Source: Kiritimatiellia bacterium | Lineage (GTDB): Bacteria > Verrucomicrobiota > Kiritimatiellia > RFP12 > DVOR01 | Direction: 5' to 3' | Length of the DNA stretch: 64,000 nt | Assembly (NCBI GenBank): GCA_034178815.1 | Contig: JAXFQS010000084.1 | Span: forward strand, 2,112-66,111 | Shown here: piece by piece, positions 1-64,000 of the stretch | Position numbering within the stretch: the stretch's first letter is position 1 | How the letters are laid out: every line of letters begins with the position of its first letter | Made by a program: the position numbers and the translations under genes | The notes under the pieces: generated by a model | Seen by the model: the letters and a program-made list of their open reading frames with translations, nothing else | What the model was told of the DNA's origin: nothing | The model's database searches: none

Positions 1-1
1 G

Positions 2-529
2 GTGACTGAGGCGCAGGGACGAATCCACACATCTGCCGCGACTCTCGTAGTTCTGCCGGAAGCCGACGAGGAGGATGATTTGGTCATACCCGAGTCGGAG
101 TTGCGAATCGACATTTTCTGCGCTGGGGGCCATGGCGGTCAGGGGGTCAATACGACCTACTCGGCCATCCGCATTACCCATTTACCGACCGGTCTGGTGG
201 CGCAATGTCAGGACGAGCGTTCACAGCACAAGAACAAGGCGAAGGCAATGAAAGTGCTCCGTTCGCGCATTCTCGACGCGCGCCGCCAAGCCGCCGATGC
301 CGCCGCCGGGGCTACACGCTTGGGGCTGCGGGGGTCGGGCGACCGCTCCCAGCGCATTCGCACCTACAACTTCCCCCAGAACCGTCTGACGGACCATCGG
401 ATCAACTTGACGCTCTACTCGCTCGACCGGGTTATGGAGGGCGAGATGGACGAACTTTTGGATGCGCTTCATGCGCACGATATCGAGCAGCGCCTGCAAG
501 CGCAAGGGCTTGGCAAGAACGCCCAATAG
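2..529 (+). CDS. prfA: peptide chain release factor 1, C-terminal part (5' end outside window)
   Basis: GGQ motif ([24 protein letters not shown]), RF1-type C-terminus ([20 protein letters not shown]); ORF open at window start. Confidence 0.85.
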
Positions 530-927
530 GCTGCTGGAACTACGCCTCCTATGGTCTCCTTGGCGCGGCGGACAAGGTTCACGCGTTTTGCCCGCCCAGC
601 CGTCGCGCTTTGGCATTGTTCGAGGCGGTCGGGGTCTGAGTTTTCCTTAGGAATCAACTTGCTGCGGGACGCACAGGCAGACGAATTTCCAAGGGTATTG
701 AATACACCGATTCGTTGAGCCGGATTGCGATGATTCAACAGGGTGTCCAGATTCTCGTATGGGGGCGTTGACCTCTTTTCAAGGAATTCATTGACAGGTT
801 TTGAGCGCGCTGGTAGGCAGGAATTGGTCAGACAGGTTGATACGAATGGGGCCGTTTGATTGGTAGGAACCGGAGCGAACGGTTCCTGCGATTGAAGGCA
901 TCGGGAAAAGTCAGTCGAGGCAAGCGA

Positions 928-2178
928 ATGATAACTCAAGACACTCGAAAACTCTCGGAAGGGGACATCTATGTGGCGCTCCGGGGGGAACGGTTTGACG
1001 GACACGACTTCGTCTGCTCCGCCTTTGAAAAAGGGGCCTTGGAAGCGTGGGTCTGCGCCGATTGGATGCCACCAGAGGGGTGCTCAGGCAGGCTTCGAAG
1101 ATTCCCCGACACACGCTTGGCTTTGGGCGACGAAGCCCGCCGCTACCGCCAAACCCTTGCCGCCACCGTCATCGGCGTCACGGGTTCCGCCGGCAAAACG
1201 ACCACCAAGGAACTCCTTGCCGCGACATTCTCCCGTGCGCGACGGACGCGCGCCACCGAGGGAAATTACAACAACGATATCGGGCTGCCGCTGACCCTGC
1301 TCAACCTCCCCCGGAATGTCGAAGTCGCTATCGTCGAGGCGGGAACCAACCATCCCGGAGAAATCGCCAACCTAGCCGGAATCTTGCAACCTTCGGCGGC
1401 GGTGATTACCGGGATTGGACCGGCGCATATCGAATACTTCGGCTCGCTCGAAGCCATCGCCCGCGAGAAAGGTGCCCTCCTTGCCGCCCTTCCAAAAGAC
1501 GGACTTGCCGTGCTTCCTATGGAAGATCCGCACTTTGCCCTGCTCGCCGCGATGGCCCCCTGCCGCGTCATTTCGACCTCCGTTCACGACCGCGCCGCCG
1601 ACTACTGCTCGGACGCGCTGGACTTGCCGGGACTGGAACTTTCGGGGGACTACAACCGCTCCAATGTGGTTCTGGCCTATGCTATGGCGCGCGAGCAAGG
1701 GTTGACCAGACAGGAAGCCCTTGACGGCCTCCAGACCTTTCGTCCGCCGGCGATGCGCGGTGCCCTCCAAATCAAAGGCCCCTACCGAATCGTGGATGAC
1801 ACCTACAACGCCAACCCCTTGAGCATGACCTGCGCCGTGCAAGCCTTCGCCCTGCGCCAGGAGGCATCAAAAGTCCTCTGTCTCGGGGATATGCTCGAAC
1901 TCGGGGAGCACGCCCGCGACCTCCATCGGAAGGTCGGATTCGACGCCGCCGGAAGGGGTGACTGGCGCCTGCTGGTGCTCGTCGGGCAGGAGGCCAAAGC
2001 CATTGCGGAAGGGGCCATTGAAGCCGGCTATCCGTCCCTAAAGATACGCACCTTCGCGACCGCGGATGAGGCGGCAAGCCATCTAGGAGAATGGCTCCGG
2101 GAGGGCGATTGCCTGATGCTCAAAGCATCCCGGGGCATCCACTTGGAGCGAATCATCGAAGCGCTCCCAATAAAATAG
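928..2178 (+). CDS. murF: UDP-N-acetylmuramoyl-tripeptide--D-alanyl-D-alanine ligase (MurF), standalone (not in dcw cluster)
   Basis: Mur ligase motifs: GVTGSAGKTTTKE P-loop, DTYNANP, N-terminal DTRKLSEGDIYVALRGERFDGH; start taken at internal Met 928. Confidence 0.8.
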   Translation: MITQDTRKLSEGDIYVALRGERFDGHDFVCSAFEKGALEAWVCADWMPPEGCSGRLRRFPDTRLALGDEARRYRQTLAATVIGVTGSAGKTTTKELLAATFSRARRTRATEGNYNNDIGLPLTLLNLPRNVEVAIVEAGTNHPGEIANLAGILQPSAAVITGIGPAHIEYFGSLEAIAREKGALLAALPKDGLAVLPMEDPHFALLAAMAPCRVISTSVHDRAADYCSDALDLPGLELSGDYNRSNVVLAYAMAREQGLTRQEALDGLQTFRPPAMRGALQIKGPYRIVDDTYNANPLSMTCAVQAFALRQEASKVLCLGDMLELGEHARDLHRKVGFDAAGRGDWRLLVLVGQEAKAIAEGAIEAGYPSLKIRTFATADEAASHLGEWLREGDCLMLKASRGIHLERIIEALPIK

Positions 2179-2215
2179 CCGCCGGTTGCGTTAGGAAATT
2201 GAAGGAGTGTACCTT

Positions 2216-2740
2216 ATGAGAGCATTCGTTAGCATCATCGCCACCCTTTGCTTGCTATCTGCCGCCCACGCGCAAACCAACCAACCGAGGCCAGAGGTGC
2301 GTACCCGCAGCGCCCAGAGAACCCCGTCCTCCGGGCCGAACCAACGCCTCGTGCAATACCTCTGCCGCCCATCCGTCGCCCGCAAAGTCGGCGTTTCCCC
2401 AGAGACCGTCGCGCGCATCAAACAGCAACTCGAAGCAATAGCCGTCCAAGAACGCCCAATCCGCGAAGAACTCGACAAGAAGTTCCGCGCCAATGTCCGA
2501 CTCGCCAAGAAAATCCTCTCCTCCCGCGACGAAAAACCGGAGGCTTTGATAGCCGCCACCGAGGCCATCAGCGCCCTGCACGCCAAACTCGCCCTCTTGG
2601 ACATCCAGAAACTGCTGGTACTGCGTGACAACCTCACCCCTGAGCAGAGCGAGTGCCTCCTCAAATGCATCCGCGAAGAGCGGCGGATGCCTACCAAACG
2701 CCCCGCCAAAGGGATACCGCCCACCCATGACACCAAGTGA
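2216..2740 (+). CDS. secreted/periplasmic helical protein with LTPEQ motif (Spy/CpxP-like, tentative)
   Basis: N-terminal signal peptide (MRAFVSIIATLCLLSAAHA), LTxxQ-like motif, helical charged repeats; function inferred weakly. Confidence 0.4.
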   Translation: MRAFVSIIATLCLLSAAHAQTNQPRPEVRTRSAQRTPSSGPNQRLVQYLCRPSVARKVGVSPETVARIKQQLEAIAVQERPIREELDKKFRANVRLAKKILSSRDEKPEALIAATEAISALHAKLALLDIQKLLVLRDNLTPEQSECLLKCIREERRMPTKRPAKGIPPTHDTK

Positions 2741-3368
2741 CATTCCCGCCGTCCATCGGCTACTGCTCGCCCGCTTCAAAGTCACCCCATCGCCCATTAT
2801 CGAACTCATCGCGGCGCAAACTCAAGACCCATTCAAAGTCCTGATTGGCACCATCCTGTCGGCCCGGACGAAGGATGCCTGCACCGCCGGTGCTTGCCGC
2901 CGGCTGTTGCCGCTCATACACGAACCCGAAGATCTGGCTCGGCTACCAATCGAGGAGTTGGAGCGGTTGATTTTCCCCGTCGGGTTCTACCGTGCCAAGG
3001 CGCGGCATCTGCACGACCTGCCCGCTGTGCTCGGCGAGAAGTTCGGCGGGGTCTTGCCGCAGACGGTCGAAGAACTTTGCGAACTGCCGGGGGTGGGAAG
3101 GAAAACGGCGAACCTCGTGGTGGCGGTTGGATTTGACAAGCCTGCCGTCTGCGTCGATGTTCATGTGCATCGCATCAGCAACCGTCTCGGCCTGGTGCAC
3201 ACGAAGTCGCCTTTCGAGACCGAAATGGCTCTGCGGAAGGTCTTGCCGAAGCGCTATTGGAAGACTTGGAACTCCATCATCGTCTCCTTCGGGCAGACGC
3301 TCTGCGCGCCCCGCAATCCCCGCTGTTGCGACTGCCCCATTCGCCGCTATTGCCCCAGCGCAACCTAA
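2727..3368 (+). CDS. nth: endonuclease III (HhH-GPD DNA glycosylase with 4Fe-4S cluster loop)
   Basis: HhH motif LPGVGRKTANLV, catalytic region VDVHVHRI, C-terminal Cys cluster CAPRNPRCCDCPIRRYC; start at internal Met (14-nt overlap with upstream gene). Confidence 0.8.
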   Translation: MTPSDIPAVHRLLLARFKVTPSPIIELIAAQTQDPFKVLIGTILSARTKDACTAGACRRLLPLIHEPEDLARLPIEELERLIFPVGFYRAKARHLHDLPAVLGEKFGGVLPQTVEELCELPGVGRKTANLVVAVGFDKPAVCVDVHVHRISNRLGLVHTKSPFETEMALRKVLPKRYWKTWNSIIVSFGQTLCAPRNPRCCDCPIRRYCPSAT

Positions 3369-3635
3369 TCAGCGGCTGATTGTCCAAGCCCCCGTCCTGC
3401 GCCGCCGCCCGAACCGATTCCGTCAACGGTACGCGCCGCCTGAAGCCTTTTGCCTGCCCGCACGAGGGGATTGCCGCACGCTTGGAGCCCATGCGCCGAC
3501 GCTCGCAAGAGGTACCAACCTAGCGAACCGATTTCTAGTCGACAATGGCGTCCGGGTGTGGTAAACTTTGGGTCGTTTAGGTTGGCACCTTTCGCCACCT
3601 TTCCTACGCACCTTTTTGCCCGAGGATTTTCCGCC

Positions 3636-4730
3636 ATGCTGATACTCGACAACGCCTTTGTCTCCGACTTTCTGGCCGACTTCGCCGAGCAGTCCGGTCG
3701 CCCCGTGCTCGACACGCCCAGCACCCGCTCGCGCCTGTCAGGGCGCCGCATCAACTGGGCCTCCAAAGCCGATTCCGGCCCGCACTACTCCACCTCTGAG
3801 AACGCCATTCCCCTAGTTGCGCAGGGCTTTTTCGGCGAAGAAATCAAGCGTATGGTCGGCTTGATGAAGGACAAAGCCCGCTTCCGTGAAGCCATCGCCG
3901 GCTGCTACCCCACCTTCCGCTGCGTGCGCGTCCCACTCGACGCCTTGAACGCCTGGACGCCAGACTTCTATCCCTTCGTCCTCAAGCCCGCCGTCGGCTT
4001 CCTGAGCGAAGGCGTCTACAATGTCCGAACCCCCGAGGAACTCGCCCGCGTCAAACGCGACATCTTGGATAACGCCCAGCGCAGCGCATTCTCCAAGGCC
4101 GTTGTCGACAAAACACTCTTCATCGCCGAAACCTTCCTCGACGGCCCCGAACTCGCAGCAGACGCCTTCTATCTCGACAACGGAACGCCCGTCATCACCA
4201 ACATCTACCTCCATCCCTTCAACGGCGCAGACGATGTCAGCGACCGTTGCTACATCACCTCGCGCTCCCTCCTCGATCGCTACCTCGAACCCATCCGCCA
4301 GGCCTATGCCACCATTGGCAAAACCCTCGGACTCAGCCGCATTCCCGTCCATGCCGAGTTCCGCGACACCGCCAGCGGAATCGTTCCAATCGAGTTCAAC
4401 CCTTTGCGCTTCGCCGGCTGGTGCACGACCGACTTGACCTGGTTTGCCTACCATATCAACCAGTACCAGCACTACTTCGACCAGCGCCAGCCCCAATTCC
4501 CCGAAGACGACGGGTGCCTTCACTATTTCATGCTCGCCGAAAGGCCCGCAGGCGTCGAGGGGAAACAATGCGACTACGCCGCTCTGCGCCAAGCCGTCCC
4601 CGGACTCGTTGAAATGCGTCCCATCGATTACAACCACAATCCCCTCGCCGCCATCAACTTCGGATCGGTTCCGGGGATGGCGGAAATCGACACCATTCTC
4701 AAGCTCGACATGGCCCAATTCTTCCACTGA
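3636..4730 (+). CDS. ATP-grasp domain protein (putative carboxylate-amine/peptide ligase), first gene of envelope operon
   Basis: ATP-grasp signatures: KDKARFREAI, FVLKPAVG (ATP-binding Lys), ETFLDGPELAADAF, HAEF; start at Met 3636, upstream ORF extension is low-complexity. Confidence 0.6.
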   Translation: MLILDNAFVSDFLADFAEQSGRPVLDTPSTRSRLSGRRINWASKADSGPHYSTSENAIPLVAQGFFGEEIKRMVGLMKDKARFREAIAGCYPTFRCVRVPLDALNAWTPDFYPFVLKPAVGFLSEGVYNVRTPEELARVKRDILDNAQRSAFSKAVVDKTLFIAETFLDGPELAADAFYLDNGTPVITNIYLHPFNGADDVSDRCYITSRSLLDRYLEPIRQAYATIGKTLGLSRIPVHAEFRDTASGIVPIEFNPLRFAGWCTTDLTWFAYHINQYQHYFDQRQPQFPEDDGCLHYFMLAERPAGVEGKQCDYAALRQAVPGLVEMRPIDYNHNPLAAINFGSVPGMAEIDTILKLDMAQFFH

Positions 4731-4741
4731 AGAACCGCCCG

Positions 4742-5851
4742 GTGATTCGAATCCGACACATCCGGTCTTACCTTGCGCTCCTGCTCCTCGGCGGTTGCGG
4801 TCAGCCCGTTCCCAAGGCAGAATCCAGACCTCAGGAAACGCCGCCGCCAGAGCCGCCCCCGCTCATCGTCGAGGTTGTTCCCCCCGAACCCGAGCCCTTC
4901 CGTCTCTACGCCCCGACCAGGCAGCACTGCCTCGACGGCAGCCGCGTGACCAACATCTTTATGCACGCTGGGAATGGCAACCCGGAGAGCGGGCTTTTTG
5001 GTTTCCAGCGTGCGGCGGCGGACGGCAGACCCAGGCTCCACGAGGGCATCGACATTGCACCGTTGGCGCGTGACAAACGCCGCCGACCGCTCGATGAAGT
5101 CACCGCCGCCGCAACGGGGACTGTCGCCTATGTCAACCGCCGCGCCGGGGATTCGTCCTACGGCATCTACATCGTCATTCTCCACCAAGCCCCTCATCTC
5201 GGACCTGTCTATACCCTCTATGCACACCTTGCTAGCATTGCCCCCGACATCAAGCCAGGAAAAACTGTCGTTGCTGGCAACCTTTTGGGGCGAATCGGCA
5301 ACACCCCCGGGTTTCCGCTCTCCCGCGCGCACCTCCACTTCGAATGCGGGCTAATCAACAACAACCGCTTTGCCCGCTGGTACCACGACCGCTACCTCAA
5401 GCGCCATCCCCCGAAAAAGAACCGCCCCCGACCTGCCGACCACGGTATCTTCCACGGCTCCAACCTCACGGGACTCAACCCGAACGACCTCTTCCGCATC
5501 CGTGCCGAAGACGCCAGCGTCCCCTTGCTTCCCTACCTCCGAGAGTTGCCCATCGCATTCACACTCCTCTGCAAAACCAATCGCATCCCCGACTACTTCC
5601 GCCGCTACCCCGCCCTCTGGAGCGGGGAGCCCTTCCGCCCGGGAACCATCCGACTAAGCGTCTCGCAGGAAGGGATTGTCCTGCGCGGCACGAACGAACC
5701 CGAATCGAACGAAGCAACAGCCCTCCCCAAAATCCTCGCCGTCAACACCACCCTGCCTGGACTTCTCGGTCGCCGCTATGTACGCCCCGACGGCGCGCGG
5801 TGGAAACTCACACCCTCGGGAGAAGAGTGGCTCGACGCCTTCCTCTACTGA
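4742..5851 (+). CDS. M23 family metallopeptidase lipoprotein (LytM/lysostaphin-like)
   Basis: lipobox LLLGGC, Pro-rich linker, HEGIDIAP (HxxxD) and HLHFE (HxH) M23 motifs; 12-nt gap from ATP-grasp gene. Confidence 0.7.
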   Translation: MIRIRHIRSYLALLLLGGCGQPVPKAESRPQETPPPEPPPLIVEVVPPEPEPFRLYAPTRQHCLDGSRVTNIFMHAGNGNPESGLFGFQRAAADGRPRLHEGIDIAPLARDKRRRPLDEVTAAATGTVAYVNRRAGDSSYGIYIVILHQAPHLGPVYTLYAHLASIAPDIKPGKTVVAGNLLGRIGNTPGFPLSRAHLHFECGLINNNRFARWYHDRYLKRHPPKKNRPRPADHGIFHGSNLTGLNPNDLFRIRAEDASVPLLPYLRELPIAFTLLCKTNRIPDYFRRYPALWSGEPFRPGTIRLSVSQEGIVLRGTNEPESNEATALPKILAVNTTLPGLLGRRYVRPDGARWKLTPSGEEWLDAFLY

Positions 5852-5857
5852 CACAGC

Positions 5858-6865
5858 ATGGCCGGAATCCGCATCGAAAACCTCACCAAGACCTACCCCG
5901 GCGGCTCGAAAGCCGTCGACAAAATCTCCCTCTCCATTGCTGACGGCGAGTTCATCGTACTCGTTGGCCCCTCCGGCTGCGGCAAGTCGACAACCCTCCG
6001 CATGGTGGCCGGGCTCGAAACCATCACCTCCGGCACAATCCACATCGGAGAACGCCTAGTCAACGACCTCCCCCCAAAAGCGCGCGACATCGCGATGGTC
6101 TTCCAAAACTACGCGCTCTATCCCCACATGAGCGTGGAAGAAAACATGGCATTCGGACTCAAACTCCGCAAAGTCCCGAAAGAAGAGATTCGCCGCCGCG
6201 TCGCCGAAACCGCCGCAGCCCTCGGTCTAGAACCCTACCTCAAACGCCGCCCATCCCAACTCTCCGGCGGCCAGCGCCAACGCGTGGCAGTCGGCCGCGC
6301 CATCGTCCGCCAACCAGCCGCATTCCTCTTCGACGAACCCCTCTCGAATCTCGATGCCAAAATGCGCGTAGAAATGCGCGAAGAGATTCACCGCCTACAC
6401 CGCCGCCTGGGCGCAACCATGCTCTATGTCACCCATGACCAAACCGAGGCAATGACCCTGGCCGACCGCGTCGTCGTGATGAACTCAGGCGTCATTCTCC
6501 AGACCGGAGCACCGTTGGAAGTCTACAACCGACCGGCCAATCTCTTCACCGCAGCCTTCATTGGAACGCCCCCGATGAATCTCGTCCCCGAGGGCGACCG
6601 CATCCTTGGGTTCCGTCCCGAAGATGCCCTTTTGACCGCCGAAACAGGCTCATTCGCGCTCCCCGAGGGTGTCGTGGAACTGCTTGAACCAGTGGGCGCG
6701 GAAACCATCGCCCATGTGAACCTTCCAGGGTGTTCGAGCCGCATCCAAGTCCGCCTTTCTCCCGATGCACCCATCCGCGAAGGTCAGCACCTGTCGCTCC
6801 ACATCAAAGCCGGGCGCCGCCACCTGTTCGACGCAGCCACGGGACAAAGAGTTGCCGACCGCTAA
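5858..6865 (+). CDS. ABC transporter ATP-binding protein, MalK/UgpC/MsiK type with C-terminal TOBE-like domain (no permease adjacent)
   Basis: Walker [10 protein letters not shown], signature LSGGQRQR, Walker [13 protein letters not shown]-loop YVTHDQ. Confidence 0.85.
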
Positions 6866-6871
6866 CCACCC

Positions 6872-8464
6872 TTGAAGGCCACCATTATGCAGCTCCGCTT
6901 CCCGACCGACACGCGCTGGCGTCTACTCCCGCTGGCCCTGATCGTTATCGCCTATGCCTTCTGGCCGGCAATTTCTTTCACACTGTGGGTTTTCGGAGAT
7001 ACTTCCGAGGACATGGCCTACGGCTGGGTGATTCCCTTGATTGTCGGGGCCATCGTCTGGAAGCGCCGAGATGCGCTCCGTTGTGCGGCGGAGAGCCCCA
7101 GCCTAGTGGGTACGCTTTCGTGGCTGATTGGGCTTCTGTTCTTCTGGATTGGCAGCCGCGGGAACCAGCAACGCTTTCTGCAGTTGGCACTGGTGTGGAT
7201 GGTTTGGGCGATACCGTATGCTTTCTGGGGATGGAGGGTGGCGAAGCTGATGATTTACCCGGCGTGCTACTCGCTTTTGATTATTCCTCTAAGTTTTCTG
7301 GACGCCATCACCTTTCCGCTCCGTCTGGCGTCTTCTTGGGTATCCGTGGCTCTGCTCAATGGTTTCGGCATCGAGGCGAGACGGATAGGAACGGCGCTGA
7401 TTGGAGCGAACTTCCAACTGGATGTGGCGGATCCTTGTAGCGGGATTCGTTCGCTTGTCGTGCTGTTGGCATTGACTGCTGGCTATGCGGGGATTCACCG
7501 CCACTTCCGGTGGTGGACGAAAGCTCTGCTGGTGGCATCTGCATTGCCGCTGGCCTTTCTGGGAAATATCATCCGGTTGACGACGACGGCAGTGGCGTGT
7601 GCCTGTTTCGGGCAAGAAATCGGGATGTACTATCACGACCAGGCGGGGTATCTGACCTTCCCGTTGGTGATGCTGATTGTCCTTGTGTTGGTCGACTACT
7701 TCTCGAATCGGCAGCCGGCTCCGCCGCTTCAACGGGAGACTCCGATTCCTTCCGCGGGGTGGATTTCGCTACTGCCAATCGGCGCCATGATGGGCATCTT
7801 CGTGACTGGCTCCTGGCTTATCCAAAGGCAGCCGCCGCCCGACTATGAGCCCGATTCCTACATTGCCCAGGCGCTTCCGGATGTGCCTGGTTTCACCTCC
7901 TCGTTCGACTTGCATTGCCAGAATCCGGACTGTCTCTTGTCGACCTCCAGCGACAAGAAAGCGTGCCCTCTCTGCGGCGGGAAACTGGAGCGTGTGCCGC
8001 TTGCCGAACTGACGATTCTGCCGTCGGACACGCGTTTCCTGAAGCGCAACTACACGGGGGCGGACGGGGTTCCTCTTCGGGTCAGCGTTTTAGTCTCCGG
8101 GCGCTCGCGGATGAGCATCCACCGTCCGGAGATGTGCCTTCCCGGGCAGGGCTACACGATTTCGGACAGCTATGTGGTGGAGATACCTCTGGCCGACGGT
8201 TCAACGGTCAAGGCCAACTGTGTCACGGCCGCGAGGCTGGGCGAACCTCCGGTTGGACTGCTCTATTGGTTTGAGAATCCGCACGGTAGCGCCTACTCGC
8301 ACTATGAGCGAATTTTCTCGGATATTTGGGCGCGGACGGTGCACAACCGGATGATTCGATGGAGCGCGATTCTGATTATGCGCGAACGCCCCTACGATGA
8401 GGCGGCGCTGGAGCAGACGGCGCAGTTTCTGAGCCTGTGGCGGCCTCGGGTGGTGCGCCGCTGA
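6872..8464 (+). CDS. exosortase (8-TM transpeptidase) fused to C-terminal EpsI-family domain containing a Cys4 zinc-ribbon insert
   Basis: exosortase motif VADPCSGIRSL within polytopic membrane region; C-terminal EpsI signature SIHRPEMCLPGQGYT; insert CQNPDCLLSTSSDKKACPLCGG. Confidence 0.75.
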   Translation: MKATIMQLRFPTDTRWRLLPLALIVIAYAFWPAISFTLWVFGDTSEDMAYGWVIPLIVGAIVWKRRDALRCAAESPSLVGTLSWLIGLLFFWIGSRGNQQRFLQLALVWMVWAIPYAFWGWRVAKLMIYPACYSLLIIPLSFLDAITFPLRLASSWVSVALLNGFGIEARRIGTALIGANFQLDVADPCSGIRSLVVLLALTAGYAGIHRHFRWWTKALLVASALPLAFLGNIIRLTTTAVACACFGQEIGMYYHDQAGYLTFPLVMLIVLVLVDYFSNRQPAPPLQRETPIPSAGWISLLPIGAMMGIFVTGSWLIQRQPPPDYEPDSYIAQALPDVPGFTSSFDLHCQNPDCLLSTSSDKKACPLCGGKLERVPLAELTILPSDTRFLKRNYTGADGVPLRVSVLVSGRSRMSIHRPEMCLPGQGYTISDSYVVEIPLADGSTVKANCVTAARLGEPPVGLLYWFENPHGSAYSHYERIFSDIWARTVHNRMIRWSAILIMRERPYDEAALEQTAQFLSLWRPRVVRR

Positions 8465-9585
8465 TGAACCTTTTCTCGCATCTCTCCGAAGAGGAGGACA
8501 GGGAGTTCCTGTCGCGGCAGATTCTCACCTGCATCGGAAACAAGCGAGCACTTTTGGGGCCGATTGCCGATGCGATAGGGGTTGTGAGGAAGGCGCTCGG
8601 TGGGGGAAAAATGCGTTGCTTCGACCTCTTTTCAGGGAGCGGAATCGTCTCGCGCCTGTTCAAGCAATTCGCCTCGCTCGTGGTCGCCTGCGATCAGGAA
8701 CGCTACGCCTCGGTGGTCTCCAGGTGCTACCTTTCCAACCGCCGTGTACTGGCGGAAAAGGAGTTCGCCAACTGCTTCGAAGAGTGGAAGAACTGGGTCG
8801 AGAAGAACCTCGAACCGGGCTTTCTCACGCGCCTCTATGCGCCCGCGAACGATGCCGACATCCAGCCGGGCGAGCGGGCCTTCTACACCCGGGCGAATGC
8901 CGAAATCCTGGATACCGCCCGCCGCGCACTCGACCGCATCGTTCCCCCGCGCTATGCCGACTTGCTGCTGGGGCCGCTCCTTTCCGAAGCCTCGATCCAC
9001 GCCAACACTTCCGGCGTGTTCAAGGGCTTCTACAAGAATCGCAAAGGCACCGGAGCGTTCGGCGGCGAAGGTCGAAACGCGCTCACGCGCATCTGCGGAA
9101 AGGTCGTTCTGCAACACCCCGTCCTCTCCCGTTTCGACTGCGACAGCCTCGTCCTAGAAGGCGACGCCAACGCACTCGCCGCGACAGCCCCGGAGGTCGA
9201 TCTGGCCTATGTCGACCCGCCCTACAATCAACACCCCTACGGGTCGAACTACTTTATGCTGAACCTGTTGGCTGACTACCGGGAGCCGGATGCCGTCAGC
9301 CCGGTCAGCGGCATTCCGCGCAACTGGAACCGGTCGGTCTACAACAGCCGAAAGGAGGCCGCACCGGCCTTCTTCAGCCTGCTGGAAACCATCCGCGCCA
9401 AGTACCTGCTCGTCTCCTACAACTCCGAAGGATTCATTCCGCACGCCGAACTGGAAGCCTGCCTGGCGCGGCTCGGGCAAGTCACCTCGACCGCCATCTC
9501 CTACAACACCTTCCGGGGAAGCCGAAACCTCCGCGCGCGCGCACCGCGCGTCATCGAGTACCTCTTCCTCGTCAAGCGCGCCTGA
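8464..9585 (+). CDS. Dam-family (D12 class, alpha group) N6-adenine DNA methyltransferase, apparent orphan
   Basis: motif X-like IGNKRALLGPI, motif I DLFSGSG, motif IV DPPY (DLAYVDPPYNQHPYG); start ATG overlaps exosortase stop (TGATG); no restriction endonuclease gene nearby. Confidence 0.7.
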   Translation: MNLFSHLSEEEDREFLSRQILTCIGNKRALLGPIADAIGVVRKALGGGKMRCFDLFSGSGIVSRLFKQFASLVVACDQERYASVVSRCYLSNRRVLAEKEFANCFEEWKNWVEKNLEPGFLTRLYAPANDADIQPGERAFYTRANAEILDTARRALDRIVPPRYADLLLGPLLSEASIHANTSGVFKGFYKNRKGTGAFGGEGRNALTRICGKVVLQHPVLSRFDCDSLVLEGDANALAATAPEVDLAYVDPPYNQHPYGSNYFMLNLLADYREPDAVSPVSGIPRNWNRSVYNSRKEAAPAFFSLLETIRAKYLLVSYNSEGFIPHAELEACLARLGQVTSTAISYNTFRGSRNLRARAPRVIEYLFLVKRA

Positions 9586-9717
9586 CGGCGACTAGGCAGG
9601 AGTCGCCTGCGTTGATACCAACCTTTCGGGCGAAACGATAGCCACCACACATGCCCCAAGGTGCCTATCCGACCGTGTGAAAGGTTCCCACCTATCCCCC
9701 TCCCCTAAAACAGAAAC

Positions 9718-9742
9718 GGGAGGTTGCGATAGGCAACCTCCC
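9718..9742. repeat. hairpin GGGAGGTTGC-gata-GGCAACCTCCC in convergent intergenic region; motif family member / bidirectional terminator candidate
   Basis: 10-bp perfect stem. Confidence 0.5.
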
Positions 9743-9768
9743 TCAGAGGGACACAGCCTGTCGAACGG

Positions 9769-12700
9769 CTAGAAGTGGCGCGGCCCCAGCGCCGGGCCAA
9801 GCGAACGCTCCTGCTGAAGCAGTTTCAACGCCTCGGGGATACGCTGCCTCAGTTGCGACACCTGGCTCAACCGCTTCAGCGCCGTCTCGCCGCCAACCTT
9901 GAGCGCCTGAAGCAACGCCTGGTGCCCATACTGCACCTGCCCTACTTCGTAGTAGAGAATTGCCAAGTTCCCCCACATCATCCAGTCATTCGGACAGAGT
10001 TTCAGATAGCGGGAATAGATGCTCATCACGGGCTTGTACGCCTGCGCCTGAAGCGCCGCTTGGAGCAGCGTCTGCAATTGTTCAGGCGAGAGATTGGGAT
10101 ACTTCAACGCCCGATCGATAGCCGTTGCCGCCGCCTCCAAGCGGCGCATTGTCGCCAGCACACGGGCAATCGTGCAAAGATCGGCAGGCGCCAAATTGGG
10201 AATCTTGAGCAGTTGCTCGTAGGCCTGCCCCGCGTGAAGCCCATCGCCCAAGTCATAATAGGCGGAAGCCAGCGTGGCGAGTTCCTTCGGAGAAATGGTT
10301 CCATTGCCCATTTTCGGCGCCAACGCAGCAACAGTCTGGCGCGCCTTGAGCACCCCTTCGAGGTTCGCGCAAAGACCAAGCGAACGCGTATTCTTCGGAT
10401 CTCTGGCGTTGAACTCGCGCAGCACGCGAAGCGCTTCCTCCAGCCGGTTTTGGGGAATCAGCACCTCTTGAACCAGGCGGAAGTTGGCCTCCGGGCTGAC
10501 CGGGTAGAGCGCACGCCCCTGCTCGAAAGCAATCTCGCTCTCGCGCCTCATGCCGCGATTGGCATAGAGCCCCGCCAACGCGCAACGCAACTTCGAGAAA
10601 GATTTCTGCGCGACCAAATCGCGACGGAATTTGCGGTCACGGGTCAACCGCCGCAGGTACCAGTCCCAGAAATCCAAGTCGGCATTCGCCGTCCTTCTGT
10701 CCAGCGGAGTCTCCTTCGCGTTGATCTTCATAATCAGGCCGTGCGGCGAGAGGTAAGGATACATCCACGGAATGACATAACTCTCTTCGAGATAGAAGTC
10801 GTGGCGAGCGATATTCTTCTCCCACATCATACGGCAAAGGATGCCGTTGATTTCCATGACCCCGAGTGCTCCTGAGACTTGAACGCGGCCGTTTTCCACC
10901 CGCAAATCGGCGTTGGCGGCGCGCTTGCCCTGATTGACCTCTTCGACATAGATTTGGAACGCCTTTGCCGAATCATCCGCCGAAGGGATCCACATCTGAT
11001 TGCCGTAAAGATCGCGTTCGACCGACATATAGGTGCCATCGGCGAGGGCATTCTGCGTGATGAGAAAGACATCCGGCCGCACATTCGCCGCATAGATCAT
11101 ATAGGTCGGCACGAAACGCCCTGGATCGGTTCCGCCGAAGAAGACGGCATTCGTGGTCATTGCCGGAGGATAGAGCGGATTGGGCAGAGGTTCTTCGTCG
11201 GGGGCGAGTTCTTCACGAATCGCGTCCGCCCCGCGCAACTGGTAATTGCCGAACTGCCAACCATAGTCGTGCCCATTCTGCTCGGCGGCACTGGCCTTGA
11301 AAACCAGATGGTCGTTCATAAAGTTCTCCCATACCGGCACGAGCGGCACCATCAGGGCAAGCACCGTAGCCCCAAGGCACGCCGGACGGAAGCAACTCGG
11401 CAGGTACTTGGCGCACACCTCCGCGCCAACGAAGAGCGCCAGAATCAACCCGTAGCCAATCCAGAGGGAATAGAGACCGTGGGAGGAGATGAACTTCACC
11501 TTCTGGATGAAGTAGTCCTGCAAATCGCCCGTGGGGTTGGCCAAAGCGATGAGCATGACCGACATCACCAGAAAGGCCAACATCGTGCCGATGAGCCATT
11601 GGCGGCTAAGCGGCGAAAACTCCTGGTGAAGCACGCAGTCGGCATCCGTCTTGCTGCCAGATGGGAGGAAGTTCCAAGCAAGCAAAAGCGCGCCGAATGT
11701 CAATCCAAATCCGAGGAAGATTGAGACAACACTGATGAGAACGGGCAAATGAGTGTGCCATATTGGAGTGTGCCACATTGTCGGCAGGACAGCCAACAAG
11801 ATACGCGAAACCAACGCCCCGATTCCCAGCACGATTCCGACAATCGCCAAGCCGCGCGTGATACCCTCGGCGGTCATTCTGTCACGCCAGGAATCGCGGG
11901 CTATCGAGACCACTTGCGACAGCCCAATGGTCACGAATCCAACGGCGCTGAGCAACACCATCCCGCCCATCAGATACTTGTCGATACGCCAAAGCGGCTC
12001 GGTCTGGAAGAGTTCTGCTATGAAAACCACCAGGGCGCAGAACAGGAAGAGCACAACGGCGGGCAGCAGCATCCGGATTCGGCGATTGCGCCAGATGAAG
12101 TTCCAGGCGGAGAATGGCAGAATCGCCAACGGCGCGACCAGCAGGGTGAATTGGACGCGCACATCGGTGAAGTAGTCGCCCAGTTGCTGGAGAAAGCGTT
12201 CAGTGAAGATGCTCTGGGCCGAAATCTGCTCGTACTGCCCGCGCGTAATGGCGTGCTTGAAGCCTTCCCAAGTCCGCGGATAGCCCCAGTTCATCGGGGG
12301 ATTGCGCAGGTCGGAGACGATTGGCATGTAGGCGTAGAAACTCACGCCCAATTCGCAGAAGAAGATGGTCGCGGCGACCGTTCTTCCGTTGGGCAGACAA
12401 ATCAAAGCCAGCCCGAGCAGGAGGAAGTTCCACAACACCGGCCACCAGAACCACCAGGTGCTGGGGTGGGACAGTCCTAGGAGCGCACCTTTGCGCAACA
12501 GCAGGTAGACCGTCAACTGCACAAACGCCACCGCCACCGCGAAGAAGGTGGCGCCTCGGGTCAGCGCGGATGTGACCGTCAGATAGACTAGTAGCGCCAC
12601 GACCACAACACCGACCGAGAGCCAATCCTGTATAGGACCGCGGAACCCTGTCGGTATGGATTGGGTAGGGAGCATTCCTATGACCACCAGCAAAACCAAC

Positions 12701-13905
12701 GCAACTACGCCAAGGGCGACAACAATGGGAACCAGGTCGGAGAAGCGTCTGCCCTGGTTGGAGAGCAATCCGCCGATGGCCGACAACCCGATTGCGACCA
12801 GAACGAGGAGTCCAATCCAGCAATAGGTCGCCGGCGCAATCAAAGGTGCCCAGTCGAGATGGGCGTCCACGACCGGAGCCGTGGTCGAGAACCTAGCGGC
12901 AAGGGCGACAAGCACCGCGCCGACGATTAGAGGAGCCGCGAGGAGCAACATCTGCCAGTCAAGCGGCCTCTTGGCAAAAGTATTGAGGCGCGAATCCGGG
13001 CGCGAAACGGCAACCTTGGTCAGAAGCGTCAACGGCACGACAAGGCAGAGGCAGGCAACGCCCGAAACCAGCAGCCCGGCGTGCGGATAGGCGAAACGCG
13101 CCCCTGGTTCAACGAGTGGACGCAGGATGCAAGGGGTCGAACTGGTGGCTCCGGGGAATGCCGTAGGCAGGGCGCCGAGCTGCAACATCCAGGCCGTCAG
13201 AAGGATGGGAATCGCCACCAGAACAAAGTCCCGGAAAAGGCTGGCGTTGCGCATGAAGATGATGAAGGCGAGCGGCACCGCCGCCAGCAGGAGCACCTGG
13301 TAGTTGGTCAGTCCGAGACCAAAAACAAAGGCCAACAGCCAGAGCGTTTTGTCGCGCGGGGCTTTCATCCACTGGTAGGTCAAGAGAAACACCCACATCA
13401 GGAAAAGCGCACCAAGAGAGTAGACCTCGACAATCGTCGACTGAGACCACATCACCGGAGAGAAGGCAAAGGCCAGTGCGCCGCCAACTCCGCCGGCCCA
13501 ACTGAACAGCGTGTCAAAAGCGGAAGACTTCTCCTCCTCCCGTCCGTTCCCACCGCGCAAATCGCTGAGCATGTCAGAGCCGGATCGCGTGATGAGCATC
13601 GCCGTGATGCCAGCCGCCAAAGCGCCCGCAACCGCCGAAGCCAGCGACACGGCGTAGGCCGGCGTAGGCTGGCCTCGGAAAGTAACCCAGTCGAACAGAC
13701 GGCAGAAACCCCAACAGATCATCGTCCAGATGGGATAGCCGGGCGGATGGGGAACGCCGAGTGCGTTGGCGGCGGTAGCCAACTCGCCCGAATCTTCCAA
13801 CCCGACAGAGGGCCCCAAGGTGAAGAAGTAGACGAGGAACGCCACGAGTGTGCCGGTCCAGAACGAAGCCCAATCGACGCGGCGGAAGAAGGAAGTGTTT
13901 TGCAT
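9769..13905 (-). CDS. giant polytopic membrane protein: N-terminal DUF2723 (GT-C/TMEM260-like glycosyltransferase fold) plus many TM helices and C-terminal TPR repeats
   Basis: N-terminus FFTLGPSVGLEDSGELATAANALGVPHPPGYPIW typical of DUF2723; long hydrophobic core; C-terminal TPR-like helical repeats; 21-nt downstream of topA (same strand). Confidence 0.5.
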   Translation of the reverse strand: MQNTSFFRRVDWASFWTGTLVAFLVYFFTLGPSVGLEDSGELATAANALGVPHPPGYPIWTMICWGFCRLFDWVTFRGQPTPAYAVSLASAVAGALAAGITAMLITRSGSDMLSDLRGGNGREEEKSSAFDTLFSWAGGVGGALAFAFSPVMWSQSTIVEVYSLGALFLMWVFLLTYQWMKAPRDKTLWLLAFVFGLGLTNYQVLLLAAVPLAFIIFMRNASLFRDFVLVAIPILLTAWMLQLGALPTAFPGATSSTPCILRPLVEPGARFAYPHAGLLVSGVACLCLVVPLTLLTKVAVSRPDSRLNTFAKRPLDWQMLLLAAPLIVGAVLVALAARFSTTAPVVDAHLDWAPLIAPATYCWIGLLVLVAIGLSAIGGLLSNQGRRFSDLVPIVVALGVVALVLLVVIGMLPTQSIPTGFRGPIQDWLSVGVVVVALLVYLTVTSALTRGATFFAVAVAFVQLTVYLLLRKGALLGLSHPSTWWFWWPVLWNFLLLGLALICLPNGRTVAATIFFCELGVSFYAYMPIVSDLRNPPMNWGYPRTWEGFKHAITRGQYEQISAQSIFTERFLQQLGDYFTDVRVQFTLLVAPLAILPFSAWNFIWRNRRIRMLLPAVVLFLFCALVVFIAELFQTEPLWRIDKYLMGGMVLLSAVGFVTIGLSQVVSIARDSWRDRMTAEGITRGLAIVGIVLGIGALVSRILLAVLPTMWHTPIWHTHLPVLISVVSIFLGFGLTFGALLLAWNFLPSGSKTDADCVLHQEFSPLSRQWLIGTMLAFLVMSVMLIALANPTGDLQDYFIQKVKFISSHGLYSLWIGYGLILALFVGAEVCAKYLPSCFRPACLGATVLALMVPLVPVWENFMNDHLVFKASAAEQNGHDYGWQFGNYQLRGADAIREELAPDEEPLPNPLYPPAMTTNAVFFGGTDPGRFVPTYMIYAANVRPDVFLITQNALADGTYMSVERDLYGNQMWIPSADDSAKAFQIYVEEVNQGKRAANADLRVENGRVQVSGALGVMEINGILCRMMWEKNIARHDFYLEESYVIPWMYPYLSPHGLIMKINAKETPLDRRTANADLDFWDWYLRRLTRDRKFRRDLVAQKSFSKLRCALAGLYANRGMRRESEIAFEQGRALYPVSPEANFRLVQEVLIPQNRLEEALRVLREFNARDPKNTRSLGLCANLEGVLKARQTVAALAPKMGNGTISPKELATLASAYYDLGDGLHAGQAYEQLLKIPNLAPADLCTIARVLATMRRLEAAATAIDRALKYPNLSPEQLQTLLQAALQAQAYKPVMSIYSRYLKLCPNDWMMWGNLAILYYEVGQVQYGHQALLQALKVGGETALKRLSQVSQLRQRIPEALKLLQQERSLGPALGPRHF

Positions 13906-13926
13906 AACGGTTGCGCCTTGGAAAGG

Positions 13927-16464
13927 TTAGGCTTTAGCAGGCGGAGGATTCAGGCCATATTGGGCGGCCAACTGGTCGAAGTCGGCAATCTGCTCGCGAT
14001 ACTTGACCACCAGACGCTTGAGTACCTGCACCTGCTTAGGCGAGAGGTAGGCCTTCTGCGCGTACTGGCGAGAGAGGCTGGAGAAGAACGACTTGTCGTC
14101 ATAAGTCATACGCCCTCGTTTGAACGGCTCGGCCCACTCTTTGACCGAGTCGAGGGCGCGAATAATATCTTGAAGCCCCGCTTGGGCAGGATCCTCCTTG
14201 GGCGGCTCATCTGGAACATCGAGCCCCAATTCGCGCAACCGGGCCGAACCATTATCCAACTTCCGAACACTACGAAGCAGCATCCGGTCAAGAGCCCGCG
14301 CCTGGGCCGGTGAGAGCGCACGGCCGCCCGCGACCTGAGCCTTGATAGAGTCGACAAAGCGGCGCGTCTCGTCAGGCAACTGGAGTTCGGCCAGCAAAGC
14401 AAAGCGAGCCTCGGCTGCGCTCGTGTCGGGAGCATCGGAAGATTGGGGCTCCTCCGCCTGGTAGCCAAGACCGGCAAGCACGGACTCCGCCGTCGGCAAC
14501 TGCTCCCTGTACCTCTGCGCCAGCCGGATAAGCGACGCAAGTTGACGGTCGCTAATGCGATCAGGTGTCTCAGCGAACTGGCGGGAGATGGATTCGACGA
14601 ACTTGTGGTCGTCCAGCGTGCGGCGACCGTATTTGACCGGCTCGTGCCACTCCTTGACCCCGGAGAGCAGTTCGAGCAACACCTGGACGCGCTTGGGGTC
14701 GGCAGCCGGATCTTGTGTGTGCGCCATCCAGTCGCTGAAGTCGGAATAGAACTTGGCCATCATTTCGGTCCAAGGCACGGTGCCGTGTTCGACATGGTCG
14801 AGTTTGGACTCCATATCGGCGGTGAAGTCGACATTGACGAGGTTGCCGAGTTTGGCGACCAGCAGGTCGTTGACCTGAAACCCGAAGTCTGTCGGGGCGA
14901 TTTGACGCTTGTTCCGGGAGATGTACTTGCGGGCGTCGAGGGTCTCAATGATGGCGGCGTAGGTGGACGGACGACCGACTCCGTTGCTCTCAAGGGCTTT
15001 GATGAGTGAGGCTTCGCTGAAACGCTTCGGGGGCTTGGTCTCTTTCCGGGTTGTGAGCCATTCGAGAGGCTGGAGACGATCGCCCACAACCAGTTCGGGG
15101 AGCGTATCGGGTTCTTCGTCCTCGTCGTCATCGTCCTCGGCAATATCACTCTGGGGCTTGCGGGCCTTCTTGGGATCGGCCTTGAGGACACGCTGGAAGC
15201 CGGGGAAGAGCACCTCGGTGGCGGAAGCGCTGAAGAGGTAGGAATGCGCTTGCTCCGGAGGCGGAGTCGAAAGGATTTCAACGGTATGTTGCCTCAGTTT
15301 CTGGGGGGCCATTTGGCTGGCGACGAAACGCCGCCAAATCAGGTCGTAAAGCTTGAAGGCAGGTGGGTCGAGCAAAGGGCGAACCTTTTCCGGCGTCAGG
15401 TTGACATCGGTGGGACGAATAGCCTCGTGCGCCTCCTGGGCATTGGTTCGGCTGGAGAAGAAGTTGGGCTTGGCCGGATAGTAGTCGGTGCCATAATGCT
15501 CCAAGATGAAGGTCTTAGCCGCCGTGCGCGCCTCCTGGGAGAGGTTGACGGAGTCCGTTCGCATATAGGTAATCAATCCGACCGGCGCTCCGTTGATTTC
15601 GACGCCTTCGTAAAGGTGCTGCGCCAGCGACATCGTGCGCGAGGGGGAAAAGCCGCAGAAGCTCGATGCCGCCTGCTGGAGGGTGGAGGTGATAAAGGGC
15701 GGCACGGCTCGGCGGAGAATGTCCTTGGTCTGCAAATCCTTGACGACCAGTGCGCGGCCTTCCAGTTGCGAAAGATGCGCCTGGGCGGCTGTTTCATCGG
15801 AAATCGTGACCTTGGCCTGTCCATCGATACGGGCCAGTCGCGCGGTGAAACTCTCATTGCCCTTGGCGACCTTCACGCCCATAACCCAGTAGGCTTCAGG
15901 CTTGAACTGGAGGATTTCGCGTTCGCGCTCGCAGACGAGCCTCAGGGCAACGGACTGGACACGGCCGGCGGAGGCTCCCCGGCGCACCTTTCTCCAAAGC
16001 ATAGGGCTGACTTGGTAGCCGACAATGCGGTCTAGCACGCGGCGAGCCTGCTGGGCATTGACGCGGTCGATATCGATTTCGCCAGGATGGGCGAAGGCAT
16101 TGCGGACGGCGTGCTCGGTGATTTCGTTGTATTGAACGCGCTTGAACTCGGCCTTGGGGGCGGCCTTTTGAAGCACTTCGCGCAGATGCCAGGCTATGGC
16201 CTCCCCTTCGCGGTCAGGGTCGGGGGCAAGGTAAATAGTGGGGCATTCCTTGGCGGCCTTGCGCAGTTCCTCAACTAACTTCTTCTTGTTCTTGGCGATG
16301 ACATATTCGGGTTTGAAGCCGTGCTCGATGTCCACGCCCAGCATCCGCTCTGGCAAATCGCGGATGTGCCCGACAGACGATTTGACGAGGTAGTCGGGGC
16401 CGAGAATCTTGCCGATGGTTTTGGCCTTGGCGGGAGATTCGACGATAACAAGTTGCTTAGCCAT
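13927..16464 (-). CDS. topA: DNA topoisomerase I with non-canonical Cys-free tandem C-terminal repeats
   Basis: Toprim N-terminus MAKQLVIVESPAKAKTIGKILG, GHIRDLP, active-site region; C-terminal approx. 240 aa contains two approx. 100-aa repeats (VKEWxEPxKxGRxTxDDxxF..SRQxA...YREQ) instead of Zn ribbons. Confidence 0.85.
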   Translation of the reverse strand: MAKQLVIVESPAKAKTIGKILGPDYLVKSSVGHIRDLPERMLGVDIEHGFKPEYVIAKNKKKLVEELRKAAKECPTIYLAPDPDREGEAIAWHLREVLQKAAPKAEFKRVQYNEITEHAVRNAFAHPGEIDIDRVNAQQARRVLDRIVGYQVSPMLWRKVRRGASAGRVQSVALRLVCEREREILQFKPEAYWVMGVKVAKGNESFTARLARIDGQAKVTISDETAAQAHLSQLEGRALVVKDLQTKDILRRAVPPFITSTLQQAASSFCGFSPSRTMSLAQHLYEGVEINGAPVGLITYMRTDSVNLSQEARTAAKTFILEHYGTDYYPAKPNFFSSRTNAQEAHEAIRPTDVNLTPEKVRPLLDPPAFKLYDLIWRRFVASQMAPQKLRQHTVEILSTPPPEQAHSYLFSASATEVLFPGFQRVLKADPKKARKPQSDIAEDDDDEDEEPDTLPELVVGDRLQPLEWLTTRKETKPPKRFSEASLIKALESNGVGRPSTYAAIIETLDARKYISRNKRQIAPTDFGFQVNDLLVAKLGNLVNVDFTADMESKLDHVEHGTVPWTEMMAKFYSDFSDWMAHTQDPAADPKRVQVLLELLSGVKEWHEPVKYGRRTLDDHKFVESISRQFAETPDRISDRQLASLIRLAQRYREQLPTAESVLAGLGYQAEEPQSSDAPDTSAAEARFALLAELQLPDETRRFVDSIKAQVAGGRALSPAQARALDRMLLRSVRKLDNGSARLRELGLDVPDEPPKEDPAQAGLQDIIRALDSVKEWAEPFKRGRMTYDDKSFFSSLSRQYAQKAYLSPKQVQVLKRLVVKYREQIADFDQLAAQYGLNPPPAKA

Positions 16465-16691
16465 AAGTCGTTCCGTGAGAAAATGGGTTGTCCGACCGGG
16501 AAGGGAGGCATCGCACCGGCTCGGACGGATTACGAGCGGAAGTAATAGCATATTTTCCCGCCGAATGCAAGCCCCATATATAATGTGTCGGGGGCGTGTC
16601 CCCGCTTGGCGGCAGAATGTTTCCTTTTTTGCTTTCTTCGGCAGTTTGGCCCCGACAAAAGCGCGGTACGGACGGTGGGGCGCAAGAAATG

Positions 16692-16720
16692 TTGAACTTG
16701 GCTCTGCGTTGTGTTAGAAT
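16692..16720 (+). promoter_or_regulatory. sigma70-like promoter TTGAAC-17nt-TAGAAT upstream of esterase gene; -10 abuts start codon (possible leaderless mRNA)
   Basis: sequence match only; predicted TSS coincides with ATG at 16727 although a GGAGG lies between. Confidence 0.3.
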
Positions 16721-16726
16721 GGAGGC

Positions 16727-18475
16727 ATGAAACGCGCACTTACCAAACTACACCTTTTCGTTTTTGCCTGCTTCCTCCTGTTGGTGGCACCAGTCGCCAC
16801 GGGGGAGCGGATTCCCCTTTGGCCTGAGGGTAAAATCCCCTTCTTCCAGCCCCATCAAATCGCCGCAATGACGGATGAGGCCGACAAGCCTGGCTTCAAG
16901 CCCGAGGAGCACCGCATGCCCTACTTGGAGTGGATGACACCGCCTGCGCCTGAAAAGAAGACCGATGCGTGCATGGTGCTCATCTCCGGCGGCGGCTATT
17001 TCAACTGCTGCGATGTGGGGCTGGTGGCGGAGTGGAACCGCAGGCTGACGGCCGAGGGGATTCAATGCGTCAACCTCGTCTACCGCACGCCGCGCCCCAA
17101 AGGGTTGCCCGTCTACGCTTCGGCGTGGGCGGATGGTCAGCGGGCGATTCGCCTGGTGCGCCGCGAGGCGGCGAAGCGCGGATTCAATCCGGAGAAGATC
17201 GGCGTCATCTCCATGTCGGCGGGATCTCATCTGGCGACTTTGCTGGCAACCTCTTCCCAAACGCCCGCCTATGAAAAGGTCGACGCGGTGGATGAGACGC
17301 CCTGCCACATCAACTGGGCCTGCCCGTTTGCGATTGGCTATGCGCTGACCGATGGGCAATATTGCCCCAATACGCGCCAAGGCGACGCCGTCGATGTGCG
17401 GCTGGGAAGCGAATTCAAATTCGACGCAAAGACCTGTCCAATGTGGCTATCCCACGGCGGGGTTGACGAGTATTCGCCGTTCGCCTCAACGCGGGTCTAC
17501 CGCAAACTCCGGGAGTTAAAAGTCCCTGCCGAGTTGCATCTCTACCCCAACCGTCCGCACAGTGCCAACGGACTCGACCGGGCGATTGAGTTCATCCATC
17601 AGATGAACTTCACCGGACGACTCGGGCCGCAAGTAAAACTCTACGACCGCTACACGAACGACACGGCACGGGCGGACTATCAGAAGGAGGACATTTGGCC
17701 TGCCGGACGGATGCCGGATGTGCAGACAAACCAGTGCAAACCCTATCTGGAGTGGCACTTTCCGAAGATGCTCAAGACGCGTGCCATCCAAATCATCTAC
17801 TCCGGCGGCGCCTACTGGGGCAACGGCCCGGACAGTTTCGAAGTCACCCCCATCCGCCGCTACCTCAACGAAAAGGGCATGACGGTTGTCACCATCAAAT
17901 ATCGCGTGCCGCGTCCGGGCAAAGGGCTGGCAAAGCACACAACCGCTTGGCAGGATCTCCAGCGCGCCATCCGCATCGTCAAGCAGCGGGCGCCGCAGTA
18001 CAGCCTCGACCCGAACCGCATCGGCATTATGGGCTCATCCGCCGGCGGTCACCTGACGCTGATGGGGGCGACCAGTTCCCGGCGGCGTTCCTACCTGCCG
18101 ATTGACGAGTTGGACCGGATTGCGTGCAATGTGAACTGGGCGATTGCGGTCTATCCCGCCTATGTACTGACCGATGGCGTGGACGGGGGCAACAAGTATC
18201 GCGGCAACCGCGACGAAGATCGGCTGGTTCGGGACTTTTCGTTCGACCTCGACACGCCGCCGATTTTCTTCATTCACGGCGACTCGGATGTCTACTCGTC
18301 GATGGGCTCGGTCAAGTGCTGGGAGCAACTTGCCCGAATGGGCATTCAGGGGGAACTCCATACCCTCGCGCTGAGAGACCACTGCTTCCAGCGGGAGGCC
18401 TCGCCGGGAACGGGCAGCTACAGTTGGATGGAGCAGATTGAGGCGTTCTTGGTCAAGCAAGGCGCATTTAAGTAA
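16727..18475 (+). CDS. secreted tandem-duplicated alpha/beta-hydrolase (two esterase/lipase domains, HGGG/GxSxG type; carbohydrate esterase-like)
   Basis: signal peptide; two repeats each with oxyanion GGGY/GGAY and nucleophile elbow (ISMSAGSHLA; IMGSSAGGHLT) and C-terminal His (HGGVDEYS; HGDSDVYS). Confidence 0.65.
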   Translation: MKRALTKLHLFVFACFLLLVAPVATGERIPLWPEGKIPFFQPHQIAAMTDEADKPGFKPEEHRMPYLEWMTPPAPEKKTDACMVLISGGGYFNCCDVGLVAEWNRRLTAEGIQCVNLVYRTPRPKGLPVYASAWADGQRAIRLVRREAAKRGFNPEKIGVISMSAGSHLATLLATSSQTPAYEKVDAVDETPCHINWACPFAIGYALTDGQYCPNTRQGDAVDVRLGSEFKFDAKTCPMWLSHGGVDEYSPFASTRVYRKLRELKVPAELHLYPNRPHSANGLDRAIEFIHQMNFTGRLGPQVKLYDRYTNDTARADYQKEDIWPAGRMPDVQTNQCKPYLEWHFPKMLKTRAIQIIYSGGAYWGNGPDSFEVTPIRRYLNEKGMTVVTIKYRVPRPGKGLAKHTTAWQDLQRAIRIVKQRAPQYSLDPNRIGIMGSSAGGHLTLMGATSSRRRSYLPIDELDRIACNVNWAIAVYPAYVLTDGVDGGNKYRGNRDEDRLVRDFSFDLDTPPIFFIHGDSDVYSSMGSVKCWEQLARMGIQGELHTLALRDHCFQREASPGTGSYSWMEQIEAFLVKQGAFK

Positions 18476-18503
18476 ACCATACCCCTCCCCTCGATTCAGG
18501 CAG

Positions 18504-18549
18504 CCGCGCCGGACACCGTCGGAAAACGGGTTCGGCGCGCGCTTTTTTC
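18504..18549 (+). terminator. GC-rich hairpin followed by T6; candidate intrinsic terminator of esterase gene
   Basis: gcgccgg...cggcgcgcgcTTTTTT directly downstream of stop at 18475. Confidence 0.35.
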
Positions 18550-18706
18550 TCCGCAGGCGGCGGATAGGCAGGGATGGGGGGCAAAGGTGCCTACCCGAAG
18601 CGTGCGAAGGTTGCTCTCATCCGAGGCCAAAGGTTGATACCCGCCGCGCCCCGAGGGAGCCACCAGACGATGGCTGCGGAAAGTTGCCCCAAGAGGCAAC
18701 CGCGGC

Positions 18707-18735
18707 TTGCGCATCTGGGTCAAAGATGGTAGAGT
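18707..18735 (+). promoter_or_regulatory. candidate promoter TTGCGC-17nt-TAGAGT for topoisomerase B-subunit gene
   Basis: sequence match; lies about 22 nt upstream of GGGAG RBS and ATG 18758. Confidence 0.3.
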
Positions 18736-18757
18736 ATCGCACGCAATCCGGGAGTCC

Positions 18758-20626
18758 CCCATGGCGAAAAAGACCAATTACGACGAAGACAAAATAAAAA
18801 CCCTCACTTCATTCGAGCACATACGCCTGCGCGCAGGAATGTACATCGGCCGCAAGAGCGATGGCTCGCAATACGAAGACGGCATCTACATTCTGCTTAA
18901 AGAGGTCATCGACAACGCCATCGACGAGCATATCATGGGTGCCGGGAACAAGGTCGATGTCACCGTCAACTACGACAGCGGCGAAGTCGCCGTGCGCGAC
19001 TACGGGCGAGGAATCCCCTTGGGCAAAGTCGTCGAGTGCGTCTCTCAGATCAACACCGGAGGAAAGTACAACACCGACGCCTTCCAATTCTCCACCGGCC
19101 TCAACGGCGTCGGAACAAAGGCCGTCAACGCCCTCTCCAAAGCCTTCCTCGTCCGCTCCGTCCGCGAAGGCGAATATGTCGAAGCATCCTTCTCCAAAGG
19201 CGAACTGCTCAAAAAAAGTTCCGGCAAAGTCCGCGAGCCGAACGGGACCTTCGTCCAATTCACCCCAGACGAAGAGATGTTCCCCAAATACCGCTTCCTC
19301 GAAGAGCATGTCATCCGCCGCATGCGCATGTATGCCTACTTGAACGCCGGGCTCACCATCCGGCTCAACGGCAAAGAGATTCTCAGCCGCAACGGTCTGG
19401 TCGACCTCATCAACGACGAATCCCAGCACGACCAACTCTACGCCCCCATCCGCTTCCGAAGCAAGACCCTCGAACTCGCCTTCACCCACACCAACCGCTA
19501 CAGCGAAAACTACTACTCCTTCGTCAACGGACAGTACACCAACGACGGCGGCACCCACCTCTCCGCATTCAAGGAAGGCATCCTCAAAGCCGTCAACGAA
19601 TTCAGCAAAAACAAGAAATATGACGGCGACGATGTTCGCGAAGGAATCGTCGGCGCCATCGCCATCCGCCTGAAAGATCCCGTATTCGAGTCCCAGACCA
19701 AAAACAAACTCGGCAACACCGAAATCCGTGCCGACCTCGTCGCCGAAGTCAAGAAAGTCGTCGAGGCCGAATTGCACCGTGACGCCGCCACCGCCGAAAA
19801 GCTTGTCGAGAAGATCGAGGCGACAGCCCGTCTCCGCAAAGAAATCAGCAGCGTAAAGAAGACCGCGCGCGAGCGCGCCAGGGCCAGTTCCGTAAACATT
19901 GACGGGCTTGCCGACTGCAAGTACCACCGGAACGCGCGCAAGGCCAGCGATGCCAAGAAGGGCGAAGAGTCCTCCATTTTCATCACCGAAGGGCTCTCGG
20001 CGTCGGGCACGATCTCGAAGGCGAGGAACGCAGATGTGCAGGCGGTTTTCTCGCTTCGGGGCAAGCCGTTGAATGTCTGGAACCTGGAGCGGCCGTGCCT
20101 AGTGGAGAACAAGGAGTTCTTCAACCTGCTCAAGGCGCTCGGGCTAGTCGACGCAAACGGAATTCCCTTACCGACGATTGACGATCTGCGCTATCAAAAG
20201 GTGATTCTCGCGACGGATGCGGATGTGGACGGTTTGCACATCCGGAACCTGATGATTACCTTCTTCATCCGCTTTTTCGACAAAGTGGTCAAGGACGGTC
20301 ATCTCTTTGTGCTGGAGACGCCCCTATTCCGCGTCCGGAACAAGAAGAACGAGAGCGAGAACTACTTCTGCTACTCCGAACAGGAGCGAGAGAAGGCACT
20401 CGCCAAGTGCGGCAAGAACGCGGAAATCACCCGATTCAAAGGGCTTGGGGAGATTTCGTCGGAGGAGTTCAAGGGCTTCATTGGGAAGAACATTCGTCTG
20501 CGCCCCGTGGATATGATGTCGGACACGAATATCTACGACACCATCCGTTTCTATATGGGCAACAACACCGCCGACCGCTACAATTATATTATGGACAATT
20601 TGATTGTAGACGCCTCGGAGGTCTAA
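18758..20626 (+). CDS. parE: type IIA topoisomerase ATPase subunit B (ParE/GyrB family; standalone, likely topo IV ParE)
   Basis: GHKL ATPase N-terminus (GMYIG, EVIDNAIDE, DYGRGIP), Toprim (ITEGLSASG, ILATDADVDGLHI), C-terminal tail; approx. 622 aa; no gyrA/dnaA context. Confidence 0.75.
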   Translation, partial: PMAKKTNYDEDKIKTLTSFEHIRLRAGMYIGRKSDGSQYEDGIYILLKEVIDNAIDEHIMGAGNKVDVTVNYDSGEVAVRDYGRGIPLGKVVECVSQINTGGKYNTDAFQFSTGLNGVGTKAVNALSKAFLVRSVREGEYVEASFSKGELLKKSSGKVREPNGTFVQFTPDEEMFPKYRFLEEHVIRRMRMYAYLNAGLTIRLNGKEILSRNGLVDLINDESQHDQLYAPIRFRSKTLELAFTHTNRYSENYYSFVNGQYTNDGGTHLSAFKEGILKAVNEFSKNKKYDGDDVREGIVGAIAIRLKDPVFESQTKNKLGNTEIRADLVAEVKKVVEAELHRDAATAEKLVEKIEATARLRKEISSVKKTARERARASSVNIDGLADCKYHRNARKASDAKKGEESSIFITEGLSASGTISKARNADVQAVFSLRGKPLNVWNLERPCLVENKEFFNLLKALGLVDANGIPLPTIDDLRYQKVILATDADVDGLHIRNLMITFFIRFFDKVVKDGHLFVLETPLFRVRNKKNESENYFCYSEQEREKALAKCGKNAEITRFKGLGEISSEEFKGFIGKNIRLRPVDMMSDTNIYDTIRFYMGNNTADRYNYIMDNLIVDASEV

Positions 20627-20633
20627 ACTCCGT

Positions 20634-21257
20634 TCACCCGCCGAAAGCCTGCTCCAGCGCGGCAAGCGTCAAACCGCCGGCGTTCTTTCCTAGCAACCTC
20701 TCGACATACTTCCCGAGTATGTCCGACTCCAGGTTCAACCTATCTCCGGCCCCCAAAGATGCCAATGTCGTGGCGCGCAAGGTTTCCGGGATCAGGTTCA
20801 CCTCGAACCAGTCGTCGCCCAACCCGCTGACCGTCAAACTCACCCCGTCCAACGCCGCCGATCCCTTCAAGACCGTCCGCCTTGCAAACGCCCGGCTGCA
20901 ACCAATCCGCAACACGCGGTCGCACCCGCGCGGCGTGACGGCGAGCACCGTTCCGATCTCGTCAATGTGTCCGGTCACCAAGTGCCCACCCAGCCGTTCC
21001 CCAAAAGCAAGCGCCCTTTCAAGGTTGACCGGGCCAACCGCGAGAGCCGTTTTCGAGAGGGTTTCCTCCAAGACATCGGCAGCAAACCAGTCGTTTCCGT
21101 GGCTCGTCACGGTCAGGCAGGTGCCCATCACCGCGACGCTTTCCCCATCGGCCAGCGGATCCGGCCAAGGCTTGAATCCAATCGTCAGGCGCCTACCCGT
21201 GCCCCTCGGGGCAAGCGTCCGGATAACGCCGATTTGCTGAACCAATCCGGTGAACAT
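20634..21257 (-). CDS. ribE: riboflavin synthase alpha subunit
   Basis: MFTGLVQQIG N-terminus, duplicated lumazine-binding half-domains (GTCLTV / GVSLTV). Confidence 0.85.
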   Translation of the reverse strand: MFTGLVQQIGVIRTLAPRGTGRRLTIGFKPWPDPLADGESVAVMGTCLTVTSHGNDWFAADVLEETLSKTALAVGPVNLERALAFGERLGGHLVTGHIDEIGTVLAVTPRGCDRVLRIGCSRAFARRTVLKGSAALDGVSLTVSGLGDDWFEVNLIPETLRATTLASLGAGDRLNLESDILGKYVERLLGKNAGGLTLAALEQAFGG

Positions 21258-21260
21258 AGG

Positions 21261-23195
21261 TTACAGTCCTTGTTTCAAACGCTGCTTGATTTTGACCCCT
21301 TCGACGGCTTGCCCGCAGAGGATGCAAATGTCGGCATAAACCCGCGAGAGTTCGTCAGACTTCCACCCGTTCCTGTCACAGACCCCGCGGGCGAGGCGGA
21401 TGGCTTCCTGGGGCATTCGCCCCTCCCAGTCGGCCGCCAAGATACGCGCCTGGGCCAGTTCGGATTGGTCGCGGAGTCCCTCGACGGAGGGGAATCTTTC
21501 AGGCAGTTTCCGCCACAGGTCGAGGGCTAGTCGATAGGCCTGGGCATCCTCGGCGGCATAGGCGGCGGCGAGGTGGTATTCAAGGCAGGAAGGGGCTTTC
21601 GAGGCGGCCGTGCGGAAGTGTTCGAGGGCGGCAGGGAAGTCGGTCTTTGCTCGCAAGGAGAAGGCGTAGTTGAAGTGGGCGGCGGCGGTGTCGTGCCCCA
21701 TATCGAGAATCGCGGCGCGGGCCTTGGCAGCGCCGGGAATGTCGCCCAGTTTCTGCCGTCGCTGAGCCTCCAGTTCGAGGCGGTCGACGAGTTCGAGAAT
21801 GAGCGGATCCTGGGGATTTGCCTGTCTGGGGAAGGTTTTGCCGTCGCCCAGACGGGTGGCGATGGCGAGTTGGCGTCCTTTGCCAGATGCGGCGAGGGCA
21901 CGCGTCAGGAGGGAGTTGTAGACCTGCTCGTTCAGTCCCGCGCCGGGTTGGAGCCAGTCGAGGCGATTGGTGGCAATCTCCGGGAGAGATTGGAGGATAC
22001 GGGCGCCCTGCTCTCGTGCGAACAAGAGGCGTATGGTGCTGGCAACCTTTTGGTTGCGGTGGTGGGTTACATAGGCATCGAGTCCCGAGGTTCCGGCGAC
22101 ATAGGCGGCGAAGAGGTTGGGCAGGGAGGTCAAGCCGGCCGCGGCAAGGGCTCGCATCAAGGCGGGCTCGGCATAGCGCAGAAGCATATTGCCTAGGGGA
22201 AGGTCGAACGGGGCGTTGGAAAGAAGCAGGAGGTAGTCGTTGATGCTGGTCTGCCAAAGTTGGGCGTGAGCGTAGCGCTTGCGCCAGAAGGCGAGTTCTT
22301 GAGCGAGGGCGGGTGGGTCGAGCGGTCGGACATCGAGTATAATCGCGAGGAGGCCGTCGGGGGCGAGATTTCGTGGCGTTGGATGGCGCGATGTGGGCCA
22401 TTTCCAGGCGGGAGGCTGGCGGTAGAGGATGATATCGTAGCCGTTGGTGCGCGGCTGGGACGCGAGCAGGGAATGGAATAGACTTCGGTGGATTTCTGGA
22501 CAATCGCCCATCACGATTCCACTTTGGGCGCGGGGGCGGACGAGCAGAGGCAGGGCGGTCTGGAGGGTGGTTGCGGCAAGGAATCGTTGTTCCATCGCCA
22601 ACGGGCGGCCATCGGGCGCGAAGCTGATGCGCCCATAGCCTTCAACGGGGCTGGCGGTCGGCTTGGCGGCGTAGCCGGAGTCGCGATTCGCCAGCAACCC
22701 AAATGCGCCAGCCGCGCCGGATAGATCTAGGCTCCGAACGGTGAACAAGGTGGCCAGTCCGGTCAGCAGCAGAAGGGTTGCCCTCCAGAGGCGCCATTGG
22801 CTGATGCCGCGGGCAAGAGCATACCAGACTGCCCCCCACAATCCAATTGTCAGAAAGAAGGTTCGCACCAATGCTTGGGCGTAAAGCAAGGAGGAACGCT
22901 CTGGAGCGACTACGAGTTGAGCCCAGCCGTGCTGTAGCCACTTGAGAAGGAACGGCTGCGCCGCCCAGGCGGCAATCAGACACACCGCCCCCGCCCAACT
23001 GCGGAAAGGTTTGAAACGGGCGATGCCCCACCCCAGAAGCAAGGTTAGCCCCACGCCCAAAAGGACTACGCGCCAACTCCAGAGGGTGCTTCCGCCAAAG
23101 GCAATCAAGGCGGATATTTCCAGCACGGCAAGCAATACGCCTTCAAGGAGAAATAGCGCGGCAAGGAAGGATTGGAGGCGGGGCTTGGGCATCAA
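21261..23195 (-). CDS. polytopic membrane protein with spermidine-synthase-like domain and C-terminal TPR repeats (paralog of 58570..60669)
   Basis: N-terminal multi-TM region; mid-region YDIILYRQP / APDGLLAIIL resembling aminopropyltransferase fold; C-terminal TPR-like helices. Confidence 0.4.
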   Translation of the reverse strand: MMPKPRLQSFLAALFLLEGVLLAVLEISALIAFGGSTLWSWRVVLLGVGLTLLLGWGIARFKPFRSWAGAVCLIAAWAAQPFLLKWLQHGWAQLVVAPERSSLLYAQALVRTFFLTIGLWGAVWYALARGISQWRLWRATLLLLTGLATLFTVRSLDLSGAAGAFGLLANRDSGYAAKPTASPVEGYGRISFAPDGRPLAMEQRFLAATTLQTALPLLVRPRAQSGIVMGDCPEIHRSLFHSLLASQPRTNGYDIILYRQPPAWKWPTSRHPTPRNLAPDGLLAIILDVRPLDPPALAQELAFWRKRYAHAQLWQTSINDYLLLLSNAPFDLPLGNMLLRYAEPALMRALAAAGLTSLPNLFAAYVAGTSGLDAYVTHHRNQKVASTIRLLFAREQGARILQSLPEIATNRLDWLQPGAGLNEQVYNSLLTRALAASGKGRQLAIATRLGDGKTFPRQANPQDPLILELVDRLELEAQRRQKLGDIPGAAKARAAILDMGHDTAAAHFNYAFSLRAKTDFPAALEHFRTAASKAPSCLEYHLAAAYAAEDAQAYRLALDLWRKLPERFPSVEGLRDQSELAQARILAADWEGRMPQEAIRLARGVCDRNGWKSDELSRVYADICILCGQAVEGVKIKQRLKQGL

Positions 23196-23202
23196 TCGGC
23201 TC

Positions 23203-24153
23203 CTAGACGGGGAATCTCAGCAGCGCGTAGGTGTAACCCACATAGACCAGTAGCAGCACACCACCTTCCTTCCGGTTGACCCGACCCTGGCGTCCGCGGA
23301 AACCCGCGCTCATCGCCCAAAGAAAGATAGTCGTCAATGCCATAGTCGGCACATCGCGCCAGAAAATCGCGGGAATCACCCGAATCGGCTTGAGCACGCC
23401 CGCAATGCCAATTACACAGAGCAGATTGAAGAGATTCGACCCCAACACATTCCCCAGAGCAATGTCGTGCTGTCCCTTCCAGGCTGCCGCCACCGAAGAG
23501 GCCAGTTCGGGAAGAGATGTCCCCAAAGCCACAATCGTCAGGCCAATAACCAAGTCGCTCAACCCAAGCGCCTTTGCCAAGGCAATCGCCCCCCAGACCA
23601 GCAGTTTCGAACTCAACACCAACCCGCCCAAACCAGCCACGACATAGACCGAACCACGCACAAGCGAAAGTTCCTTTACCACCGGTTCCTCCGCCCCCCC
23701 CAACGCGTCCCTACGCACTGAAATCCAGATCAGACACCCAAAAGCCGCCAGCATCACTACGGCATTCCACCGCGAAATCCAGCCATTCGCCGCCAGACAT
23801 CCAAACAAAACCATCGTCCCCAGCAAAACCGGAATCTCGTAGGTCACCACACTCCGCTTCGCCAGGATTGGATTGATTAGCGCCGTCACCCCCAGAATCA
23901 AACAGACATTTGTAATGTTCGAGCCAATCGCATTCCCCAGCGCCAACTCTGGGGCGTCGCCCAAAGCCGCCGTCGCCGAGACAATCATCTCAGGAAGCGA
24001 AGTCCCGAATCCCACCACCAACATCCCAATCAGCATCTGCGACATCCCCAAACGCCGCGCAATCGCCGCCGCACCGTCGACAAACCGATCTGCACTCCAC
24101 ACCAGCACCCCCAACCCGACGACAAGCGCCCCCGCAATCCGAAAAACTTCCAT
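23203..24153 (-). CDS. Ca2+/cation antiporter (CaCA family, YrbG-like)
   Basis: two alpha-repeats GNAIGSNITNV and GNVLGSNLFNL, 10-TM pattern. Confidence 0.8.
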   Translation of the reverse strand: MEVFRIAGALVVGLGVLVWSADRFVDGAAAIARRLGMSQMLIGMLVVGFGTSLPEMIVSATAALGDAPELALGNAIGSNITNVCLILGVTALINPILAKRSVVTYEIPVLLGTMVLFGCLAANGWISRWNAVVMLAAFGCLIWISVRRDALGGAEEPVVKELSLVRGSVYVVAGLGGLVLSSKLLVWGAIALAKALGLSDLVIGLTIVALGTSLPELASSVAAAWKGQHDIALGNVLGSNLFNLLCVIGIAGVLKPIRVIPAIFWRDVPTMALTTIFLWAMSAGFRGRQGRVNRKEGGVLLLVYVGYTYALLRFPV

Positions 24154-24165
24154 CGCCCACAGTCC

Positions 24166-24789
24166 TTAAATAGACACCCACTCCGCCGCCGAATCCACGC
24201 AAAGCGTCGGCTGATAGTCCCCCATCCGGCCAAAACCAAAACGGCAGAAACAACTCCTGACGCCCGCAGCCGAAGCCGCCGCCAAATCCGTCCAATTATC
24301 CCCAACGAGCCAATCCTCCGCCGACACCTCAACCCCTAAAGCCCGCGCCGCATAGGCAATCGGAAGGCCACTCGGCTTCAACTCCGGGCAATCCCCGCCC
24401 CCCACCACGACCCCGAAATAGGAACCAATCCCCAGCCCCTCCACAATTGCGCGGCTGAACCGCCCAGGCTTGTTCGTCACCACCCCCAACTTCTCCCCCC
24501 GATTGGCCAATACCCGCAAAGCCTCGGCAACCCCGGAATACAACCTCGTCTGGCAAAGCAAACGCTCCCCATAGTGCCGCTCTTGGATTGCCAGAGCCTC
24601 GTCAATACCCTTTCCCTCAAGTTCTGGAATCGCATCCACCACCAGCCGACGCATCCCATTTCCCACCTTAGCCACAACCGCCTCGCGCGCCACTTCAGGC
24701 AAACCAAGCTCCCGCCGCGTCGCATTCACCGCATCTGCCAAGTCTCCGCGCGAGTCAATCAGCGTACCATCCATATCAAACAAAAACAT
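24166..24789 (-). CDS. HAD-superfamily hydrolase (phosphoglycolate phosphatase-like)
   Basis: motif I FLFDMDGTL, motif II VVTNK, motif III/IV GDNWTDL; start at internal Met (upstream ORF extension Arg-rich junk). Confidence 0.7.
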   Translation of the reverse strand: MFLFDMDGTLIDSRGDLADAVNATRRELGLPEVAREAVVAKVGNGMRRLVVDAIPELEGKGIDEALAIQERHYGERLLCQTRLYSGVAEALRVLANRGEKLGVVTNKPGRFSRAIVEGLGIGSYFGVVVGGGDCPELKPSGLPIAYAARALGVEVSAEDWLVGDNWTDLAAASAAGVRSCFCRFGFGRMGDYQPTLCVDSAAEWVSI

Positions 24790-24886
24790 AGCAAAACCCC
24801 TCCTCGATACGCGTTCCCGGAAAAACAAACGGCATCCGAATCGCCAAGAATCGGACGCCGCAAGAAACAGCCACTCAGGCAATGGC

Positions 24887-25231
24887 CTATTGGGCTGGCA
24901 CCGCAGGCCCCGGAGCCGTCGGCAAAGGCGGAACCTCCTGAGCCGCAGGTACCGGAGCCGCCACATCGCCCGCGACCACCGATGCGTTGGACTTCATGCT
25001 CACAATCGAAAGCACCAGCGTGTTGAGCAGAAACACAATGCCCAACACCACCGTCGCCTTCGTCAGCACATTCCCGACCTGCGCGCCAAAGACGGCCTCG
25101 CCCATGCCGCCGCCCATGGTGATTCCCGCAGCACCACCGTCCTTGCCCTTTTGGAGCATAACCACGATGCCCAGCAGAATCGCCACCAGAACCTCGATCA
25201 CATAGAGGAAAACCGTCAGAATGGAGCCCAT
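24887..25231 (-). CDS. secG: preprotein translocase subunit SecG
   Basis: approx. 115 aa, two TM helices, GGGMGEAVFG glycine-rich loop; directly downstream of EF-G gene. Confidence 0.65.
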   Translation of the reverse strand: MGSILTVFLYVIEVLVAILLGIVVMLQKGKDGGAAGITMGGGMGEAVFGAQVGNVLTKATVVLGIVFLLNTLVLSIVSMKSNASVVAGDVAAPVPAAQEVPPLPTAPGPAVPAQ

Positions 25232-25247
25232 AGGTCGTCCTTTTCTC

Positions 25248-27332
25248 TTAGTGAACCTTGCCTTCAGCCTTGCGCTTCTCGATGATCTTTTCCGACAACT
25301 CGAAGGGAACACCCTCGTAGCGATCGAAGACCATCGTGAACGAACCGCGTCCCTGAGTCAGCGTGCGAATGGCGTTGGAGTAGCCGAACATCTCGCCCAA
25401 CGGTACATGCCCATGGACTAGAAGCGAACCGCCCTTGGAATCCATGCCATCGACGCGGCCGCGACGCTGGCAGAGAGACCCGGATGCCGCGCCCATGTAG
25501 TCTTCGGGGACGGACACTTCAACATTCATTACCGGCTCGAGCAACTGGGGATTGGCCTTAAGGAAGCCCTGCTTGAAGGCCTGGCGGGCGGCTTCAATAA
25601 AGGCGAACTCGCTTGAGTCGACCTCGTGGAAGGAGCCGTCATAGACTGTCACCTTGACATCGACAACTGGATATCCCGCAACGGGGCCGGATGCCAGCGC
25701 GCGAATAATGCCTTTCTCGACGGCGGGAATATACTCGCCCGGGATTGCGCCACCCTTGACCTCGTTGACGAAGGCAAAGCCTTTGCCGGGGTCTTGGGGC
25801 TCGATGCGGATGCAGACATGACCGTACTGACCGCGACCGCCGGACTGTTTGGCGTGCTTGTATTCCGCCTCGACAGAGTGACGAATGGTTTCGCGGTAGG
25901 CGACTTCGGGGCGACCGACCTGGCAGGCGACATTGAACTCGCGGCGGAGGCGGTCGACGATAATCTCAAGGTGCAACTCACCCATACCGGAGATGACGGT
26001 TTCGGAGGTCTCTTGGTCGAAGGCGACGGTGAAGGTCGGGTCTTCCTGAGCCAGGGCATGGAGGGCGTTGCCGAGTTTCTCGTTGTCCTGTCGCGAGTCG
26101 GGCTTGATAGCGACGGAGATAACGGGCGCAGGGAACTCGATGGCTTCGAGAACAATGGGGTTGGCCTTGTCGCAGAGCGTATCGCCGGTGCGGGTCTTGC
26201 CGAGGCCGACAACCGCGACGATATCGCCGGTGTGGGCGTCTTCGAGGGCTTCCTGCCGGTTGGCGTGCATGCGGAAGAGGCGGCCGATGCGGGCAGATGC
26301 GCCGAGAGTGGAGTTGTAGATTTCCTGTCCGACGCTGAGGGTACCGGAGTAGATGCGCACGAAGGTAATCTTGCCCATGTGCTTGTCGGCCATAATCTTG
26401 AAGGCCAGACCGCAGAAGGGGGCATCATCGGCTGGTTCGCGCACGACGGTGGGGTCGTCTTGGGACTTGACGGCGCCGATGTCGAGCGGACTGGGGAGGA
26501 ACATTACGACGGCGTCGAGGAGAAGCTGGACGCCTTTGTTCTTGAATGCGGTGCCGCAATAGGCGGGGACGATTGCGCGGTTGATGCAGCCTTTGCGCAG
26601 GCCTTTGATGATGTCTTCTTTGGAGAGGGTGCCTTCCTCGAAGAACTTGTTCATAAGTTCTTCGTCCTGCTCGGCGGCCTTTTCAATCATCTCCTGACGG
26701 GCGGCCTGACACTCTTCGAGGATGTCGGCGGGGATGTCTTTGATGATTTCGGTGGTGCCTTTGTCCTTCTCGTCGAAGTAGACGGCGTGCCATTCAAGGA
26801 GGTCGACGAGGCCCTGGAAGGTTTCGCCGGCGCCAATCGGCCAGACCATTTTGACGGGGTTGCCTTTAAGGTTGGTCTCGACCTCTTTGACTACGCGATG
26901 GTAGTCGGCGCCAATGCGGTCCATTTTGTTGACGAAGACGAGTTTGGGAACCTCGTATTTCTCGGACTGGCGCCAGACTTGCTCGGACTGGGGCTGAACG
27001 CCGCCGACGGCGCAGAAGAGGGCGACGGCGCCATCGAGCACGCGCAGGGAGCGTTCGACTTCGGCGGTGAAGTCGACATGTCCGGGGGTGTCGATGAGGG
27101 AAATCTGGTAGTCGTGCCACATGACGGCGGTGGCGGCGGAGGTAATGGTGATGCCGCGCTCTTGCTCTTGCACCATCCAGTCCATAGTGGCGGCGCCTTC
27201 GTGGACTTCGCCGATTTTGTGGGTCTTGCCGGAATAGAAGAGGATGCGTTCGCTGGTTGTGGTTTTGCCGGCATCGATATGGGCCATAATGCCGATGTTG
27301 CGAATCTTGTCAAGGGGGATTTTTCTTGCCAT
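25248..27332 (-). CDS. fusA: elongation factor G family GTPase (standalone paralog, outside str operon)
   Basis: G1 [10 protein letters not shown]3 DTPGHVDF, G4 NKMDR, domains II-V colinear, approx. 695 aa. Confidence 0.9.
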
Positions 27333-27416
27333 CAGGGACTCCAGGGTACTGGTAGGGTAAAGTCGAGAGGATAGCAAAAGCGGGCGCCGGACGCAAGGAA
27401 AAAGTGGCGGGGGCGG

Positions 27417-28025
27417 CTAGTTGGGGCGGGATTCGCGGCAAACGGTGATTTTGACGGCGGTAGCGATATCGAGGTTTTGAAGGCCTACGGGGGTAGTGTA
27501 GAGGCGCTCGGCGTCGGTAACGGGGCTGGGATGGTCGAGAGGGACGCCGACGAGGGCGCCGCGATGGAAGCCGTTCTGCTTGAGGCTTTCGCGCAAGGGG
27601 GTGGCGCTGATGCGCACGACGCGTGCGGTCTCACCGGTCTGGAGGCGGTTGAGGGTGGTGAAGTGGATGAAGGCGTTGAGTTTCTCAAAGGCGAGTTCGT
27701 CGAAACTGTGTTCGAGTTTGCAGGCGAGTTCGTCGGCGTGGCGCTCCTCTAATTTAAGGTAATGGCGAAGGAAGTAGCGCAGGGTGTGGTGGCGGGAGAG
27801 AATCTCGTCGGCCAACTGCTGGCCTTTTGGGGTGAGGCGGACTGGCTTGTAACTTTCGTATTCGACGAGCCCTTGATCGGTCAGCACGCGCATTGCCACG
27901 GAAACCGAGGGCATACGCACGCCGAGTTTCGCGGCGACATCGCTGACATGGGCGTGGCCGTGCAGTTCGATGGCCTCGGCAATGGCCTCCAAATAGTCCT
28001 CGTTGCTGGGTGTCATTGGCGCCAT
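27417..28025 (-). CDS. DtxR/MntR-family metal-dependent transcriptional repressor with C-terminal FeoA-like SH3 domain
   Basis: N-terminal wHTH (EDYLEAIAE...), metal-site residues, C-terminal FeoA-like (TGETARVVRISA). Confidence 0.7.
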   Translation of the reverse strand: MAPMTPSNEDYLEAIAEAIELHGHAHVSDVAAKLGVRMPSVSVAMRVLTDQGLVEYESYKPVRLTPKGQQLADEILSRHHTLRYFLRHYLKLEERHADELACKLEHSFDELAFEKLNAFIHFTTLNRLQTGETARVVRISATPLRESLKQNGFHRGALVGVPLDHPSPVTDAERLYTTPVGLQNLDIATAVKITVCRESRPN

Positions 28026-28209
28026 ATTAGCAGAAGCAAACATTCTTCTCAAGCCAAATCGCCCCGCACTCGGGAAAGATTGCAACCATCGCCCCCGACT
28101 CCCACCAAAGACCATCCCCCGAACCTGCCAATCACCTCCCCCATCTCCTGTCTACCGACCGCCCTCAGAGTTTCCTACGAAACAAATGCCCGCGTGCCCC
28201 GCTTTTGGC

Positions 28210-28238
28210 TTGTTTTTCGCCTTGAAAAGTGCTATTAT
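28210..28238 (+). promoter_or_regulatory. candidate promoter TTGTTT-17nt-TATTAT upstream of rpsA with approx. 150-nt structured leader
   Basis: sequence match only. Confidence 0.25.
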
Positions 28239-28396
28239 CTCGATTTTTCCGCATTCGGAGAAAAGACCGTGCGCCCGAGGCGAGTGCCATCGGGACTCTC
28301 GTGCGGCCCCATCCACAACCCACAGGGCAGAACGCGGGAACTCCAGCCATGCCGGCCGGAGCCGTATAGCGCGTTCCGCTCGAAAGCATCCAACTA

Positions 28397-30142
<1,746 letters not shown>

Positions 30143-30165
30143 GGTCAGGTTCTGACCTTGGAACG

Positions 30166-30204
30166 GCAGGGCGCAATGGCTCCATAAGGGGCTTTGCGCC
30201 CTGC
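30166..30204 (+). terminator. 11-bp stem hairpin downstream of rpsA (no strong U-tract)
   Basis: GCAGGGCGCAA...TTGCGCCCTGC. Confidence 0.3.
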
Positions 30205-30209
30205 TTCAC

Positions 30210-31511
30210 TTGAGGAGGATGATGATGACGCTTTTCAAGATGCTTCAGGCGCGGCACTTAGTCGAGGCGCACACCTGTTCTGCCGAAGAGATGGAGCGGT
30301 TGCTGGAGCAGCCGTTGACGGTCTATGCGGGTTTTGATCCGACGGCGGAGTGTCTGCAGGCGGGGAATTTCGTGACGATTATGACGCTGGCGCATTTGCA
30401 GCGTGCGGGGCACAAGGTGATTGCGCTTGTGGGCGGGGCGACGGGGATGATTGGGGATCCGTCGGGGCGTTCTTCGGAGCGGAATATGCTGACGGAGGAG
30501 CAGGTTCACCGCAATTTGGAGGGGATCAAGGAGAACCTGTCGCGGTTTCTGGACTTTGAGGGGAAGTGCGGGAATCCGGCGGTATTGGTGAACAATTACG
30601 ATTGGTACAAGGGGTACGGGCTGATTCCTTTTCTGAGGGAGGTGGGGACGCTGTTCCGGATGCGGCCGATGCTGTCGAAGGATTCGGTTCAAAAGCGTCT
30701 GAATGCGGAGAACAATGGTATGAGTTTCACGGAGTTCTCGTACCAGATTCTCCAAGGGTATGATTTCTACCATTTGCGCAAGGAGTACGGGTGCTCGCTT
30801 GAGGTGGGTGGTTCTGACCAGTGGGGGAACATCACGGCGGGGACGGATTTGATTCATCGTGTGCTGGGGCCGGATGCCGTGGCGAATGGTCTGACATTCC
30901 CGCTGGTGTGCGATGCGAACGGGCAGAAGTTCGGCAAGTCGGCGGGCAACGCAATCTTCTTGAACAAGGAGAAGACGAGTGTCTACGATTTCTACCAGTT
31001 CTTCCTGCGGACGCTCGATGCGGATGTCATTCGGTACTTGAAGATTTTCACCTTCCTCCCGCTGGAACGGATTGCGGAACTGGAGCAGTGTGTCGCGAGG
31101 GAGCCGGAACGGCGCGAGGCGCAGCGTGTCTTGGCCGAGGAGTTGACGCGCACCGTCCACGGGGAGGATGGTTTGCGGGCGGCGCAGCGGGCGGCTTCGG
31201 TGCTGTTCGGGGGAAGTCTGGACGGGTTGTCGGCCGAGGAATTGGAATCAATCTTCAAAGAGGTTCCTTCGGCGGTACTGCCCCGTGAGCAGGTGGTGGG
31301 GCACCCGGTATTCGAGGTGGCCGCCGCGGCGGGCTTTTTCTCAAGCAAGGGCGAAGCGCGCCGGTTGGCCCGGCAGGGAGGGCTGAATCTGAACAATGCC
31401 AAGGCGGGCGAAGGGCGGACGGTTGCCGATGCCGACCTCATCGGCGGGCGCTTGGCGGTTGTGCGGCAGGGTAGGAAGAACTACTTCCTGCTGAAGGTCG
31501 TAGCGCAATAG
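30210..31511 (+). CDS. tyrS: tyrosine--tRNA ligase
   Basis: class I HIGH-like GFDPTAECLQAGN, KMSKS variant KFGKS, C-terminal S4-like domain; exact start among Met 30210-30225 uncertain. Confidence 0.85.
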   Translation: MRRMMMTLFKMLQARHLVEAHTCSAEEMERLLEQPLTVYAGFDPTAECLQAGNFVTIMTLAHLQRAGHKVIALVGGATGMIGDPSGRSSERNMLTEEQVHRNLEGIKENLSRFLDFEGKCGNPAVLVNNYDWYKGYGLIPFLREVGTLFRMRPMLSKDSVQKRLNAENNGMSFTEFSYQILQGYDFYHLRKEYGCSLEVGGSDQWGNITAGTDLIHRVLGPDAVANGLTFPLVCDANGQKFGKSAGNAIFLNKEKTSVYDFYQFFLRTLDADVIRYLKIFTFLPLERIAELEQCVAREPERREAQRVLAEELTRTVHGEDGLRAAQRAASVLFGGSLDGLSAEELESIFKEVPSAVLPREQVVGHPVFEVAAAAGFFSSKGEARRLARQGGLNLNNAKAGEGRTVADADLIGGRLAVVRQGRKNYFLLKVVAQ

Positions 31512-31594
31512 GCGACTGCTCGGGGGAGCGGTTCCTAGCAATCCAACGGAGGCGGAGGTAGACACCTTGCGGGGATAGCGGTGCCTATCCAACG

Positions 31595-31621
31595 CCCCGG
31601 AAGGTTGCAACCTTTCGGGGG
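31595..31621. repeat. 27-bp near-perfect palindrome CCCCGGAAGGTTGCAACCTTTCGGGGG; member of intergenic motif family
   Basis: seen directly; one mismatch between arms. Confidence 0.6.
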
Positions 31622-31654
31622 TGAAGATGGGGATGCACTAAAGGGAGGTCTGAT

Positions 31655-33154
31655 ATGGAAGGAAGCGGAACAGTAAAGCGAATTGTGTTGCTGCTCGCGT
31701 GCGCACAGGCGGCGGTGGCGGCAGAAGTCGGCGGATTTTCGGTCTCGTGGAATGGGCGTCCGCTTAAGGTTCATCCGGCGCGGGTCTCGGCTTACCCGAT
31801 GAACCAGGTTTGGGCGGGATACCAACGCCCAATCGAGCAGACCCGGATGGCATCGTTCATATCTTTCGATATGGATGGCGCGGGCGAACTTGCTGTCGCC
31901 ATTCCCGAGGGCCAAACCAACGCCACGCCCATTTTGCTTCCCCTCTCGCGCAACTGGTCGACACGCACCGAAGGCGGAAAGTTCCGGATTGCCATCGACC
32001 ACCCGCAACAATTCGTGCTCAAGTTCGGCATCGAAGGTGAAGAACTACAGGTCTTTGCCAACCCGAGATTCGCCCGACCGGAAGGGAAGCAAATCACCTA
32101 CTTCGGACCAGGCGAACACCATGTCGGACTCATAGCCCCCGCCAGCGGAGAGACCATCGTCATCGATGAAGGCGCGGTTGTCTACGGGGCCATTCAAATC
32201 TTCCACGCCGAGAATGTCAAAGTAGTCGGGAGAGGTATTCTCGACGCCTCCTTCCTCCAGCGGGCGCAAACGAATTCCGCCGCCTATGCCAACGCCGTGC
32301 GCGCCGGATTCACACCTTCCCAGTACGGTGCCGAGATGGGGGTCACGGCGTTCACATGCGCCTGGGCGACCAATATCCTCGTAGAGGGCATCACCATTCG
32401 CGACCCACCGCGCTGGACGATGATTGTGCGCACGCAGTCCAAAAGGGTCACCATAGACAATGTGAAGATAGTCGGTTGCTGGCGCTACAACGCGGATGGG
32501 ATCAATGTGTGCGCATCCGAAGATGTTGTCATCCGGAACTGCTATCTGCGCACTTTTGATGACTGTATCATTGCACGCGGCTCCTACCTGGACAAGAGTG
32601 GGCCGGTCACCCGCAATCTGCTTGCGGAGAATTGCGTTCTCTGGTGCGACTGGGGGAAATGTCTTGAAGTCTGGGCGGGCGGGAGGCCCTGCACGATAGA
32701 GGAGGTCTCATTCCGCAATATTGCCTGCATCAGTCCCGATGAGATTGTCGCCGATGTCACCACTTGGTACGGCTCCTCCAACACCGTCATCCGCAACATT
32801 TGTTTTGAAAACATTGCTGTGGACTACTGGAGGAAGTACCCTGCCGCGCACTTCCAACGCGCACCGGAGGACACCGTTTTCCATGGGAAGTTGAGGGATT
32901 CTTCCAACCTCATCGTGGTCGATGTGGCCAGTTACGGCCATGATCTTGGCAATCAGAAATACCGTCCTGCCGAAGACCTTTCTCCGTTCAAAGTTCTCTA
33001 CGAAAATCTCACCTTCAAGAACTTCACCGTGCACGGCAATCCCCCTCGCCTGACGGGTCGCATCGATGGCTCGTCCGCGCCACACACCATCCGCGCCGTT
33101 CGTCTGGAAGGTATGCCCGAGGGGCTCGATTTGAAAATGAGCGGGGTTGACTAG
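31655..33154 (+). CDS. secreted right-handed beta-helix glycoside hydrolase, GH28-like (polygalacturonase/rhamnogalacturonase family)
   Basis: signal peptide; GH28-like motifs NADGIN, RTFDDCI, repeated beta-helix rungs. Confidence 0.55.
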   Translation: MEGSGTVKRIVLLLACAQAAVAAEVGGFSVSWNGRPLKVHPARVSAYPMNQVWAGYQRPIEQTRMASFISFDMDGAGELAVAIPEGQTNATPILLPLSRNWSTRTEGGKFRIAIDHPQQFVLKFGIEGEELQVFANPRFARPEGKQITYFGPGEHHVGLIAPASGETIVIDEGAVVYGAIQIFHAENVKVVGRGILDASFLQRAQTNSAAYANAVRAGFTPSQYGAEMGVTAFTCAWATNILVEGITIRDPPRWTMIVRTQSKRVTIDNVKIVGCWRYNADGINVCASEDVVIRNCYLRTFDDCIIARGSYLDKSGPVTRNLLAENCVLWCDWGKCLEVWAGGRPCTIEEVSFRNIACISPDEIVADVTTWYGSSNTVIRNICFENIAVDYWRKYPAAHFQRAPEDTVFHGKLRDSSNLIVVDVASYGHDLGNQKYRPAEDLSPFKVLYENLTFKNFTVHGNPPRLTGRIDGSSAPHTIRAVRLEGMPEGLDLKMSGVD

Positions 33155-33254
33155 CCAACGCGTCGACCTCCGGCACAGGTTCCTACCTGTCGCCCCCTAT
33201 GGTATCAACCTCCGGGAGACAGCCGAAGCAACCTTTGGGGAACTAAGGTGCGTA

Positions 33255-34007
33255 TCAATGTCCGGCAATCAGTTCCAGACAGATGCGGCGGGAGAGCAGC
33301 GGCAATTCCAGTTGCGCGCGCAGGATCATCCCCACCAGGCGCACGATCGGTTGCACGGCGGACGGGCTCTCCGGGAGGTCAGAGGAAAGCCCCGACCAAA
33401 GCCGTCCGGTCAACCGGATGAAGTCCTCGGCTACCTGGCGCGGAAGTCGGACGCTGCCGGGCTCCTCCTGCTCGAGAAAACACCCGTGGAGGTAGGAGAA
33501 GTTCGGCCACGCGGCCCCCTGCAGGACACCGTTTCCGTCCAACTTCGGCAAGAGCCCGAGATCCAACAGCAGATGGAGTTCATAGTCGAGCAGCACGACC
33601 GAAAGAGGGCGGCGCGGGGTGGATTCAAGCGCGTCAAGCGTTGATTCCAGTAGCGCGAAAATGGTTGGATTGGCCTGCTCCGGCTGAAGAACCGTCAGCG
33701 TCAGATCGCACAGATAACTCGCCGCGCAAACCGCCCGCCAGTCCGATCGGAGTCCTTCCCTCAGACGAATCGGCACGCACTCGCGCAGGGGATTCACCTC
33801 CTTCAGCCGATCCTGGTAGACGACAATTTCGCAAGTGTAGAAAAGGTCGTACTGCCCCACAAAACGGCTCTTGCTCCGCAGCGCCCCCTTGACTGAAGTG
33901 GTGACGATTCCCCGCTCCGCCGTGAGCCAGGTCACCATATGGGATGTGCGCGAGAAAGGCGCGATGCGGAGCGGCACCGCGCAATGTTTAGTCAGATTTC
34001 CCGGCAC
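33255..34007 (-). CDS. recO: DNA repair protein RecO
   Basis: N-terminal OB fold pattern (GIVTTSVKGALRSKSR...YDLFY), C-terminal helical domain; length 250 aa. Confidence 0.6.
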   Translation of the reverse strand: MPGNLTKHCAVPLRIAPFSRTSHMVTWLTAERGIVTTSVKGALRSKSRFVGQYDLFYTCEIVVYQDRLKEVNPLRECVPIRLREGLRSDWRAVCAASYLCDLTLTVLQPEQANPTIFALLESTLDALESTPRRPLSVVLLDYELHLLLDLGLLPKLDGNGVLQGAAWPNFSYLHGCFLEQEEPGSVRLPRQVAEDFIRLTGRLWSGLSSDLPESPSAVQPIVRLVGMILRAQLELPLLSRRICLELIAGH

Positions 34008-34011
34008 GGAT

Positions 34012-34935
34012 CTACGCCAGAGCGCACATACGCTTGAGGGCCGAGAGGCGAACCTCCACCTCCCCGAGATTCAAAGCCTCCAGACGATCTAGCCCGAACG
34101 CCTCGACCCCAAAGGAAGAAACCACCGCCCCCGTCAGCAACGCCTCAACCAACTCCCCGAGATTGCTACCATCCGAACCCATTGCCGCCAACCTCCCCAT
34201 AAACGCGCCGGCATACGAATCGCCCGCACCGGTAGGATCCGCGACCGCCTCGACAGGGTAGGCGGGAATGATACGGATATCACCCTCCCGCGAGAAAAGA
34301 AGCGACCCATGCTCCCCCTTCTTGATCGCCACATAGCGCGGCCCCATATCGAGAATCGCCCGTGCACAGTCACGCAACTGCCAGCGACCGGAGAGCATCC
34401 GCGCCTCCTCGTCGTTGACCGAAATCATCGTCACCCGCTCAAGGACTCGCAACAAAGAGGTGCGCGCCGTCTCAATCCAAAGGTTCATCGTATCGAGCGA
34501 GACGAAGCGCAGGGATCGCATCTGCTCAAGCACATGAAGTTGGAGTTCTGGTTGGATATTTCCCAGCAAAAGGTAAGGCGCATCGCGGTAGGATTCGGGC
34601 AAATCGGGCGAAAAGCCTGCCGAGTTCCCAAGTTCCGTGGAGAGCGTACGCCTGTCAATCATATTTGCGCTGTAAACCCCCGACCAGCGGAATGTCTTTC
34701 CCTCCCGAATCTGGATACCTTGCACATCAAGACCATGCACGGAAAGGCGGCGGAGCAACACTTGGGAGAAGTCGGTTCCTGCGATGGCAACGGCTCCGGT
34801 GGAGGCAAAGAGCGAGGCCGCAACGCCGGCATAGGAAACCGAGCCTCCAAGCAAATTCTGCCTCTTGTCGGTGGGCGTGGCGATGTCATCAATACCCAAA
34901 CTTCCGACGATCACAAGTTGGGGCGAAGCCATCAC
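34012..34935 (-). CDS. PfkB-family carbohydrate/nucleoside kinase (ribokinase-like)
   Basis: PfkB signature DPTGAGDSYAGAF, N-terminal GG motif (VGSLGIDD...LGGS). Confidence 0.7.
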   Translation of the reverse strand: MMASPQLVIVGSLGIDDIATPTDKRQNLLGGSVSYAGVAASLFASTGAVAIAGTDFSQVLLRRLSVHGLDVQGIQIREGKTFRWSGVYSANMIDRRTLSTELGNSAGFSPDLPESYRDAPYLLLGNIQPELQLHVLEQMRSLRFVSLDTMNLWIETARTSLLRVLERVTMISVNDEEARMLSGRWQLRDCARAILDMGPRYVAIKKGEHGSLLFSREGDIRIIPAYPVEAVADPTGAGDSYAGAFMGRLAAMGSDGSNLGELVEALLTGAVVSSFGVEAFGLDRLEALNLGEVEVRLSALKRMCALA

Positions 34936-35384
34936 TTTGCCTCCCCTCCGCGGGCGTAGAGGTCGGCCAGAGCCGAGAGGGCGAGGCAGTAGCCGAAGCC
35001 TCCAAATCCAGTCAACTGTCCGATGCAGACGGCGGCGGTATAGGAGGTCTGTCTAAAGTTTTCGCGGCGGTGAATATTGGAGAGATGGACTTCGACGCAA
35101 GGGAGTCCGGCGGCGGCGATGGCGTCTCTCAAGGCGATTGAGGTGTGGGTATAGGCGGCGGGGTTGATGACCAATCCATCGTACTTACCCCTTGACGCGC
35201 CGATGAGTTTGACCAATTCACCTTCGACATCGTGCTGAATCCAGGAGACCTCCAGTCCGATGTTTCTACCGTGGGCGACGGCACGGGCCATAATGTCGGG
35301 CAAAGTTTCGCGCCCGTAGTGTTCGGGCTCGCGCGTGCCGAGAAGGGCGAGGTTGGGGCCGTTGAGGATGAGTACCTTCTTCAT
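34932..35384 (-). CDS. aroQ: 3-dehydroquinate dehydratase, type II
   Basis: MKKVLILNGPNLALLGTREPEHYG, INPAAYTHTSIALRDA, VEVHLSNIHRRE; start at internal Met; 4-nt overlaps with both neighbours. Confidence 0.85.
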   Translation of the reverse strand: MKKVLILNGPNLALLGTREPEHYGRETLPDIMARAVAHGRNIGLEVSWIQHDVEGELVKLIGASRGKYDGLVINPAAYTHTSIALRDAIAAAGLPCVEVHLSNIHRRENFRQTSYTAAVCIGQLTGFGGFGYCLALSALADLYARGGEAK

Positions 35385-36164
35385 CTTGGGTTCTCTCTGG
35401 GGTTGGTTGAAATCTCTTTGGCGGGAACGATTTCGCGGCGGTTGTTCTCGAGTTCGAGGGTGACTCGCGCGGATGGAACATTGCGGGAGATAAGTTTGGC
35501 GCGGGCATCTTTCCACGCGACTGTGGCGCCGTCCGGCGGGAGGCTTTCGCGGGATTGGCGGTAAACTTCCGCCTCGAAGGCATAGCAGCATTTGAATTCG
35601 CCGCAGAGTCCTGCGGCCGCCTCAGGAACGGGGGCGACACCCTGGAGTCGGAGCATGGCAGGGGTCGGCTGAAGGGCGAGTCCGGCGCGGGCGCAGCAAA
35701 TCTCTTGTCCGCAGCAGCCTAGTCCGCCAAGCATCATTGCTTCGCCGCGCGAGCCAATCTGGCGTATGTCGACGCGTAGGCGGTTCTGGCGCGCGAAGAG
35801 TCTCGCTTCGTTCTGCAAATCGACCGTTCCGGAACCGCCGCAGTAGATGCAGAGGCTCCTCTGGTCGAGGGAGATTCGCGCGCCGATGAGTTTGACGCGG
35901 TGCGCGGATTTCCGGAGGATTGTCTGGAAGGCGTCGAAGTATTTCTCGGCCACTTTTCGCCCCGATTCGTAAGCAGCCAAATCCCCGGCCGAGGCCAACC
36001 TCTGGATGGAGAAGGTGGGTTGCTTTCCCTCCGCGAGGCAGCGGCAGAGTCGCCCGACGGTCTCGCCGTATTCGAGGCGCACGACGCAGGCGGCGCCCGG
36101 TGCGAGTTCCAAACCGCCGGGCGCGGCAGCAACCACGCAGGCTCGCCCCTCCGTCTTGACCATC
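35381..36164 (-). CDS. PSP1 C-terminal domain protein (RicT/YaaT-like, Cys-rich)
   Basis: PSP1-like conserved region with Cys cluster GGLGCCGQEICC and ...CGEFKCC; start placed at Met 36164 just after stop of upstream PKS-like gene (upstream part of 508-aa ORF is out-of-frame overlap, rejected). Confidence 0.5.
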
Positions 36165-36171
36165 CACTGGC

Positions 36172-39100
36172 TCAAGGCGTTCCTCCAATCTGCTCGGCCG
36201 GCAAGATGCAGGCGGCGACCGCGTGGTTGGCGTAGGTGCTGACCCGGACGGCAATGCGCTGTCCCTTGAGGCGCGGGAAGGGGTCGAGCCAGCCGCCGAG
36301 CAGTTCCATCTCCACCATACCCTTGACGCAGTCTGCCGAGCGCACCCGGAGGTCGATCGGCGAATAGCGGATGCCTGTTCCGAGCGCCTTCGAGACGGCC
36401 TCCTTCGCGCACCAGAAGCGCAACAACATAGCCGGCGCGTCGCCGCAGGATGCCGCGAGATTCTGCTCCTCCTGCGAGAAGACGCCGCGGGCGAATTCCT
36501 CGCTCAAATCGCGCCCCAGCCGTTCGAGATCGATGCCCAGCCGCGCATTCTCCGCCACAGCCGCCACGACCAGCGACGCCGTGTGCGCGATACTCAGATC
36601 GAGTTGGCCCCCCTGCTCCTGCATCCAGGGCCCGATGGCATGCGGCTTGCCCGAATCGTCCGGCCAGACCGCAATGTCCGCCGCGCCCCAACGCTCCCGG
36701 CGCGTCTCCTGCAAATGGCGCCGGACAGCCTCCTTCGCCGCCACGCGTCCCAGCATCCACTCCAGTCGGCGGGCGACCGAACTTGAGTTGTCGTACCACT
36801 CGTCGCGCTCCTGAGGCGTGAGCACAATCATCGCCAGCGTCTTGAGCCAAAGTTCCTGGTTCCCCGTGAAGAATCGCGGCTCGAAGGACTGCACCACCGC
36901 GCCCCATACCGGCACCGGCGCGGGCGGCATCAACTCGTTCGGCAACGGATCGGTGAAATAGTTCTCCGTGGGGCTCAGCGTAAAGTCATAGAGTTTGCGC
37001 GCCACATGCGTGCTGAGTTCCTCCCAGCCGTGGATTTCGACCAGCAGATTCCCCTGCCCGTCGCTCACCGATATGTCCACCGTTAGCGAACGAGGCGTCA
37101 CCCCCGTCAGCCGCAGATAGGCCTTCAACCGCCCGCCGGGCGGAGGCTCCGGCGCGAAAAAGCAAATCGACCGCGCGCGGAACGGAAACGAAATCGCGCC
37201 CTCAAACTTCTCGTGCGAGCGCCACAGCGGAAAGCCCGAGACCACCCCATCGAAAAGGATTGGCGCCACCGCGAAAGCCGGCAACTCCACCGAGGTGATT
37301 GCCTGCGCCGGAGAAGGCGCCTCCAACTCGAAGTCAATCCCGTTTTCGCTCCACGAATCGACATGGCGGATGGTGCGCAATTGGGGCCCCTGGAAGAGTC
37401 GGCGAGGATAGATGTCTCGCCCCGACCAGTTGACCGCACGCGGATTGACCAGAGGATTTGGACAGGCACGGCGCGTCGGAGGATAGGCCGCCGAAAAAAC
37501 CACCGTAGCCTCAAGAGCCGGCCAGGTGAAACCGGAGTTAGGCTGCTCCTTACGCAGTTGCACCTTCACCGCATACTGCCCGTCAATCCCCCACGACACG
37601 CGCTCCGCCCAGAGCCGCACATCCAGCAAGTCCCGCTCGAATCCCAGCCAGCGTTGCGCCTTCATCCCAAGGATTCGCACCACCCGCAAGCCATCCGGCA
37701 GAAGCCTCTGCGCCGCCTCGCACATCAGTTCGATTCCCGTCGGAACCGACAGCAGCGTCATGCCCCGCAACTGCGTATTGATGCGGGATAGTCGCGAAGA
37801 GCCCAGTGCGTAGTCGCGCAAGAACGGATAGTCCACCAATTTGATGGTTGCGTGCAGTTCCACCGAGATGCCCGGTTCCAGCGAGAGCACCCGAGCCTGC
37901 TGCAGAAGCGGCTGGCGTACGCCACAAGTGCGGTCCCCCTGCTCGGCATGCCCCGGCGCAATCGACGCGGGTGACTCAGCCTCGGGCAAAGCCGTTCGCA
38001 CCGGGTTGAGATTCACCCCCCCTTTGAGCGGATTCAAGAGCACATCGGGATCTACCCTTGGCAGAACAGAGTCCAGACGAATCGGCGGAGAAACCTCGCG
38101 GGGAACCGGCGTGTCGAAATCCAACATAACCGCCCCCGTGAACTCGTCAGCCCCAGAAAGATCCAGCGGCAGCGGCAACGCACCCAACTGCGCGATGGCG
38201 TGGCACAACTGCAAACGGTCCGGCCGATGGAACCGGTTGAGCGAAACACTCAAGTGCGGCCGCTCAGCACCCAATACTGCCGAAACCTGGCGCGCCAAAA
38301 GCCCGCGCACACCGGCATCGACAAAGACTCGGACGCCATCTTCATAGAGCCGTTCAACCGTGCCGGCAAAGTCAACCGGATTGAAGAACTGGTCGGCCAC
38401 CCACGCGGGATTCACCCGCTGACCTGCCTCAATCTTCCGATTCTCCGTGGTCGAGTAGATCGGGATTCTAGGGATATCCCGCAACCACGCGGAGCAGAAC
38501 TGGTTCAAGAGCGGCAAAGCCTTCGCCGCCCAAGGCGTATTGAAAGGAAGCGCCAGGTGACGAGCCGTCACGACTCCCCCCTGCGTCTGCATATCACTGG
38601 AGACCTGCGTAGCAATGTCGGGCGCGACGCAGATAAGGTGATAGTCCGGCGCGATGGCTTGTGAAACCACGCAACGCCCGGGATAGTCCGCGGCAATTTC
38701 TTCGACTTTCTGCCGCGCCAGACGCTCCACTGAAAGAACCGCCACGGAAGGCATGTCCTTGCGCGTAGCCAATCGAGACATCAAGCGGGCGGATTCTCGG
38801 ATAGCCCGGACGCGCTTGATGCGCAACTGCTGGTCGATGGTTGCTCCGGCGACGGCGGCGGCAGAGTAGGCCCCGCACCCAATTCCGGCAACCGCATCCG
38901 GCACAAGCCCCAAACGCGCCATCATATCGGTATAGGCGAGATTAGCGGCGTGGACATCGGCAATAGTCACCGCAGCAGTCAAAGCAGGCGGAGCGTTGTC
39001 AGGAGAGGAGGGGCGGACAGGGTAGAGCAAATCCGTCGCAGTGCCTTCGCCAAAAAGAGCGGAAAGGGCCTCCTCCGCCTCCTCAAGGCGTTGCCGGATA

Positions 39101-39495
39101 ATGGGAGAGCAGAAGGCCGCCTCACGGAGCATTTCGGGGTGCCAGGCGGTTGCTCCGGCATAAAGGAATGCGACCTTCCCTATGGGCGGTTCGCGGAAGT
39201 AATAGGTTCCGGCCTTGTCGCGAATGCGGGCAATGCCCGAGCGGATTTTACGGGCGGCGGTGCGCAGGCGATCGTGCAGAGAGAGCGTATCGCCTGAAGC
39301 GACGACCAGCCCCAATCGATGCGGAGCCTGTTTGGCGGCGAGGGCTGAGGTATAGGCGATATCGCGCAAAGAGACGCCCGGCGCATGCTCAAGGTAGGTG
39401 GCAATCCGGTCGGCCTCCTCGGCGAGTGCGTCGTGGGAGTGCGCCCCAATCAGCAGGACGCTCTGTGAAACGGAGGTGTCGCTGAGGTTGATCAT
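36172..39495 (-). CDS. type I PKS-like multidomain protein: KS-AT linker, AT-like domain (nucleophile Ser replaced by Gly; His replaced), PKS-type DH domain, C-terminal Sfp-type 4'-phosphopantetheinyl transferase domain
   Basis: linker region typical of KS-AT didomain; AT-like FLYAGATAW...GIGCGAYSAA (GHSxG->GIGCG), ...ALPFNTPW (HS->NT); DH motif LHATIKLVDYP; PPTase motifs GIDLERL and FWCAKEAVSKALGTG; ATGA overlap with upstream KS-like gene. Confidence 0.65.
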   Translation of the reverse strand: MINLSDTSVSQSVLLIGAHSHDALAEEADRIATYLEHAPGVSLRDIAYTSALAAKQAPHRLGLVVASGDTLSLHDRLRTAARKIRSGIARIRDKAGTYYFREPPIGKVAFLYAGATAWHPEMLREAAFCSPIIRQRLEEAEEALSALFGEGTATDLLYPVRPSSPDNAPPALTAAVTIADVHAANLAYTDMMARLGLVPDAVAGIGCGAYSAAAVAGATIDQQLRIKRVRAIRESARLMSRLATRKDMPSVAVLSVERLARQKVEEIAADYPGRCVVSQAIAPDYHLICVAPDIATQVSSDMQTQGGVVTARHLALPFNTPWAAKALPLLNQFCSAWLRDIPRIPIYSTTENRKIEAGQRVNPAWVADQFFNPVDFAGTVERLYEDGVRVFVDAGVRGLLARQVSAVLGAERPHLSVSLNRFHRPDRLQLCHAIAQLGALPLPLDLSGADEFTGAVMLDFDTPVPREVSPPIRLDSVLPRVDPDVLLNPLKGGVNLNPVRTALPEAESPASIAPGHAEQGDRTCGVRQPLLQQARVLSLEPGISVELHATIKLVDYPFLRDYALGSSRLSRINTQLRGMTLLSVPTGIELMCEAAQRLLPDGLRVVRILGMKAQRWLGFERDLLDVRLWAERVSWGIDGQYAVKVQLRKEQPNSGFTWPALEATVVFSAAYPPTRRACPNPLVNPRAVNWSGRDIYPRRLFQGPQLRTIRHVDSWSENGIDFELEAPSPAQAITSVELPAFAVAPILFDGVVSGFPLWRSHEKFEGAISFPFRARSICFFAPEPPPGGRLKAYLRLTGVTPRSLTVDISVSDGQGNLLVEIHGWEELSTHVARKLYDFTLSPTENYFTDPLPNELMPPAPVPVWGAVVQSFEPRFFTGNQELWLKTLAMIVLTPQERDEWYDNSSSVARRLEWMLGRVAAKEAVRRHLQETRRERWGAADIAVWPDDSGKPHAIGPWMQEQGGQLDLSIAHTASLVVAAVAENARLGIDLERLGRDLSEEFARGVFSQEEQNLAASCGDAPAMLLRFWCAKEAVSKALGTGIRYSPIDLRVRSADCVKGMVEMELLGGWLDPFPRLKGQRIAVRVSTYANHAVAACILPAEQIGGTP

Positions 39496-40865
39496 GGCTG
39501 ACTGACTGCGGCCGATTCGAGGAGTGCGAAGGCTGTGTTCCCGGTAAAGTCGATGGAGGCAACGGCTGCGCGGCGCGGGCGGGTTCGGGAGCTTACGGCA
39601 ATCCACGGGCGCGGGGCGGCGAGGGTGCAGAGATTGGGGGAGAGTCGTTGAATCTCCTTGTCGTCTGCGCAGGAAGGAGGAATGGCAGCGGCGCGGATGG
39701 AAAGGGCTGCCTTGAGTACGGCGGCGAGGGAGGAAGCGGTCAGTACATGTCCGATGGCGGTCTTGACGGAACCGACAACCATGGGTGCATTGGCTGCGTC
39801 GCGATAGCCGGCGATGGTCTGTAGGAATCGAAGTTCGGCTTGGTCTTGAAGGGGCAAGCCGGAAGCGTTGGCTTCGTAGAGGTCGATGGCGTCCATGTCG
39901 TCGAGCACTTCACGGCAGGCGCGGCGGAGGGATCGGAAGAGGGCATCGGCAAGGGGCGCGACCTGGAGGCTGGAGCAATCGGAGTGGGATTGCCGGGCGA
40001 TGGCTGAGCCAGTCCCGCGCAGGATGGCGTAGATGGATTCAGCCCCCCCCTGGACATCGCGCCTGCGTTTGAGGATGAGGATGGTGCCTCCTTCGGCAAG
40101 GGTGACGCCGTCGCTCTGGTGGTCGAATGCCAACAGGCGGGGGCGGGTGGAGTGGGGAAGAAGGGTGGCGAGGCCTTGGCGCGTGGCGGGTGAAATGGGG
40201 GGCTGAAGGGCGGCGACAATGGCCATATCACAACGCCTGGCGCGGAGTGCGTCGGAGGCCTGTTCCAGTGCGGTGATGCCGGAAGTCCAGCCCGTGTCGC
40301 AGAGGTTTGCTGGGCCGATGATGCCGAGGGTCTGGGCAATGCGCACGGGCAGGACATGGCGCCAGGCTGGTTCGATCGTGCGCTGTCCGAAGGGCGGCAG
40401 GGCTCGTCTCCAGGCATCGCGAAGGCGGTCGAAGTCGGCAGCGGTCAACTGGGGATTGGCGGCGCGGACGAGGCCTATGGTCTGGTCGAGAAGAAGGGTT
40501 TGCTGAAGCCAGTTGACGGAGGCGGGCGTGTGGACGGGGTTGTGGCAGAGGAAGAGGGCGGTGCGGTCTGTCTGGAGGGTGGAGGCGGGGTGGAGTCCGG
40601 CATCGGCGAGGGCTTCTCCAATAAGTTGGAGCAGGAAGCAGGCGGCGTGATCTTCGCCGGGAACCGGGGGCTCTCGCACGAAGGGGGCGTCGGCGGCGCA
40701 GGTATAGAGGGGCCCTAGGGTTTGGGCAGTGTCGGCGGGAATGGTGGCTCCCTGGACAATACGCCTCCAGAAGGTGGCGAGGTCGGGAGTTTCGGCGAAG
40801 CGGCAGGCCGCGCCTACTAGGGCGATGTCGTCTGACGAGAAGGCGCGGCGGGGCGGGTTCATGGG
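39492..40865 (-). CDS. ketosynthase-like protein lacking catalytic Cys/His (KS0 / chain-length-factor-like)
   Basis: KS fold landmarks: IALVGAACRF..FW, DTGWTSG (Cys->Trp), EANASG (His->Asn), AIGHVLTASS (second His retained); start at internal Met 40865, 8 nt after panB stop; Pro/Ser-rich N-terminal ORF extension rejected. Confidence 0.6.
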   Translation of the reverse strand, partial: PMNPPRRAFSSDDIALVGAACRFAETPDLATFWRRIVQGATIPADTAQTLGPLYTCAADAPFVREPPVPGEDHAACFLLQLIGEALADAGLHPASTLQTDRTALFLCHNPVHTPASVNWLQQTLLLDQTIGLVRAANPQLTAADFDRLRDAWRRALPPFGQRTIEPAWRHVLPVRIAQTLGIIGPANLCDTGWTSGITALEQASDALRARRCDMAIVAALQPPISPATRQGLATLLPHSTRPRLLAFDHQSDGVTLAEGGTILILKRRRDVQGGAESIYAILRGTGSAIARQSHSDCSSLQVAPLADALFRSLRRACREVLDDMDAIDLYEANASGLPLQDQAELRFLQTIAGYRDAANAPMVVGSVKTAIGHVLTASSLAAVLKAALSIRAAAIPPSCADDKEIQRLSPNLCTLAAPRPWIAVSSRTRPRRAAVASIDFTGNTAFALLESAAVSQP

Positions 40866-40875
40866 CGGGGGCGGA

Positions 40876-41634
40876 TTAGGCGAGCGTCTGGCGGTAGGCG
40901 GCGAGGGCTTGTCGAATGGTCTCTGCCGCGTTGCCGTAGGAGTTGGCGAAGGAGGGTTTGTGTCCGAGGGTAAGGCCCACGACATCGTTGAAGACGAGTA
41001 TGGTGGCATCGCAACGGTTGCCGGAACCGCAGCCGATGACGGGCACGGGGACGGCTTTGGCGATGGTTTCGGCGGGCTCTTCTGGTACGCATTCGAGGAC
41101 GATGGCGAAGGCTCCGGCGGCGGCGAGAGCTTGGGCATCGCGGGTTAGATTGGCGACGGCTTCGTCGGTTTTTCCTTGGCGGGAGAGGCCGGTGACGAGG
41201 ATGGATTGGGGGGTCAGTCCAATATGTCCGAGCACGGGGATTCCGTTCTGGACGAGGCGGCGAACGAGGGGGGCGCGGATGGCACCGCCTTCGAGTTTGA
41301 CGGCATCGGCGCCGGCTTGCTGGAGGTAGGTTCCGGCGTTGCGGAGGGCCTCGTCGTCGGAGATCTGGTAGGAGAGGAAGGGCATATCGGCGACTACTAG
41401 GGCGTCTTTGACTCCGCGCACGACGGCGGCAGTATGATGGAGCATAATGTTCTGCGTGACGGCGAGGGTGTTGGGATAGCCGAGCACGGTGTTGCCGAGC
41501 GAGTCGCCCACGAGGATGAGTTCGAATCCGGCTTCATCGGCCAACTGGCCGGAGACGGCGTCGTAGGCGGTCACGCAGGTGAATCGGCGAACGCCTTTGA
41601 GGGCGGAAATCTTGGCTGTGGTCCATCTCTTCAT
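40876..41634 (-). CDS. panB: 3-methyl-2-oxobutanoate hydroxymethyltransferase (ketopantoate hydroxymethyltransferase)
   Basis: TAYD, VGDSLGN, ADMPFLSY, VKLEGG, GHIGLTPQS motifs. Confidence 0.9.
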   Translation of the reverse strand: MKRWTTAKISALKGVRRFTCVTAYDAVSGQLADEAGFELILVGDSLGNTVLGYPNTLAVTQNIMLHHTAAVVRGVKDALVVADMPFLSYQISDDEALRNAGTYLQQAGADAVKLEGGAIRAPLVRRLVQNGIPVLGHIGLTPQSILVTGLSRQGKTDEAVANLTRDAQALAAAGAFAIVLECVPEEPAETIAKAVPVPVIGCGSGNRCDATILVFNDVVGLTLGHKPSFANSYGNAAETIRQALAAYRQTLA

Positions 41635-41708
41635 GCCTCACAGTATAGCACACTCTCGGGCGGGTGGGAATAGATTTTGAGCCGCGGGTGGGGGCAATCG
41701 GACGGCTA

Positions 41709-41877
41709 GCGGCGGGGCGACGAGAAGGTTGACAGGAGTTCTGCGAGGTATCCTTCTCTCAGTCCTTGGGAGCAGACCTCCAGTTCGCGGGCCTGGAGGC
41801 GTTTGACCAGGCGCATGAGGATGGACATACCGGGGAGGATGGTGTGGATGCGGTGGGAAACTTGGCTCAGGATGAGG
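41709..41877 (-). pseudogene. ppx: 3'-terminal remnant of exopolyphosphatase (Ppx/GppA) gene, approx. 56 codons
   Basis: translation ...ILPGMSILMRLVKRLQARELEVCSQGLREGYLAELL resembles end of Ppx/GppA actin-like domain II (E. coli PPX ...[35 protein letters not shown]); different frame from ppk fragment. Confidence 0.5.
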
Positions 41878-42729
41878 TCAATCGCGGCGCGGTCGCCCTT
41901 GGCTAGGCTGTTCCACAGTTTCCTCAGCCCGTCGGCGCATGAGGTCGGCCATAAACTCGCGGTAGTCGCGTTCGCCGTCGTATTCGCGGTCGGGGTCGAT
42001 GTCCGCGTTGCGGGCCAATCGGAAGAGGGTTGTCTCGCGCAGGGTGCAGTCCGGGAAGGCGTTGGCGGCGCAGAGGCGGAGGATCTCTTCTGAGAGCGCG
42101 AAGCGGCTTTTCCCGGGCAGGACGAGGAGTCTGGGCACGGCGGGAAGGGCACAGGAGATGAAGCCTAGGCGGGTTTTCGACGCGACATCTCCGCGGCGTC
42201 TGGCGAGCACGGCGAGGTAGGTTTCGCGGTCGCGCAGGAAGGGGGGGGGTCGATGTTTGCCGAGCAAAACGACGGAGAGGGTGTCGGCCATTTGTTCGCG
42301 GAAAATCGTCCGGGCGGCGGCTTTGTCCTGCGCGCTCCATTGGTTCGCGGGGACGATTTCGGTTGCGGCCTCGCGTTGGAGGGTTTCACGGAGATGACCC
42401 CACACCTCGGCGCGAAACGCAGAGAGACGCTGGACTTCCGAGCGGGCGGCGGCAAGTTGCTCGGCGACGGACAGACCCGTTTTTTCATCTGGTTCGCCGC
42501 CCAACTGCAGGCGGTCGACCAAGGCTCCGATGCGGACTTTGAAGAACTCGTCGAGGTTGGTCTGGAAGATAGAGAGGAAGGCGAGCCGTTCGCAGAGCGG
42601 CACATCGTCCCGGGCGGCCTCGCCGAGCACGCGCTCGCTGAACTTGAGCCAACTCAATTCGCGGTTGATGAAGAGGTTCTGCCGCGCCTCGGCGGGGAGG
42701 CTGTCCAAAGAGGGGTTGCGCTGATTCAT
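41878..42729 (-). pseudogene. ppk: polyphosphate kinase 1 truncated after N and head domains (catalytic C1/C2 domains absent)
   Basis: PPK1 N-domain FINRELSWLKFSERVL, LAFLSIFQTNLDEFFKVR, head domain through ...NADIDPDREYD...MADLMRRR; ORF stops after approx. 285 of approx. 700 expected residues and panB begins 243 nt downstream. Confidence 0.65.
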
Positions 42730-42841
42730 CACGCCGACACAATCGCACAATCGTGTTAGGGTTGTGTCAGCATTCTGCAGGCGGCGCGATTGGTGCGCAC
42801 CTCTAGCCCCCAAAGATACCCACCTCGGTTCCCCCTTCCAG

Positions 42842-42866
42842 CCAACCTCCGGGCCCCGAAGGTTGG
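42842..42866. repeat. palindromic element CCAACCTCCGGGCCCCGAAGGTTGG; motif family member
   Basis: seen directly. Confidence 0.55.
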
Positions 42867-42893
42867 CACCCGCCGGACGCGACGGAAGGCGGT

Positions 42894-42930
42894 GAAAAAG
42901 AGGGCCGCCGGCATTGCCGACGGCCCTCGA
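42894..42930 (-). terminator. intrinsic terminator (12-bp stem, U5) downstream of giant secreted protein gene
   Basis: minus-strand RNA GAGGGCCGUCGG-caaug-CCGGCGGCCCUC-UUUUUC. Confidence 0.5.
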
Positions 42931-42945
42931 CTGCCAAGCGGACGC

Positions 42946-45900
42946 CTAATCGCCTAGCAGACGCTTCCAAGCCTTTTCGACCGCGGGCATCGACGACTCC
43001 GGAACGCCCAGCGCCTTGAGCACCTCGCGCGCAATCAGCCGGTGCCCGGCCGCGACCGGATGCACCCCATCGTAAGTGAAATGCCGCTCACCCGTCTTCG
43101 GCAGTTTTGCCAACGCCTCCACCTCCGCCCGCCGACAGTCCGCATAAGGCAACCCCCGGCGCTTCGCCTCGGCGCGGATGAAGTCGGCGAACAAATCGAG
43201 TTGGCGATTCTCGTCATTGTCCGGATTCTCCTGAATGAGCGTCGGCGTCAGCGGCACGACCAGCACCCCCGCACGCGCCGCCTTGTCGTAGATCTCCCGC
43301 ACATTCTGCTCATACGCCTCAAGTTCCACCCCGCGGCCCCAGTCATAGCCCCAAATGTCATTCACCCCGCAAGAGACCGTCAGCACCTTCACCTCGGGAT
43401 TCGAGAGAATTCCGCCTACCCGGCCGAGCATATCCCCCGCATTCTGCCCATCGCATCCCGCACGCACCGCCCGCACATCCTTGACGCCCACCGCATCAAG
43501 CCCCGCCAGCACCAGAGCGATATACCCCCTATCTCCGCCCCCCAGACGCGTAATGGAATCGCCCAAAAACGCAATCGTCTCCCCCGCCTTCACGCGAATG
43601 CCGCGCACTCCGGCCCTTGCTGGCGACGCCACAAACCCGTTCGGGCGCTCGAACCGCTGCCGCTCATAGAGTTCCGGCGGCGGGACGGCAGAACCCAGCG
43701 AGCACATCGTCCGAGTCGAGAACCCATCCGGAGCCGTCCGCCGCACGCAAAACCGACCACCCAAAATTCCAAACTCCTTCAAGAGAACATTCCCCGGCCA
43801 ATCAACTGCCGCCGCCTCGCCCCGACTGCGAAGCGCCCCCATCCACCACCGCCAAGCCGTCCCCGTCACCAGCAGTCCGCCCCCCCCTCGGACAAACTCC
43901 GCCAGTTCCGCCGCTTCCCCATCCTTGAGCGACGAACCATCCACCTTCCGGAATCGCCCATTGACCGAAAGCCACCGCACAATCTGCTCACGAAGCCCCC
44001 TGTTCTCAGGCAGTTCCAGCGACTCCGAATCATCGGCAACATAGACCACGCGCCCCTTCCCCGCCCCCCCTGCTGCAGCCACACACGCCGCCGAACGATC
44101 CCAATTCCTCGCAGCAAAAAGCGGGAACGCCCCCTTCCCCGTGCAATAGACCGAGCCCGCCAAACCATTCACCTTGAAATAACGCGTTCCCGCCGTCAAC
44201 TCCGCCCGTGCCGCGAGTTGCTCAGCAGTCAGCGGCTCCGCCCAAGGCGCAATCTGAGATTGAGGCGCAACACAGTCTGACACGCACACCCGGAACCCCG
44301 TCGCGCCGTGGCCAATCACCGGAGCCGTCTTGCTTCCCAGCCGCCGCCCCCAGGCCGCACAACTCCCTGGATCACCATAGCAAAGCACCGAACCGCCTTT
44401 CATCACACGCCGCCCCTTGTGGCTTCGACTCTCATCGCGAGGCCCCACAGGATCCGTCCCGGAACAGTCCAACAGGCTCTCCGGCGTATTGTGGAAATCA
44501 AGACAGTGCTCAAACAGATTTCCGTGCATATCGTAAAGCCCCCACAGGTTCGGCCGGTACGACCCAACCGCCGCCGGACAAGCCACCCCGCCACAGTTTC
44601 CGCTGTAGCGCCCCAGCGTATCCAAAACGCGATCCCGCTTGACGCTCATAGGCGGCTTGGCATCCTTCACCTTGTAAGGCGCCGCCGCCTCTCCAGTCCC
44701 CCAAGGCCCCTCGCATCCGGCACGACACGCCCACTCCCATTGAGCCTCGGTCGGCAAATCGAAGTCGGCACGAAATCCCGTCAATTCGCGCAGACGACCG
44801 AAAAAGGAGTCGGGCGCGACCTCATATCCCGAGAACGGCCAGCAGATACCGTCGGATGTATGTCCACGCGTATGGCTGTAAGAAATTCCGTTGACAGGAA
44901 GGCTCCCCCGAGCCTCCGAATGCCCGAAGGTGTCCCCGCGCCATGCCCCCATAATGTGGAACCACTGCCTTTGAGTCACCTCGTAAACCCCGATATAATA
45001 GGGGCGGGTCAAAGTCACCCCATGACGCGCATCAGCCCCAGAAGAGAGTTGCGGATTGCCCAAGAAGACCTCGCCGGGCGTAGGTTCGATTCGGCGCAGC
45101 AGCAGCCAATCACCCTTCCACCGCTCGGCCTTCTCTCCTTCTGGCACAGACTCGCGAGTCGGATAGAGTTCAATTTTCCCCTCGTCCGGCCCCGTTAGGC
45201 AGACGCCCATATAAAGTCCCTTTACCGGAGTCGTCGCCAGCGGCTTGTACGGTTCCCGAACCAACCCTCGAACTAGTCCGTCCGGAGCCTTCGCATACTG
45301 GGAACAGTGCCGCGCAGCCGCCTCGGATACCGGCAACGACCACTGACGCATCACAGCCGCAAGATCCTGCTTCACGGCGGCGGAAAACTCCCGGGCGAAG
45401 ACATCCCACTTATCTCCATTCGTACGCGGCACCGCAAAGCCAGGCTTTCGGTAAACGGCGAACACCCGTGCCATCGCGTCCCACCCATAGGTTTCCACCA
45501 GTCTGGCGTAAAACTCAAGCGCGAGGAAGGGATCTTTTTTCCAACTCTCGAAGCGTTTACCCGACGCCACCCACTGCCGCACTTTGGCATCCGCGACGGC
45601 ACGGGCTGTCGCGAAACCGTTCTCCCGGAAACTGCGTCCGGAGACTTTGGATATGCCCAACAGGGTGAAGAGGTTGACGGTGACTTCAGAGGTTCCTTCA
45701 GGCGTCCAGGCGGGATTCTGGTGATTGTGTCCGATCTCGTGGTAGACGCCCCAGGCTTGGGCTCGTTCCAACGCCTGACGGTCGAGGATTACCGCCGAAG
45801 GGTTGCGCCGATTGACTAGAGCCATCATGGGATAGCCGTCGTGAAGGACTCCGATCCCTTGCAATTGGATGTCGCTGCAGAGGCGTTCGGGAGAACGGCG

Positions 45901-47478
45901 AGAAGGCAAACCGGAGAGCCACTGGCAAGCGTCGAGATAGCGATCCCAGTAGGCCGCGACCCACTCGGGATCCTTGCATTGCGCCAGGCCGGTGGTCTCG
46001 AAGGTGATGATGTAGTTGAGGCCTTCAATTTCCCCCTGCGGCGCACCAGTCTGGCGGCACTCTTCGAAGAATCCCTCGGCGGTATCGCGTCCCAGTTTGA
46101 ACCAGGGCGCCATCACGGCTCCGTCAATGCGGACTTTGAAGCGTTTGCCCGCGGCGGGGGGCTGGTCGGGGACGATGATGTAGACGAGTCCGCCGAATGG
46201 GGAGGTCAACTCGACGCGGGATTGTAGCACAGGCGCCTCGGTGGTGACAAGCGGAAAACGCTTCCAGCCCTTGGCCGCGCCGGAGAGGTCATCCTGGGTC
46301 GTGCCGATGCGGATGCGGAGGTTCCAGTCGGCGGCGCCCTCGGGGAAGGTAAAGGTTATCCGGCTACCTGCCGGGGCGAAGAGTCCTGTCGAATGCCAAC
46401 GCGGAACATCAGGTTCGATTTCAATCTCGCGCGAGACGGTCGGGGTTCCGGGCTTGACCAGACCTGGATAAACTTCGGCGGCGGGGTCGGCGGGCCAATG
46501 CCTGAAGCGGTCGGTCTCGTAGGCGGCTTTGCGGGCAAGGATGGCAAGTCTGGCGAAGATGTCTTCGGGTTCCACGGGATGTTCCGGGGAGGGCACTTTG
46601 GCGGCGTCTGGGTGCTTAGCGAAAGCGGCAATCTTCTCCAGCACGCCTTGAGGGAGCGAGGGGGGCAGGACGGCGGCCATTTGGGAGAGGACGACGGCTA
46701 CTTGCCGTTTCTGTTCGCGGCTGGAATAGGTGTTTTTGGCGGCAATCTGGAGTGCGTCGTCGGCGCGGGTACCGTCGGGCACGGTCTGGGGATCGAGCGG
46801 GAAGCCCTGCTTGTCGGGGCGGACGATTCCGATGTCGCCCATCAAGATGCCCATAGGGCCGAAGGTGCGATTGTCTCCGAAGTCGTCGGCGAAGGAGACG
46901 GCCCGGGAGCGGCTGGCGATTTGCTTCCAGCCCCAGCCGAGTCCGGCACCGAGGAGTCCGCCTCCATTGCGGACGAAGTCGAGATAGGCGGGGGCGTTCT
47001 GGACGGTGAAGTCGATGGAGGCGATGAGGTCGTAGCGGGGAAAGTCGGCGGTATCGGCGACGAGGGTGGATTCAATTCCGGCGCGCTTGAGGGCGTTTCG
47101 GATGGAGGGGTTTCGGTAGACGCCGATTTTGGGGGCGGGCTTGTTGCGCGAGAGCCAGCGGACGGCATTGCGGTGGAATGCTAGGGTATCGTCGGAGAGT
47201 TTGCCGTGGGTGAGGAAGGAGGGGTGTCCGAGGTAAATGGCTCGACCTTTGCCGTAGATTGCTCCGGCGGCGGCGAAGGTCGCGGTACCGTCCCAGTTCT
47301 TGGCGCGGGCGATGGGGAAGGCTTCGTCGGAGAGGACGAGCACGGTGCCGGGGAGACCGTCGCAGTTGATGGCACGGACGCCTTCGGCGAGTTCTTTGGG
47401 GAGCGTGGCGGAGGCGGCGTGCAGCACGGGGGCGAGAAGGGCGCCGAGGAGGAGGTTTTGAAGCAGTCTATTCATCAT
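42946..47478 (-). CDS. 1510-aa secreted multidomain protein: ThuA-like domain, M60-like/enhancin zincin peptidase domain (HEIGH), FGE-sulfatase (SUMF1-like) domain, second ThuA-like domain, C-terminal SGNH/GDSL hydrolase
   Basis: signal peptide MMNRLLQNLLLGALLAPVLHA; M60-like YHEIGHNHQ...E; FGE motifs RPYYIGVYEVTQRQW, GSYRPNLWGLYDMHGNLFE, KGGSVL...GFRVCV; SGNH block I IAFLGDSIT and block V DGVHP. Confidence 0.65.
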   Translation of the reverse strand: MMNRLLQNLLLGALLAPVLHAASATLPKELAEGVRAINCDGLPGTVLVLSDEAFPIARAKNWDGTATFAAAGAIYGKGRAIYLGHPSFLTHGKLSDDTLAFHRNAVRWLSRNKPAPKIGVYRNPSIRNALKRAGIESTLVADTADFPRYDLIASIDFTVQNAPAYLDFVRNGGGLLGAGLGWGWKQIASRSRAVSFADDFGDNRTFGPMGILMGDIGIVRPDKQGFPLDPQTVPDGTRADDALQIAAKNTYSSREQKRQVAVVLSQMAAVLPPSLPQGVLEKIAAFAKHPDAAKVPSPEHPVEPEDIFARLAILARKAAYETDRFRHWPADPAAEVYPGLVKPGTPTVSREIEIEPDVPRWHSTGLFAPAGSRITFTFPEGAADWNLRIRIGTTQDDLSGAAKGWKRFPLVTTEAPVLQSRVELTSPFGGLVYIIVPDQPPAAGKRFKVRIDGAVMAPWFKLGRDTAEGFFEECRQTGAPQGEIEGLNYIITFETTGLAQCKDPEWVAAYWDRYLDACQWLSGLPSRRSPERLCSDIQLQGIGVLHDGYPMMALVNRRNPSAVILDRQALERAQAWGVYHEIGHNHQNPAWTPEGTSEVTVNLFTLLGISKVSGRSFRENGFATARAVADAKVRQWVASGKRFESWKKDPFLALEFYARLVETYGWDAMARVFAVYRKPGFAVPRTNGDKWDVFAREFSAAVKQDLAAVMRQWSLPVSEAAARHCSQYAKAPDGLVRGLVREPYKPLATTPVKGLYMGVCLTGPDEGKIELYPTRESVPEGEKAERWKGDWLLLRRIEPTPGEVFLGNPQLSSGADARHGVTLTRPYYIGVYEVTQRQWFHIMGAWRGDTFGHSEARGSLPVNGISYSHTRGHTSDGICWPFSGYEVAPDSFFGRLRELTGFRADFDLPTEAQWEWACRAGCEGPWGTGEAAAPYKVKDAKPPMSVKRDRVLDTLGRYSGNCGGVACPAAVGSYRPNLWGLYDMHGNLFEHCLDFHNTPESLLDCSGTDPVGPRDESRSHKGRRVMKGGSVLCYGDPGSCAAWGRRLGSKTAPVIGHGATGFRVCVSDCVAPQSQIAPWAEPLTAEQLAARAELTAGTRYFKVNGLAGSVYCTGKGAFPLFAARNWDRSAACVAAAGGAGKGRVVYVADDSESLELPENRGLREQIVRWLSVNGRFRKVDGSSLKDGEAAELAEFVRGGGGLLVTGTAWRWWMGALRSRGEAAAVDWPGNVLLKEFGILGGRFCVRRTAPDGFSTRTMCSLGSAVPPPELYERQRFERPNGFVASPARAGVRGIRVKAGETIAFLGDSITRLGGGDRGYIALVLAGLDAVGVKDVRAVRAGCDGQNAGDMLGRVGGILSNPEVKVLTVSCGVNDIWGYDWGRGVELEAYEQNVREIYDKAARAGVLVVPLTPTLIQENPDNDENRQLDLFADFIRAEAKRRGLPYADCRRAEVEALAKLPKTGERHFTYDGVHPVAAGHRLIAREVLKALGVPESSMPAVEKAWKRLLGD

Positions 47479-48428
47479 GGTTTCTCATTGGATGGTTCGA
47501 GAACAAGGCGAAATCCGACGGCCGCATGGCGCGTAGAGGGGTTGCACATATCGCCGAGCCAGCGGGCGTAACTGGTGCAGGCGGAGTTGCTGCCGAAGAG
47601 GTAGTTCCAGTAACTTCCGGAGCGCAGGACGCGGGTCTTGCTCTTGGAACTTGCCGGGCCCTTGGGATTGTCTCCGGCGTAGGCGGGGTGGCCCGCGGGG
47701 GCGAACCAGTCGCGGCAGAATTCGTAGGCGTTGCCGTGCATATCGTAGAGTCCCCAGGCATTGGGGCGGTAGGAGCCGACAGGGGCAGGGCCGTTGGTGC
47801 AGCCTCCGTTGGCGAAGTAGCGGCCGAGGCGGTCGAGGGCGTGGTCAGACCAGTAGGGGATGGGTTTGCCGTCGGGGCTCGGACGGTCGTAGGGTTGAGC
47901 GTCGGAGCCGTCGTTCCAGCAGGTGTCGGTGCCGGCGCGGCAGGCGACCTCCCATTGGGCTTCGGTGGGCAGATCGAAGGGGAGTCCCGTGCGGGCGCGA
48001 AGTCGGCCGAGAATAGAGTTGGTGGCGACGGCGGGGCCGCTCTTGGGCCAGTCGATGCCTTCGCGCAGGGAGCCGCGCAGGTCATTGTAGGAGAGATTCA
48101 AAGCCGGGAGCGGCCCCGTATCCTGCGTACCTCCGAGATGGTTTAATTGGCTCCTTGTGGTCTCGAAGATGGCTATGAAATAGGGGCGGGTGATGCGAAC
48201 CTTACGGGCCTCATCGTTGGCACCTCTGGGGGCGGCGGGATTGCCGAGGCGGATGGGTTCGGGCGTGGGATCGACGCGACGCATCAACACCCATTCATCG
48301 CGCCAGCGGGGGCTCGCTTCGCCGCCGGGAATCGCTTCGCGGGAGGGATAGGTTTCAACCTCCGCAGGGCCACCACCGATACGAACCGCTAGATAGAGCG
48401 CAGAGGAAAGTAGCAAAATGGGATTCAC
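47475..48428 (-). CDS. FGE-sulfatase (formylglycine-generating enzyme/SUMF1-like) domain protein, paralogous to FGE domain of downstream giant protein
   Basis: GTG start with GGAGG 9 nt upstream, overlapping sigma stop (GTGA); motifs RPYFIAIFETTRSQ, DLPTEAQWEVACRAG, GSYRPNAWGLYDMHGNAYEF, RSGSYW...GFRLV. Confidence 0.6.
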   Translation of the reverse strand: MNPILLLSSALYLAVRIGGGPAEVETYPSREAIPGGEASPRWRDEWVLMRRVDPTPEPIRLGNPAAPRGANDEARKVRITRPYFIAIFETTRSQLNHLGGTQDTGPLPALNLSYNDLRGSLREGIDWPKSGPAVATNSILGRLRARTGLPFDLPTEAQWEVACRAGTDTCWNDGSDAQPYDRPSPDGKPIPYWSDHALDRLGRYFANGGCTNGPAPVGSYRPNAWGLYDMHGNAYEFCRDWFAPAGHPAYAGDNPKGPASSKSKTRVLRSGSYWNYLFGSNSACTSYARWLGDMCNPSTRHAAVGFRLVLEPSNEKP

Positions 48429-49462
48429 TTGAGAACTCCTCCCCCGGCCACCGTCGCGAACGACCCGTTCATGCGCCAGGCAGGCGGGTTGGGCGAGCAT
48501 TCGAGATCCAGAAGGCGAACCCCGAAGACCCCCTCCGTGCTGGGTTTCTCCGCCGTCAAAGGCGCGACCGAGGCGTTCAGTCGGGGAGTCGCGACCCGCC
48601 CCCAAATATCCTCCCCGATCTGAACCAACAAGAGATTCGCCGTAAAGGTGCCCGACGGTGTGGATACTTCGCACGGTGCCATCAGAACCGCGCCATCGTT
48701 GACAATCGAGGGGCGGATGCGCTGCTTGCAGAGTCGGTCGGAGCAGAGATAGATGTCTGCCGAAAGCCCTTGAATCGCCCCCAGCCGACGCCCCGGGCAG
48801 ACCAGTTGAAGCCCGTCGCCCAGCCAGATTTCCTGCCGCATCACGCGCCCGGAGGGGCGCATCAGATGGATGCCGAGAAGGAGTCCCGCCGCCGCTAGAA
48901 GCACTAGGCAACTCTTTCCGATCGCGCGCGCTGCCGGAGTTTGGAGCAACCCGCCAAGATAGATGCGTGCATAGTGCAGGCGGGACTTGACGGTGCCTTC
49001 CGGGATAGAGAGGATTTTGGCAATCCGCGCCACCGGGATGTCCATAAAATAGTGCATCAGGATGGCTTCGCGCATCTCTTTCGGAAGCGAGTCGATGCTC
49101 TTGCGCAAGGTTTCCGCGTCCAGGCCTTGGCCCAACCGATTGGTGCTTTCCGTATCGGTCGATTCGGGCGGGGAGTCGGTCACCACCATCCTCTTGAAGG
49201 CCTGCGTGCGCACCATCTGGAGGTGAAAGTTCCGCAGAATAGCCGAGAGCCAGGCGTAGAAGGAGTCGGCAGAGCGGCAGGTATCGATTCGTTCGATTGC
49301 CCGCTCGAAGGTACGGAACACCAAGTCCTCCGCCGTGTGCGCGTCCACCCCGAAAGCGCGGGCTTCGGCCTTGAGACGGGTGCGGTACCGCGCCACCATC
49401 AGACGCGCCCCGCGCTCCGCATCGGTGCGTATCGCCAAGAGTATATCGTCCGTATCTTCCAT
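48425..49462 (-). CDS. ECF (sigma-70 family) sigma factor fused to a C-terminal transmembrane helix and approx. 135-aa extracytoplasmic domain
   Basis: region 2 (FERAIERIDTCRSADSFYAWLSAILRNF) and region 4 (LPKEMREAILMHYFMDIPVARIAKILSIPEGTVKSRLHYAR), then TM SCLVLLAAAGLLLGIHLM, then non-cytoplasmic tail. Confidence 0.6.
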   Translation of the reverse strand: MEDTDDILLAIRTDAERGARLMVARYRTRLKAEARAFGVDAHTAEDLVFRTFERAIERIDTCRSADSFYAWLSAILRNFHLQMVRTQAFKRMVVTDSPPESTDTESTNRLGQGLDAETLRKSIDSLPKEMREAILMHYFMDIPVARIAKILSIPEGTVKSRLHYARIYLGGLLQTPAARAIGKSCLVLLAAAGLLLGIHLMRPSGRVMRQEIWLGDGLQLVCPGRRLGAIQGLSADIYLCSDRLCKQRIRPSIVNDGAVLMAPCEVSTPSGTFTANLLLVQIGEDIWGRVATPRLNASVAPLTAEKPSTEGVFGVRLLDLECSPNPPAWRMNGSFATVAGGGVLK

Positions 49463-49464
49463 AA

Positions 49465-51879
49465 CTAGAGGTTGATTTCGTTGACCCCCGCAGATAGGTT
49501 CCTCACGAGCCCATTCCAACGTAGCACCGCCGGCAGCCCGTCGGGCACCACCACGCGACCGGAAAGTTTAGTCCCCTCGAAATGCAAGTCGCAGACGAGT
49601 TTCCCCTTCGGGTGCGGAAAGGTCGAACGAATCCACTTCAATGGGCCCGGCTGGGGCGCAATCTCGACCGACGAAAAACCGTATTCCGTCGGGCGAATCC
49701 CACACAGCAGCGTCTGGAAATGGAACGCTGGATGCGCCGACCAGGCATGGCAGTCGCTCCGCGTCCCAAGCCAACCTTCCTCCGGCGTCGTCGCGAATCC
49801 GTACGCCACCGCCTCACGCCAGATGCCTAGCCGTTTCAGGAACAAATCGGGACGCCCCACGGCCTTGTAGGCCGAAAACAGATAGTGGGAAAAATAGATG
49901 CCCGTGCGTACCAGCCCACCCCCTTCGCGCGTAGCATTCGCCTCCAGCGCCGACACCACTCGGGGCAACTGGTTCGTATCAAACGCCCCGACGAGAATCC
50001 CCAGAGCCTGCGCATGCTCGGTAAAGACCTGTCCCCCTGGATCATCGGCTATCAACCCCCTTGCTTCGTTCCAAAACCGCCGCATCACGCCTTGCACGCA
50101 ACGCGCAGAATGCTTGCGAAGTCCCGCCGCAAAATCCAGGTTTCCCGCCGCTGCCTCCGCATCCGCCGCCCTCAGTAGCGCCAACGCCCAATGCAAAGTG
50201 ATGGGTGCCGTCAGCCTCGGAGTCTTGCCCTGAATATGCCCCCAATCTAGAAAACACCACCCCGGAAGATACTCGAGAATTCCCTCCGCATTCTCGTACT
50301 GCTCAATCGCAGCAAGCGTATGACGCATCCCCGGAAGCATCTTCCGAAGACCCGGCAAATCGTCACGCCACAGGGCATAATCTCCCACCGCCATCGGTAG
50401 ACAGATAGAATAGGTTCCCGACTCCTGAAGGCGCCTGCTGGGGGTATTCATAGGCAGGAATCCGTCCCGGAAGCGCGAATCGTCGAAGAGCCCGATAGCC
50501 CTTCTCACGAGGCGGGCGTCTGGCGTCATCGCGGCCGAGACAAGCCAATCAACCCGGCTGTCTCCGCCGTACATCTGCTGTTCAATGAAAGGGCAGTCGA
50601 AGAACATCTCGTGGGAACACATCTCCATCGCCCGATTGCAGATTCGGTTGATCTGCGCGAGTTGGGAATCGCTTGCCTCGAAGGCATTCTCCGCATCGGC
50701 AGGGTAGCGCGTCTCCTCTAGGACAAGACGCTTCAAAGTGAGCGGATCATCGGCTGTTTCAACCGTCAGCACGCTCCACCTTCCGCAGCGCCACCAAGGC
50801 GTAGTGAAGGAGGCGTCCTGTCTACCGTCTGGAAGAAAGGTGTCTTGGAAAAGCCCCGGCACAATCTTGCCCTCTCGCTGGTTCCTGCGCCCCTTCTGCC
50901 CCGCCACCTTGTCGCTTTGGCCGTCCGGAATCACGAGCGATTCGGTCCAGCCCCAAGCAATCTTCGCGCCCTTCCCGCCTCCGACATGGAGTTGGGGATA
51001 GAAGCAGAAGTAGTTGCCCAAGTCAATCACGAACTGCCGTTTGGAGTGGGCGGGAACGACCAGCAGAGCATCCTTCGAAAGGAGTTCGTCAAAGCCTTTG
51101 TCTCCCGAGATTCCAACGCGCCGCCGCGCGGCGAGCTGGTCAGGGATATCGGTCGGCCAAAGGCGCAGATCGCGCTCTTTGCGTACGCCGCAAGCGTGCC
51201 GTTTGGGTATTGGAGTTGCAACGATGGAGGGAGTATACAGTTTTTCGGGGAGTGCGTCAAGAAAAGAGGTTCCGGTGATTTGGACTTGGTGTCCGCCGCC
51301 CCAACTGCCGCCGCCGGGACCGCACGCCTCCATGGTGGAAAGGAGTCCGCATTTCCAGGCGCCTCGGCCTGTGGTGAGAAGCGGGTCGTAACTACCGGAT
51401 GCCTTGAGGATGAGGCGGGCGCGGCCGGAACTCAGCTGCGCCAACGGGGCGGCCTCACCCATTTGGGTGACAATAACTTTGAGGTTGTGCCGCCCTGGAT
51501 CGAGGTCGATGCGATAACTCTGGTAGAACCAGCGCGCGGGGGTGCCTCTATGCGGTCCACGGGCGAGGAGTCTGCCGTCGAGGAAGAGCCAAAAGCGCTC
51601 ATCCGCGGAGATGTCGATTTCCAGCGGTTCGTCGCCTTGTCGGTCGAAATCGCAGGTATAGTATTCGACATTGACCTTGCGGTGGCGCGGGGCGGGGCCA
51701 TTGGCGGCAATCCACCTTGCCTGGTCGATGGGGGTCATCGCGACGAGGTTGACATTGCCGGGAATGGGCGGCGGATCGCGGAAGATCTGTTCGACTTTAT
51801 TGGCAAAGCCCCCCGTCGCGAGGATGGCGAAAAGGGTAGCGGGGAGCAGGCGGTCAAAGCGGGGGAGTCCGGGTTGCAT
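49465..51879 (-). CDS. secreted alpha-L-rhamnosidase-like glycoside hydrolase (GH78 family, six-hairpin catalytic domain)
   Basis: signal peptide MQPGLPRFDRLLPATLFAILATGGFA; N-terminal beta-sandwich domains; C-terminal (alpha/alpha)6 region (DCPFIEQQMYGGD, WALALL, EEGW); start at internal Met. Confidence 0.55.
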   Translation of the reverse strand: MQPGLPRFDRLLPATLFAILATGGFANKVEQIFRDPPPIPGNVNLVAMTPIDQARWIAANGPAPRHRKVNVEYYTCDFDRQGDEPLEIDISADERFWLFLDGRLLARGPHRGTPARWFYQSYRIDLDPGRHNLKVIVTQMGEAAPLAQLSSGRARLILKASGSYDPLLTTGRGAWKCGLLSTMEACGPGGGSWGGGHQVQITGTSFLDALPEKLYTPSIVATPIPKRHACGVRKERDLRLWPTDIPDQLAARRRVGISGDKGFDELLSKDALLVVPAHSKRQFVIDLGNYFCFYPQLHVGGGKGAKIAWGWTESLVIPDGQSDKVAGQKGRRNQREGKIVPGLFQDTFLPDGRQDASFTTPWWRCGRWSVLTVETADDPLTLKRLVLEETRYPADAENAFEASDSQLAQINRICNRAMEMCSHEMFFDCPFIEQQMYGGDSRVDWLVSAAMTPDARLVRRAIGLFDDSRFRDGFLPMNTPSRRLQESGTYSICLPMAVGDYALWRDDLPGLRKMLPGMRHTLAAIEQYENAEGILEYLPGWCFLDWGHIQGKTPRLTAPITLHWALALLRAADAEAAAGNLDFAAGLRKHSARCVQGVMRRFWNEARGLIADDPGGQVFTEHAQALGILVGAFDTNQLPRVVSALEANATREGGGLVRTGIYFSHYLFSAYKAVGRPDLFLKRLGIWREAVAYGFATTPEEGWLGTRSDCHAWSAHPAFHFQTLLCGIRPTEYGFSSVEIAPQPGPLKWIRSTFPHPKGKLVCDLHFEGTKLSGRVVVPDGLPAVLRWNGLVRNLSAGVNEINL

Positions 51880-51925
51880 ACACTCTATTAGATGCGCCGG
51901 GACGCCTTTGGGTTCACCGCCCAAT

Positions 51926-53842
51926 CTAGTAAATGAGGATTCCGGAGGGGAGTCGGCAGTCTCTTCCGAGCACTTCGATTTCGCTGAAGGTCGAGCAGGT
52001 GGAGTCGAGCACGCCGAAGGCAATCCGGATGGCTGTCGCGCGGGTGAACATAAAGTCGCCGCCGGGGGCGCTGATTTCTGCCTTGAGGGCCCCCGAACTC
52101 GTCGCATCGTCGACGCCTACGGTGTAGGCCTGAACCGTATCGACGCGTCTAAAGAAGTCCTCTCCTTCGTAGCGGACATAGAGGGTGTCGATTGCGATGC
52201 CATCTCGTAAAGCGTTGTAGAAGTAGGTCCAAAAGCGCAATCCGCTGATGTCTTTCGGGGATGCGAAGGTGCATTCGGCGACTGCGTAGCTGCCAATCGG
52301 GTAGATGGCACCGACAAGGTTTTTATCGCCTTTGACGATTCCGTTGGTCAACACGCTCACATCGTTTGTGCAGCCGTAGAGGGAGTTGTGAACCTCATTG
52401 GTGATGAAGGTGAAGGTACTCTCCTTGTGGCGCAGGAGATTACCGGCGGCGGGCAGGAGGATTTCCGAGGAGGAATCCCAATCGGTCGCGCGCCAGTCGT
52501 ACTTCGGCGCGAGGAATCGGGTGGCGCGAACTTCCATCAGTCCGGCGCCGGAGTTGTCGGCTCTGCCGAAGGCGACGCAGAAGGCTTTGGCCATTGGCGC
52601 GAGCGGAGCGGTGGGATCCGGGCAGTAGGCGCGAAGGAGATAACACTTGTCGGAAGCGTTGTTGTCCAACCCAACCGAGACTGGGTCTAGGGCGATGGTG
52701 TGCCAGGCGTCGTCGGCCGTCTGGTAGGAGAGCGAAACGATTTCGACGCCGTCTCTTCCGCCGTCGCTCCAGCGGGTGTACAATTCGAACGAGCCGATGT
52801 CCTGCGGGTAGGGTAGCGTGAAGGTCAAGGAGCCGTTGTCGCCCATTCCGTAGAAGGCGGCGGTGTTATTGTTTGCGCAGACATTGTCGACCAGCGCGGC
52901 CAGATCGCTATGGGTCGCCACGGCATCCGCGACCGTGCCTTGTTCGCCGGAGACGGTGGCGCCCTCTTGCGCGAAGAGGTTCAACTCCTTCAGTTTCGGC
53001 TTGACGGCCGACTCGGTCCAAACGCTGGTCTCCCAGTAGGGGGTGCCTTTGGGGACATAGACGGGCTTGACGATGGTGTCGCCAATGATGGTGGTCAGAT
53101 CGGTATCCCACTTGAGAAAAACCTGACCGTCGACCGCCGGAGGTTCCGGCGCCAAGGTGGTGACATCGCTGCCGGATTCGACTTCGTCCAAGGTCTTGAT
53201 GGTCTGACCGTCCTGGTCGAGGAAGGTGACGGTATAGGTGGAGGCAACGCTCACCGAGCCGATGACCTCAACTTCGACCAGCGTAGTGCCATTGTTGTGC
53301 ATCGTGCCGAAGGTCACCACCAGCCGCTCGGCATCCGTTGCAAAGTTCGAACCATCGGTATTGGCTAGATTGTACCAGTACCCATTCTTGCCCGACGGCT
53401 TGTTCTCGTAGGGAGCGCTCAAAATTGGCTTGGAATTCCCACTCGAGACGGCTTCAATCGAGTTGACCTGAATGCCGACGCGCCCCTTAGAGCCGTAAAT
53501 CCAAAAACGCAAGCGGGAGAGATTCGCCTTGCCCGGAAAAATAATCGTCATCACCGCATTGTCGCCGACCGAATAGGCTAGCCCCGCTGCAGCACCTTTG
53601 GGAATCACCCCATTGTTCAAGACCGAAGCATCACCCAGCGTAGCCGCCGCCCAGGCCCCCTCATTGCCCGAAAAAGAGAGTACCGTTCCTGCCGCGAGCA
53701 TCAAATTGCCCTCCTCCGCGCTCGTCGCCGTCGTGGCGGAAGTGAATGTGCCGTCTGTCCAGACAGGATCAGCAAAAACCGGCAACGCGAAAAACAGGCA
53801 GACCATCAGTCGCAATCGTTTCATAATGAACCTCCGTGTCAA
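51926..53842 (-). CDS. secreted protein with three tandem approx. 180-aa beta-sandwich repeats (carbohydrate-binding-module-like, discoidin/F5-8 type C-like)
   Basis: signal peptide MKRLRLMVCLFFALPVFA; repeated pattern SRLRFWIYG...EVEVIG / GSFELYTRW...MEVRA / SGLRFWTYF...EIEVLG. Confidence 0.4.
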   Translation of the reverse strand: MTRRFIMKRLRLMVCLFFALPVFADPVWTDGTFTSATTATSAEEGNLMLAAGTVLSFSGNEGAWAAATLGDASVLNNGVIPKGAAAGLAYSVGDNAVMTIIFPGKANLSRLRFWIYGSKGRVGIQVNSIEAVSSGNSKPILSAPYENKPSGKNGYWYNLANTDGSNFATDAERLVVTFGTMHNNGTTLVEVEVIGSVSVASTYTVTFLDQDGQTIKTLDEVESGSDVTTLAPEPPAVDGQVFLKWDTDLTTIIGDTIVKPVYVPKGTPYWETSVWTESAVKPKLKELNLFAQEGATVSGEQGTVADAVATHSDLAALVDNVCANNNTAAFYGMGDNGSLTFTLPYPQDIGSFELYTRWSDGGRDGVEIVSLSYQTADDAWHTIALDPVSVGLDNNASDKCYLLRAYCPDPTAPLAPMAKAFCVAFGRADNSGAGLMEVRATRFLAPKYDWRATDWDSSSEILLPAAGNLLRHKESTFTFITNEVHNSLYGCTNDVSVLTNGIVKGDKNLVGAIYPIGSYAVAECTFASPKDISGLRFWTYFYNALRDGIAIDTLYVRYEGEDFFRRVDTVQAYTVGVDDATSSGALKAEISAPGGDFMFTRATAIRIAFGVLDSTCSTFSEIEVLGRDCRLPSGILIY

Positions 53843-54120
53843 AACTTAAGCCTCTAAGATTTAAAGATGCGCCCAATCAAAACCTAGTTCAAACAAAATT
53901 CACAAAATCAGCCACAACTGCTCCATCCCGCCCTCCAATGGCGCAAAAGATTCCTACCCCCGCCCCCAAAAGGAATCTATCACCGCAAACCTTTTCCAAA
54001 TACCCCTTACCCCCGTAGGTGTCAACCAACGCCAGCCACTCAAAAATACCATCTCAAAAGAGGCGGAAAACGCCAATCGCCACGCCCTTCCTGCTCAACA
54101 TCCGCCCCGCCAAACACCAG

Positions 54121-54158
54121 AACAAAAAAAAGGCGCGACCAAAAATGGCCGCGCCTCA
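54121..54158 (-). terminator. rho-independent terminator of proB operon (10-bp stem, U8)
   Basis: minus-strand RNA AGGCGCGGCC-auuuuu-GGUCGCGCCU-UUUUUUUU immediately downstream of proB stop. Confidence 0.7.
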
Positions 54159-54184
54159 AACACCTTTCGATATGGCAGATAGGC

Positions 54185-55003
54185 TCAGAACGGAGCCGAG
54201 AGAATCAAAGTACCCTCATCCTCCCCCGCCACGATTCGCGTCAGCACATTACGATTCCGCCCCCCCGCGATAACCACGCTTGAGCCTGCCTTGACGGCAA
54301 TCCCAGCCGACTTGAGTTTAGAATCCATTCCCCCCTTCGAAAGCGCATTCTTGATCGGACAGACCAGTTTGAACGCACTGCTGTCCAACTTCTCAATCAA
54401 GGGAATTCGCATCGGCGATTTCGCACTCATATCGAGCAGACCGTCGACCGTGCTGAGAATGCACAACAGGTCGGCCCGCGTTAGTTTCGTCACCAAAGCA
54501 GCCAAATAATCATTGTCGCCGAAAGACATCCCCGCCTTCAACTCCTCGTCGGCAACCACATCATTCTCGTTCACGATTGGCACCACTCCCGCCCGAAGCA
54601 AATGGTCGAAAGTGCGCCGCGCATTGGCCAAACGCAAACGATTCTGGAAGTCCGCGTGCGTCAACAAAACCTGCCCAATGTTGACCTTCCGGGCGAGAAA
54701 CAACTGCTCGTACTGCGCAATCAGCCGTGCCTGCCCCACGGCCGCGCACATTTGCTGATCCGAGAGCAGCGTCGGCCGCTCTTTGATCCCCAACGCTTCC
54801 ATTCCCGCGGCCACCGCGCCGGAAGAGACAAGAATCACATCATAGCCCTTCTCCCGCAACTTCGCTACCTGGTCCGCAAGGCTGGTCAAATACTTCAGTT
54901 CCGGGCACCCGCTCTTCGAGACGATCACCCGAGAACCAACCTTGACGACAATACGACGGGACTCTGAAAGAATCTCCCGATAACGCTTTTCTGATAGATC
55001 CAT
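54185..55003 (-). CDS. proB: glutamate 5-kinase (short form without PUA domain)
   Basis: RIVVKVGS, amino-acid kinase fold motifs (VILVSSGAVAAG, GDNDYLAALV), approx. 272 aa. Confidence 0.85.
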   Translation of the reverse strand: MDLSEKRYREILSESRRIVVKVGSRVIVSKSGCPELKYLTSLADQVAKLREKGYDVILVSSGAVAAGMEALGIKERPTLLSDQQMCAAVGQARLIAQYEQLFLARKVNIGQVLLTHADFQNRLRLANARRTFDHLLRAGVVPIVNENDVVADEELKAGMSFGDNDYLAALVTKLTRADLLCILSTVDGLLDMSAKSPMRIPLIEKLDSSAFKLVCPIKNALSKGGMDSKLKSAGIAVKAGSSVVIAGGRNRNVLTRIVAGEDEGTLILSAPF

Positions 55004-55010
55004 AGTTTGA

Positions 55011-56486
55011 TTAGGCACTGTAAGTGGTGGAGGTCGTGCTCCCGCCCGTAGCCGTCCAAATGTGGTGGAAAAACTCGCCCCTAGGAGCATCCGTGCGCTC
55101 GAAAGTGTGCGCTCCGAAGTAATCCCGCTGGGCCTGAAGCAGATTTGCCGGCAGGCGCGCGCTGCGGTAGGAATCATAGTAGTTCAACGCAGTCGACATC
55201 GCCGGCACGGGAATCCCCCACTCCACCGCGCACTTGACCACATTCCGCCAAGCAGCCTGCCCCTGCGAGAGAATCCTGCTGAAATAGCCGTCCAAAAGAA
55301 GGTTCGGCAGAGCCGGATCCTTCTCGAACGCCGCCTTGATTTCACCTAGAAAACGCGCCCGGATGATACACCCTGCACGCCACACCAGTGCGATTTCCCC
55401 GTAGTTCAACTCCCACTTGTACTCCTCCGCCGCCGCGCGTAGCAGTTGGAACCCTTGCGCGTAAGAGCAGATTTTGGATGCGTAGACAGCTTTCTCCAAA
55501 TCCCTTACAAACTCCGAGACCCCAACCTTAGCAGCAACGCGTCTCGGTCCTGCCAACCGTTTGGACGCCTCCACTCGTTCCTCTTTGATTGCGGAAAGGC
55601 ACCGGGCGAAGACCGCCGCGGCAATCTGCGGAATCCCGACGCCCAAATCAAGTCCCGCCTGACTCGTCCACTTCCCCGTTCCCTTCTGCCCGGCCGTGTC
55701 CAGAATGACATCCACCATCGGCTTGCCGGTCTGCGCATCCTTTTGCTTGAGGATTTCCTGGGTAATGTCAATCAGATAACTGTCGAGTTTGCCCCTGTTC
55801 CAGCGCGCAAAGACCTTCTGCATGGCCTTGACATCCAGCCCGAGCCCCCTCGCCATCAGGTCGTACGCCTCGCAAACCAACTGCATGTCGCCGTACTCAA
55901 TGCCATTGTGGACCATCTTGACAAAATGTCCCGCGCCATCGGCGCCCATCCACGCGCAACAAGGCGAGCCGTCGGGCGCTTTGGCGGCAATGGACTGGAA
56001 GATTCGGCGGATGGACGGCCACGCTTTCTTGTCGCCCCCCGGCATGATTGCAGGCCCCAGCAAAGCCCCTTCCTCGCCGCCAGAGACCCCCGAACCGACA
56101 AACCGGATGCCCTTCTCGGCAAGCGCCTTCGCCCGACGAATCGTGTCGGGATAGTGGGTGTTTCCGCCGTCGATCAGAATGTCGCCCTTCTCCAACTCCG
56201 GGAGCAACGACTCGATGGTCGCGTCCACCGCCGCGCCAGCCTTCACCATCATCATAATGCGCCGAGGCTTGGCGAGGGAAGCAACGAATTCCTTGACAGA
56301 GTGGCAAGGAATGACCCTCTTTCCTTTGCCCCTTCCCTGGACAAAGGTGTCCACCTTCGAGACCGTTCGGTTGAAAACCGCGACCGTGAAACCATGGCGC
56401 TCCATGTTCAAGACAAGGTTTTCCCCCATGACCGCGAGGCCTATCAAACCGATGTCGGCAAGGGATTTCTTTGCAGGCTTTTTCAT
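55011..56486 (-). CDS. gnd: 6-phosphogluconate dehydrogenase, decarboxylating
   Basis: Rossmann N-terminus IGLIGLAVMGENLVLN, GSGVSGGEEGA, conserved C-terminal dimerisation domain. Confidence 0.9.
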   Translation of the reverse strand: MKKPAKKSLADIGLIGLAVMGENLVLNMERHGFTVAVFNRTVSKVDTFVQGRGKGKRVIPCHSVKEFVASLAKPRRIMMMVKAGAAVDATIESLLPELEKGDILIDGGNTHYPDTIRRAKALAEKGIRFVGSGVSGGEEGALLGPAIMPGGDKKAWPSIRRIFQSIAAKAPDGSPCCAWMGADGAGHFVKMVHNGIEYGDMQLVCEAYDLMARGLGLDVKAMQKVFARWNRGKLDSYLIDITQEILKQKDAQTGKPMVDVILDTAGQKGTGKWTSQAGLDLGVGIPQIAAAVFARCLSAIKEERVEASKRLAGPRRVAAKVGVSEFVRDLEKAVYASKICSYAQGFQLLRAAAEEYKWELNYGEIALVWRAGCIIRARFLGEIKAAFEKDPALPNLLLDGYFSRILSQGQAAWRNVVKCAVEWGIPVPAMSTALNYYDSYRSARLPANLLQAQRDYFGAHTFERTDAPRGEFFHHIWTATGGSTTSTTYSA

Positions 56487-56521
56487 CCTTGGATACTCCT
56501 TCTGCGGAAGTCAATCAAATG

Positions 56522-57376
56522 TCAGACTCCTGAATAGGCAGCAAATCCGCCATCAATCGGAATGACCGTGCCGGTCACGAACCCGGCGGCCTCATTGGAA
56601 ACCAGCCAAAGGAGCGCCCCCAGCAAATCCTGCGGCTCGCCGAACTTGCCCATAGGAGTGTGCGCGATGATTTTGTCCGCCCTCGGAGTGAGCGAACCGT
56701 CAGGGTTGGTGAGCAAGGCGCGATTCTGGTCAGTGAGGAAAAACCCCGGGGCAATGGCGTTGACACGAATGCCAACCTTTGAAAAGTGGACGGCGAGCCA
56801 TTGGGTGAAATTGCTGACGGCCGCCTTGGCGCCGGAATAGGCCGGAATCTTGGTCAGCGGACGGAACGCATTCATCGAAGAAATGTTGACAATGCAGCCT
56901 TTGCCCCGCGTGGCCATCTGCCGCGTAAAGACCTGCGTGGGCAAGAGCGTTCCGAGAAAATTGAGGTTAAAGGTGAACTCGATTCCCTTGGGGTCAAGTT
57001 CGTAAAAAGAAACGGTCTCCCGGGGAACACCGGAAAGATCCGCCGGCTCCAGATACTCCTTTGCCGTGGTGCCATTAGGATGATTCCCGCCGGCGCCGTT
57101 GAGCAGAAGCGTGACAGGTCCGAGTTCGGCTTCAATGCGGGCATTTGCCTCTTCGAGACTCCCCCGGTCGAGCACATTGCACGCAACGGCGAGAGCCTTC
57201 CCACCTGCCTGGCGGATTGCTTCAACAGTCTTCTCCGCTGCCTCTGGCTTGAGGTCTGCGACAGCAACCGCCGCGCCACATTCGGCCAAAGCCTTGGCCA
57301 TTGCACGGCACAAGACACCACCGCCGCCGGTGACTACGGCGACCTCTCTTGAAAGGTCAACTTTGAAGGGAACCAT
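56522..57376 (-). CDS. SDR-family NAD(P)-dependent oxidoreductase (sugar-acid/polyol dehydrogenase-like)
   Basis: TGGGGVLC (TGxxxGxG), NGAG, catalytic S...YSGAKAA (YxxxK). Confidence 0.8.
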   Translation of the reverse strand: MVPFKVDLSREVAVVTGGGGVLCRAMAKALAECGAAVAVADLKPEAAEKTVEAIRQAGGKALAVACNVLDRGSLEEANARIEAELGPVTLLLNGAGGNHPNGTTAKEYLEPADLSGVPRETVSFYELDPKGIEFTFNLNFLGTLLPTQVFTRQMATRGKGCIVNISSMNAFRPLTKIPAYSGAKAAVSNFTQWLAVHFSKVGIRVNAIAPGFFLTDQNRALLTNPDGSLTPRADKIIAHTPMGKFGEPQDLLGALLWLVSNEAAGFVTGTVIPIDGGFAAYSGV

Positions 57377-57380
57377 TTGC

Positions 57381-57887
57381 CTACTCCTCATTTTGGGGAA
57401 TGCCACGCACGGCAACCAGCCGCACCTCGGAATCCTCCAAACGATTCAAATCCCGCTCTAGGCGAATGTCTATCGTCCCGGGCGGAAAGACATCCCCAGC
57501 CCGCTCTGGCCACTCGACGGCAATGATTGCACGGCGTTCGAGCAAATCGTCGAACCCGATATCCTCCAGCAGCGTCCCTTCGGCCATTCGATAGAGGTCG
57601 AGATGCGCGAAGACGCCCCCATCGGGGAGCGGATACTCCTGCACCAGCGCGAAGGTTGGACTGGTCACGGGGCGTGTCACCCCCAACGCCCGTGCGAGAG
57701 CCTGAACGAAGGTGGTTTTCCCCGCACCAAGGTTGCCGTGGAGACGCATGACGCTCCCCGCCGCCAAGGCTGGAGCCAAGCGCGCGGCCAAGCGCGCGGT
57801 CTCGGCGGGCGAAGCGCAGATCTCAGTCCACTCGTTCAACAATGATTTCCGGGTCGACGGTCTGGCGCAGGTGGGCCTGGACGCCAT
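57381..57887 (-). CDS. tsaE: tRNA threonylcarbamoyladenosine biosynthesis protein TsaE (P-loop ATPase)
   Basis: Walker A GNLGAGKTTF, SPTFALVQEY, HLDLYR; true start probably downstream of 57887 because ORF 5' end overlaps nfu. Confidence 0.7.
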   Translation of the reverse strand: MASRPTCARPSTRKSLLNEWTEICASPAETARLAARLAPALAAGSVMRLHGNLGAGKTTFVQALARALGVTRPVTSPTFALVQEYPLPDGGVFAHLDLYRMAEGTLLEDIGFDDLLERRAIIAVEWPERAGDVFPPGTIDIRLERDLNRLEDSEVRLVAVRGIPQNEE

Positions 57888-58053
57888 CGCGCAGGGTCAT
57901 GGCGGCGTGGGGACAGCACCCGCAGGCACCGCGCAGGCGCACCAGCACATTCTTTCCTTCGATGGAGACCAGTTCCAGATCGCCGCCGTCGTTCTGAAGC
58001 ATCTGGCGGACATTGTCGAGTTCGGCGCGGAGCGCCTGTTCATCAAGAGGCAT
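57823..58053 (-). CDS. NifU-like (Nfu) Fe-S cluster scaffold domain protein
   Basis: approx. 77 aa, CxxC motif GACGCCPHAAMTL. Confidence 0.7.
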   Translation of the reverse strand: MPLDEQALRAELDNVRQMLQNDGGDLELVSIEGKNVLVRLRGACGCCPHAAMTLRDGVQAHLRQTVDPEIIVERVD

Positions 58054-58157
58054 AACACAATCCTTCCGTTTTCGGCACGGGTCAACGGCGCTCATTATAC
58101 TCTAAACTGTCCCCCGACTCAAGCCTTTATCGGCGCGCGCGCCGAGAGGGTGTCTGG

Positions 58158-58197
58158 ATAAAAAAATGAGCGGTTCTGGGGGGGCAGAACCGCTCAA
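58158..58197 (-). terminator. strong hairpin (11-bp stem, G7 loop) followed by U7 on minus strand, upstream of nfu; candidate attenuator/riboswitch expression platform or sRNA terminator
   Basis: minus-strand RNA GAGCGGUUCUG-ccccccc-CAGAACCGCUC-AUUUUUUU. Confidence 0.45.
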
Positions 58198-58569
58198 CCG
58201 GCCAAGGCAGGAATATTCTCACCTTGACCGGGGTGGACGCTGGGGGGCAGCGTCCGTGACAGGGCGTGTTGGGAACCCTGTCGGGGTGGGTGTGAAGAGA
58301 CGATACCAAAATGCCGCACCCCGATGCAAGAGAATTCGTCCGCTGTCCCAAAAAATCTTTCGATGCCACCCCCGAAACGATTCCCTAGCACCTTCGGGAG
58401 TCATCGATGCGCACGACCGGAACGCCAAGTTGAGCACCTTTCGCCTCCATAAATACCCACCCGCTGCCGGCTGAGATTGCAACCTTTCCCGCTACGGCGC
58501 GGGTATGAGATTGATTTTTCCCGCCATTTATCCTACACTCTCCCTAAACTCACCCTCAGGACACCCCCA

Positions 58570-60669
58570 ATGACCCGTCACGGCGCACTGCCGACCCTAT
58601 TCCTCGGTTCCTTCCTGCTTTTCGGACTCCAACCGCTGACCGGCAAAACCCTATTGCCCGTACTGGGCGGCTCGGCCGGTGTCTGGCTCATCTGCCTCGG
58701 ACTCTTCCAGACCCTCCTGCTCGCTGGCTACCTCTACGCCCACCTCTACACCACCCGCAATCCCCTCTCCCAGCCGAAAATCCTCTGCCACGCCGGGCTG
58801 GTGCATGCGGCCGGACTGGCGACCTTTTTCCTGATTGCGCCCAACTACGCCCACTGGCTCGGGGAACTGCCGAAAAACCCACTAGGCATCGCCCTGGCCG
58901 TGCTCCTTCTAGCGGGCTCAAGTTACATCCTTCTCTCGGCGAACAGCTCCCTCGTCCAAACCTGGGTCTCCCACACCTCCCAACGCCGCGATGTCTACTG
59001 GCTCTACGGCCTCTCCAACGCCGGAAGTCTCCTCGCCCTAGTCCTCTATCCGCTGGCAATCGAACCCTATATTCCCCTGCAATGGCAGTGGAGAGCGTTT
59101 GGTCTCCTCCTCACGATCTACGGTGCCAGCCTCCTCCAATTCATCAACGCCCGGCCCGGCTTCAACCCGCCAAAAGCCCCCGAACCAGGCACGCAAAAGG
59201 GCGGAATCCTGCTTTGGATAGCCCTCCCAGCGCTCTCAACCCTGCTGCTCAACGCCACCACCTTGCACCTGATGAGCGATGCATCCCCGATGCCGCTTCT
59301 CTGGACACTGACCCTCGCGGCCTTTCTCGCCTCCTGGATGGTTGGATTCACGCCAATCGCCGAGAAAGCAATCCACCTTTTGGCCCTGTTGGCGCTTATC
59401 GCGGCGGGTTATGCGGGCTATTGCAGCACCCGGCCAGGCGAACAAGGATTTCTCCTCAACCTACTCGCCGCCGGCGCCCTTTTGTTGCCGGGATGCGCCT
59501 TTCTCCACGCTTGGCTCTATGCCTCAAGACCGAAAGCCGAGCGCCTGACGCTCTTCTACCTCTGCTTGGCGGCGGGCGGCGCGATCGGGGGCGCATTCGC
59601 CTCATTCCTAGCCCCGCTTCTCTTCAACTCCATAGCCGAATATCCGCTCGCCCTCGGGGGGCTTTCCTTGGCGGCGGCGAGCCTGCTTCATAGCCGTTCC
59701 AAATGGGTTTGGGCGGGTTGCGCGGCGGCGCTTTTCCTTGCGGCAAGACCCTTTTGGCAACCCGACTCGCTCGACTTTTTCTACGCGCGCCGCAACGCAT
59801 ACGGTGTGAGCCGGGTGGCGAATCACCTGCTCTCCTATGGTTCGCAAGGCACCTTCAAGACGCACCTTTTCCTGCACGGCTCGACCTGGCACGGAATGCA
59901 GATTTGGGACAATGATTTCTACCATCTCGATCCTACGCTCTACCACACCTCCAACGCCGTCGGCAAGGCGGTTTCGACCCTTCCGGCATTCACCAACGGG
60001 GCTCCTCTGCGCGTAGCCATCCTCGGCATGGGGGCGGGGGTCTGCACCGTCTACGGGCGAACCAACGACCTCTACCGTTGCTACGAAATCAACCCCCAAG
60101 TCGTTGAGCTGGCGACCAATTCCACCTGTTTCACCTTTGTGCGCGACGCCCAGGCAACGGTTGAAATCGCCGTTCAGGACGCCCGCCAAGGGTTGGCTCG
60201 CGAAGCCCGCGAGCGCCAGCCACGCTACGATCTCATCATCCTCGATGTCTATTCCGGCGACTCGATACCGCTGCACCTTGCCACAAGGGAGGCCTTCGAC
60301 CTCTTCCTATCCCGCCTCAAGCCCGGCGGAACTATTGCCCTGCACCTGACGAACTGGCATCTCGATTTGCTACGCCTCTGCCGCGCCGTCCGCGACGAAC
60401 TCCACCTCCAAGTCCGGGCCGAGCAAATCACCGGCGATCGGTTCGGCTCTCCCTGCGTCTGGTGCTACCTCAACCGCGGCGATGCCCCCTTGCCCTCGGG
60501 CGGGCGCGAAATCGACCTCGACCGCGTCAAGAAAGTGCCCCTGATGACCGATGAACGGTGCAGTCTCCTGCCCTTCATCTCCTTCAGCGCCCAGCAACTT
60601 CCATTCCGCGAGAATGCCGCCTTCTGGGACAACCTCTTCGCCCCGAAAGATTACAACCTCATCCACTGA
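58570..60669 (+). CDS. membrane-fused spermidine/spermine synthase-like protein (N-terminal polytopic domain + aminopropyltransferase-like fold)
   Basis: approx. 12 predicted TM helices then VAILGMGAGVCTV, YEINPQVVELA, DLIILDVYSGD, LKPGGTIALH. Confidence 0.55.
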   Translation: MTRHGALPTLFLGSFLLFGLQPLTGKTLLPVLGGSAGVWLICLGLFQTLLLAGYLYAHLYTTRNPLSQPKILCHAGLVHAAGLATFFLIAPNYAHWLGELPKNPLGIALAVLLLAGSSYILLSANSSLVQTWVSHTSQRRDVYWLYGLSNAGSLLALVLYPLAIEPYIPLQWQWRAFGLLLTIYGASLLQFINARPGFNPPKAPEPGTQKGGILLWIALPALSTLLLNATTLHLMSDASPMPLLWTLTLAAFLASWMVGFTPIAEKAIHLLALLALIAAGYAGYCSTRPGEQGFLLNLLAAGALLLPGCAFLHAWLYASRPKAERLTLFYLCLAAGGAIGGAFASFLAPLLFNSIAEYPLALGGLSLAAASLLHSRSKWVWAGCAAALFLAARPFWQPDSLDFFYARRNAYGVSRVANHLLSYGSQGTFKTHLFLHGSTWHGMQIWDNDFYHLDPTLYHTSNAVGKAVSTLPAFTNGAPLRVAILGMGAGVCTVYGRTNDLYRCYEINPQVVELATNSTCFTFVRDAQATVEIAVQDARQGLAREARERQPRYDLIILDVYSGDSIPLHLATREAFDLFLSRLKPGGTIALHLTNWHLDLLRLCRAVRDELHLQVRAEQITGDRFGSPCVWCYLNRGDAPLPSGGREIDLDRVKKVPLMTDERCSLLPFISFSAQQLPFRENAAFWDNLFAPKDYNLIH

Positions 60670-60746
60670 TTCCTACACGCCAGCCGCCCCCGACCCTGCC
60701 AACCTCCGGGGGCGGCTGATGCCAACCTTTTTCCCCATTCGAAACG

Positions 60747-61712
60747 ATGCACCTGCTCCGCGACCTGCCTGCCAAACTCTCCCGCCACACCGCCCTCGTG
60801 GTTACCCTCGCCGCCCTCCTCGGAACCATCCGGCCGGCCACCTTCGGCTGGGTTCAGGGCGAAAGCCAAGTCGCCCTGCTCGGACTGATTATGCTCGCCA
60901 TGGGGGTCACCCTCGCCCCGAACGATGTCCGCGAACTCGCCCGACGCCCGTGGATTGTCGCCGCCGGCACCCTCGCCCAATTCACCGTCATGCCCTGCGC
61001 CGCCTGGGCGATTGCCAAAGCCCTCGGGCTCCCGCCGGCCTTGACCGCCGGCCTCCTGCTGGTCGGCACCTGCCCGGGCGGAGTCTCCTCGAACCTTATG
61101 TCTTGGCTCTGCAAGGGCGATGTCGCCTACTCCGTTGGAATGACCACCCTCTCCACCCTCCTGGCTCCCCTCGCCACGCCCCTGCTGACCCTCCTTCTCG
61201 CGGGGGTCACCGTCCAAGTCGATCCCTGGCCCATGTTCCGCTCCATCCTAACCGTCACCCTCGCCCCCGTGCTACTGGGATTCCTCCTCAACACCTTCCT
61301 CGGAACCACCGCCTTCTGCCGCCACCTCTGCGCCGCAATGCCCGCCGTCGCCGTGCTCGCCCTTGGCTGCATCGTCGGCGGAGTCGCCTCCCAGCAGAGC
61401 GGTGCAATCCTCGCCAGCGGCCCACTCATATTCGCCGCCGTTCTCCTCCACAACGCCTCCGGCTACCTCCTTGGCTACGCCTCCGCCACAGCCCTCCGGC
61501 TTACCCCGCCCCAACGCCGTACCCTATCCATTGAAGTCGGAATGCAGAACGCCGGACTCGCCACCGTGCTCGCCACCCGACACTTCCCGCAGATGCCCGA
61601 AGCCGCCATGCTGTGCGCCATGGCCTGCATTTGGCACTCCGTCTCCGGCGCCGTCCTCGCCAACCTCTTTCTCTCCCTCCAACGCGCCCCCAAGCCCGAT
61701 TCCACCCCTTGA
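60747..61712 (+). CDS. bile acid:sodium symporter (BASS/SBF) family transporter
   Basis: approx. 10 TM, conserved GLLLVGTCPGGVSSN and GMQNAGLA segments. Confidence 0.7.
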   Translation: MHLLRDLPAKLSRHTALVVTLAALLGTIRPATFGWVQGESQVALLGLIMLAMGVTLAPNDVRELARRPWIVAAGTLAQFTVMPCAAWAIAKALGLPPALTAGLLLVGTCPGGVSSNLMSWLCKGDVAYSVGMTTLSTLLAPLATPLLTLLLAGVTVQVDPWPMFRSILTVTLAPVLLGFLLNTFLGTTAFCRHLCAAMPAVAVLALGCIVGGVASQQSGAILASGPLIFAAVLLHNASGYLLGYASATALRLTPPQRRTLSIEVGMQNAGLATVLATRHFPQMPEAAMLCAMACIWHSVSGAVLANLFLSLQRAPKPDSTP

Positions 61713-61861
61713 TTCGTCCCCATTCCGGCGTACCAATCCCCCCACGAAGCGGCACGCCCCTTCCCTCACGGCTCCCCGACTTCGCCCCCATCCCGAATCC
61801 ATCCGCCCAACCGCCGGCAAGGCAACAAAAAGAGGGAGGCCGCCGTTACCGGCAACCTCCC

Positions 61862-62208
61862 CCAATTCCACCGCACTGTAAGCCAGATTCTGTCCCGCCG
61901 AAGCGGTGCGAGTCATTTGTCTAAGCGGCCAACCCGGAACTTGTCCGCCGAAGCGGTGCGGTACGGACAGCACCTCCGTTCCCTATTTGGCCTTGCTCCG
62001 GAAAGGGCTTGCCGCGCGGCGGAGGCTCACACCTCCGCCCGGTGGTCTCTTACACCACCTTTTCACCCTTGCCCGTTGGGGCGGTCTGCTTTCTGTTGCG
62101 CTTTCCGTCGACGCTTTATAGAGGCGTCGCTCCCGGGTTTCCCTCGGGATTTCCCGTCCTGTGGAGTCTGGACTTTCCTCTCTCCGAAGAGAGCGACCCG
62201 CCGTGCGG
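61862..62208 (-). ncRNA. rnpB: RNase P RNA, bacterial type A
   Basis: reverse strand contains GGAAAGUCCAGACUCCACAGG (P4 5'), AGGGUGAAAAGGUGGUGUAAGAGACCACC (P10-12), CCGGAGCAAGGCCAAAUAGGGAA (P15 region), GACAGAAUCUGGCUUACAG (P4 3'); P1 closes UCCACCGCAC/GUGCGGUGGA. Confidence 0.85.
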
Positions 62209-62226
62209 TGGAAAAGGAAATCGGCC

Positions 62227-62928
62227 CTACGCCTTGTAGAGGATGCGCCCGCAACTCTCGCAAACCACCAGCTCGCGCCCGCGCAAAACGGACTGGCGCG
62301 TTGCCGGCGTCTGGATGAGGTTGCACCCGCTGCAAACCCCCGCCTGCACATTCATCCGCACCACAATGGGCCAGCGCGAAGTCTTCAGGCGTTCGTAGTA
62401 GGCCAGATAGGTCGGATCGACCGTCTTGACCGCCTCGTCCCGCTCCGCCTGGGAGCGTGCCAACTCTTCGCGGACGCGATCGAGGCGCTCGGCCATCTCG
62501 CGCTCATGGTCGCCCGCAATGGCCTCGGCCTCCTTGAGCGCCTCGTTCGCCTGCGCCAAGTCCGTCTGAAGCGGAATGAGATCATCGTTGGCAACCGTCA
62601 GACGCGCCTGAACCTGGGAAATCTGCTCGTGAATACGGTCGATATCCTCGTTGAGTGCCTGGAATTCGCGGTTCGTCACCAGATCGTTCTGAGCCTCCTT
62701 GCGGCGGCGAATCGTCTCCTCGTGCTCGACAATCTCGGCTTCGAGGGAGGCCACGCGCGTCCGCGCAGCCAAGAGGGCCCGCTCAACGGCTTGAACATTT
62801 TGACGGGCTTCCGCCAGGCGGCGGAGTTCGGTTCCAGTGTTGGAGGAGGCGTGGTCGATTTCCCGCTGGAGGTCGCGGATGCGGCTATCCACCTCTTGCA
62901 GCGCAAGCAGGCTCTCAATCGTGCTCAT
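62227..62928 (-). CDS. zinc-ribbon domain coiled-coil protein (COG1579-like)
   Basis: long coiled coil followed by CSGCNLIQ...CESCGRILY C4 ribbon. Confidence 0.6.
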   Translation of the reverse strand: MSTIESLLALQEVDSRIRDLQREIDHASSNTGTELRRLAEARQNVQAVERALLAARTRVASLEAEIVEHEETIRRRKEAQNDLVTNREFQALNEDIDRIHEQISQVQARLTVANDDLIPLQTDLAQANEALKEAEAIAGDHEREMAERLDRVREELARSQAERDEAVKTVDPTYLAYYERLKTSRWPIVVRMNVQAGVCSGCNLIQTPATRQSVLRGRELVVCESCGRILYKA

Positions 62929-63250
62929 TTCGATCCTTGTGTAAGTAGAACTGACGGTCAAGTCTACCTTTTTGGAGAACTGATGTCAAGGAAAGTGTTG
63001 GAGACCGCCCCGAGAACCCCAGCGGAATCGGGTTGCCGCCTCCGAGAAGGACGCATTCCACCCCAAAAAAGGCCCCGGTTCACCCCGCTTCGTCCCCGAG
63101 AGATTCCGCCGTATTTCTCTTGAAAGCCGATGGACCTTGCGCTACACTATGGGAAGAGGCTGTTGCCGGTCTGCACCGCGCCGACGCAAAAAAAGTCGCT
63201 CAACCATCAAAAAGTCCGCACGGTTTTGCCGCCGGACTGTTTACAGGAGT

Positions 63251-63796
63251 ATGCAAAAGGGAATCTCGTTGCCCGGAGAGATGGTTCTCCAGCTCACCCA
63301 GCTGCAGGACGACCTCTATCGCCACATCTGCGTCCTATGCGCCGATGTCGAACGGGCCAAAGACATTCTCCAAGAGACCAACCTCGAAATCTGCGCGAAG
63401 TCCCCGACCTTCGACGAGACCAAGGGTACCTTCAAGGCTTGGTGCAAGACCCTCGCCACCTACCAGGTGCGAAAGGCCCTGCTCTACGCCAAACGCGACG
63501 CTAGACGCCTGGTCTTCGACGAAGATGTCTTCAACCTGCTGGTCGACACGCTCGCCCAAGAGCCAGATGCCGACCTTGGACGACGCGTTTCCTGCTTGCA
63601 ATGGTGTATCGGGCGGCTCGACCAAGCTAAACTTCGGCTGATTCGCCTGAGATACTGGCAACGCAGCGGCGTGAGCGAAATCGCGCGACTCTGCAGTTTG
63701 ACGGAATCGGCCATGGCCTCCCGTCTCGTGCGGATCCGTTCCGAACTCGCCGACTGCGTCATACGACAGGAATGTCGTCTGGAAAGGCAACCTTGA
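63251..63796 (+). CDS. ECF-type RNA polymerase sigma factor
   Basis: sigma70 region 2-like (FKAWCKTLATYQVRKAL) and region 4 HTH (LRYWQRSGVSEIARLCSLTESAMASRLVRIRSEL); start at Met 63251. Confidence 0.5.
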   Translation: MQKGISLPGEMVLQLTQLQDDLYRHICVLCADVERAKDILQETNLEICAKSPTFDETKGTFKAWCKTLATYQVRKALLYAKRDARRLVFDEDVFNLLVDTLAQEPDADLGRRVSCLQWCIGRLDQAKLRLIRLRYWQRSGVSEIARLCSLTESAMASRLVRIRSELADCVIRQECRLERQP

Positions 63797-63808
63797 AGAG
63801 CATGCCTG

Positions 63809-64000
63809 AGTTTCACCTGCTCCTCGAACGCCTGTTCGACGGCGGCCTGCGCGGCGACGAGCGCGAACGGTTCAATGCCATTCTACGCCCAAACCGCCAG
63901 GCGCGGCACGAATGGGTTGAGCAGATTGAGATTCATGCCCGACTGTCCAGGTTCCCCGACCTGCTGAAAGATTCCGGTCGCCGGGTGCAGATGAAGCAAG
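63809..64000 (+). CDS. putative anti-sigma factor (partial, 3' end outside window)
   Basis: immediately follows ECF sigma gene (12-nt gap); N-terminal helical segment; assignment by position only. Confidence 0.25.

Follow-up and report, generated by a model that had tools for sequence, protein, structure and literature searches.

A phosphopantetheinyl transferase carried on a decayed polyketide synthase and encoded behind panB in Kiritimatiellia

Introduction

Why would a Kiritimatiellia bacterium keep, directly behind panB, two proteins built like a type I polyketide synthase (PKS) whose catalytic residues are largely gone? An earlier note on this DNA saw in them an iterative type I PKS in decay, its ketosynthase (KS) and acyltransferase (AT) domains being dead. 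It proposed either an Sfp-type phosphopantetheinyl transferase (PPTase) embedded in a non-catalytic PKS scaffold or an unusual lipid or secondary-metabolite tailoring system. Here we examine the pair by domain searches, structure models and comparison with its relatives. We found no published description of the panB / KS0 / AT0-DH0-PPT arrangement.

Results

The pair belongs to a conserved unit headed by panB

Within the window (the whole 64-kb stretch of DNA that was analysed), panB, KS0 and AT0-DH0-PPT form a three-gene unit on the minus strand, followed by a PSP1/RicT-like gene.

40876..41634, minus strand: panB (ketopantoate hydroxymethyltransferase), Pfam PF02548 (Pantoate_transf), E = 1.7e-90
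39492..40862, minus strand: KS0, a stand-alone ketosynthase-fold protein of 456 aa, Pfam ketoacyl-synt N and C domains
36172..39495, minus strand: AT0-DH0-PPT, 1107 aa (linker, dead AT, dead DH, intact Sfp-type PPTase), from Pfam, AlphaFold and Foldseek
35381..36175, minus strand: PSP1/RicT-like gene, Pfam PF04468, E = 1.9e-8; 49% identity by tblastn with the neighbour in locus L002

The KS0 start at 40862 lies 13 nt past the stop of panB, the first gene of the unit, and the ATG of AT0-DH0-PPT overlaps the KS0 stop (ATGA), an overlap that was first described in the note. The linkage is real and conserved: 41 related loci (57 Kiritimatiellia genome loci in the set) have panB directly upstream of their KS gene, and the 4-nt overlap is kept in 39 of 48 pairs. 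By the Pfam domains and the AlphaFold model, the split falls precisely where the KS ends and the KS-AT linker begins. The PSP1/RicT-like gene lies immediately downstream, its TTG start overlapping the PPTase gene stop (TTGA), and its linkage is limited to the window's own subclade (L002, L005).

The genes around the pair are housekeeping ones (EF-G, S1, TyrRS, RecO, AroQ), and no PKS, ACP, NRPS or tailoring gene was found near it within the 64-kb window. Furthermore, tblastn with E. coli AcpP identified no ACP in any related locus searched, and the flanks of the scanned related loci yielded neither a KS nor an ACP. The idea of a lipid or secondary-metabolite tailoring system thus gains no support from this neighbourhood.

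The KS, AT and DH domains have lost their catalytic residues

The active-site columns were judged by alignment to 16 catalytically intact relatives and about 48 family members. KS0 matches the Pfam ketoacyl-synt N and C domains with E values of 5.6e-25 and 2.8e-17, and its AlphaFold model (pLDDT 76, pTM 0.81) finds DEBS KS-AT as the top Foldseek match (TM 0.71-0.74). The catalytic Cys is replaced by Trp192 (DTGWTSG) and the first His by Asn332 (EANASG), so both substitutions first noticed in the sequence hold against the intact relatives, and the SSDG and GFGG motifs are also gone. The KS0 of the window keeps the Lys and the second His; these residues, Lys367 and His372, are kept almost everywhere in the family, and the first His is present in most lineages. 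The Cys column varies across the family (Ala in 15 sequences, Thr in 11, Gly in 6, Cys in 3, Trp in 3, Ser in 2 and Asn in 1).

The AlphaFold model of AT0-DH0-PPT (pLDDT 80) has KS-AT-DH PKS and FAS structures as its top Foldseek matches. Pfam finds the CurL/RhiE-type linker, Acyl_transf_1, PS-DH and ACPS, in agreement with the domain order first proposed for the 1107-aa protein.

39196..39465, minus strand: KS-AT linker domain, aa 11-100, Pfam CurL-like_PKS_C, E = 2e-9, and RhiE-like_linker; folded in the AlphaFold model
38140..39180, minus strand: AT0, acyltransferase fold, aa 106-452, Pfam PF00698, E = 5.9e-11
37915..38100, minus strand: low-complexity, disordered linker, aa 466-527, pLDDT below 50
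36976..37893, minus strand: DH0, double hot-dog fold, aa 535-840, Pfam PS-DH, E = 1.8e-7
36187..36909, minus strand: Sfp-type PPTase domain, aa 863-1103, Pfam ACPS, E = 4.6e-15

In AT0, GHSxG reads GIGCG, FPGxGxQ reads YAGATAW and the dyad His is Asn (FNTPW); the Ser-to-Gly change and the lost dyad His were correctly recognised before. Across the family Asn stands in place of the dyad His, and GHSxG lacks its His; the Ser, which is Gly in the window, is retained in most members (GFSGG).

The dehydratase had been regarded as intact-looking and plausibly catalytic on the basis of an HxxxKxxxxP motif, a view that the alignments contradict. The quoted motif (H548...P557) is rejected as catalytic, being 14 residues upstream of the true His column, which is Tyr562 in the window (FLRDYALG versus FLRDHxxG); H548 itself is unconserved in relatives and is Ser in locus L001. 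Family members have Tyr, Phe, Asn or Cys at the His column. DH0 retains Asp749, and the Gln of DxxxQ is replaced by Ser.

As stated previously, no ACP, KR or TE domain is revealed by Pfam, nor by the AlphaFold model of AT0-DH0-PPT. No hidden ACP was found in the linker of residues 466-527, where the model has no helical bundle; conservation is lowest in this segment, with a mean top-residue frequency of 0.50 and dN/dS reaching 0.26. Judged from the lost catalytic residues, KS, AT and DH of the Kiritimatiellia lineage are predicted to have given up their canonical reactions, namely condensation, malonyl transfer and dehydration.

Lys367 and His372 of KS0, the first KS His of most lineages, the AT Ser of most members and Asp749 of DH0 are retained residues that count against a pure-scaffold reading.

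The PPTase domain is intact

The PPTase domain consists of two ACPS-like halves, as indicated by two stretches matching NCBIfam pantethn_trn and by a HetI match; B. subtilis AcpS aligns to the first half. The GIDLE and FWCAKEAVSKALG motifs reported earlier are both present, and all catalytic and CoA-binding motifs are intact. GKP, (A/T)HT, GID.E and WCAKEAxSKALG are invariant across 48 sequences, and WLFGRxxAKE, DDSGKPH, SI(A/T)HT, IGIDxE and FWCAKEAxSKALG are essentially invariant in the family.

All domains are under purifying selection

The pair occurs in 57 Kiritimatiellia MAG loci with 37-56% identity over its full length, as full-length ORFs in 57 species-level genomes. Purifying selection acts on all of its domains: in 12 close pairs dN/dS is 0.02-0.09 for KS0, 0.02-0.14 for AT0 and 0.02-0.06 for DH0, as low as in the PPTase. 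The conservation of DH0 equals that of the PPTase (0.74 versus 0.74), and 49 of its columns are at least 96% conserved, many of them charged (D561, R648, D749, W758, R759, R773, R795, D807, D812, E825 and E826 are among the 49).

The dead proteins form one clade in a neighbour-joining tree, with catalytically intact split KS / AT-DH-PPT proteins as the sister group. The ancestor of the pair was an iterative type I PKS of this split, PUFA-synthase-like kind. The DH His is missing throughout the dead clade and the AT has been lost in two different ways, a stepwise decay as expected of proteins that kept the PPTase once they were freed from PKS function.

Many loci with AT0-DH0-PPT come from host-associated (rumen/gut) Kiritimatiellae MAGs. 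In one rumen/gut subclade, no KS0 or panB lies within 8 kb of the gene, which suggests that a KS0 partner is not required in cis. Dead pairs outside the Kiritimatiellia subclade are unlinked to panB, and two of their KS partners still hold the catalytic triad. Both observations count against the explanation favoured below.

Discussion

A dead megasynthase as a probable carrier of a basic enzyme

The better fit of the two proposals is the PPTase in a non-catalytic PKS scaffold, with invariant PPTase motifs beside lost KS, AT and DH residues. We consider it probable (about 0.6) that the PPTase is held on this scaffold, is co-expressed with panB and acts as a housekeeping holo-carrier-protein synthase. 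KS0 and the linker-AT0 part would rebuild a KS-AT-type body by physical contact, and this body together with DH0 may, as a scaffold without catalysis, aid folding, oligomerisation and/or carrier-protein docking. The PPTase domain would move 4'-phosphopantetheine from CoA onto apo carrier proteins whose genes lie elsewhere, the fatty-acid ACP being the likeliest, and co-transcription with panB would link the complex to pantetheine cofactor supply. The loss of the PKS residues with an intact fused PPTase suggests that, if this reading is true, a dead megasynthase has been maintained to carry a basic enzyme.

The strong selection on KS0, AT0 and DH0 leaves room for a new activity, since a mere scaffold might drift more than the PPTase. 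In such a neo-functionalised pair, at least one "dead" domain would have gained other catalysis as the real cause of conservation, the PPTase being one of several activities. Candidates are KS0 as a malonyl-thioester decarboxylase via its retained His/Lys/His, DH0 as a hot-dog thioesterase via Asp749, and AT0, whose retained Ser (GFSGG) might hydrolyse an acyl or CoA ligand or bind it. The nearly invariant KS Lys and second His, the first His of most lineages, the common AT Ser and the conserved, often charged DH0 columns agree with this. However, the KS Cys column is hypervariable rather than the Gln of decarboxylating KSQ and CLF proteins, the oxyanion-hole GFGG loop and SSDG are absent, the DH His replacement varies, and no ACP in cis would deliver a substrate. 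Moreover, the window has Asn for the first KS His and Gly for the AT Ser, so neither residue can be essential. We regard new catalysis as possible and clearly the less likely reading.

It is more doubtful still that the pair serves a PUFA-synthase-like PKS encoded elsewhere in a dispersed secondary-lipid pathway, where it might act as a dedicated PPTase and a non-catalytic CLF-like partner. The model would be Azotobacter ArsD, the PPTase-bearing partner of ArsA and a possible analogue of the pair. According to the description in PMC4824345, ArsD is the PPTase by which ArsA would be modified. Cluster context, looked up for three intact relatives, speaks for this pathway: the lipid-type cluster of the split protein P0158 also holds an active KS, a large partner PKS and a small ACP-like gene, the fused P0004 and P0011 lie in the same PUFA-synthase-like cluster type, and the large PKS next to each has KR, DH and ER domains and ACPs. 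Against it stand the lack of PKS, ACP or tailoring genes in the window and of KS or ACP in the scanned flanks, the conserved panB neighbour in housekeeping surroundings, and the many host-associated MAGs that carry the gene.

A single frameshifted, decaying PKS pseudogene without function, to which the lost residues and the two-part gene might point and which the earlier note had considered, is refuted to near certainty, because the split overlap is conserved and dN/dS (0.02-0.14) is far below 1, with full-length ORFs at 37-56% identity and a split exactly at a domain boundary.

Comparison with known systems

The preferred reading, a PPTase on a PKS scaffold, can be set against several known systems. 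The closest are split or fused KS-AT-(ACP)-DH-PPT proteins (e.g. Roseivivax P0011, Baekduia soli P0008 and the metagenomic P0158), uncharacterised members of PUFA-synthase-like lipid clusters whose KS-AT part best matches NCBIfam PfaA. They share with the pair the linker-AT-DH-PPT order after the KS and the C-terminal Sfp-type PPTase, and in some of them the split, too, falls between KS and linker. In contrast, they keep DAACASS, HGTG, GHSxG, YHTP and the DH His, none of which the window pair has, and P0158, P0004 and P0011 adjoin tailoring genes and a large reducing PKS that has ACPs, whereas the pair lies beside panB in housekeeping surroundings.

The nearest intact relatives are thus PUFA-synthase-like KS-AT-(ACP)-DH-PPT and KR-less split KS / AT-DH-PPT proteins, and the earlier comparison with enediyne PKSs proved loose. 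Enediyne PKSE, ordered KS-AT-ACP-KR-DH-PPTase, is likewise iterative and of type I, and its Sfp-type PPTase is integrated at the C-terminus behind the DH. It is, however, one catalytically active polypeptide with ACP and KR; the window pair lacks these two, has its KS on a polypeptide of its own and has lost every PKS active site.

Stand-alone Sfp-type PPTases of about 230-250 aa can be the cell's only PPTase, as in Pseudomonas aeruginosa PcpS and the cyanobacterial Sppt/HetI type. They share the two ACPS-like halves, the W-x-x-K-E-A-x-x-K motif, the Mg2+ ligands and a general holo-ACP synthase role, the same as proposed here. The window PPTase differs in forming the last 245 of 1107 residues; selection is strong on the fossil PKS domains that make up the other 860, and the protein has a KS-like partner.

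KS-CLF, KSQ loading domains and the KS0 of trans-AT PKSs offer, like the KS0 of the window, a KS fold without condensation as a structural partner. CLF and KSQ typically have Gln at the Cys position and trans-AT KS0 keeps the Cys and loses the His, unlike the present family, which has Trp, Ala, Thr, Gly, Ser or Asn at the Cys position, mostly keeps the His and has no active PKS alongside. Finally, the C-terminal PPT of the fungal FAS alpha subunit is also a PPTase integrated in a primary-metabolism megasynthase; fungal FAS is fully active and its PPT modifies the ACP of the same complex, whereas the megasynthase part of the window pair is dead and without an ACP.

Organization of the panB-linked gene pair

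The KS0 and AT0-DH0-PPT genes lie directly behind panB in the window, with the following features along the locus.

40876-41634, minus strand: panB (Pfam Pantoate_transf, E = 1.7e-90)
39492-40862, minus strand: KS0, the stand-alone 456-aa KS-fold protein (both ketosynthase domains, E = 5.6e-25 and 2.8e-17)
36172-39495, minus strand: AT0-DH0-PPT, the 1107-aa protein
AT0-DH0-PPT, aa 13-71: CurL/RhiE-type KS-AT linker (Pfam)
AT0-DH0-PPT, aa 181-405: Acyl_transf_1 (Pfam PF00698, E = 5.9e-11)
AT0-DH0-PPT, aa 692-823: PS-DH (Pfam PF14765, E = 1.8e-7)
AT0-DH0-PPT, aa 986-1051: ACPS (Pfam)
35381-36175, minus strand: PSP1/RicT-like gene, whose TTG start overlaps the TGA stop of the PPTase gene

The stop of panB and the ATG of KS0 are separated by 13 nt, and the TGA of KS0 overlaps the ATG of AT0-DH0-PPT in the tetranucleotide ATGA. 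Longer ORF starts (giving 548 aa and 1144 aa) were dropped because the internal ATGs are the start in all homologues. Scans for promoters and terminators gave nothing exceeding chance. The AlphaFold models of both proteins are confident, with a pLDDT of 80 for AT0-DH0-PPT and a pLDDT of 76 and a pTM of 0.81 for KS0. In the AT0-DH0-PPT model, a linker domain and the AT are followed by 60 disordered residues, a double hot-dog, and a PPTase with two lobes. KS-AT-DH PKS and FAS structures were the Foldseek matches of both models, in agreement with sequence searches of the PDB. An earlier note, made from the sequence alone, had seen neither an ACP nor a KR; likewise, no PP-binding or KR domain was found in the window pair by Pfam or in the AlphaFold model, and the model of AT0-DH0-PPT contains no ACP-like helical bundle.

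No ACP, PKS, NRPS, or tailoring genes were found around the pair in the window. The neighbors are recO, a pfkB-family kinase, aroQ, the PSP1-like gene, tyrS, rpsA, fusA, and topoisomerases, together with a Mur ligase, glycoside hydrolases, and sulfatase-maturase-type proteins. Beyond the PSP1/RicT-like gene the order is aroQ, pfkB-family kinase, and recO, and the PSP1/RicT-like linkage is confined to the window's own subclade (related loci L002 and L005). A mechanical ORF at 35622-36254 was discarded; the gene that actually follows is the PSP1-like one, in another frame. Furthermore, when 870 kb of gene neighborhoods was searched for a free-standing AcpS or AcpP, only the PPT domain itself was recovered, and tblastn with E. 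coli AcpP revealed no ACP in the neighborhoods of the related loci.

Upstream of panB, only the 5' half of ppk1 (PP_kinase_N and part of the middle domain) is present at 41706-42813 on the minus strand, running into a C-terminal Ppx/GppA fragment. A related locus with 90% identity (L003, 2374-5789) has ~1.97 kb of extra DNA relative to the window and full-length ppk1 and ppx ORFs, which indicates that the window genome carries a deletion destroying both polyphosphate genes. A multidomain protein of 1510 aa is encoded at 42946-47478 on the minus strand. Its parts are an M60/enhancin-like peptidase, an FGE-sulfatase (formylglycine-generating-enzyme-like) domain, and a GDSL lipase/esterase, and its neighbors are another protein with an FGE-sulfatase domain and an ECF-type sigma factor.

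Loss of canonical catalytic residues in KS0, AT0, and DH0

Substitutions were checked by aligning virtual KS+AT fusions of the window and two relatives to 16 catalytically intact fused homologues.

Catalytic motifs of intact homologues or relatives and of the window pair
KS Cys: DAACASS in intact homologues; DTGWTSG (Trp192) in the window
KS His1: EAHGTG in intact homologues; EANASG (Asn332) in the window
KS Lys and His2 (H372): GSVKSMIGH in intact homologues; GSVKTAIGH, kept, in the window
AT oxyanion: FPGxGxQ in intact homologues; YAGATAW in the window
AT nucleophile: GHSxG in intact homologues; GIGCG in the window
AT dyad His: YHTP in intact homologues; FNTPW in the window
DH His: FLRDHxxG in relatives; FLRDYALG (Tyr562) in the window
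DH Asp: LLDxxGQ in relatives; Asp749 kept, Gln replaced by Ser, in the window

KS0 has the thiolase-type KS fold (Pfam PF00109 and PF02801; Foldseek TM 0.71-0.74 to the DEBS KS) and lacks the Cys-His-His triad of condensing KS enzymes. The Cys-to-Trp and His1-to-Asn changes proposed from the sequence alone were borne out by the alignment, and the SSDG and GFGG motifs are also gone. Across the family the Cys column is hypervariable (A15, T11, G6, C3, W3, S2, N1); the Lys and His2 hardly vary, and most members have His1. The KSQ or chain-length-factor type, marked by Gln at the Cys position, does not describe KS0, since this position is never Q in the family and the GFGG loop is lost.

AT0 likewise retains its fold, alpha/beta-hydrolase-like with a ferredoxin-like subdomain (Foldseek TMt ~0.8 to AT domains), and the GHSxG Ser, the dyad His, and the oxyanion Gln are all missing in the window; the earlier reading of GIGCG and FNTPW as lost AT sites stands in the same alignment. 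The usual motif in the family is GFSGGDF, with the Ser kept and the His lost, and the dyad His is replaced by Asn. The GIGCG of the window is a derived state. All three AT motifs are retained only in loci L040 and L041 and in the related protein P0144.

DH0 consists of two hot-dog halves (aa 535-840 in the AlphaFold model), and the Foldseek alignments run through the DH of CalA3 and MAS. The DH had been regarded as intact-looking on account of an HxxxKxxxxP motif, a view that does not hold: in the alignment the quoted motif (H548...P557) precedes the true His column by 14 residues, H548 lacks conservation, and the motif was therefore rejected as the catalytic one. The catalytic His column aligns with Tyr562, and of the PS-DH His/Asp pair DH0 keeps only Asp749. 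Family members usually have Y in this column, and a few have F, N, or C.

The PPTase domain retains Sfp-type features

The motifs GKP, SIAHT, GIDLE, and FWCAKEAVSKALG are all intact in the window PPTase, the last two having been noticed at first reading, and they supply the Mg2+/catalytic acidic residues and the CoA-binding motifs typical of the Sfp type. The motifs are essentially invariant across the family: in 48 members, conservation reaches at least 96% at D989, E991, K1031, E1032, K1036, G949-K950-P951, and H971-T972. Two alpha/beta PPTase halves (aa 863-982 and 984-1103) in the AlphaFold model form the pseudo-dimer of two ACPS-like halves in one chain of ~230 aa that defines the Sfp-type (group II) enzymes; B. 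subtilis AcpS matches aa 885-980. The NCBIfam phosphopantetheine-transferase model TIGR00556 matches in two stretches across aa 984-1098, with a partial HetI match in addition, as expected of an Sfp-type PPTase. The AcpS type (group I; single-domain, ~120 aa, trimeric) does not accommodate the tandem halves and the 860-aa N-terminal region. Judged by its sequence, the domain has every feature of a putative Sfp-type PPTase.

Conservation and purifying selection across the family

A first protein search returned the same split protein at 99%, 75%, and 39% identity, and the gene order panB, KS, AT-DH-PPT is found in both the 75% and the 39% relatives. A second search, with an alignment as query, gave the same 20 proteins, and the matches of a third, with the PPTase domain as query, were mostly gene fragments on short contigs. 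Scanning one genome per species yielded 57 distinct loci with 37-56% identity across the full 1100 residues, almost all from Kiritimatiellia or Kiritimatiellae MAGs; one locus (L003), 93-96% identical, marks the window as DNA of a Kiritimatiellia bacterium. In the synteny search suggested in the earlier note (tblastn), 41 loci had panB immediately ahead of the KS gene, and the KS stop and AT start share the 4-nt overlap in 39 of 48 pairs.

The dN/dS ratios, calculated by the Nei-Gojobori method for 12 closely related pairs, were 0.02-0.09 for KS0, 0.02-0.14 for AT0, 0.02-0.06 for DH0, and 0.00-0.10 for the PPT; constraint is weaker in the disordered linker alone, with values up to 0.26. In 48 sequences, DH0 and the PPTase have equal column conservation (0.74 each), followed by KS0 (0.69) and AT0 (0.68). 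The window pair is therefore a conserved family and not a pseudogene.

In a rumen/gut subclade (L026, L031, L033, and L039; AT0-DH0-PPT at ~7959-11300), KS0 and panB were not found within 8 kb of the large gene, and the upstream genes are unrelated (GH5 cellulase, exonuclease, aconitase). In a termite-gut MAG (L036, 7962-12080), the ORF with the AT0-DH0-PPT homologue is 1372 aa as extracted, ~270 aa longer than all other members. Two lake MAG loci, L040 (2651-7365) and L041 (6553-11270), are the earliest branches of the panB-linked clade; their AT is apparently intact (FPGETSQY, GHSGGEF, YYHxP), and they have already lost both the KS Cys and the DH His. These two loci look like natural intermediates of decay.

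Ancestry and the intact split and fused relatives

Exhaustive searching with HMMER against 1.84 billion cluster representatives returned 1477 matches at E <= 1e-30. Among the matches listed, the top 13 full-length representatives (~1090-1114 aa) are of the dead type, a second tier consists of split AT-DH-PPT proteins (1100-1160 aa) in which no catalytic residue is lost, and a third of AT-ACP-DH-PPT and fused KS-AT-(ACP)-DH-PPT proteins. The dead proteins form a single clade in an NJ tree, next to the intact split proteins. The DH His is missing from all dead-clade members in the tree set, and its loss is ancestral to the whole clade. The AT decayed along two routes, with Ser to Gly and the His kept in one subclade, and His to Asn in the other, where one member is still intact.

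The intact split protein P0158 is preceded by a large PKS ending in a KR and by a KS with an intact triad, and followed by a 106-aa ACP-like gene and a phosphodiesterase. The fused relatives P0004 and P0011 (the latter from Roseivivax) lie in the same cluster type, with a partner PKS (ER/KR/DH, ACP), a phosphodiesterase or sulfatase, a sulfotransferase, an alpha/beta-hydrolase, and SDRs. Among named families, the PfaA model TIGR02813 (cut-off 1010) scores highest for the KS-AT part of the fused relatives, which reach 466-730 bits and stay under this cut-off; the window proteins score 74 and 57 bits. Loci L060 (Roseivivax CP045318) and L061 hold intact fused KS-AT-DH-PPT relatives in uncharacterized lipid-type clusters with a 1700-2700-aa partner PKS (ER/KR/DH), sulfotransferase, sulfatase or phosphodiesterase, alpha/beta-hydrolase, SDRs, and a radical-SAM protein, a content that points to sulfated or phospho-lipid products.

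Outside the panB-linked group, members of the dead clade have housekeeping neighbors and no panB, and the KS partners of two of them keep the catalytic triad. These contexts indicate that only the Kiritimatiellia subclade combines panB linkage with KS Cys loss, both being specific to it. Loci L063 (2121-6844) and L066 (1702-6446) represent another dead subclade, in which panB is not nearby. Here the AT lacks the Ser and the DH lacks the His, and the KS partner keeps DAACAS, HGTG/HGSG, and GH, with GFGG also kept in L066; a possibly active KS is thus the partner of a protein with a dead AT, a dead DH, and a PPTase.

Proposed role of the pair

The evidence best supports an Sfp-type PPTase that has been kept on a scaffold of KS0 and linker-AT0-DH0, derived from a PKS and non-catalytic. 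What the data show is the ancestry of the pair, the loss of canonical residues, the intact residues of the PPTase, purifying selection, and synteny. On this reading the PPTase would be active, KS0 and AT0 would form a physical complex with a scaffold role, and the target would be a housekeeping one. The pair would be co-expressed with panB, and its most likely predicted role is that of a general holo-carrier-protein synthase.

DH0, KS0, and AT0 are under very strong constraint and may have gained a new activity or act in regulation. Neo-functionalized catalysis in these domains, which have lost their canonical residues, is the foremost alternative, albeit an unlikely one. That the pair is a dedicated partner of a PKS encoded elsewhere is more improbable still; the partner PKSs beside intact relatives speak for it, and the genes around the window pair, which are of other kinds, speak against it. 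A pseudogene, including the frameshifted form that the earlier note had considered, is refuted by the full-length homologues, the low dN/dS, and the conserved 4-nt overlap.

For the scaffold-borne PPTase, a broader reading is possible, which we put forward tentatively. It would be a class-wide, general, and possibly sole PPTase of Kiritimatiellia built on a fossil PUFA-type megasynthase, with the dead KS, AT, and DH as a selected platform recognizing carrier proteins or sensing acyl-CoA, malonyl-CoA, or CoA, and ACP activation coupled to pantothenate/CoA supply via the panB operon. If so, it would be a pseudoenzyme-regulated PPTase. If the PPTase is a housekeeping one, the locus would offer a clear natural multi-domain pseudoenzyme scaffold in primary metabolism and a graded series (intact, partly dead, fully dead) for studying the loss and repurposing of PKS domains, and genome-mining tools would miscall the Kiritimatiellia locus as a type I PKS cluster.

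Comparison with known systems

PPTases are essential because all fatty-acid, polyketide, and non-ribosomal peptide carrier proteins depend on them, and megasynthase-integrated PPTases are known from active enzymes, namely fungal FAS and enediyne PKSE. Like these, and like ArsD, which has been named as the PPTase for ArsA (PMC4824345), the window PPTase would work as a megasynthase-integrated PPTase. Our literature search on Kiritimatiellia PPTases and PKSs, PPTase-domain PKSs, and pseudoenzyme PKSs found no account of such an arrangement, and the panB-linked fossil PKS of Kiritimatiellia, kept around a PPTase that is probably live, is a real, conserved, and apparently undescribed variant. The window domains have the folds of the KS, AT, and PS-DH families but not their catalytic residues. 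The resemblance to enediyne PKSE pointed out in the earlier note does not amount to membership, since PKSE is an active single KS-AT-ACP-KR-DH-PPTase polypeptide, whereas the window pair lacks ACP and KR, carries its KS on a separate gene, and has lost its active sites. The arrangement reverses that of fungal FAS and PKSE: a dead megasynthase is held class-wide under strong purifying selection around a PPTase and adjoining panB.

Follow-up and report, generated by a model that had tools for sequence, protein, structure and literature searches.

In the bacterial ppk1-ppx operon of the E. coli type, the gene for polyphosphate kinase 1 (PPK1) is accompanied by that for Ppx. E. coli-type PPK1 has a four-domain architecture (N, H, C1 and C2), and this is common to the intact PPK1s of two relatives of the genome studied here, L162 and L005, in which ppx likewise comes directly after ppk1 and its start codon overlaps the ppk1 stop. 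E. coli PPX differs from its counterpart in these relatives, since it has 513 aa and carries C-terminal HD-like domains, whereas Ppx here has 306 aa and consists of the ASKHA domains only; the intact 306-aa protein scores 202 bits against TIGR03706, below the cut-off of 307. Compared with the E. coli-type operon, the version found in the window (the whole stretch of Kiritimatiellia DNA that was analysed, 64 kb in length) has been cut to two end fragments which, from what they still encode, would be non-functional.

A second point of comparison is provided by the pseudogenes that arise by illegitimate, RecA-independent deletion, mediated by microhomology between short direct repeats. The locus described here resembles them in the one surviving repeat copy, in its kilobase scale and in the frameshift, nonsense and missense changes that came later. 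All that sets it apart from the usual cases is that one species carries both the deleted allele and the intact one, with about 98% identity between them.

There is also a likeness to the split or truncated ppk1 genes of other gut bacteria, which have a similar ORF limited to the N-terminal and middle domains. However, their C1 and C2 half is kept as the next, overlapping ORF, whereas in the window it is physically absent. In one such unrelated gut bacterium (L164, positions 4001-6188; also L165 and L166), the N-terminal and middle domains are encoded by an ORF at 4001-4957 (318 aa) and C1 and C2 by an ORF at 4917-6188 (423 aa). The same split recurs across independent samples (at least 14 contigs), and either a recoding site or a pseudogene with a fixed frameshift could explain it. 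We found no description in the literature of the locus in the window, or of ppk loss in Kiritimatiellia. What we describe is an ordinary gene loss that is polymorphic within a species, a standard pair of pseudogenes from a short-repeat deletion.

Two gene remnants and their intact counterparts

The 5′ remnant of ppk1 lies at 41929..42729 on the minus strand and retains codons 1-267, that is, the N-terminal and middle (head) domains only. It is part of an ORF on the same strand that runs from an ATG at 42729 to a TGA at 41878 and encodes 283 aa. In Pfam searches, this ORF matched PP_kinase_N (PF13089, 2.1e-29) and the PP_kinase middle domain (PF02503, 1.7e-23), the latter over profile positions 2-136 of 183 only, and the remnant gave no Pfam match to the PLD-like domains C1 (PF17941) and C2 (PF13090). 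In agreement with this, its alignment with solved PPK1 chains, which are about 685 aa long (e.g., 1XDO), covers their residues 2-254, and it scored 160.6 bits against the NCBIfam model for polyphosphate kinase 1 (TIGR03705, profile positions 2-251 of 673), thus failing the equivalog cut-off of 465.85. Pfam and the structure alignment therefore bear out the original prediction of an N-terminal and head domain ORF without C1 and C2. The predicted length of about 285 residues was right for the ORF, but not for the PPK1 piece itself. Beyond residue 267 there is no homology to PPK, and the 16 codons that remain (41878..41928, minus strand), which translate to AEETVEQPSQGRPRRD and end in the TGA stop, are a read-through of ppk1 into out-of-frame ppx DNA.

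The 3′ remnant of ppx occupies 41709..41936 on the minus strand, followed by its stop codon at 41706-41708. These 228 nt correspond to the last 76 of the 306 codons of a short Ppx/GppA gene, are in a frame different from that of ppk, and overlap the 3′ end of the ppk-frame ORF. The 76-residue peptide, which ends in ILPGMSILMRLVKRLQARELEVCSQGLREGYLAELLSTFSSPRR, matched TIGR03706 at positions 233-299 of 300 (E 4e-8) and Pfam PF02541 at positions 236-283 of 285 with 21.8 bits (E 1.5e-4), below the gathering score of 27. Furthermore, residues 231-306 of the L005 Ppx aligned to it by tblastn with 87% identity. The expectation of a Ppx C-terminal tail in another frame was thus correct, although the retained piece is 228 nt (41936-41709) rather than the 168 nt originally given. 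It has no start codon of its own and lacks the N-terminal ASKHA half; the full two-domain ASKHA fold of a Ppx/GppA protein is not present, as the catalytic half is the one that is missing. When the window was searched by tblastn with intact proteins, residues 1-267 alone of PPK1 were found, and residues 1-230 of Ppx were missing.

The most informative comparator is L162 (GCA_051884955.1, contig JBJEWH010000026.1), a metagenome-assembled genome. It shares 98.0% identity with the window in the upstream flank (10.8 kb) and 97.9% in the downstream flank (9.3 kb), with no indels in either, which places it in the same species. In L162, ppk1 (696 aa), ppx (306 aa) and panB are all intact, and the gene order is otherwise identical to that of the window. 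Its PPK1 (P0243) shows all four PPK1 Pfam domains and scores 704.6 bits against TIGR03705, above the cut-off of 465.85, and the Ppx-GppA and panB domains were likewise found by Pfam. The ppk1 remnant in the window is identical to this protein at 257 of 267 residues, and the ppx remnant to the L162 Ppx C-terminus at 71 of 76.

A sister species at about 91% nucleotide identity, L005 (JBJFGP010000091.1), aligns collinearly with the window in both flanks, its positions 2-6801 corresponding to 48729-41929 and its positions 8773-12801 to 41941-37914. Between these flanks it has about 2 kb of extra DNA, which completes a four-domain PPK1 of 696 aa and a Ppx/GppA of 306 aa, again followed by panB. The L162 PPK1 belongs to the 90% cluster of the L005 protein, but is much nearer to the window. 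In the intact allele, the end of ppk1 and the start of ppx share 4 nt. Since ppk1 adjoins ppx in more distant Kiritimatiellia as well (L007, L008 and L031), the intact pair is ancestral. As a side observation, the PPK1 of the gut genus to which L005 belongs (L005 6001-8088 and its homologues) is about as similar to PPK1s of Clostridia/Lachnospiraceae (50-56% identity) as to those of other Kiritimatiellia (52-54%), for which either conservation or an old transfer between gut bacteria could account.

The deletion junction

Intact orthologues thus stand at the same locus in L162 and L005, and a single collinear gap separates them from the window allele, as expected of a pseudogene. Relative to L162, this gap is exactly 1,984 bp, beginning at codon 268 of ppk1 and ending at codon 230 of ppx, with the remainder collinear. 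The comparison of intact loci hence upholds the proposal of a single deletion of about 2 kb across ppk and ppx. What was lost from PPK1 are residues 268-696, i.e., the end of the head domain and all of C1 and C2. In E. coli PPK1 (1XDO/1XDP), the corresponding region holds the autophosphorylated histidine and the ATP site. Three quarters of Ppx are gone as well, namely residues 1-230 with the N-terminal ASKHA domain and its catalytic site.

At the junction itself (41929..41937, minus strand), an imperfect 9-bp direct repeat has been reduced to one copy, CGCCGACGG. The intact allele has both copies, CGCCGCCGG at codons 265-267 of ppk1 and CGCCGACGG at codons 230-233 of ppx, and their consensus is CGCCG(C/A)CGG, with five matching bases on one side of the mismatch and three on the other. 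Both L162 flanks align across window positions 41937-41929 (one up to L162 position 10801, the other from 12777), offset by 1,984 bp. The L162 sequence reads CTCATGCGCCGCCGG/AAACGCC on the ppk1 side and GCGACCGCCGACGGGCTGAAG on the ppx side, and the window reads CTCATGCGCCGACGGGCTGAGG. At a match probability of p ≈ 0.26 per base, as given by the base composition, two arbitrary positions would agree in eight of nine bases with a chance of about 1.4e-4, such that the microhomology is a real feature of the junction. The same base composition gives an estimate of about 600 equally good 8-of-9 repeat pairs in the 3-kb operon. With several hundred such pairs expected, this one is no special hotspot.

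The junction is not confined to the window. It recurs in four other samples from three data sets, which come from different studies and assemblers: L002 (3,375 bp, ENA assembly ERZ28573628, 97.9% identity to the window), L003 (587 bp, sample SAMEA104467385, 97.4%), L004 (1,083 bp, sample SAMEA104467166, 97.0%) and L163 (8,883 bp, Logan assembly of ERR12020521, 98.1%). A scan of JGI metagenome contigs with a 20-mer from just upstream of the junction, where it would pick up either allele, returned 77 loci, none of them similar to the window, as is explained by chance matches in GC-rich DNA. A further contig, L001 (1,556 bp), diverges abruptly from the window at about 41993-41994; its last 25 nt (1532-1556, GCCTGCGCCGGGATTCCAAAATCGA) have no match in the window, L162, L163, L005 or L002. 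They may be an artefact of the contig end, or that strain may have an insertion here; we do not take them as another allele.

We consider it very probable that the window carries a null allele that arose by one illegitimate, microhomology-mediated deletion. According to this proposal, an ancestor would have had ppk1 (696 codons) and the short ppx (306 codons) upstream of panB. The 9-mers CGCCGCCGG in ppk1 and CGCCGACGG in ppx would have mispaired, either by slippage during replication or by annealing after a break, and the 1,984 bp between them would have dropped out. Since 1,984 has the form 3n+1 and ppk1 and ppx are read in different frames, the deletion did not fuse them in frame. With the ppk frame running through 16 junk codons to a stop, and with the ppx tail left without a start, both genes would be dead and their fragments free to drift as pseudogenes, while panB would have retained its own spacer and a candidate promoter. 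We infer from the missing catalytic domains that the deletion allele yields neither PPK1 nor Ppx.

Among the alternatives, the one that fares best is that the scar arose more than once, by two deletions at the same 9-bp repeats which were resolved on either side of the mismatch. The reason to consider it is position 41932, where L163 has a C and the window, L002, L003 and L004 have an A. This is precisely the single position at which the two repeat copies differ, and the chance that a later point mutation would hit it is small. However, a single annealing event with an unrepaired heteroduplex that then segregated, or a later substitution, would also explain the A/C difference. Moreover, with some 600 comparable repeat pairs available in the operon, nothing marks this pair as a site to which deletions would return. 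Twelve derived sites in the flanks are common to all deletion alleles and absent from L162, whereas any other grouping is supported by at most five sites (in about 2-3 kb of sequence). We therefore regard recurrence as unlikely, and the shared sites favour a single deletion followed by diversification.

Decay of the remnants

If both remnants are pseudogenes, they should have been released from constraint, and this is what we observe. The ppk remnant of L001 and L002 is frameshifted by a common 1-bp deletion at about 42231, and in L163 codon 27 has changed from TGG to TAG, such that W27 is replaced by a stop. The ORF in the window itself is still open over its 283 aa. Substitutions were polarised with L005 as the outgroup, and over the 795 bp of the ppk remnant this yielded 19 derived changes in the window, 16 in L002 and 16 in L163, as opposed to 2 in the intact L162. 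In panB and KS, on the other hand, the deletion alleles have 17-22 derived substitutions and L162 has 19, and the contrast with the remnant is significant (Fisher p = 0.0014).

The nature of the changes points in the same direction. Between the window and L002, pN/pS is 0.59 in the ppk remnant and 1.06 in the ppx tail, compared to 0.07 for panB and 0.00 for the gene upstream, and N:S counts of 24:12 stand against 1:8 (p = 0.006). There are 24 amino acid differences between the window remnant and the L005 PPK1, 11 of which are derived in the window and one in L005. One change in the window, N31S, affects an Asn found without exception in nine outgroup PPK1s. Among the deletion alleles, the ppk remnants differ from one another at 21-29 sites in 795 bp (2.6-3.6%). 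The excess of substitutions, the pN/pS values, and the frameshift and nonsense lesions together amount to the relaxed constraint that characterises a pseudogene. The mutation spectrum was also considered as a marker of decay, but was of no use, since the GC-to-AT bias does not differ between remnants and flanking genes.

These data speak to the possibility that the 283-aa protein is a functional and conserved short PPK-like protein, for instance a regulatory or polyphosphate-binding module. The ORF is, after all, intact in the window, from which a truncated protein is possibly expressed, and the protein database holds many short PPK matches with N-terminal and middle domains only. However, these short matches lie on contigs of 1-5 kb, and in the one examined the gene is split, with the half that encodes C1 and C2 coming directly after. 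A conserved function is also hard to reconcile with the frameshift in L001 and L002 and the codon-27 stop in L163, with an 8-fold excess of derived changes and raised pN/pS, and with the loss of an invariant Asn. A functional short PPK is thus very improbable. The broken sister copies argue for gene loss, as had been proposed, and against a conserved family of N-domain-only PPKs.

Finally, that the contig was collapsed or mis-joined at about 41930 and the true genome has an intact ppk1-ppx pair can practically be dismissed, in spite of an intact allele in the same species (L162) and of a 283-aa product identical to a protein from a metagenome-assembled genome, which suggests that the window stems from such a genome as well, because the identical junction in L002, L003, L004 and L163, four independent assemblies, contradicts an assembly collapse at about 41880, because the shared repeat of just 9 bp is far below assembler k-mer sizes, and because artefacts do not create independent secondary lesions and excess substitutions in the remnants.

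Genomic surroundings and significance

The scar lies in an ordinary piece of chromosome, the window also encoding EF-G, ribosomal protein S1, TyrRS, topoisomerase I and RNase P RNA. The last of these is of bacterial class A (61863-62212, minus strand; 211.8 bits, full length) and is the sole Rfam match in the window, in which no tRNA genes were found. The downstream neighbour of the scar is panB, the gene for ketopantoate hydroxymethyltransferase (40876..41634, minus strand; PF02548, 1.7e-90). It starts at 41634, so that panB does indeed come next as had been stated. The gene is intact, and its pN/pS within the species is 0.07-0.19. The retained ppx-panB spacer contains a candidate sigma-70-like promoter, TTCCCA-17-TATACT with a TG (41642..41670, minus strand), the one site in a consensus scan in which 0.1 were expected. 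Going by this pattern match, panB expression is probably independent of the ppk promoter. A strong hairpin resembling an intrinsic terminator (42900..42928, minus strand), with a 13-bp stem of which 11 pairs are G-C and a T run, lies 3′ of a gene for a 1510-aa protein, and as a predicted element it marks the putative upstream limit of the ancestral ppk-ppx unit.

Some features of the neighbouring genes deserve mention in their own right. The 1510-aa protein (42946-47478, minus strand) combines M60-like peptidase, FGE-sulfatase (formylglycine-generating enzyme-like) and GDSL lipase domains, and in L162 its counterpart is preceded by a separate FGE-sulfatase gene and a gene for an ECF-type sigma factor. 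On the other side, panB is directly followed by a ketoacyl-synthase gene, and downstream of this comes a gene for a 1144-aa protein with acyltransferase, PS-DH dehydratase and 4′-phosphopantetheinyl transferase domains. This pair (36172-40862, minus strand) is kept in L162 and L163 and, in its predicted domains, resembles a compact PKS or PUFA synthase.

With respect to other enzymes that act on polyphosphate, the Pfam-scanned ORFs of the window contained no PPK2, no second ppk1 and no further Ppx, and the L162 gene calls contained neither a PPK2 nor a further Ppx. For the 64 kb covered, this bears on the original suggestion that the organism may lack PPK1-type polyphosphate metabolism or use a PPK2 encoded elsewhere.

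Several practical points follow for the annotation of these genomes. The 283-aa product of the remnant is identical to NCBI MDY5954663.1, a member of the 90% cluster of the L005 PPK1 that is annotated as a "hypothetical protein" and that should be flagged as a ppk1 pseudogene. Likewise, a 40-aa ORF called in other assemblies is the ppx remnant. With its precise breakpoint and visible post-deletion decay, the locus is a clean textbook case and can serve as a strain marker.

The finding leaves the current picture of polyphosphate metabolism and of deletion mechanisms as it was. It does document, in an uncultured gut species of Kiritimatiellia, a within-species presence/absence polymorphism for the main pair of genes for polyphosphate synthesis and degradation. 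Whether the loss was adaptive rather than neutral is a separate matter. The clade without PPK1 and Ppx has diversified and is present in at least three metagenome data sets, while the intact lineage persists, and we regard an adaptive loss as conceivable, though rather doubtful. If the loss should nevertheless prove adaptive, the species would offer a natural within-species knockout with which to probe the worth of polyphosphate to an uncultured gut anaerobe.

Follow-up and report, generated by a model that had tools for sequence, protein, structure and literature searches.

Within a window of 64,000 nucleotides from a Kiritimatiellia bacterium, five tightly packed minus-strand genes with a strong terminator at each end appear to form an autoregulated degradation operon, in which an ECF sigma factor tethered to the membrane would be freed by proteolysis and a protein of the formylglycine-generating-enzyme (FGE) fold may bind ligand in the periplasm as a co-sensor, occupying the place of RseB. 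We consider this reading somewhat probable as a whole. The operon would then be a self-contained, positively autoregulated unit for glycan or glycoprotein degradation in a gut bacterium, controlled by a "one-polypeptide" ECF sigma factor attached directly to the cytoplasmic membrane. The FGE-fold protein, putatively exported and as a periplasmic third component comparable in place to RseB in rpoE-rseA-rseB, would recognise the same glycan as the paralogous FGE domain of the M60 enzyme and, via the periplasmic domain of the sigma factor, would gate the site-1/site-2 proteolysis that takes the sigma factor off the membrane. Freed sigma would drive two candidate promoters (P1 and P2) in a positive feedback, with the M60 peptidase/SGNH esterase, the GH78-like glycosidase and a binding protein as output. 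The proteolytic release itself is suggested by analogy with characterised systems. A membrane-anchored sigma factor with a non-catalytic FGE-fold partner would be a previously undescribed form of a known type of envelope-to-gene signalling.

Operon layout, candidate promoters and enzymes

The gene order is a secreted beta-sandwich protein, a GH78-like enzyme, the ECF sigma factor, the FGE-fold protein and a 1510-aa M60/FGE/SGNH enzyme, with the following features:

54130..54157, minus strand: intrinsic terminator of the upstream amino-acid-kinase gene, a 12-bp stem followed by a T8 tail
53866..53893, minus strand: P1, candidate promoter of ECF type with the sequence TTTGAAC-N16-GCATC, some 40 nt ahead of the first gene
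51926-53842, minus strand: open reading frame of the first gene; translation probably begins at the ATG at 53824, which has a GGAGG Shine-Dalgarno sequence
51926..53824, minus strand: secreted first-gene protein of 632 aa; it carries a signal peptide and weakly matches the Flg_new repeat
51891..51916, minus strand: P2, second motif copy, TGAAC-N16-GCATC, within the 46-nt gap
49465..51879, minus strand: GH78-like glycosidase of the six-hairpin type (Pfam), 804 aa, bearing a signal peptide
48425-49462, minus strand: ECF sigma factor, 345 aa (Pfam, TIGR02937, hydropathy, AlphaFold)
48857..48925, minus strand: single transmembrane helix of the sigma factor, residues 180-202, Kyte-Doolittle 2.09
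48428..48856, minus strand: orphan periplasmic beta-sandwich of the sigma factor, about 140 aa, residues 203-345
47475-48428, minus strand: FGE-sulfatase-fold protein, 317 aa; it is hydrophobic at the N-terminus, and its GTG start codon shares bases with the sigma stop
42946..47478, minus strand: multidomain secreted enzyme, 1510 aa (TCAF_N-like, M60-like_N, Peptidase_M60, FGE-fold, second TCAF_N-like, SGNH)
45337-46122, minus strand: Peptidase_M60 domain of that enzyme with a HEIGH motif (Pfam; motif read in translation)
44281-45216, minus strand: its FGE-fold domain (Pfam FGE-sulfatase)
43015-43575, minus strand: its SGNH esterase domain (Pfam Lipase_GDSL_2)
42900..42928, minus strand: intrinsic terminator at the operon end, a 13-bp stem with 11 GC pairs followed by TTTTT

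The first gene is separated from the GH78-like gene by 46 nt and the latter from the sigma gene by 2 nt (TAGTTATG); the sigma stop and FGE start overlap as GTGA, and the FGE stop and the start of the 1510-aa gene as ATGA. The order, gaps and overlaps are as the earlier note had described them, the terminator it placed at the end has a 13-bp stem (42928-42900), and its single operon agrees with one transcription unit that has terminators on both sides. The terminator at 54130..54157 insulates the operon against transcription from upstream, where the genes are housekeeping. There is no protease gene in the operon, and no sulfatase in the operon or the flanking genes tested. The two-copy ECF-type promoter, the fused sigma factor devoid of an anti-sigma domain and the paralogy between the FGE partner and the FGE domain of the enzyme are observations that go beyond the earlier note.

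Related loci (designated L001, L029 and so on) were compared across Kiritimatiellae-like MAGs, which come from anaerobic gut or rumen. Throughout the sigma clade the motif TGAAC-N16-G[CT]AT[CT] precedes the sigma gene or the operon containing it, with 52 matches in 1.47 Mb of related loci against approximately 3-6 expected from base composition; about 45 of these stand directly upstream of a sigma gene or operon, and all four sigma architectures are represented among them. The window holds exactly two matches, both on the correct strand and in the two intergenic gaps of the operon. The P1 motif recurs at the matching place in L018 and L001/L020 with a spacer that is not conserved. P2 lies 11 nt ahead of the GH78 start codon, so that the mRNA would be nearly leaderless, and its equivalent lies 10-11 nt before the ATG where this was measured (L001, L004, L007) and is also found in the corresponding gap of L018 and L019. 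It is the −35 and −10 elements that are conserved, not the spacers, and the −35 element is of the GAAC type, as in autoregulated ECFs. With one motif copy ahead of the first gene, one ahead of the GH78-like gene and no other in the window, the operon is probably autoregulated and its own regulon, as judged from these sequence motifs.

The first-gene protein has orthologues of 45-83% identity at the equivalent position. Its earlier description as a triple CBM protein finds no support, in that it matches no CBM family, has no internal repeat detectable by BLAST and gives only the weak Flg_new match; it possibly consists of three galactose-binding-like beta-sandwiches. The GH78-like protein scores above cut-off with Bac_rhamnosid6H (67 bits) and Bac_rhamnosid_C (33 bits) in Pfam, has no NCBIfam match, and combines a six-hairpin catalytic domain with a C-terminal beta-sandwich in the manner of a GH78 alpha-L-rhamnosidase. 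In the 1510-aa enzyme, M60-like_N and Peptidase_M60 score 156 bits and 55 bits with HEIGH as the HEXXH motif, and Lipase_GDSL_2 scores 75 bits with block I (GDSIT) and block V (DGVHP) readable in translation. The flanks previously called ThuA gave no match in a Pfam scan, and orthologues carry precomputed PF27016 TCAF_N matches instead. A mucin- or pectin-like substrate, guessed from the combination of M60, GH78 and SGNH, is plausible.

The sigma factor and its FGE-fold partner

The sigma factor contains sigma2 (residues 22-88) and sigma4 (residues 118-166) only, as expected of ECF (group 4) sigma-70 factors, with both Pfam matches above cut-off (Sigma70_r2 36.7 bits, r4_2 47.9 bits) and 66.2 bits against the ECF superfamily model TIGR02937 (cut-off 42.9); none of the specific ECF subfamily models reached cut-off. 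The proposal that it spans the membrane and carries an extracytoplasmic domain is confirmed by one strong hydrophobic helix at residues 180-202, which the AlphaFold model places at 181-199, so that sigma factor, transmembrane helix and extracytoplasmic domain form one polypeptide. The sigma4 helix ends at residue 173 in the same model, leaving about 7 residues before the transmembrane helix, and this stretch has no Pfam match and no anti-sigma or zinc-finger domain.

The 317-aa partner matches Pfam FGE-sulfatase (PF03781) with 92.5 bits and the human, Streptomyces and Thermomonospora FGE structures with E values of 1e-9 to 1e-11, and is named "SUMF1/EgtB/PvdO family nonheme iron enzyme" by NCBI. 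FGE requires O2 and Cu(I) held by both catalytic cysteines, and this pair (human Cys336 and Cys341) is absent from the window protein. The Cys336 position is Asn in all partners of its lineage (group A), both positions lack cysteine in the four partners of group B (L011, L021, L024, L025), and the L029 partner retains one, at the Cys341 position. Because the pair is missing, the partner is very unlikely, on its residues, to be a sulfatase maturase, much as the earlier note had suspected. Residues 755-1066 of the M60 enzyme are paralogous to it (43% identity, E 1e-71), and this embedded FGE domain clusters with the group A partners and keeps two cysteines spaced by 6 residues rather than 4.

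Export of the partner has to be approached through its relatives. The group A N-terminus (fMet-NPILLLSSALYLAV) has no positively charged n-region and in part aligns to a beta-strand of the M60-embedded domain, while cleavable signal peptides are evident in the relatives of groups B and D; as the signal of group A itself is weak, we infer mainly from groups B and D that this C-type-lectin-like protein is exported. These signal peptides, together with the separate anti-sigma-like membrane protein that accompanies the FGE gene in split versions of the system, suggest that the FGE-fold protein is a third, periplasmic component. For the same reasons the idea of an anti-sigma component, in the strict sense, is unlikely to be correct.

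Conservation and competing readings

The five-gene operon is conserved, with sigma identities of 52-90%. The sigma-FGE adjacency predicted previously proved to be strongly conserved across gut and rumen Kiritimatiellae, within the Kiritimatiellae-like MAGs covered: the FGE gene directly adjoins the sigma gene in 11 of 12 short fused-sigma loci (it is one gene further downstream in L040), with a 4-nt start/stop overlap in group A, and follows immediately after the sigma/anti-sigma genes in the split lineages examined. The pair is also found with other cargo, such as a SASA esterase (L008) or Metallophos (L021, L024), and in L010, where the upstream gene ends in a discoidin-like tail. Split sigma/anti-sigma/FGE versions occur in L054, L065 and L066, and in L074 and L075 such a unit is followed by housekeeping genes only. 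The C-terminal extension of the L029 fused sigma resembles the separate L074 anti-sigma (52% identity, E 1e-19) and the FGE partners of these two loci are 66% identical, from which it follows at sequence level that the fused sigmas originated from sigma/anti-sigma pairs; the L029 and L074 sigma domains are just 37% identical. Pairwise identities of sigma factors and FGE partners correlate with r = 0.79.

An alternative that we place on the unlikely side is that the FGE-fold protein is no regulator but the product of the first and best conserved gene in the regulon, being secreted, lectin-like and serving a binding or accessory function for whichever enzymes are encoded behind it, with sensing left to the periplasmic domain of the sigma factor. 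FGE-fold proteins are indeed a huge secreted family in these organisms (at least 3455 matches in these phyla), further paralogues lie down the L024 operon and far from any sigma gene, one copy is built into the M60 enzyme, and in L074 the FGE gene is the only one downstream and could be the sole output. Between L054 and L066, whose sigma and anti-sigma genes are about 88% identical (DNA), the FGE domain and the cargo were exchanged together, which fits a specificity module and cargo equally well. Against an accessory role, it is only the FGE gene that stays beside sigma (or sigma/anti-sigma) in all short fused-sigma lineages examined, it co-varies with the periplasmic sensor domain and not with the sigma domain (L029 vs. 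L074), and the large tandem-FGE relatives are not sigma-linked.

It seems improbable that the sigma factor acts while still in the membrane, in the manner of ToxR or CadC, such that ligand would recruit RNA polymerase to the membrane-proximal operon without proteolysis. The lack of an anti-sigma domain to keep sigma inactive would suit this, and the operon products are all secreted or membrane proteins, so co-transcriptional insertion would hold the locus near the membrane. However, going by known holoenzyme structures, a linker of about 7 residues should make it hard for sigma4 to reach the beta-flap and the −35 element. Pro-sigma-K also relies on proteolysis. The characterised membrane-linked ECF systems all do so (PMC8999054, PMC8103513). 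We give least credence to the 317-aa protein being a genuine FGE, or else a cytoplasmic anti-sigma that binds sigma2/sigma4. The Pfam score of 92 bits, the NCBI name and the weak N-terminal signal would favour this, but one or both catalytic cysteines are missing, the operon is without a sulfatase, and the relatives inhabit anaerobic gut or rumen whereas FGE needs O2. In L001 a nearby sulfatase has as its neighbour a radical-SAM/SPASM gene, which probably encodes a sulfatase maturase of the anaerobic kind, and the homologous partners with cleavable signal peptides and the separate anti-sigma proteins of split systems speak against a cytoplasmic binding role.

Returning to the FGE-fold protein as co-sensor, a broader form of that reading is put forward tentatively, with rather less than even confidence. 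FGE/C-type-lectin-fold proteins could constitute a new class of periplasmic glycan sensors for Kiritimatiellae ECF signalling, each sensor having arisen by duplication of the binding module in the enzyme under its control. Once bound to ligand, the sensor would permit proteolysis to free a sigma factor that is kept inactive by membrane tethering alone, with no anti-sigma domain, and sensor-plus-cargo cassettes would be swapped behind a constant sigma/anti-sigma core, as L054 and L066 may illustrate. If true, this would amount to a modular, PUL-like regulatory grammar for the phylum.

Comparison with known systems

Regulated proteolysis by RseA/RseB/DegS/RseP and sigma/anti-sigma hybrids such as IutY and ECF48/52/53 are established precedents (PMC8103513, PMC8999054). 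In the E. coli rpoE-rseA-rseB system (ECF02) a periplasmic ligand-binding protein gates site-1/site-2 proteolysis (PMC8103513), and the order of sigma factor, membrane-spanning partner and periplasmic third component, as well as autoregulation of the operon by its sigma factor, is similar to what we propose; the three-gene order is matched exactly by the split relatives L054, L065, L066 and L074. Here, in contrast, sigma forms one chain with the transmembrane and periplasmic part and the cytoplasmic anti-sigma domain has been lost, the third component has an FGE/C-type-lectin-like rather than the LolA-like fold of RseB, and the output is glycan-degrading enzymes instead of envelope repair.

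IutY (ECF243) and the actinobacterial ECF48/52/53 (e.g., SCO4117) likewise have, in a single chain, an ECF sigma, at least one transmembrane helix and an extracytoplasmic domain. Activation of such hybrids proceeds, or is proposed to proceed, through proteolytic loss of the extension, and ECF52 has a carbohydrate-binding domain (PMC8999054). They keep an anti-sigma/zinc-finger domain between sigma4 and the membrane where the present protein has about 7 residues; its orphan periplasmic domain is unrelated to theirs, and no FGE-fold partner has been described for them. In SigI/RsgI of cellulolytic clostridia, an extracellular module senses polymer and an alternative sigma drives degradative genes (PMC10575876), and the sensing module is related to the enzymes' own binding modules, as proposed here. 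SigI is not an ECF, however, RsgI is a separate anti-sigma with an RsgI_N domain, and sensing there falls to classical CBMs instead of FGE-fold domains.

For the partner itself, true FGEs are followed in the NCBIfam and PDB comparisons by PorK/GldK, GldJ, PvdO and Treponema TvpA as next-best neighbours, with NCBIfam scores far under the family cut-offs (e.g., GldK 47.6 bits vs. 350). These have the FGE-sulfatase fold but no Cys-Cys copper site and function as structural or binding modules in the periplasm or at the surface; the operon has no T9SS, pyoverdine or diversity-generating-retroelement genes. In Bacteroides PULs, an ECF sigma within a host- or plant-glycan utilisation locus induces that locus, which gives the same picture of a gut bacterium with an ECF sigma embedded in a glycan locus. 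The Bacteroides arrangement differs in its SusC/SusD, TonB-box transducer and FecR-type anti-sigma, whereas here the system does without these and the sigma factor is itself the membrane protein.

Layout of the five-gene operon

Inspection of the open reading frames and the sequence bore out five co-directional minus-strand genes with junctions exactly as the earlier note had given them, and two strong intrinsic terminators bracket the five-gene unit.

Features of the operon and its borders (window coordinates, strand, description)
54157-54130, minus: strong intrinsic terminator, 3' of the upstream amino-acid-kinase gene
51926-53842, minus: first gene, secreted protein, putative beta-sandwich
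49465-51879, minus: GH78-like gene, 46-nt gap after the first gene
48425-49462, minus: sigma gene, 2-nt gap after the GH78-like gene
47475-48428, minus: FGE gene, start overlapping the sigma stop as GTGA
42946-47478, minus: 1510-aa gene, start overlapping the FGE stop as ATGA
42928-42900, minus: strong intrinsic terminator, 3' of the last operon gene

The true start of the first gene is probably the ATG at 53824, which is preceded by GGAGG. Neighbors on both sides are housekeeping or unrelated genes (upstream an amino-acid kinase, 6-phosphogluconate dehydrogenase, short-chain dehydrogenase and TsaE; downstream a polyphosphate-kinase fragment and PKS-like genes). Pfam assigns Sigma70_r2, r4_2, FGE-sulfatase (twice), M60-like_N with Peptidase_M60, Lipase_GDSL_2, and Bac_rhamnosid6H with Bac_rhamnosid_C within the operon. 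Two previous domain labels could not be confirmed: the supposed ThuA flanks of the 1510-aa enzyme gave no match in the Pfam scan (its orthologues have precomputed TCAF_N matches), and the first protein, described as a triple CBM, matched no CBM family and showed no self-repeat by BLAST. An Rfam scan of 41500-55500 returned no RNA family.

Three features of the surroundings are recorded here in their own right. The polyphosphate kinase ORF 3' of the operon (41706-42813, minus) encodes 311 aa only, covers the N-terminal and middle domains and is overlapped by ORFs in other frames; the gene may be frameshifted or truncated. Large PKS/PUFA-synthase-like genes lie at 36172-41138 (minus), including one for a 1144-aa protein with ketosynthase, acyltransferase, dehydratase and phosphopantetheinyl transferase domains. 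Near the window end (63137-63796, plus) is a second ECF-type sigma gene of ordinary length (219 aa), near which there is no TGAAC-N16-GCAT motif.

The fused sigma factor and its relatives

The operon's sigma is an ECF factor, scoring above the TIGR02937 cut-off, and none of the specific ECF subfamily models passed its cut-off for this protein. That it spans the membrane, as had been proposed, is upheld by a single strong hydrophobic helix at residues 180-202. In the AlphaFold2 model sigma4 closes with a helix at 155-173 and the helix in the membrane spans 181-199; the resulting distance of about 7 residues leaves no space for an anti-sigma domain. Residues 203-345 form a confidently folded beta-sandwich (pLDDT 83). 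When 1.84 billion representative proteins were searched exhaustively with its profile, three strong clusters only emerged, all of them sigma-fused, so that the periplasmic domain is an orphan. BLAST of this domain against the periplasmic domains of other sigma/anti-sigma groups found no similarity, ruling out that it is simply an anti-sigma domain of the type seen in the related locus L054.

The window belongs to a Kiritimatiellia MAG. Homologue look-ups, and a scan in which a single genome stood for each GTDB species, yielded 80 related loci (handles of the form L001), nearly all from gut or rumen Kiritimatiellae MAGs, in which the sigma clade takes four architectures.

Architectures of the sigma clade
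Group A (includes the window's 345-aa sigma): sigma of 314-345 aa with the orphan domain, then an FGE-fold protein of 317-341 aa, 4-nt overlap
Group B: sigma of about 300-345 aa with a TM helix and a different short extension, then an FGE-fold protein of 400-470 aa
Group C: sigma of about 590 aa with a TM helix and a large domain, then MoxR-DUF58-BatA
Group D: ordinary short sigma, then a separate single-pass anti-sigma-like protein, in some followed by an FGE-fold protein

The complete five-gene operon is kept down to 52% sigma identity. The sigma-FGE adjacency emphasized in the earlier note proved to be conserved within Kiritimatiellae-type loci (nearly all MAGs), where the pair survives a change of cargo to a SASA esterase (L008) or Metallophos (L021, L024) and is also kept in L010. 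An FGE-fold gene lies in the operon of every short fused sigma examined, directly adjoining it in 11 of 12, the exception being L040 with one intervening gene. In split form the order is sigma, anti-sigma, FGE and large proteins (L054, L065, L066), or a three-gene sigma/anti-sigma/FGE unit followed by housekeeping genes only (L074, L075). None of the roughly 20 group C loci has an FGE-fold gene in its operon, large tandem-FGE relatives lack sigma linkage, and no sigma-FGE fusion protein ("Rosetta stone") occurs among the top 120 FGE homologues.

Several members of the clade deserve separate mention. The group C-type sigma of about 590 aa, fused via its TM helix to a large periplasmic domain with faint prenyltransferase/SQHop_cyclase_C matches, occurs in about 20 species (L014, L016, L017, L022, L023, L026-L028, L030-L035, L037-L039 and L044-L046; e.g., L016:10001-17823), always followed by MoxR-DUF58-BatA genes (Bat/aerotolerance-like) and with the clade promoter motif 5'. 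More extreme fusions are a protein of 1383 aa whose N-terminus is an ECF sigma and whose long extension gives a weak DUF642 match (L036:124-4275) and, likewise a clade member, a 492-aa protein (L047:17-1495). Under Firmicutes labels, L054 (a Limosilactobacillus gorillae bin) has sigma, anti-sigma and FGE genes of Kiritimatiellae type and 82-88% DNA identity to L066, a Kiritimatiellaeota MAG contig, and L068 (a Lachnospiraceae bin) has a short clade sigma with the clade promoter motif upstream; both are probably mis-binned contigs. The Firmicutes-labelled L070 and L071 show a weak sigma match (31% identity).

The C-terminal extension of the fused L029 sigma (223-345) shares 52% identity (E 1e-19) with the separate L074 anti-sigma (94-216), and the "FxDRLxxxxRRR" motif that small anti-sigma proteins have next to the membrane is retained in group C fused sigmas. 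The fused sigmas therefore derive from sigma/anti-sigma pairs by loss of the cytoplasmic part. As the FGE partners of L029 and L074 are 66% identical and their sigma domains just 37%, the FGE partner moves with the periplasmic sensor domain. L054 and L066 are the opposite case, a cassette swap with its breakpoint within the FGE gene: their DNA is 87.6% identical across sigma and anti-sigma and on into the FGE gene for ~157 nt (~50 codons; L054:4576-6297, L066:5954-7676), past which homology ends, the FGE domain being 42% identical and the cargo different.

In L074 two copies of a 90-nt palindromic repeat (4584-4673 and 7405-7494; 93% identical, direct orientation) enclose the three-gene unit, and a Y1_Tnp gene (IS200/RAYT-like Y1 transposase) lies just 5' at 3880-4506; the repeats look REP-like and may mobilize or recombine the module. 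Separate anti-sigma-like proteins (L054:5142-6143, L065:4557-5507, L074:5319-5969) and the L029 sigma extension (L029:1705-2742) have a second internal hydrophobic segment about 40-70 residues past the TM helix, signal-peptide-like (e.g., MIVRKMATIVGAAMVSVAVPA-EE) and possibly, by analogy with RsiV, an internal signal-peptidase (site-1) cleavage site. Many fused sigmas and anti-sigmas of the clade also share a conserved C-terminal tail in which Arg or Lys follows 4-5 hydrophobic residues (…VVITFR, …MLIIR, …MIIIFR, …LMVVFR). It is present in proteins P0009, P0011, P0013-P0016, P0018 and P0019, in the L029 sigma and in the anti-sigma proteins of L054, L065 and L074, and may act as a docking strand or as a tag recognized by a protease or PDZ domain. 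The window's sigma lineage mostly ends in GG-x-R/K instead.

The FGE-fold partner and the candidate promoters

Over its full length the FGE-fold protein shares 43% identity (E 1e-71) with residues 755-1066 of the M60 enzyme. The FGE domain embedded there groups with the partners of group A (42-47% identity) and not with those of B and D (30-34%). Pairwise identity among sigma domains correlates with that among FGE partners (r = 0.79). The nearest non-FGE neighbors of the FGE-fold protein (PorK/GldK, PvdO and a Treponema variable protein) are non-catalytic proteins of the FGE fold. In the embedded domain (44281-45216, minus), unlike the stand-alone partner, both catalytic positions hold a cysteine, but the spacing is of 6 residues instead of 4 (…GSVLCYGDPGSC…).

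Operon orthologues have TTTGAAC-N16-GCATC in common upstream, with spacers not conserved. The core TGAAC-N16-G[CT]AT[CT] matches 52 times in 1.47 Mb (loci and window, both strands) where base composition predicts about 3-6 by chance, and about 45 of these matches are on the coding strand directly 5' of a sigma gene or operon, covering all four architectures. Exactly two lie in the 64-kb window.

53866-53891, minus: P1, core-motif match about 40 nt 5' of the first gene
51891-51916, minus: P2, core-motif match within the 46-nt gap, 11 nt 5' of the ATG of GH78

P2 stands at an equal distance of 10-11 nt where measured (L001, L004, L007) and in the corresponding gap in L018 and L019, and P1 is found in some lineages only. 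A sigma-70 consensus scan of the upstream intergenic region gave no convincing housekeeping promoter. Judging from these sequences, GH78-sigma-FGE-M60 is probably a positively autoregulated unit with a near-leaderless promoter, and we conclude that the first gene would have joined the regulon via P1.

Proposed mechanism and relation to known systems

The analysis shows the architecture, promoter motif, conserved pairing, catalytic-residue loss and fusion origin. Beyond this, we propose that membrane pinning would keep the sigma inactive, that the FGE-fold protein would be periplasmic, may recognize whichever glycan its paralogue within the M60 enzyme binds and, via the sigma's periplasmic sandwich, may govern site-1 and site-2 protease access, and that the released sigma would then drive P1 and P2. 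RseB controls such access for RseA (PMC8103513), and protease-controlled activation has likewise been proposed for fused sigma/anti-sigma hybrids such as IutY and ECF52 (PMC8999054). The M60-like peptidase looks active (HEIGH), and the family annotations of this enzyme, the SGNH esterase (GDS and DxxH motifs), the GH78-like glycosidase and the putative secreted beta-sandwich protein suggest an O-glycosylated glycoprotein or proteoglycan substrate, possibly rhamnose-bearing and acetylated.

The main rival to protease gating by the FGE-fold protein is that this protein is merely the regulon's most conserved secreted product; a lesser one is that the sigma is ToxR-like and stays membrane-bound. 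A further lesser rival is that the FGE-fold protein is a true FGE enzyme. FGE Cu(I)/O2 catalysis needs both cysteines. Alignment to human FGE structures places Asn at the Cys336 position in the window's protein and in all group A partners, and in the group B partners of L011, L021, L024 and L025 both catalytic positions lack a cysteine, while the L029 partner keeps one. Since, in addition, the hosts are gut anaerobes, a sulfatase in one related locus is adjoined by a radical-SAM/SPASM gene, and no sulfatase gene lies within the operon, a role as sulfatase maturase, which the earlier note had also doubted, is very unlikely. Another lesser rival makes the FGE-fold protein a cytoplasmic anti-sigma. 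Group B partners have a clear signal peptide and an extra Ig-like domain at the N-terminus. In group A the N-terminus is about as hydrophobic (2.2 over 11 residues) as the operon's clear signal peptides (2.3-2.7), but it has no basic n-region and coincides in part with a predicted strand of the domain; because this signal is weak, we infer export of the group A protein mainly from its homologues.

Kiritimatiellae are abundant, almost uncultured gut and rumen bacteria with large enzyme repertoires that break down complex glycans and those of the host. For the regulation of these repertoires the locus offers a concrete, directly testable module in which the sigma's inactive state seems independent of any anti-sigma domain, and genome-wide searches with the candidate promoter consensus could define regulons. 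It also suggests a possible function for the "FGE-like" proteins that PVC bacteria have in very large numbers and that are regularly, and wrongly, annotated as sulfatase-maturating enzymes, and a compact ligand-gated sigma with its promoter would be of use as an orthogonal switch. A literature search combining ECF or sigma with FGE-sulfatase, formylglycine, sulfatase-modifying factor or Kiritimatiella returned nothing relevant. A fused sigma entirely without an anti-sigma domain, an orphan sensor domain, and a systematic FGE-fold third component paralogous to a regulated enzyme thus appear undescribed in the searchable literature, and would extend the membrane-spanning ECF fusions and the three-component sigma/anti-sigma/periplasmic-modulator systems that are already known.

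Follow-up and report, generated by a model that had tools for sequence, protein, structure and literature searches.

A secreted M60-like peptidase of Kiritimatiellia that carries putative TCAF_N domains together with FGE-like and SGNH esterase domains

What is a single reading frame of 1510 codons, in which a peptidase, an esterase and several further domains follow one another, likely to act upon? M60 O-glycopeptidases serve as tools in glycoproteomics and have been studied as mucin degraders, and nearly all those characterised so far are enzymes of gut bacteria or of pathogens. The frame examined here lies in a contig of a Kiritimatiellia bacterium, in a stretch of 64,000 nucleotides that we analysed as a whole (the window). 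An earlier note had described it as an undescribed, mucin-targeting fusion of an M60-like zincin, an FGE-sulfatase fold, two ThuA-like domains and an SGNH hydrolase; the observation was confirmed in part and the interpretation supported in part. Its coordinates, 42946-47478, proved exact, with the ORF on the minus strand, and its central claim of one secreted polypeptide uniting an M60-like zincin, an FGE-fold domain and an SGNH esterase was supported. We predict, and think it rather probable, that this is a secreted multi-domain enzyme that acts extracellularly, breaking down O-glycosylated proteins or proteoglycans and coupling glycan deacetylation to glycan-dependent proteolysis. The features of the protein are as follows.

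42946..47478, minus strand: whole ORF, ATG start, 1510 aa plus stop codon in one uninterrupted frame
47416..47478, minus strand: signal peptide (aa 1-21), MMNRLLQNLLLGALLAPVLHA, read from the sequence
46444..47415, minus strand: TCAF_N copy 1 (aa 22-345), alpha/beta core plus helical tail, like the N-domain of IMPa
46132..46413, minus strand: M60-like_N beta-sandwich (aa 356-449; Pfam PF17291, 55 bits)
45337..46122, minus strand: Peptidase_M60 catalytic domain (aa 453-714; Pfam PF13402)
45685..45753, minus strand: active-site stretch, W576-G-V-Y-H580-E581-I-G-H584 ... E598, with N602 just downstream
44281..45216, minus strand: FGE-like domain (aa 755-1066) with a subfamily-specific N-terminal extension (YPTRE..GE..RWK..LLLRR)
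43714..44202, minus strand: TCAF_N copy 2 (aa 1093-1255), shortened, lacking the helical tail
42994..43593, minus strand: SGNH/GDSL esterase (aa 1296-1495; S1308, G1344, N1373, D1470, H1473)

The unusual length and the heterogeneous domains could reflect an assembly or gene-calling artefact that merged separate genes, and the window does differ from its closest relative by a deletion of ~2 kb just downstream of the ORF. The probability of such an artefact is negligible, since the same architecture recurs in independent assemblies, which excludes a fusion created by assembly. Twenty full-length relatives (1487-1571 aa, 42-94% identical, 97-100% of the query covered) share the same domains; they come from separate Kiritimatiellia assemblies (NCBI, ENA, JGI, Logan) and bring the full-length set to 21 with the query, while two shorter or partial relatives (P0003, P0020) cover 88%. 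In a scan of genome contigs, the multi-domain gene was found at six of 80 loci, all six from GTDB species representatives; three span practically the full query, and of the three incomplete ones two stop at a contig end. The linkers are short and every domain is under purifying selection. Because the scan patterns were drawn from the SGNH domain, the same scan returned mostly stand-alone SGNH genes, which have no M60, TCAF_N or FGE-like gene within 8 kb save for one weak FGE-like match and thus lend no neighbourhood support.

The N-terminus (MMNRLLQNLLLGALLAPVLHAA/SA) is signal-peptide-like on reading of the sequence alone, as had been claimed, and the N-termini of the orthologues are comparable in the alignment; the predicted signal peptide (aa 1-21) contains no lipobox cysteine. 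An exact-sequence look-up did not find the window protein itself on record, and its relatives are already in NCBI under the name "M60 family metallopeptidase". The fusion is undescribed in that no paper on the architecture was found, though not in the databases, where the family is already named. Literature searches on TCAF/M60-like, Kiritimatiellia M60 and peptidase_M60/SGNH returned nothing relevant. The protein is an unusual combination of known enzyme kinds and not a new kind of system.

The peptidase assignment is carried by the Pfam scan and by the conserved residues, which together upheld the proposed HEIGH zincin motif with a downstream Glu. Peptidase_M60 (PF13402) matched at 156.1 bits against a cut-off of 25.8, the entire profile being covered (1-275), and the catalytic fold is preceded by the M60-like_N beta-sandwich. 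The gluzincin motif of the M60-like family is HEXXHX(8,28)E (PMC3267712); here H580-E581-I-G-H584 is followed by 13 residues and E598. W576, H580, E581 and H584 do not vary across the alignment, and 20 of the 21 full-length proteins have E598 and N602. The whole stretch aligns with the W/HEXXH/E/N residues of characterised O-glycopeptidases and solved M60 enzymes, among them IMPa (PA0572, the Pseudomonas aeruginosa immunomodulating metalloprotease; PDB 5kdv, 7jtv), in which W692 and N720 contact GalNAc (PMC10550946; bioRxiv 10.1101/2021.09.09.459412). W576 and N602 align with this GalNAc-contacting pair of IMPa (PMC10550946). Arg742 is the third GalNAc-contacting residue of IMPa; the alignment mapped only the Trp and the Asn. 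Down to 42% identity there is little or no variation at the zincin and SGNH residues or at those that may contact GalNAc. By analogy with the characterised O-glycopeptidases, the M60 domain would cut the peptide bond adjoining a glycosylated Ser or Thr, and W576 and N602 may read the first sugar of the glycan.

The two further domains had been taken for ThuA-like domains flanking the FGE-like one. Neither part of this survived: membership of the ThuA-like/class-I glutamine amidotransferase fold was rejected for want of a PF06283 match, and one domain precedes the peptidase, the other separating the FGE-like domain from the SGNH domain. Both (aa ~22-345 and ~1093-1255) are, on profile evidence, probable TCAF_N domains (PF27016). 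That evidence consists of precomputed hits in the orthologues P0001, P0005 and P0017: the N-terminal copy has an unmarked hit (E <= 1e-5) in all three, of which P0001 is 94% identical to the query; for the second copy the P0001 hit is again unmarked, and those in P0005 and P0017 carry a weak flag. The copies are homologous to each other, with 30% identity by BLASTP (E 1e-9) and HMM cross-hits of 1e-11 to 1e-28. A word-index search with the TCAF_N alignment was saturated at 9 matches; an exhaustive representative search with a profile made from the domain was more informative, finding 2343 representative clusters.

In fold comparison, the only significant match of the TCAF_N model was the N-terminal domain of IMPa. 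The core at aa 22-715 would accordingly form an IMPa/TCAF-type module of TCAF_N, M60-like_N and the M60 gluzincin catalytic domain. IMPa is likewise secreted, with an HExGH zincin motif, and has the same core order of N-terminal alpha/beta domain, M60-like_N and M60 catalytic domain, but identity is only ~13-17% and the relative domain orientation is not superposable; as judged from the models, the resemblance is structural. Membership of the ImpA family (NCBIfam NF038322, ImpA_fam_HExGH) was rejected at 35.2 bits against 250, with only aa 343-466 matching. IMPa, whose N-domain is filed in another Pfam family, PF18650 (PMC10550946), lacks the FGE-like domain, the second N-domain copy and the SGNH domain.

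M60-like domains are typically paired with glycan-binding modules (PMC3267712), and an O-glycopeptide was bound at an exosite in the IMPa N-terminal domain (PMC10550946; bioRxiv 10.1101/2021.09.09.459412), a single crystal complex whose catalytic relevance has been questioned (bioRxiv 10.1101/2021.09.09.459412). Extrapolating from that one complex, we infer that TCAF_N copy 1, and probably copy 2, would be non-catalytic substrate-binding exosites.

Over its first ~720 aa the protein also shares the Pfam architecture TCAF_N-M60-like_N-Peptidase_M60, the measure by which we judged the likeness, with TCAF1 and TCAF2, the vertebrate TRPM8 channel-associated factors. TCAFs are intracellular TRPM8 channel regulators for which we know of no demonstrated peptidase activity, whereas the protein here is secreted, retains an intact active site and possesses three further domains. 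HEXXH is missing from some vertebrate M60-like proteins (PMC3267712). Bacterial M60 proteins differ in what they carry besides the peptidase. Neither the Bacillus anthracis M60-like protein (PDB 4fca/5ev7), deposited as a conserved protein of unknown function, nor the SslE/AcfD lipoprotein metalloproteases have FGE-like or SGNH modules, and membership of the SslE NCBIfam family was rejected on a full-length score of 52 bits against 800. AM0627, BT4244, ZmpA/B/C and the BcM60s, at 16-21% identity, have CBM32, CBM51 and BACON as accessory modules instead of TCAF_N, FGE-like and SGNH domains, and their substrates are mammalian mucin-type glycans.

The role of the FGE-like domain is the hardest to read. 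FGE-sulfatase (PF03781) matched aa 801-1064 at 74.4 bits against 23.3, FGEs in the PDB match at E 1e-6, and the LPTEAQWE and WGLYDMHGN motifs of the FGE/SUMF1 superfamily are conserved, a kinship at the level of the fold. Paralogy to the upstream gene, proposed before, is borne out by 43% identity over 317 aa. More than 4000 relatives were found, and by these the domain is placed in a very large PVC-bacterial subfamily; it differs from the superfamily at large in its own N-terminal extension, in being embedded in a secreted peptidase and in its cysteines. The description as a complete FGE domain thus holds for the fold and fails for the conserved catalytic Cys pair, which is absent from its family. 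The first catalytic Cys is missing from 120 of the 120 closest relatives, and the second is present in 81 of them; of the full-length proteins, the query, P0001 and P0002 alone have the first, the other 18 of 21 lacking it, and C1033 and C1040 of the query are spaced C-x6-C against the C-x4-C of functional FGE. Since the subfamily lacks the pair, the domain is not a formylglycine-generating enzyme, and canonical FGE function was rejected because the catalytic (copper-binding) C-x4-C pair is not conserved.

A catalytic domain has nevertheless to be weighed: it could be an extracytoplasmic, sulfatase-maturing FGE or another glycoprotein oxidase, giving the protein three activities. Beyond the PF03781 match, conservation equals that of the peptidase domain (21% invariant columns among orthologues in each), which would also fit some catalytic role, and C1033 and C1040 do align with the catalytic pair of Streptomyces coelicolor FGE in the query, P0001 and P0002. 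Against this stand the missing first Cys and the altered spacing. Many PF03781 proteins are not FGEs in any case, as with PvdO and GldJ/GldK/PorK, to which NCBIfam matches were obtained here. A Pfam scan of the neighbourhood, covering the ten ORFs of 35.4-56.5 kb of the window, found no sulfatase domain. Kiritimatiellales are sulfatase-rich with many unexplained FGE-domain genes, but FGE requires O2 and the cultured strains described are strict anaerobes (PMC6388578). We regard catalysis by this domain as very unlikely. We prefer to read the FGE-like domain as a conserved module peculiar to the PVC subfamily, C-type-lectin-like in fold, that would bind a ligand; this is the weakest step of the proposed mechanism.

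The neighbourhood offers a second setting for this fold. The M60 gene closes a five-gene block that includes GH78-like, ECF sigma and stand-alone FGE-like genes:

51926..53824, minus strand: secreted protein with a single weak Flg_new repeat; its gene opens the conserved five-gene block
49465..51879, minus strand: GH78-like protein (alpha-L-rhamnosidase six-hairpin), 804 aa, signal-peptide-like N-terminus
48425..49462, minus strand: ECF-type sigma factor, 345 aa, with regions 2 and 4, a hydrophobic helix and a C-terminal part of ~140 aa
47475..48428, minus strand: stand-alone FGE-like paralogue, 317 aa, GTG start, lacking a recognisable signal peptide
42900..42928, minus strand: intrinsic-terminator-like hairpin, 13-bp stem with 11 GC pairs, T-run

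Stop and start codons overlap as GTGA between the sigma factor and FGE-like genes and as ATGA between the FGE-like and M60 genes. The hairpin begins 18 nt past the stop codon of the 1510-aa ORF and is the predicted end of the operon; a consensus promoter scan found sites no more often than in shuffled sequence, and we therefore claim no promoter. The block is kept in the relatives at 94% and ~70% identity, and orthologues at 50% identity or less lack the GH78, sigma and FGE-like neighbours. The operon would thereby add two other secreted proteins, a predicted membrane-anchored ECF sigma factor and an FGE-like paralogue to the peptidase, and its content suggests a self-regulated glycoprotein-utilisation locus. 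Conceivably, though this is quite unlikely, the FGE-like domain is a recognition domain for a particular glycan or glycoprotein, common to the secreted enzyme and to the stand-alone paralogue, which would act with the adjacent sigma factor, so that one fold serves both the degradation and the sensing of a single substrate. The ECF classification paper makes no mention of FGE or of the phyla concerned here.

The C-terminal GDSL/SGNH esterase had been recognised correctly. Lipase_GDSL_2 (PF13472) matched aa 1304-1481 at 75.2 bits against 32.9, and FLGDSIT, AGxDGQ (G1344), GVND and DGVHP (blocks I, II, III and V) are invariant in all 21 sequences. Matches in the PDB were the AlAXEase-like 7ddy (6.8e-13) and the Geobacillus acetyl xylan esterase Axe2 (3w7v; 1.2e-11); all four blocks and the Ser-Asp-His triad are in common with these acetyl esterases, the difference being that the SGNH fold is here the C-terminal domain of a peptidase. 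It would strip the glycans of O-acetyl or other ester groups and so allow the peptidase and its partner glycosidases to engage.

Which glycoproteins these might be is indicated by the company that the core keeps. SGNH and the TCAF_N-M60 core are joined in three arrangements: C-terminal after FGE-like and TCAF_N, as here; N-terminal in P0023, P0025 and P0030, at ~25% identity to the SGNH domain here; and, in P0177 and P0179, immediately behind M60 with CBM32 modules after it. CBM32 is also fused to the core in P0034, and a full GH78 rhamnosidase in P0274. We take these fusions as sequence-level evidence of a probable functional coupling to the core.

The mucin target assumed in the earlier note would make the protein a classical mucinase that degrades host mucin for an animal-associated bacterium, with its SGNH domain as a sialate O-acetylesterase. 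Many relatives of the SGNH domain do come from ruminant gut MAGs, but the operon partner is GH78-like, P0274 joins a rhamnosidase to the same core, and mammalian mucin glycans, to our knowledge, contain no rhamnose. The nearest solved SGNH relatives are of acetyl xylan esterase type and not sialate esterases, and the ten ORFs scanned contained neither a sialidase nor any of the GH families usual in mucin loci. Most of the characterised M60-like enzymes are peptidases that act on mucin or O-glycans (PMC3267712, PMC9325726), and a clade of Kiritimatiellales became enriched when mucin was supplied (PMC6388578). We rate the mucinase reading as unlikely. The rhamnosidase links argue at least as strongly for an acetylated, rhamnose-containing glycoprotein of algal, plant or microbial origin, and the esterase, CBM32 and GH78 fusions predict a non-mucin substrate class of acetylated, possibly rhamnosylated glycoproteins.

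An IMPa/TCAF-type core in free-standing, putatively environmental PVC bacteria would represent a different branch of the M60 enzymes, one in which esterases, CBM32 modules and a GH78 rhamnosidase have joined the core repeatedly and apparently by independent fusions, and new cleavage specificities are predicted for its members. The bacterial TCAF_N domain could be a tractable model for the N-terminal half of the vertebrate TCAFs. An FGE fold that lacks the catalytic cysteines in a secreted hydrolase offers an experimental route to the role of the many "FGE" genes of strict anaerobes, a question posed for Kiritimatiellales. If the recognition role is true, FGE-like domains would constitute a new class of modules that bind carbohydrates or glycopeptides, and the large "FGE" gene expansion of anaerobic Kiritimatiellia, Lentisphaerae and Planctomycetes would gain a function.

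The minus strand of 42946..47478 carries a single uninterrupted ORF with an ATG start, encoding the 1510-aa M60 multi-enzyme; the plus-strand translation was full of stops and was rejected. The open frame and its exact coordinates in the earlier note were thus correct, with the minus strand as the coding one. Read from the sequence, the N-terminus (MMNRLLQNLLLGALLAPVLHAA|SA) resembles a Sec signal peptide and has no lipobox, and the orthologues have equivalent N-termini in the alignment; we infer that the protein is secreted. The ATG shares bases with the preceding gene's stop codon (ATGA), and a strong terminator-like hairpin (13-bp stem and T-run) lies 18 nt past the stop codon. In the Pfam scan, four matches exceeded the curated cut-offs, upholding the M60-like and SGNH assignments that had been made from sequence alone.

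Pfam matches in the M60 multi-enzyme
aa 356-449, M60-like_N
aa 453-714, Peptidase_M60 (156 bits; cut-off 25.8)
aa 801-1064, FGE-sulfatase
aa 1304-1481, Lipase_GDSL_2

NCBIfam gave partial matches to the SslE/AcfD, ImpA-family, GldK and PvdO models, all far below threshold. The protein search returned 20 full-length relatives (1487-1571 aa, 42-94% identical, 97-100% of the query covered), along with P0003 and P0020, which are shorter or partial; where named, the relatives come from Kiritimatiellia MAGs and are labelled "M60 family metallopeptidase". The gene was present in six GTDB species representatives, three of which covered essentially the whole query. A fusion created by misassembly, the objection raised in the earlier note, is ruled out by this family of the same architecture conserved across MAGs. 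In an alignment of 21 sequences, the zincin residues H580, E581 and H584 and the SGNH blocks FLGDSIT, G1344, GVND and DGVHP were invariant, and E598 was kept in 20. The share of invariant columns per domain indicates that all domains are maintained by selection.

Invariant columns in the 21-sequence alignment
SGNH domain, 30%
M60 catalytic domain, 21%
FGE-like domain, 21%
TCAF_N copies, 8-9%
Linkers, 0-8%

Two further regions, aa ~22-345 and ~1093-1255, had no match in the local Pfam copy, the scan of the whole protein giving no ThuA match and a DUF4350 match at aa 59-96 below threshold. They are homologous to each other (30% identity, E 1e-9, BLASTP), and an HMM of either copy detected the other in every orthologue (E 1e-11 to 1e-28). 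Precomputed Pfam annotation of the orthologues lists PF27016:TCAF_N twice, once N-terminally and once in the stretch separating the FGE-like from the SGNH domain, in agreement with the five significant Foldseek matches, all IMPa entries (E ~1e-8), including the O-glycopeptide complex 7jtv. The two extra domains appear to be the accessory N-domain known from IMPa; their previous reading as ThuA-like was remotely right about the flavodoxin/class-I-amidotransferase-like fold and wrong about the family. By Pfam's naming, vertebrate TCAF proteins have this domain in common with the M60 multi-enzyme. The N-domain of IMPa has an exosite at which a bound O-glycopeptide was observed (PMC10550946); it was proposed to recognise Pro-Ser/Thr(glycan), its role in catalysis being debated (bioRxiv 10.1101/2021.09.09.459412), and TCAF_N may likewise provide an exosite for the substrate. 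TCAF_N was also found by itself (300 aa) and in fusions where it follows TIR domains (TIR_2/ThsB_TIR-like) (P0164, P0165, P0161, P0167), one of these proteins (1886 aa) having nine matched stretches, so the domain is not limited to M60 peptidases.

The predicted structure of aa 22-745 (pLDDT 87.4) matched solved M60 enzymes.

Structural matches of the aa 22-745 model
5ev7 (B. anthracis M60-like), 20.5
AM0627, 17.6
IMPa, 17.4
ZmpA, 16.1
BT4244, 15.1
ZmpB, 14.8

The core sequence profile matched 4fca (7.8e-38), an AcfD/SslE homologue (1e-34) and AM0627 (1.4e-18). W576-G-x-x-HEIGH...E598-V-T-V-N602 aligns with the W...HEXXH...E...N pattern of the solved enzymes, and the IMPa counterparts of W576 and N602, Trp692 and Asn720, contact GalNAc (PMC10550946). 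From motif and model, the peptidase looks active and glycan-directed, and its M60 domain would cleave in an O-glycan-dependent manner.

The FGE-like domain and the FGE-like paralogue encoded immediately upstream share 43% identity across 317 aa. Its subfamily is very large (>4000 matches at E 1e-5 or better), carries a characteristic N-terminal extension and is made up mostly of stand-alone proteins, 300-560 aa long. A few have an organism name, which is always Kiritimatiellia, Kiritimatiellae/Kiritimatiellaeota or Oligosphaeraceae, and bear the annotation "FGE family protein". C1033 and C1040 align with the catalytic cysteines of S. coelicolor FGE (HMMER), with C-x6-C spacing versus C-x4-C in FGE. 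The first cysteine is absent in 18 of the 21 full-length proteins and in all 120 closest family members (120/120), 81 of which keep the second. Given this absence and spacing, the domain lacks the catalytic feature that defines FGE; of the "complete" FGE/SUMF1-like domain described earlier, the fold and the kinship with the upstream gene stand. Van Vliet et al. counted 11-20 such genes in strictly anaerobic Kiritimatiellales and proposed that they are inactive or otherwise functional (PMC6388578). Because the domain is highly conserved, we tentatively favour a specific ligand-binding role, and a catalytic role other than that of FGE is possible.

An exhaustive TCAF_N profile search gave 2343 representative clusters. 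Most of the best matches were ~720-770 aa, the size expected of a plain signal peptide-TCAF_N-M60 form, and the five-domain form (TCAF_N-M60-FGE-like-TCAF_N-SGNH) occurred in only three clusters. The SGNH domain is N-terminal in P0023, P0025 and P0030 and, being only ~25% identical to that of the query, was probably acquired independently; P0177 and P0179 have M60, then SGNH, then CBM32 modules. An esterase is thus fused to the M60 core in three arrangements, and these recurring fusions give the strongest indication here that one substrate would undergo both de-esterification and proteolysis, with the SGNH domain possibly de-acetylating glycans. CBM32 is the sole addition to the core in P0034. 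In P0281 (1516 aa) the core is followed by a long WD40 beta-propeller repeat array, another uncommon accessory module on an M60 peptidase. P0274 (1465 aa), with a core 34% identical to the query, carries a complete GH78 alpha-L-rhamnosidase (Bac_rhamnosid_N, concanavalin-like, 6H and C domains; E 1e-90) in front of TCAF_N-M60-like_N-M60. At locus L008 (JAEDLN010000004.1, Kiritimatiellae MAG241, 341-12765), three TCAF_N-M60 paralogues lie near one another on one strand, the middle one of five-domain form; in locus L001, a double-SGNH gene comes directly after the M60 gene, and another, short M60 gene lies 8 kb downstream.

The M60 multi-enzyme gene closes a one-strand block that the window shares with the 94% and ~70% identical relatives (L004/L005, L006).

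Genes of the conserved block, in order
Secreted 638-aa protein of unknown function
GH78-like protein with signal peptide
48425..49462 (-), ECF-type sigma factor, extended by a hydrophobic helix and ~140 C-terminal residues
FGE-like paralogue
42946..47478 (-), M60 multi-enzyme

There is little room between the genes of the block: the sigma factor and FGE-like genes have 4 nt in common, as do the FGE-like and M60 genes, and the gap between the GH78-like stop and the sigma factor start is 2 nt. Among orthologues at <=50% identity this neighbourhood is not kept, and some adjoin further M60 or SGNH genes. The sigma factor has regions 2 and 4, then the helix AARAIGKSCLVLLAAAGLLLGIHLM and the C-terminal part, which had no Pfam match, and is translationally coupled (GTGA) to the FGE-like protein, which has no recognisable signal peptide. 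It looks membrane-tethered and may regulate the operon of secreted hydrolases in which it lies. The P0274 fusion mirrors this operon, where the GH78-like gene precedes the M60 gene by three positions, and the GH78 link, as neighbour and as fusion, speaks against restricting the substrate to animal mucin.

Within 41878..42813 (-), at a junction near 41929-41941, ~1.97 kb is absent relative to the ~90% identical contig JBJFGP010000091.1 (L004 12021..13993), namely nearly the whole of ppx together with ppk's C-terminal half, and a 311-aa ppk remnant (PP_kinase_N and part of the middle domain) adjoins panB on its upstream side. At the junction the two blastn segments share 13 bp, pointing to either a deletion mediated by microhomology or a difference in assembly. 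Downstream of panB, 36172..41138 (-) holds large PKS/PUFA-synthase-like genes, including a ketoacyl synthase and a 1144-aa acyltransferase-dehydratase-phosphopantetheinyl transferase ORF. G+C is ~0.62-0.65 over 36-50 kb versus ~0.60 in most of the remaining window.

The domains of the M60 multi-enzyme all come from known families, its first ~720 residues form an established module, and the protein family already carries an NCBI name. The five-domain arrangement occurs only within a Kiritimatiellia clade; our literature search found no description of it, as the earlier note had supposed for its version with ThuA-like domains in place of TCAF_N. Beyond the observed architecture, intact active-site motifs, folds, conservation and operon structure, an active secreted M60 peptidase joined to an active esterase is highly probable, and the composite picture as a whole is reasonably likely. 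The main points of interest are an FGE-fold domain without the catalytic cysteines within a secreted hydrolase, and the repeated esterase, rhamnosidase and CBM fusions, which point to an unexplored class of substrates.
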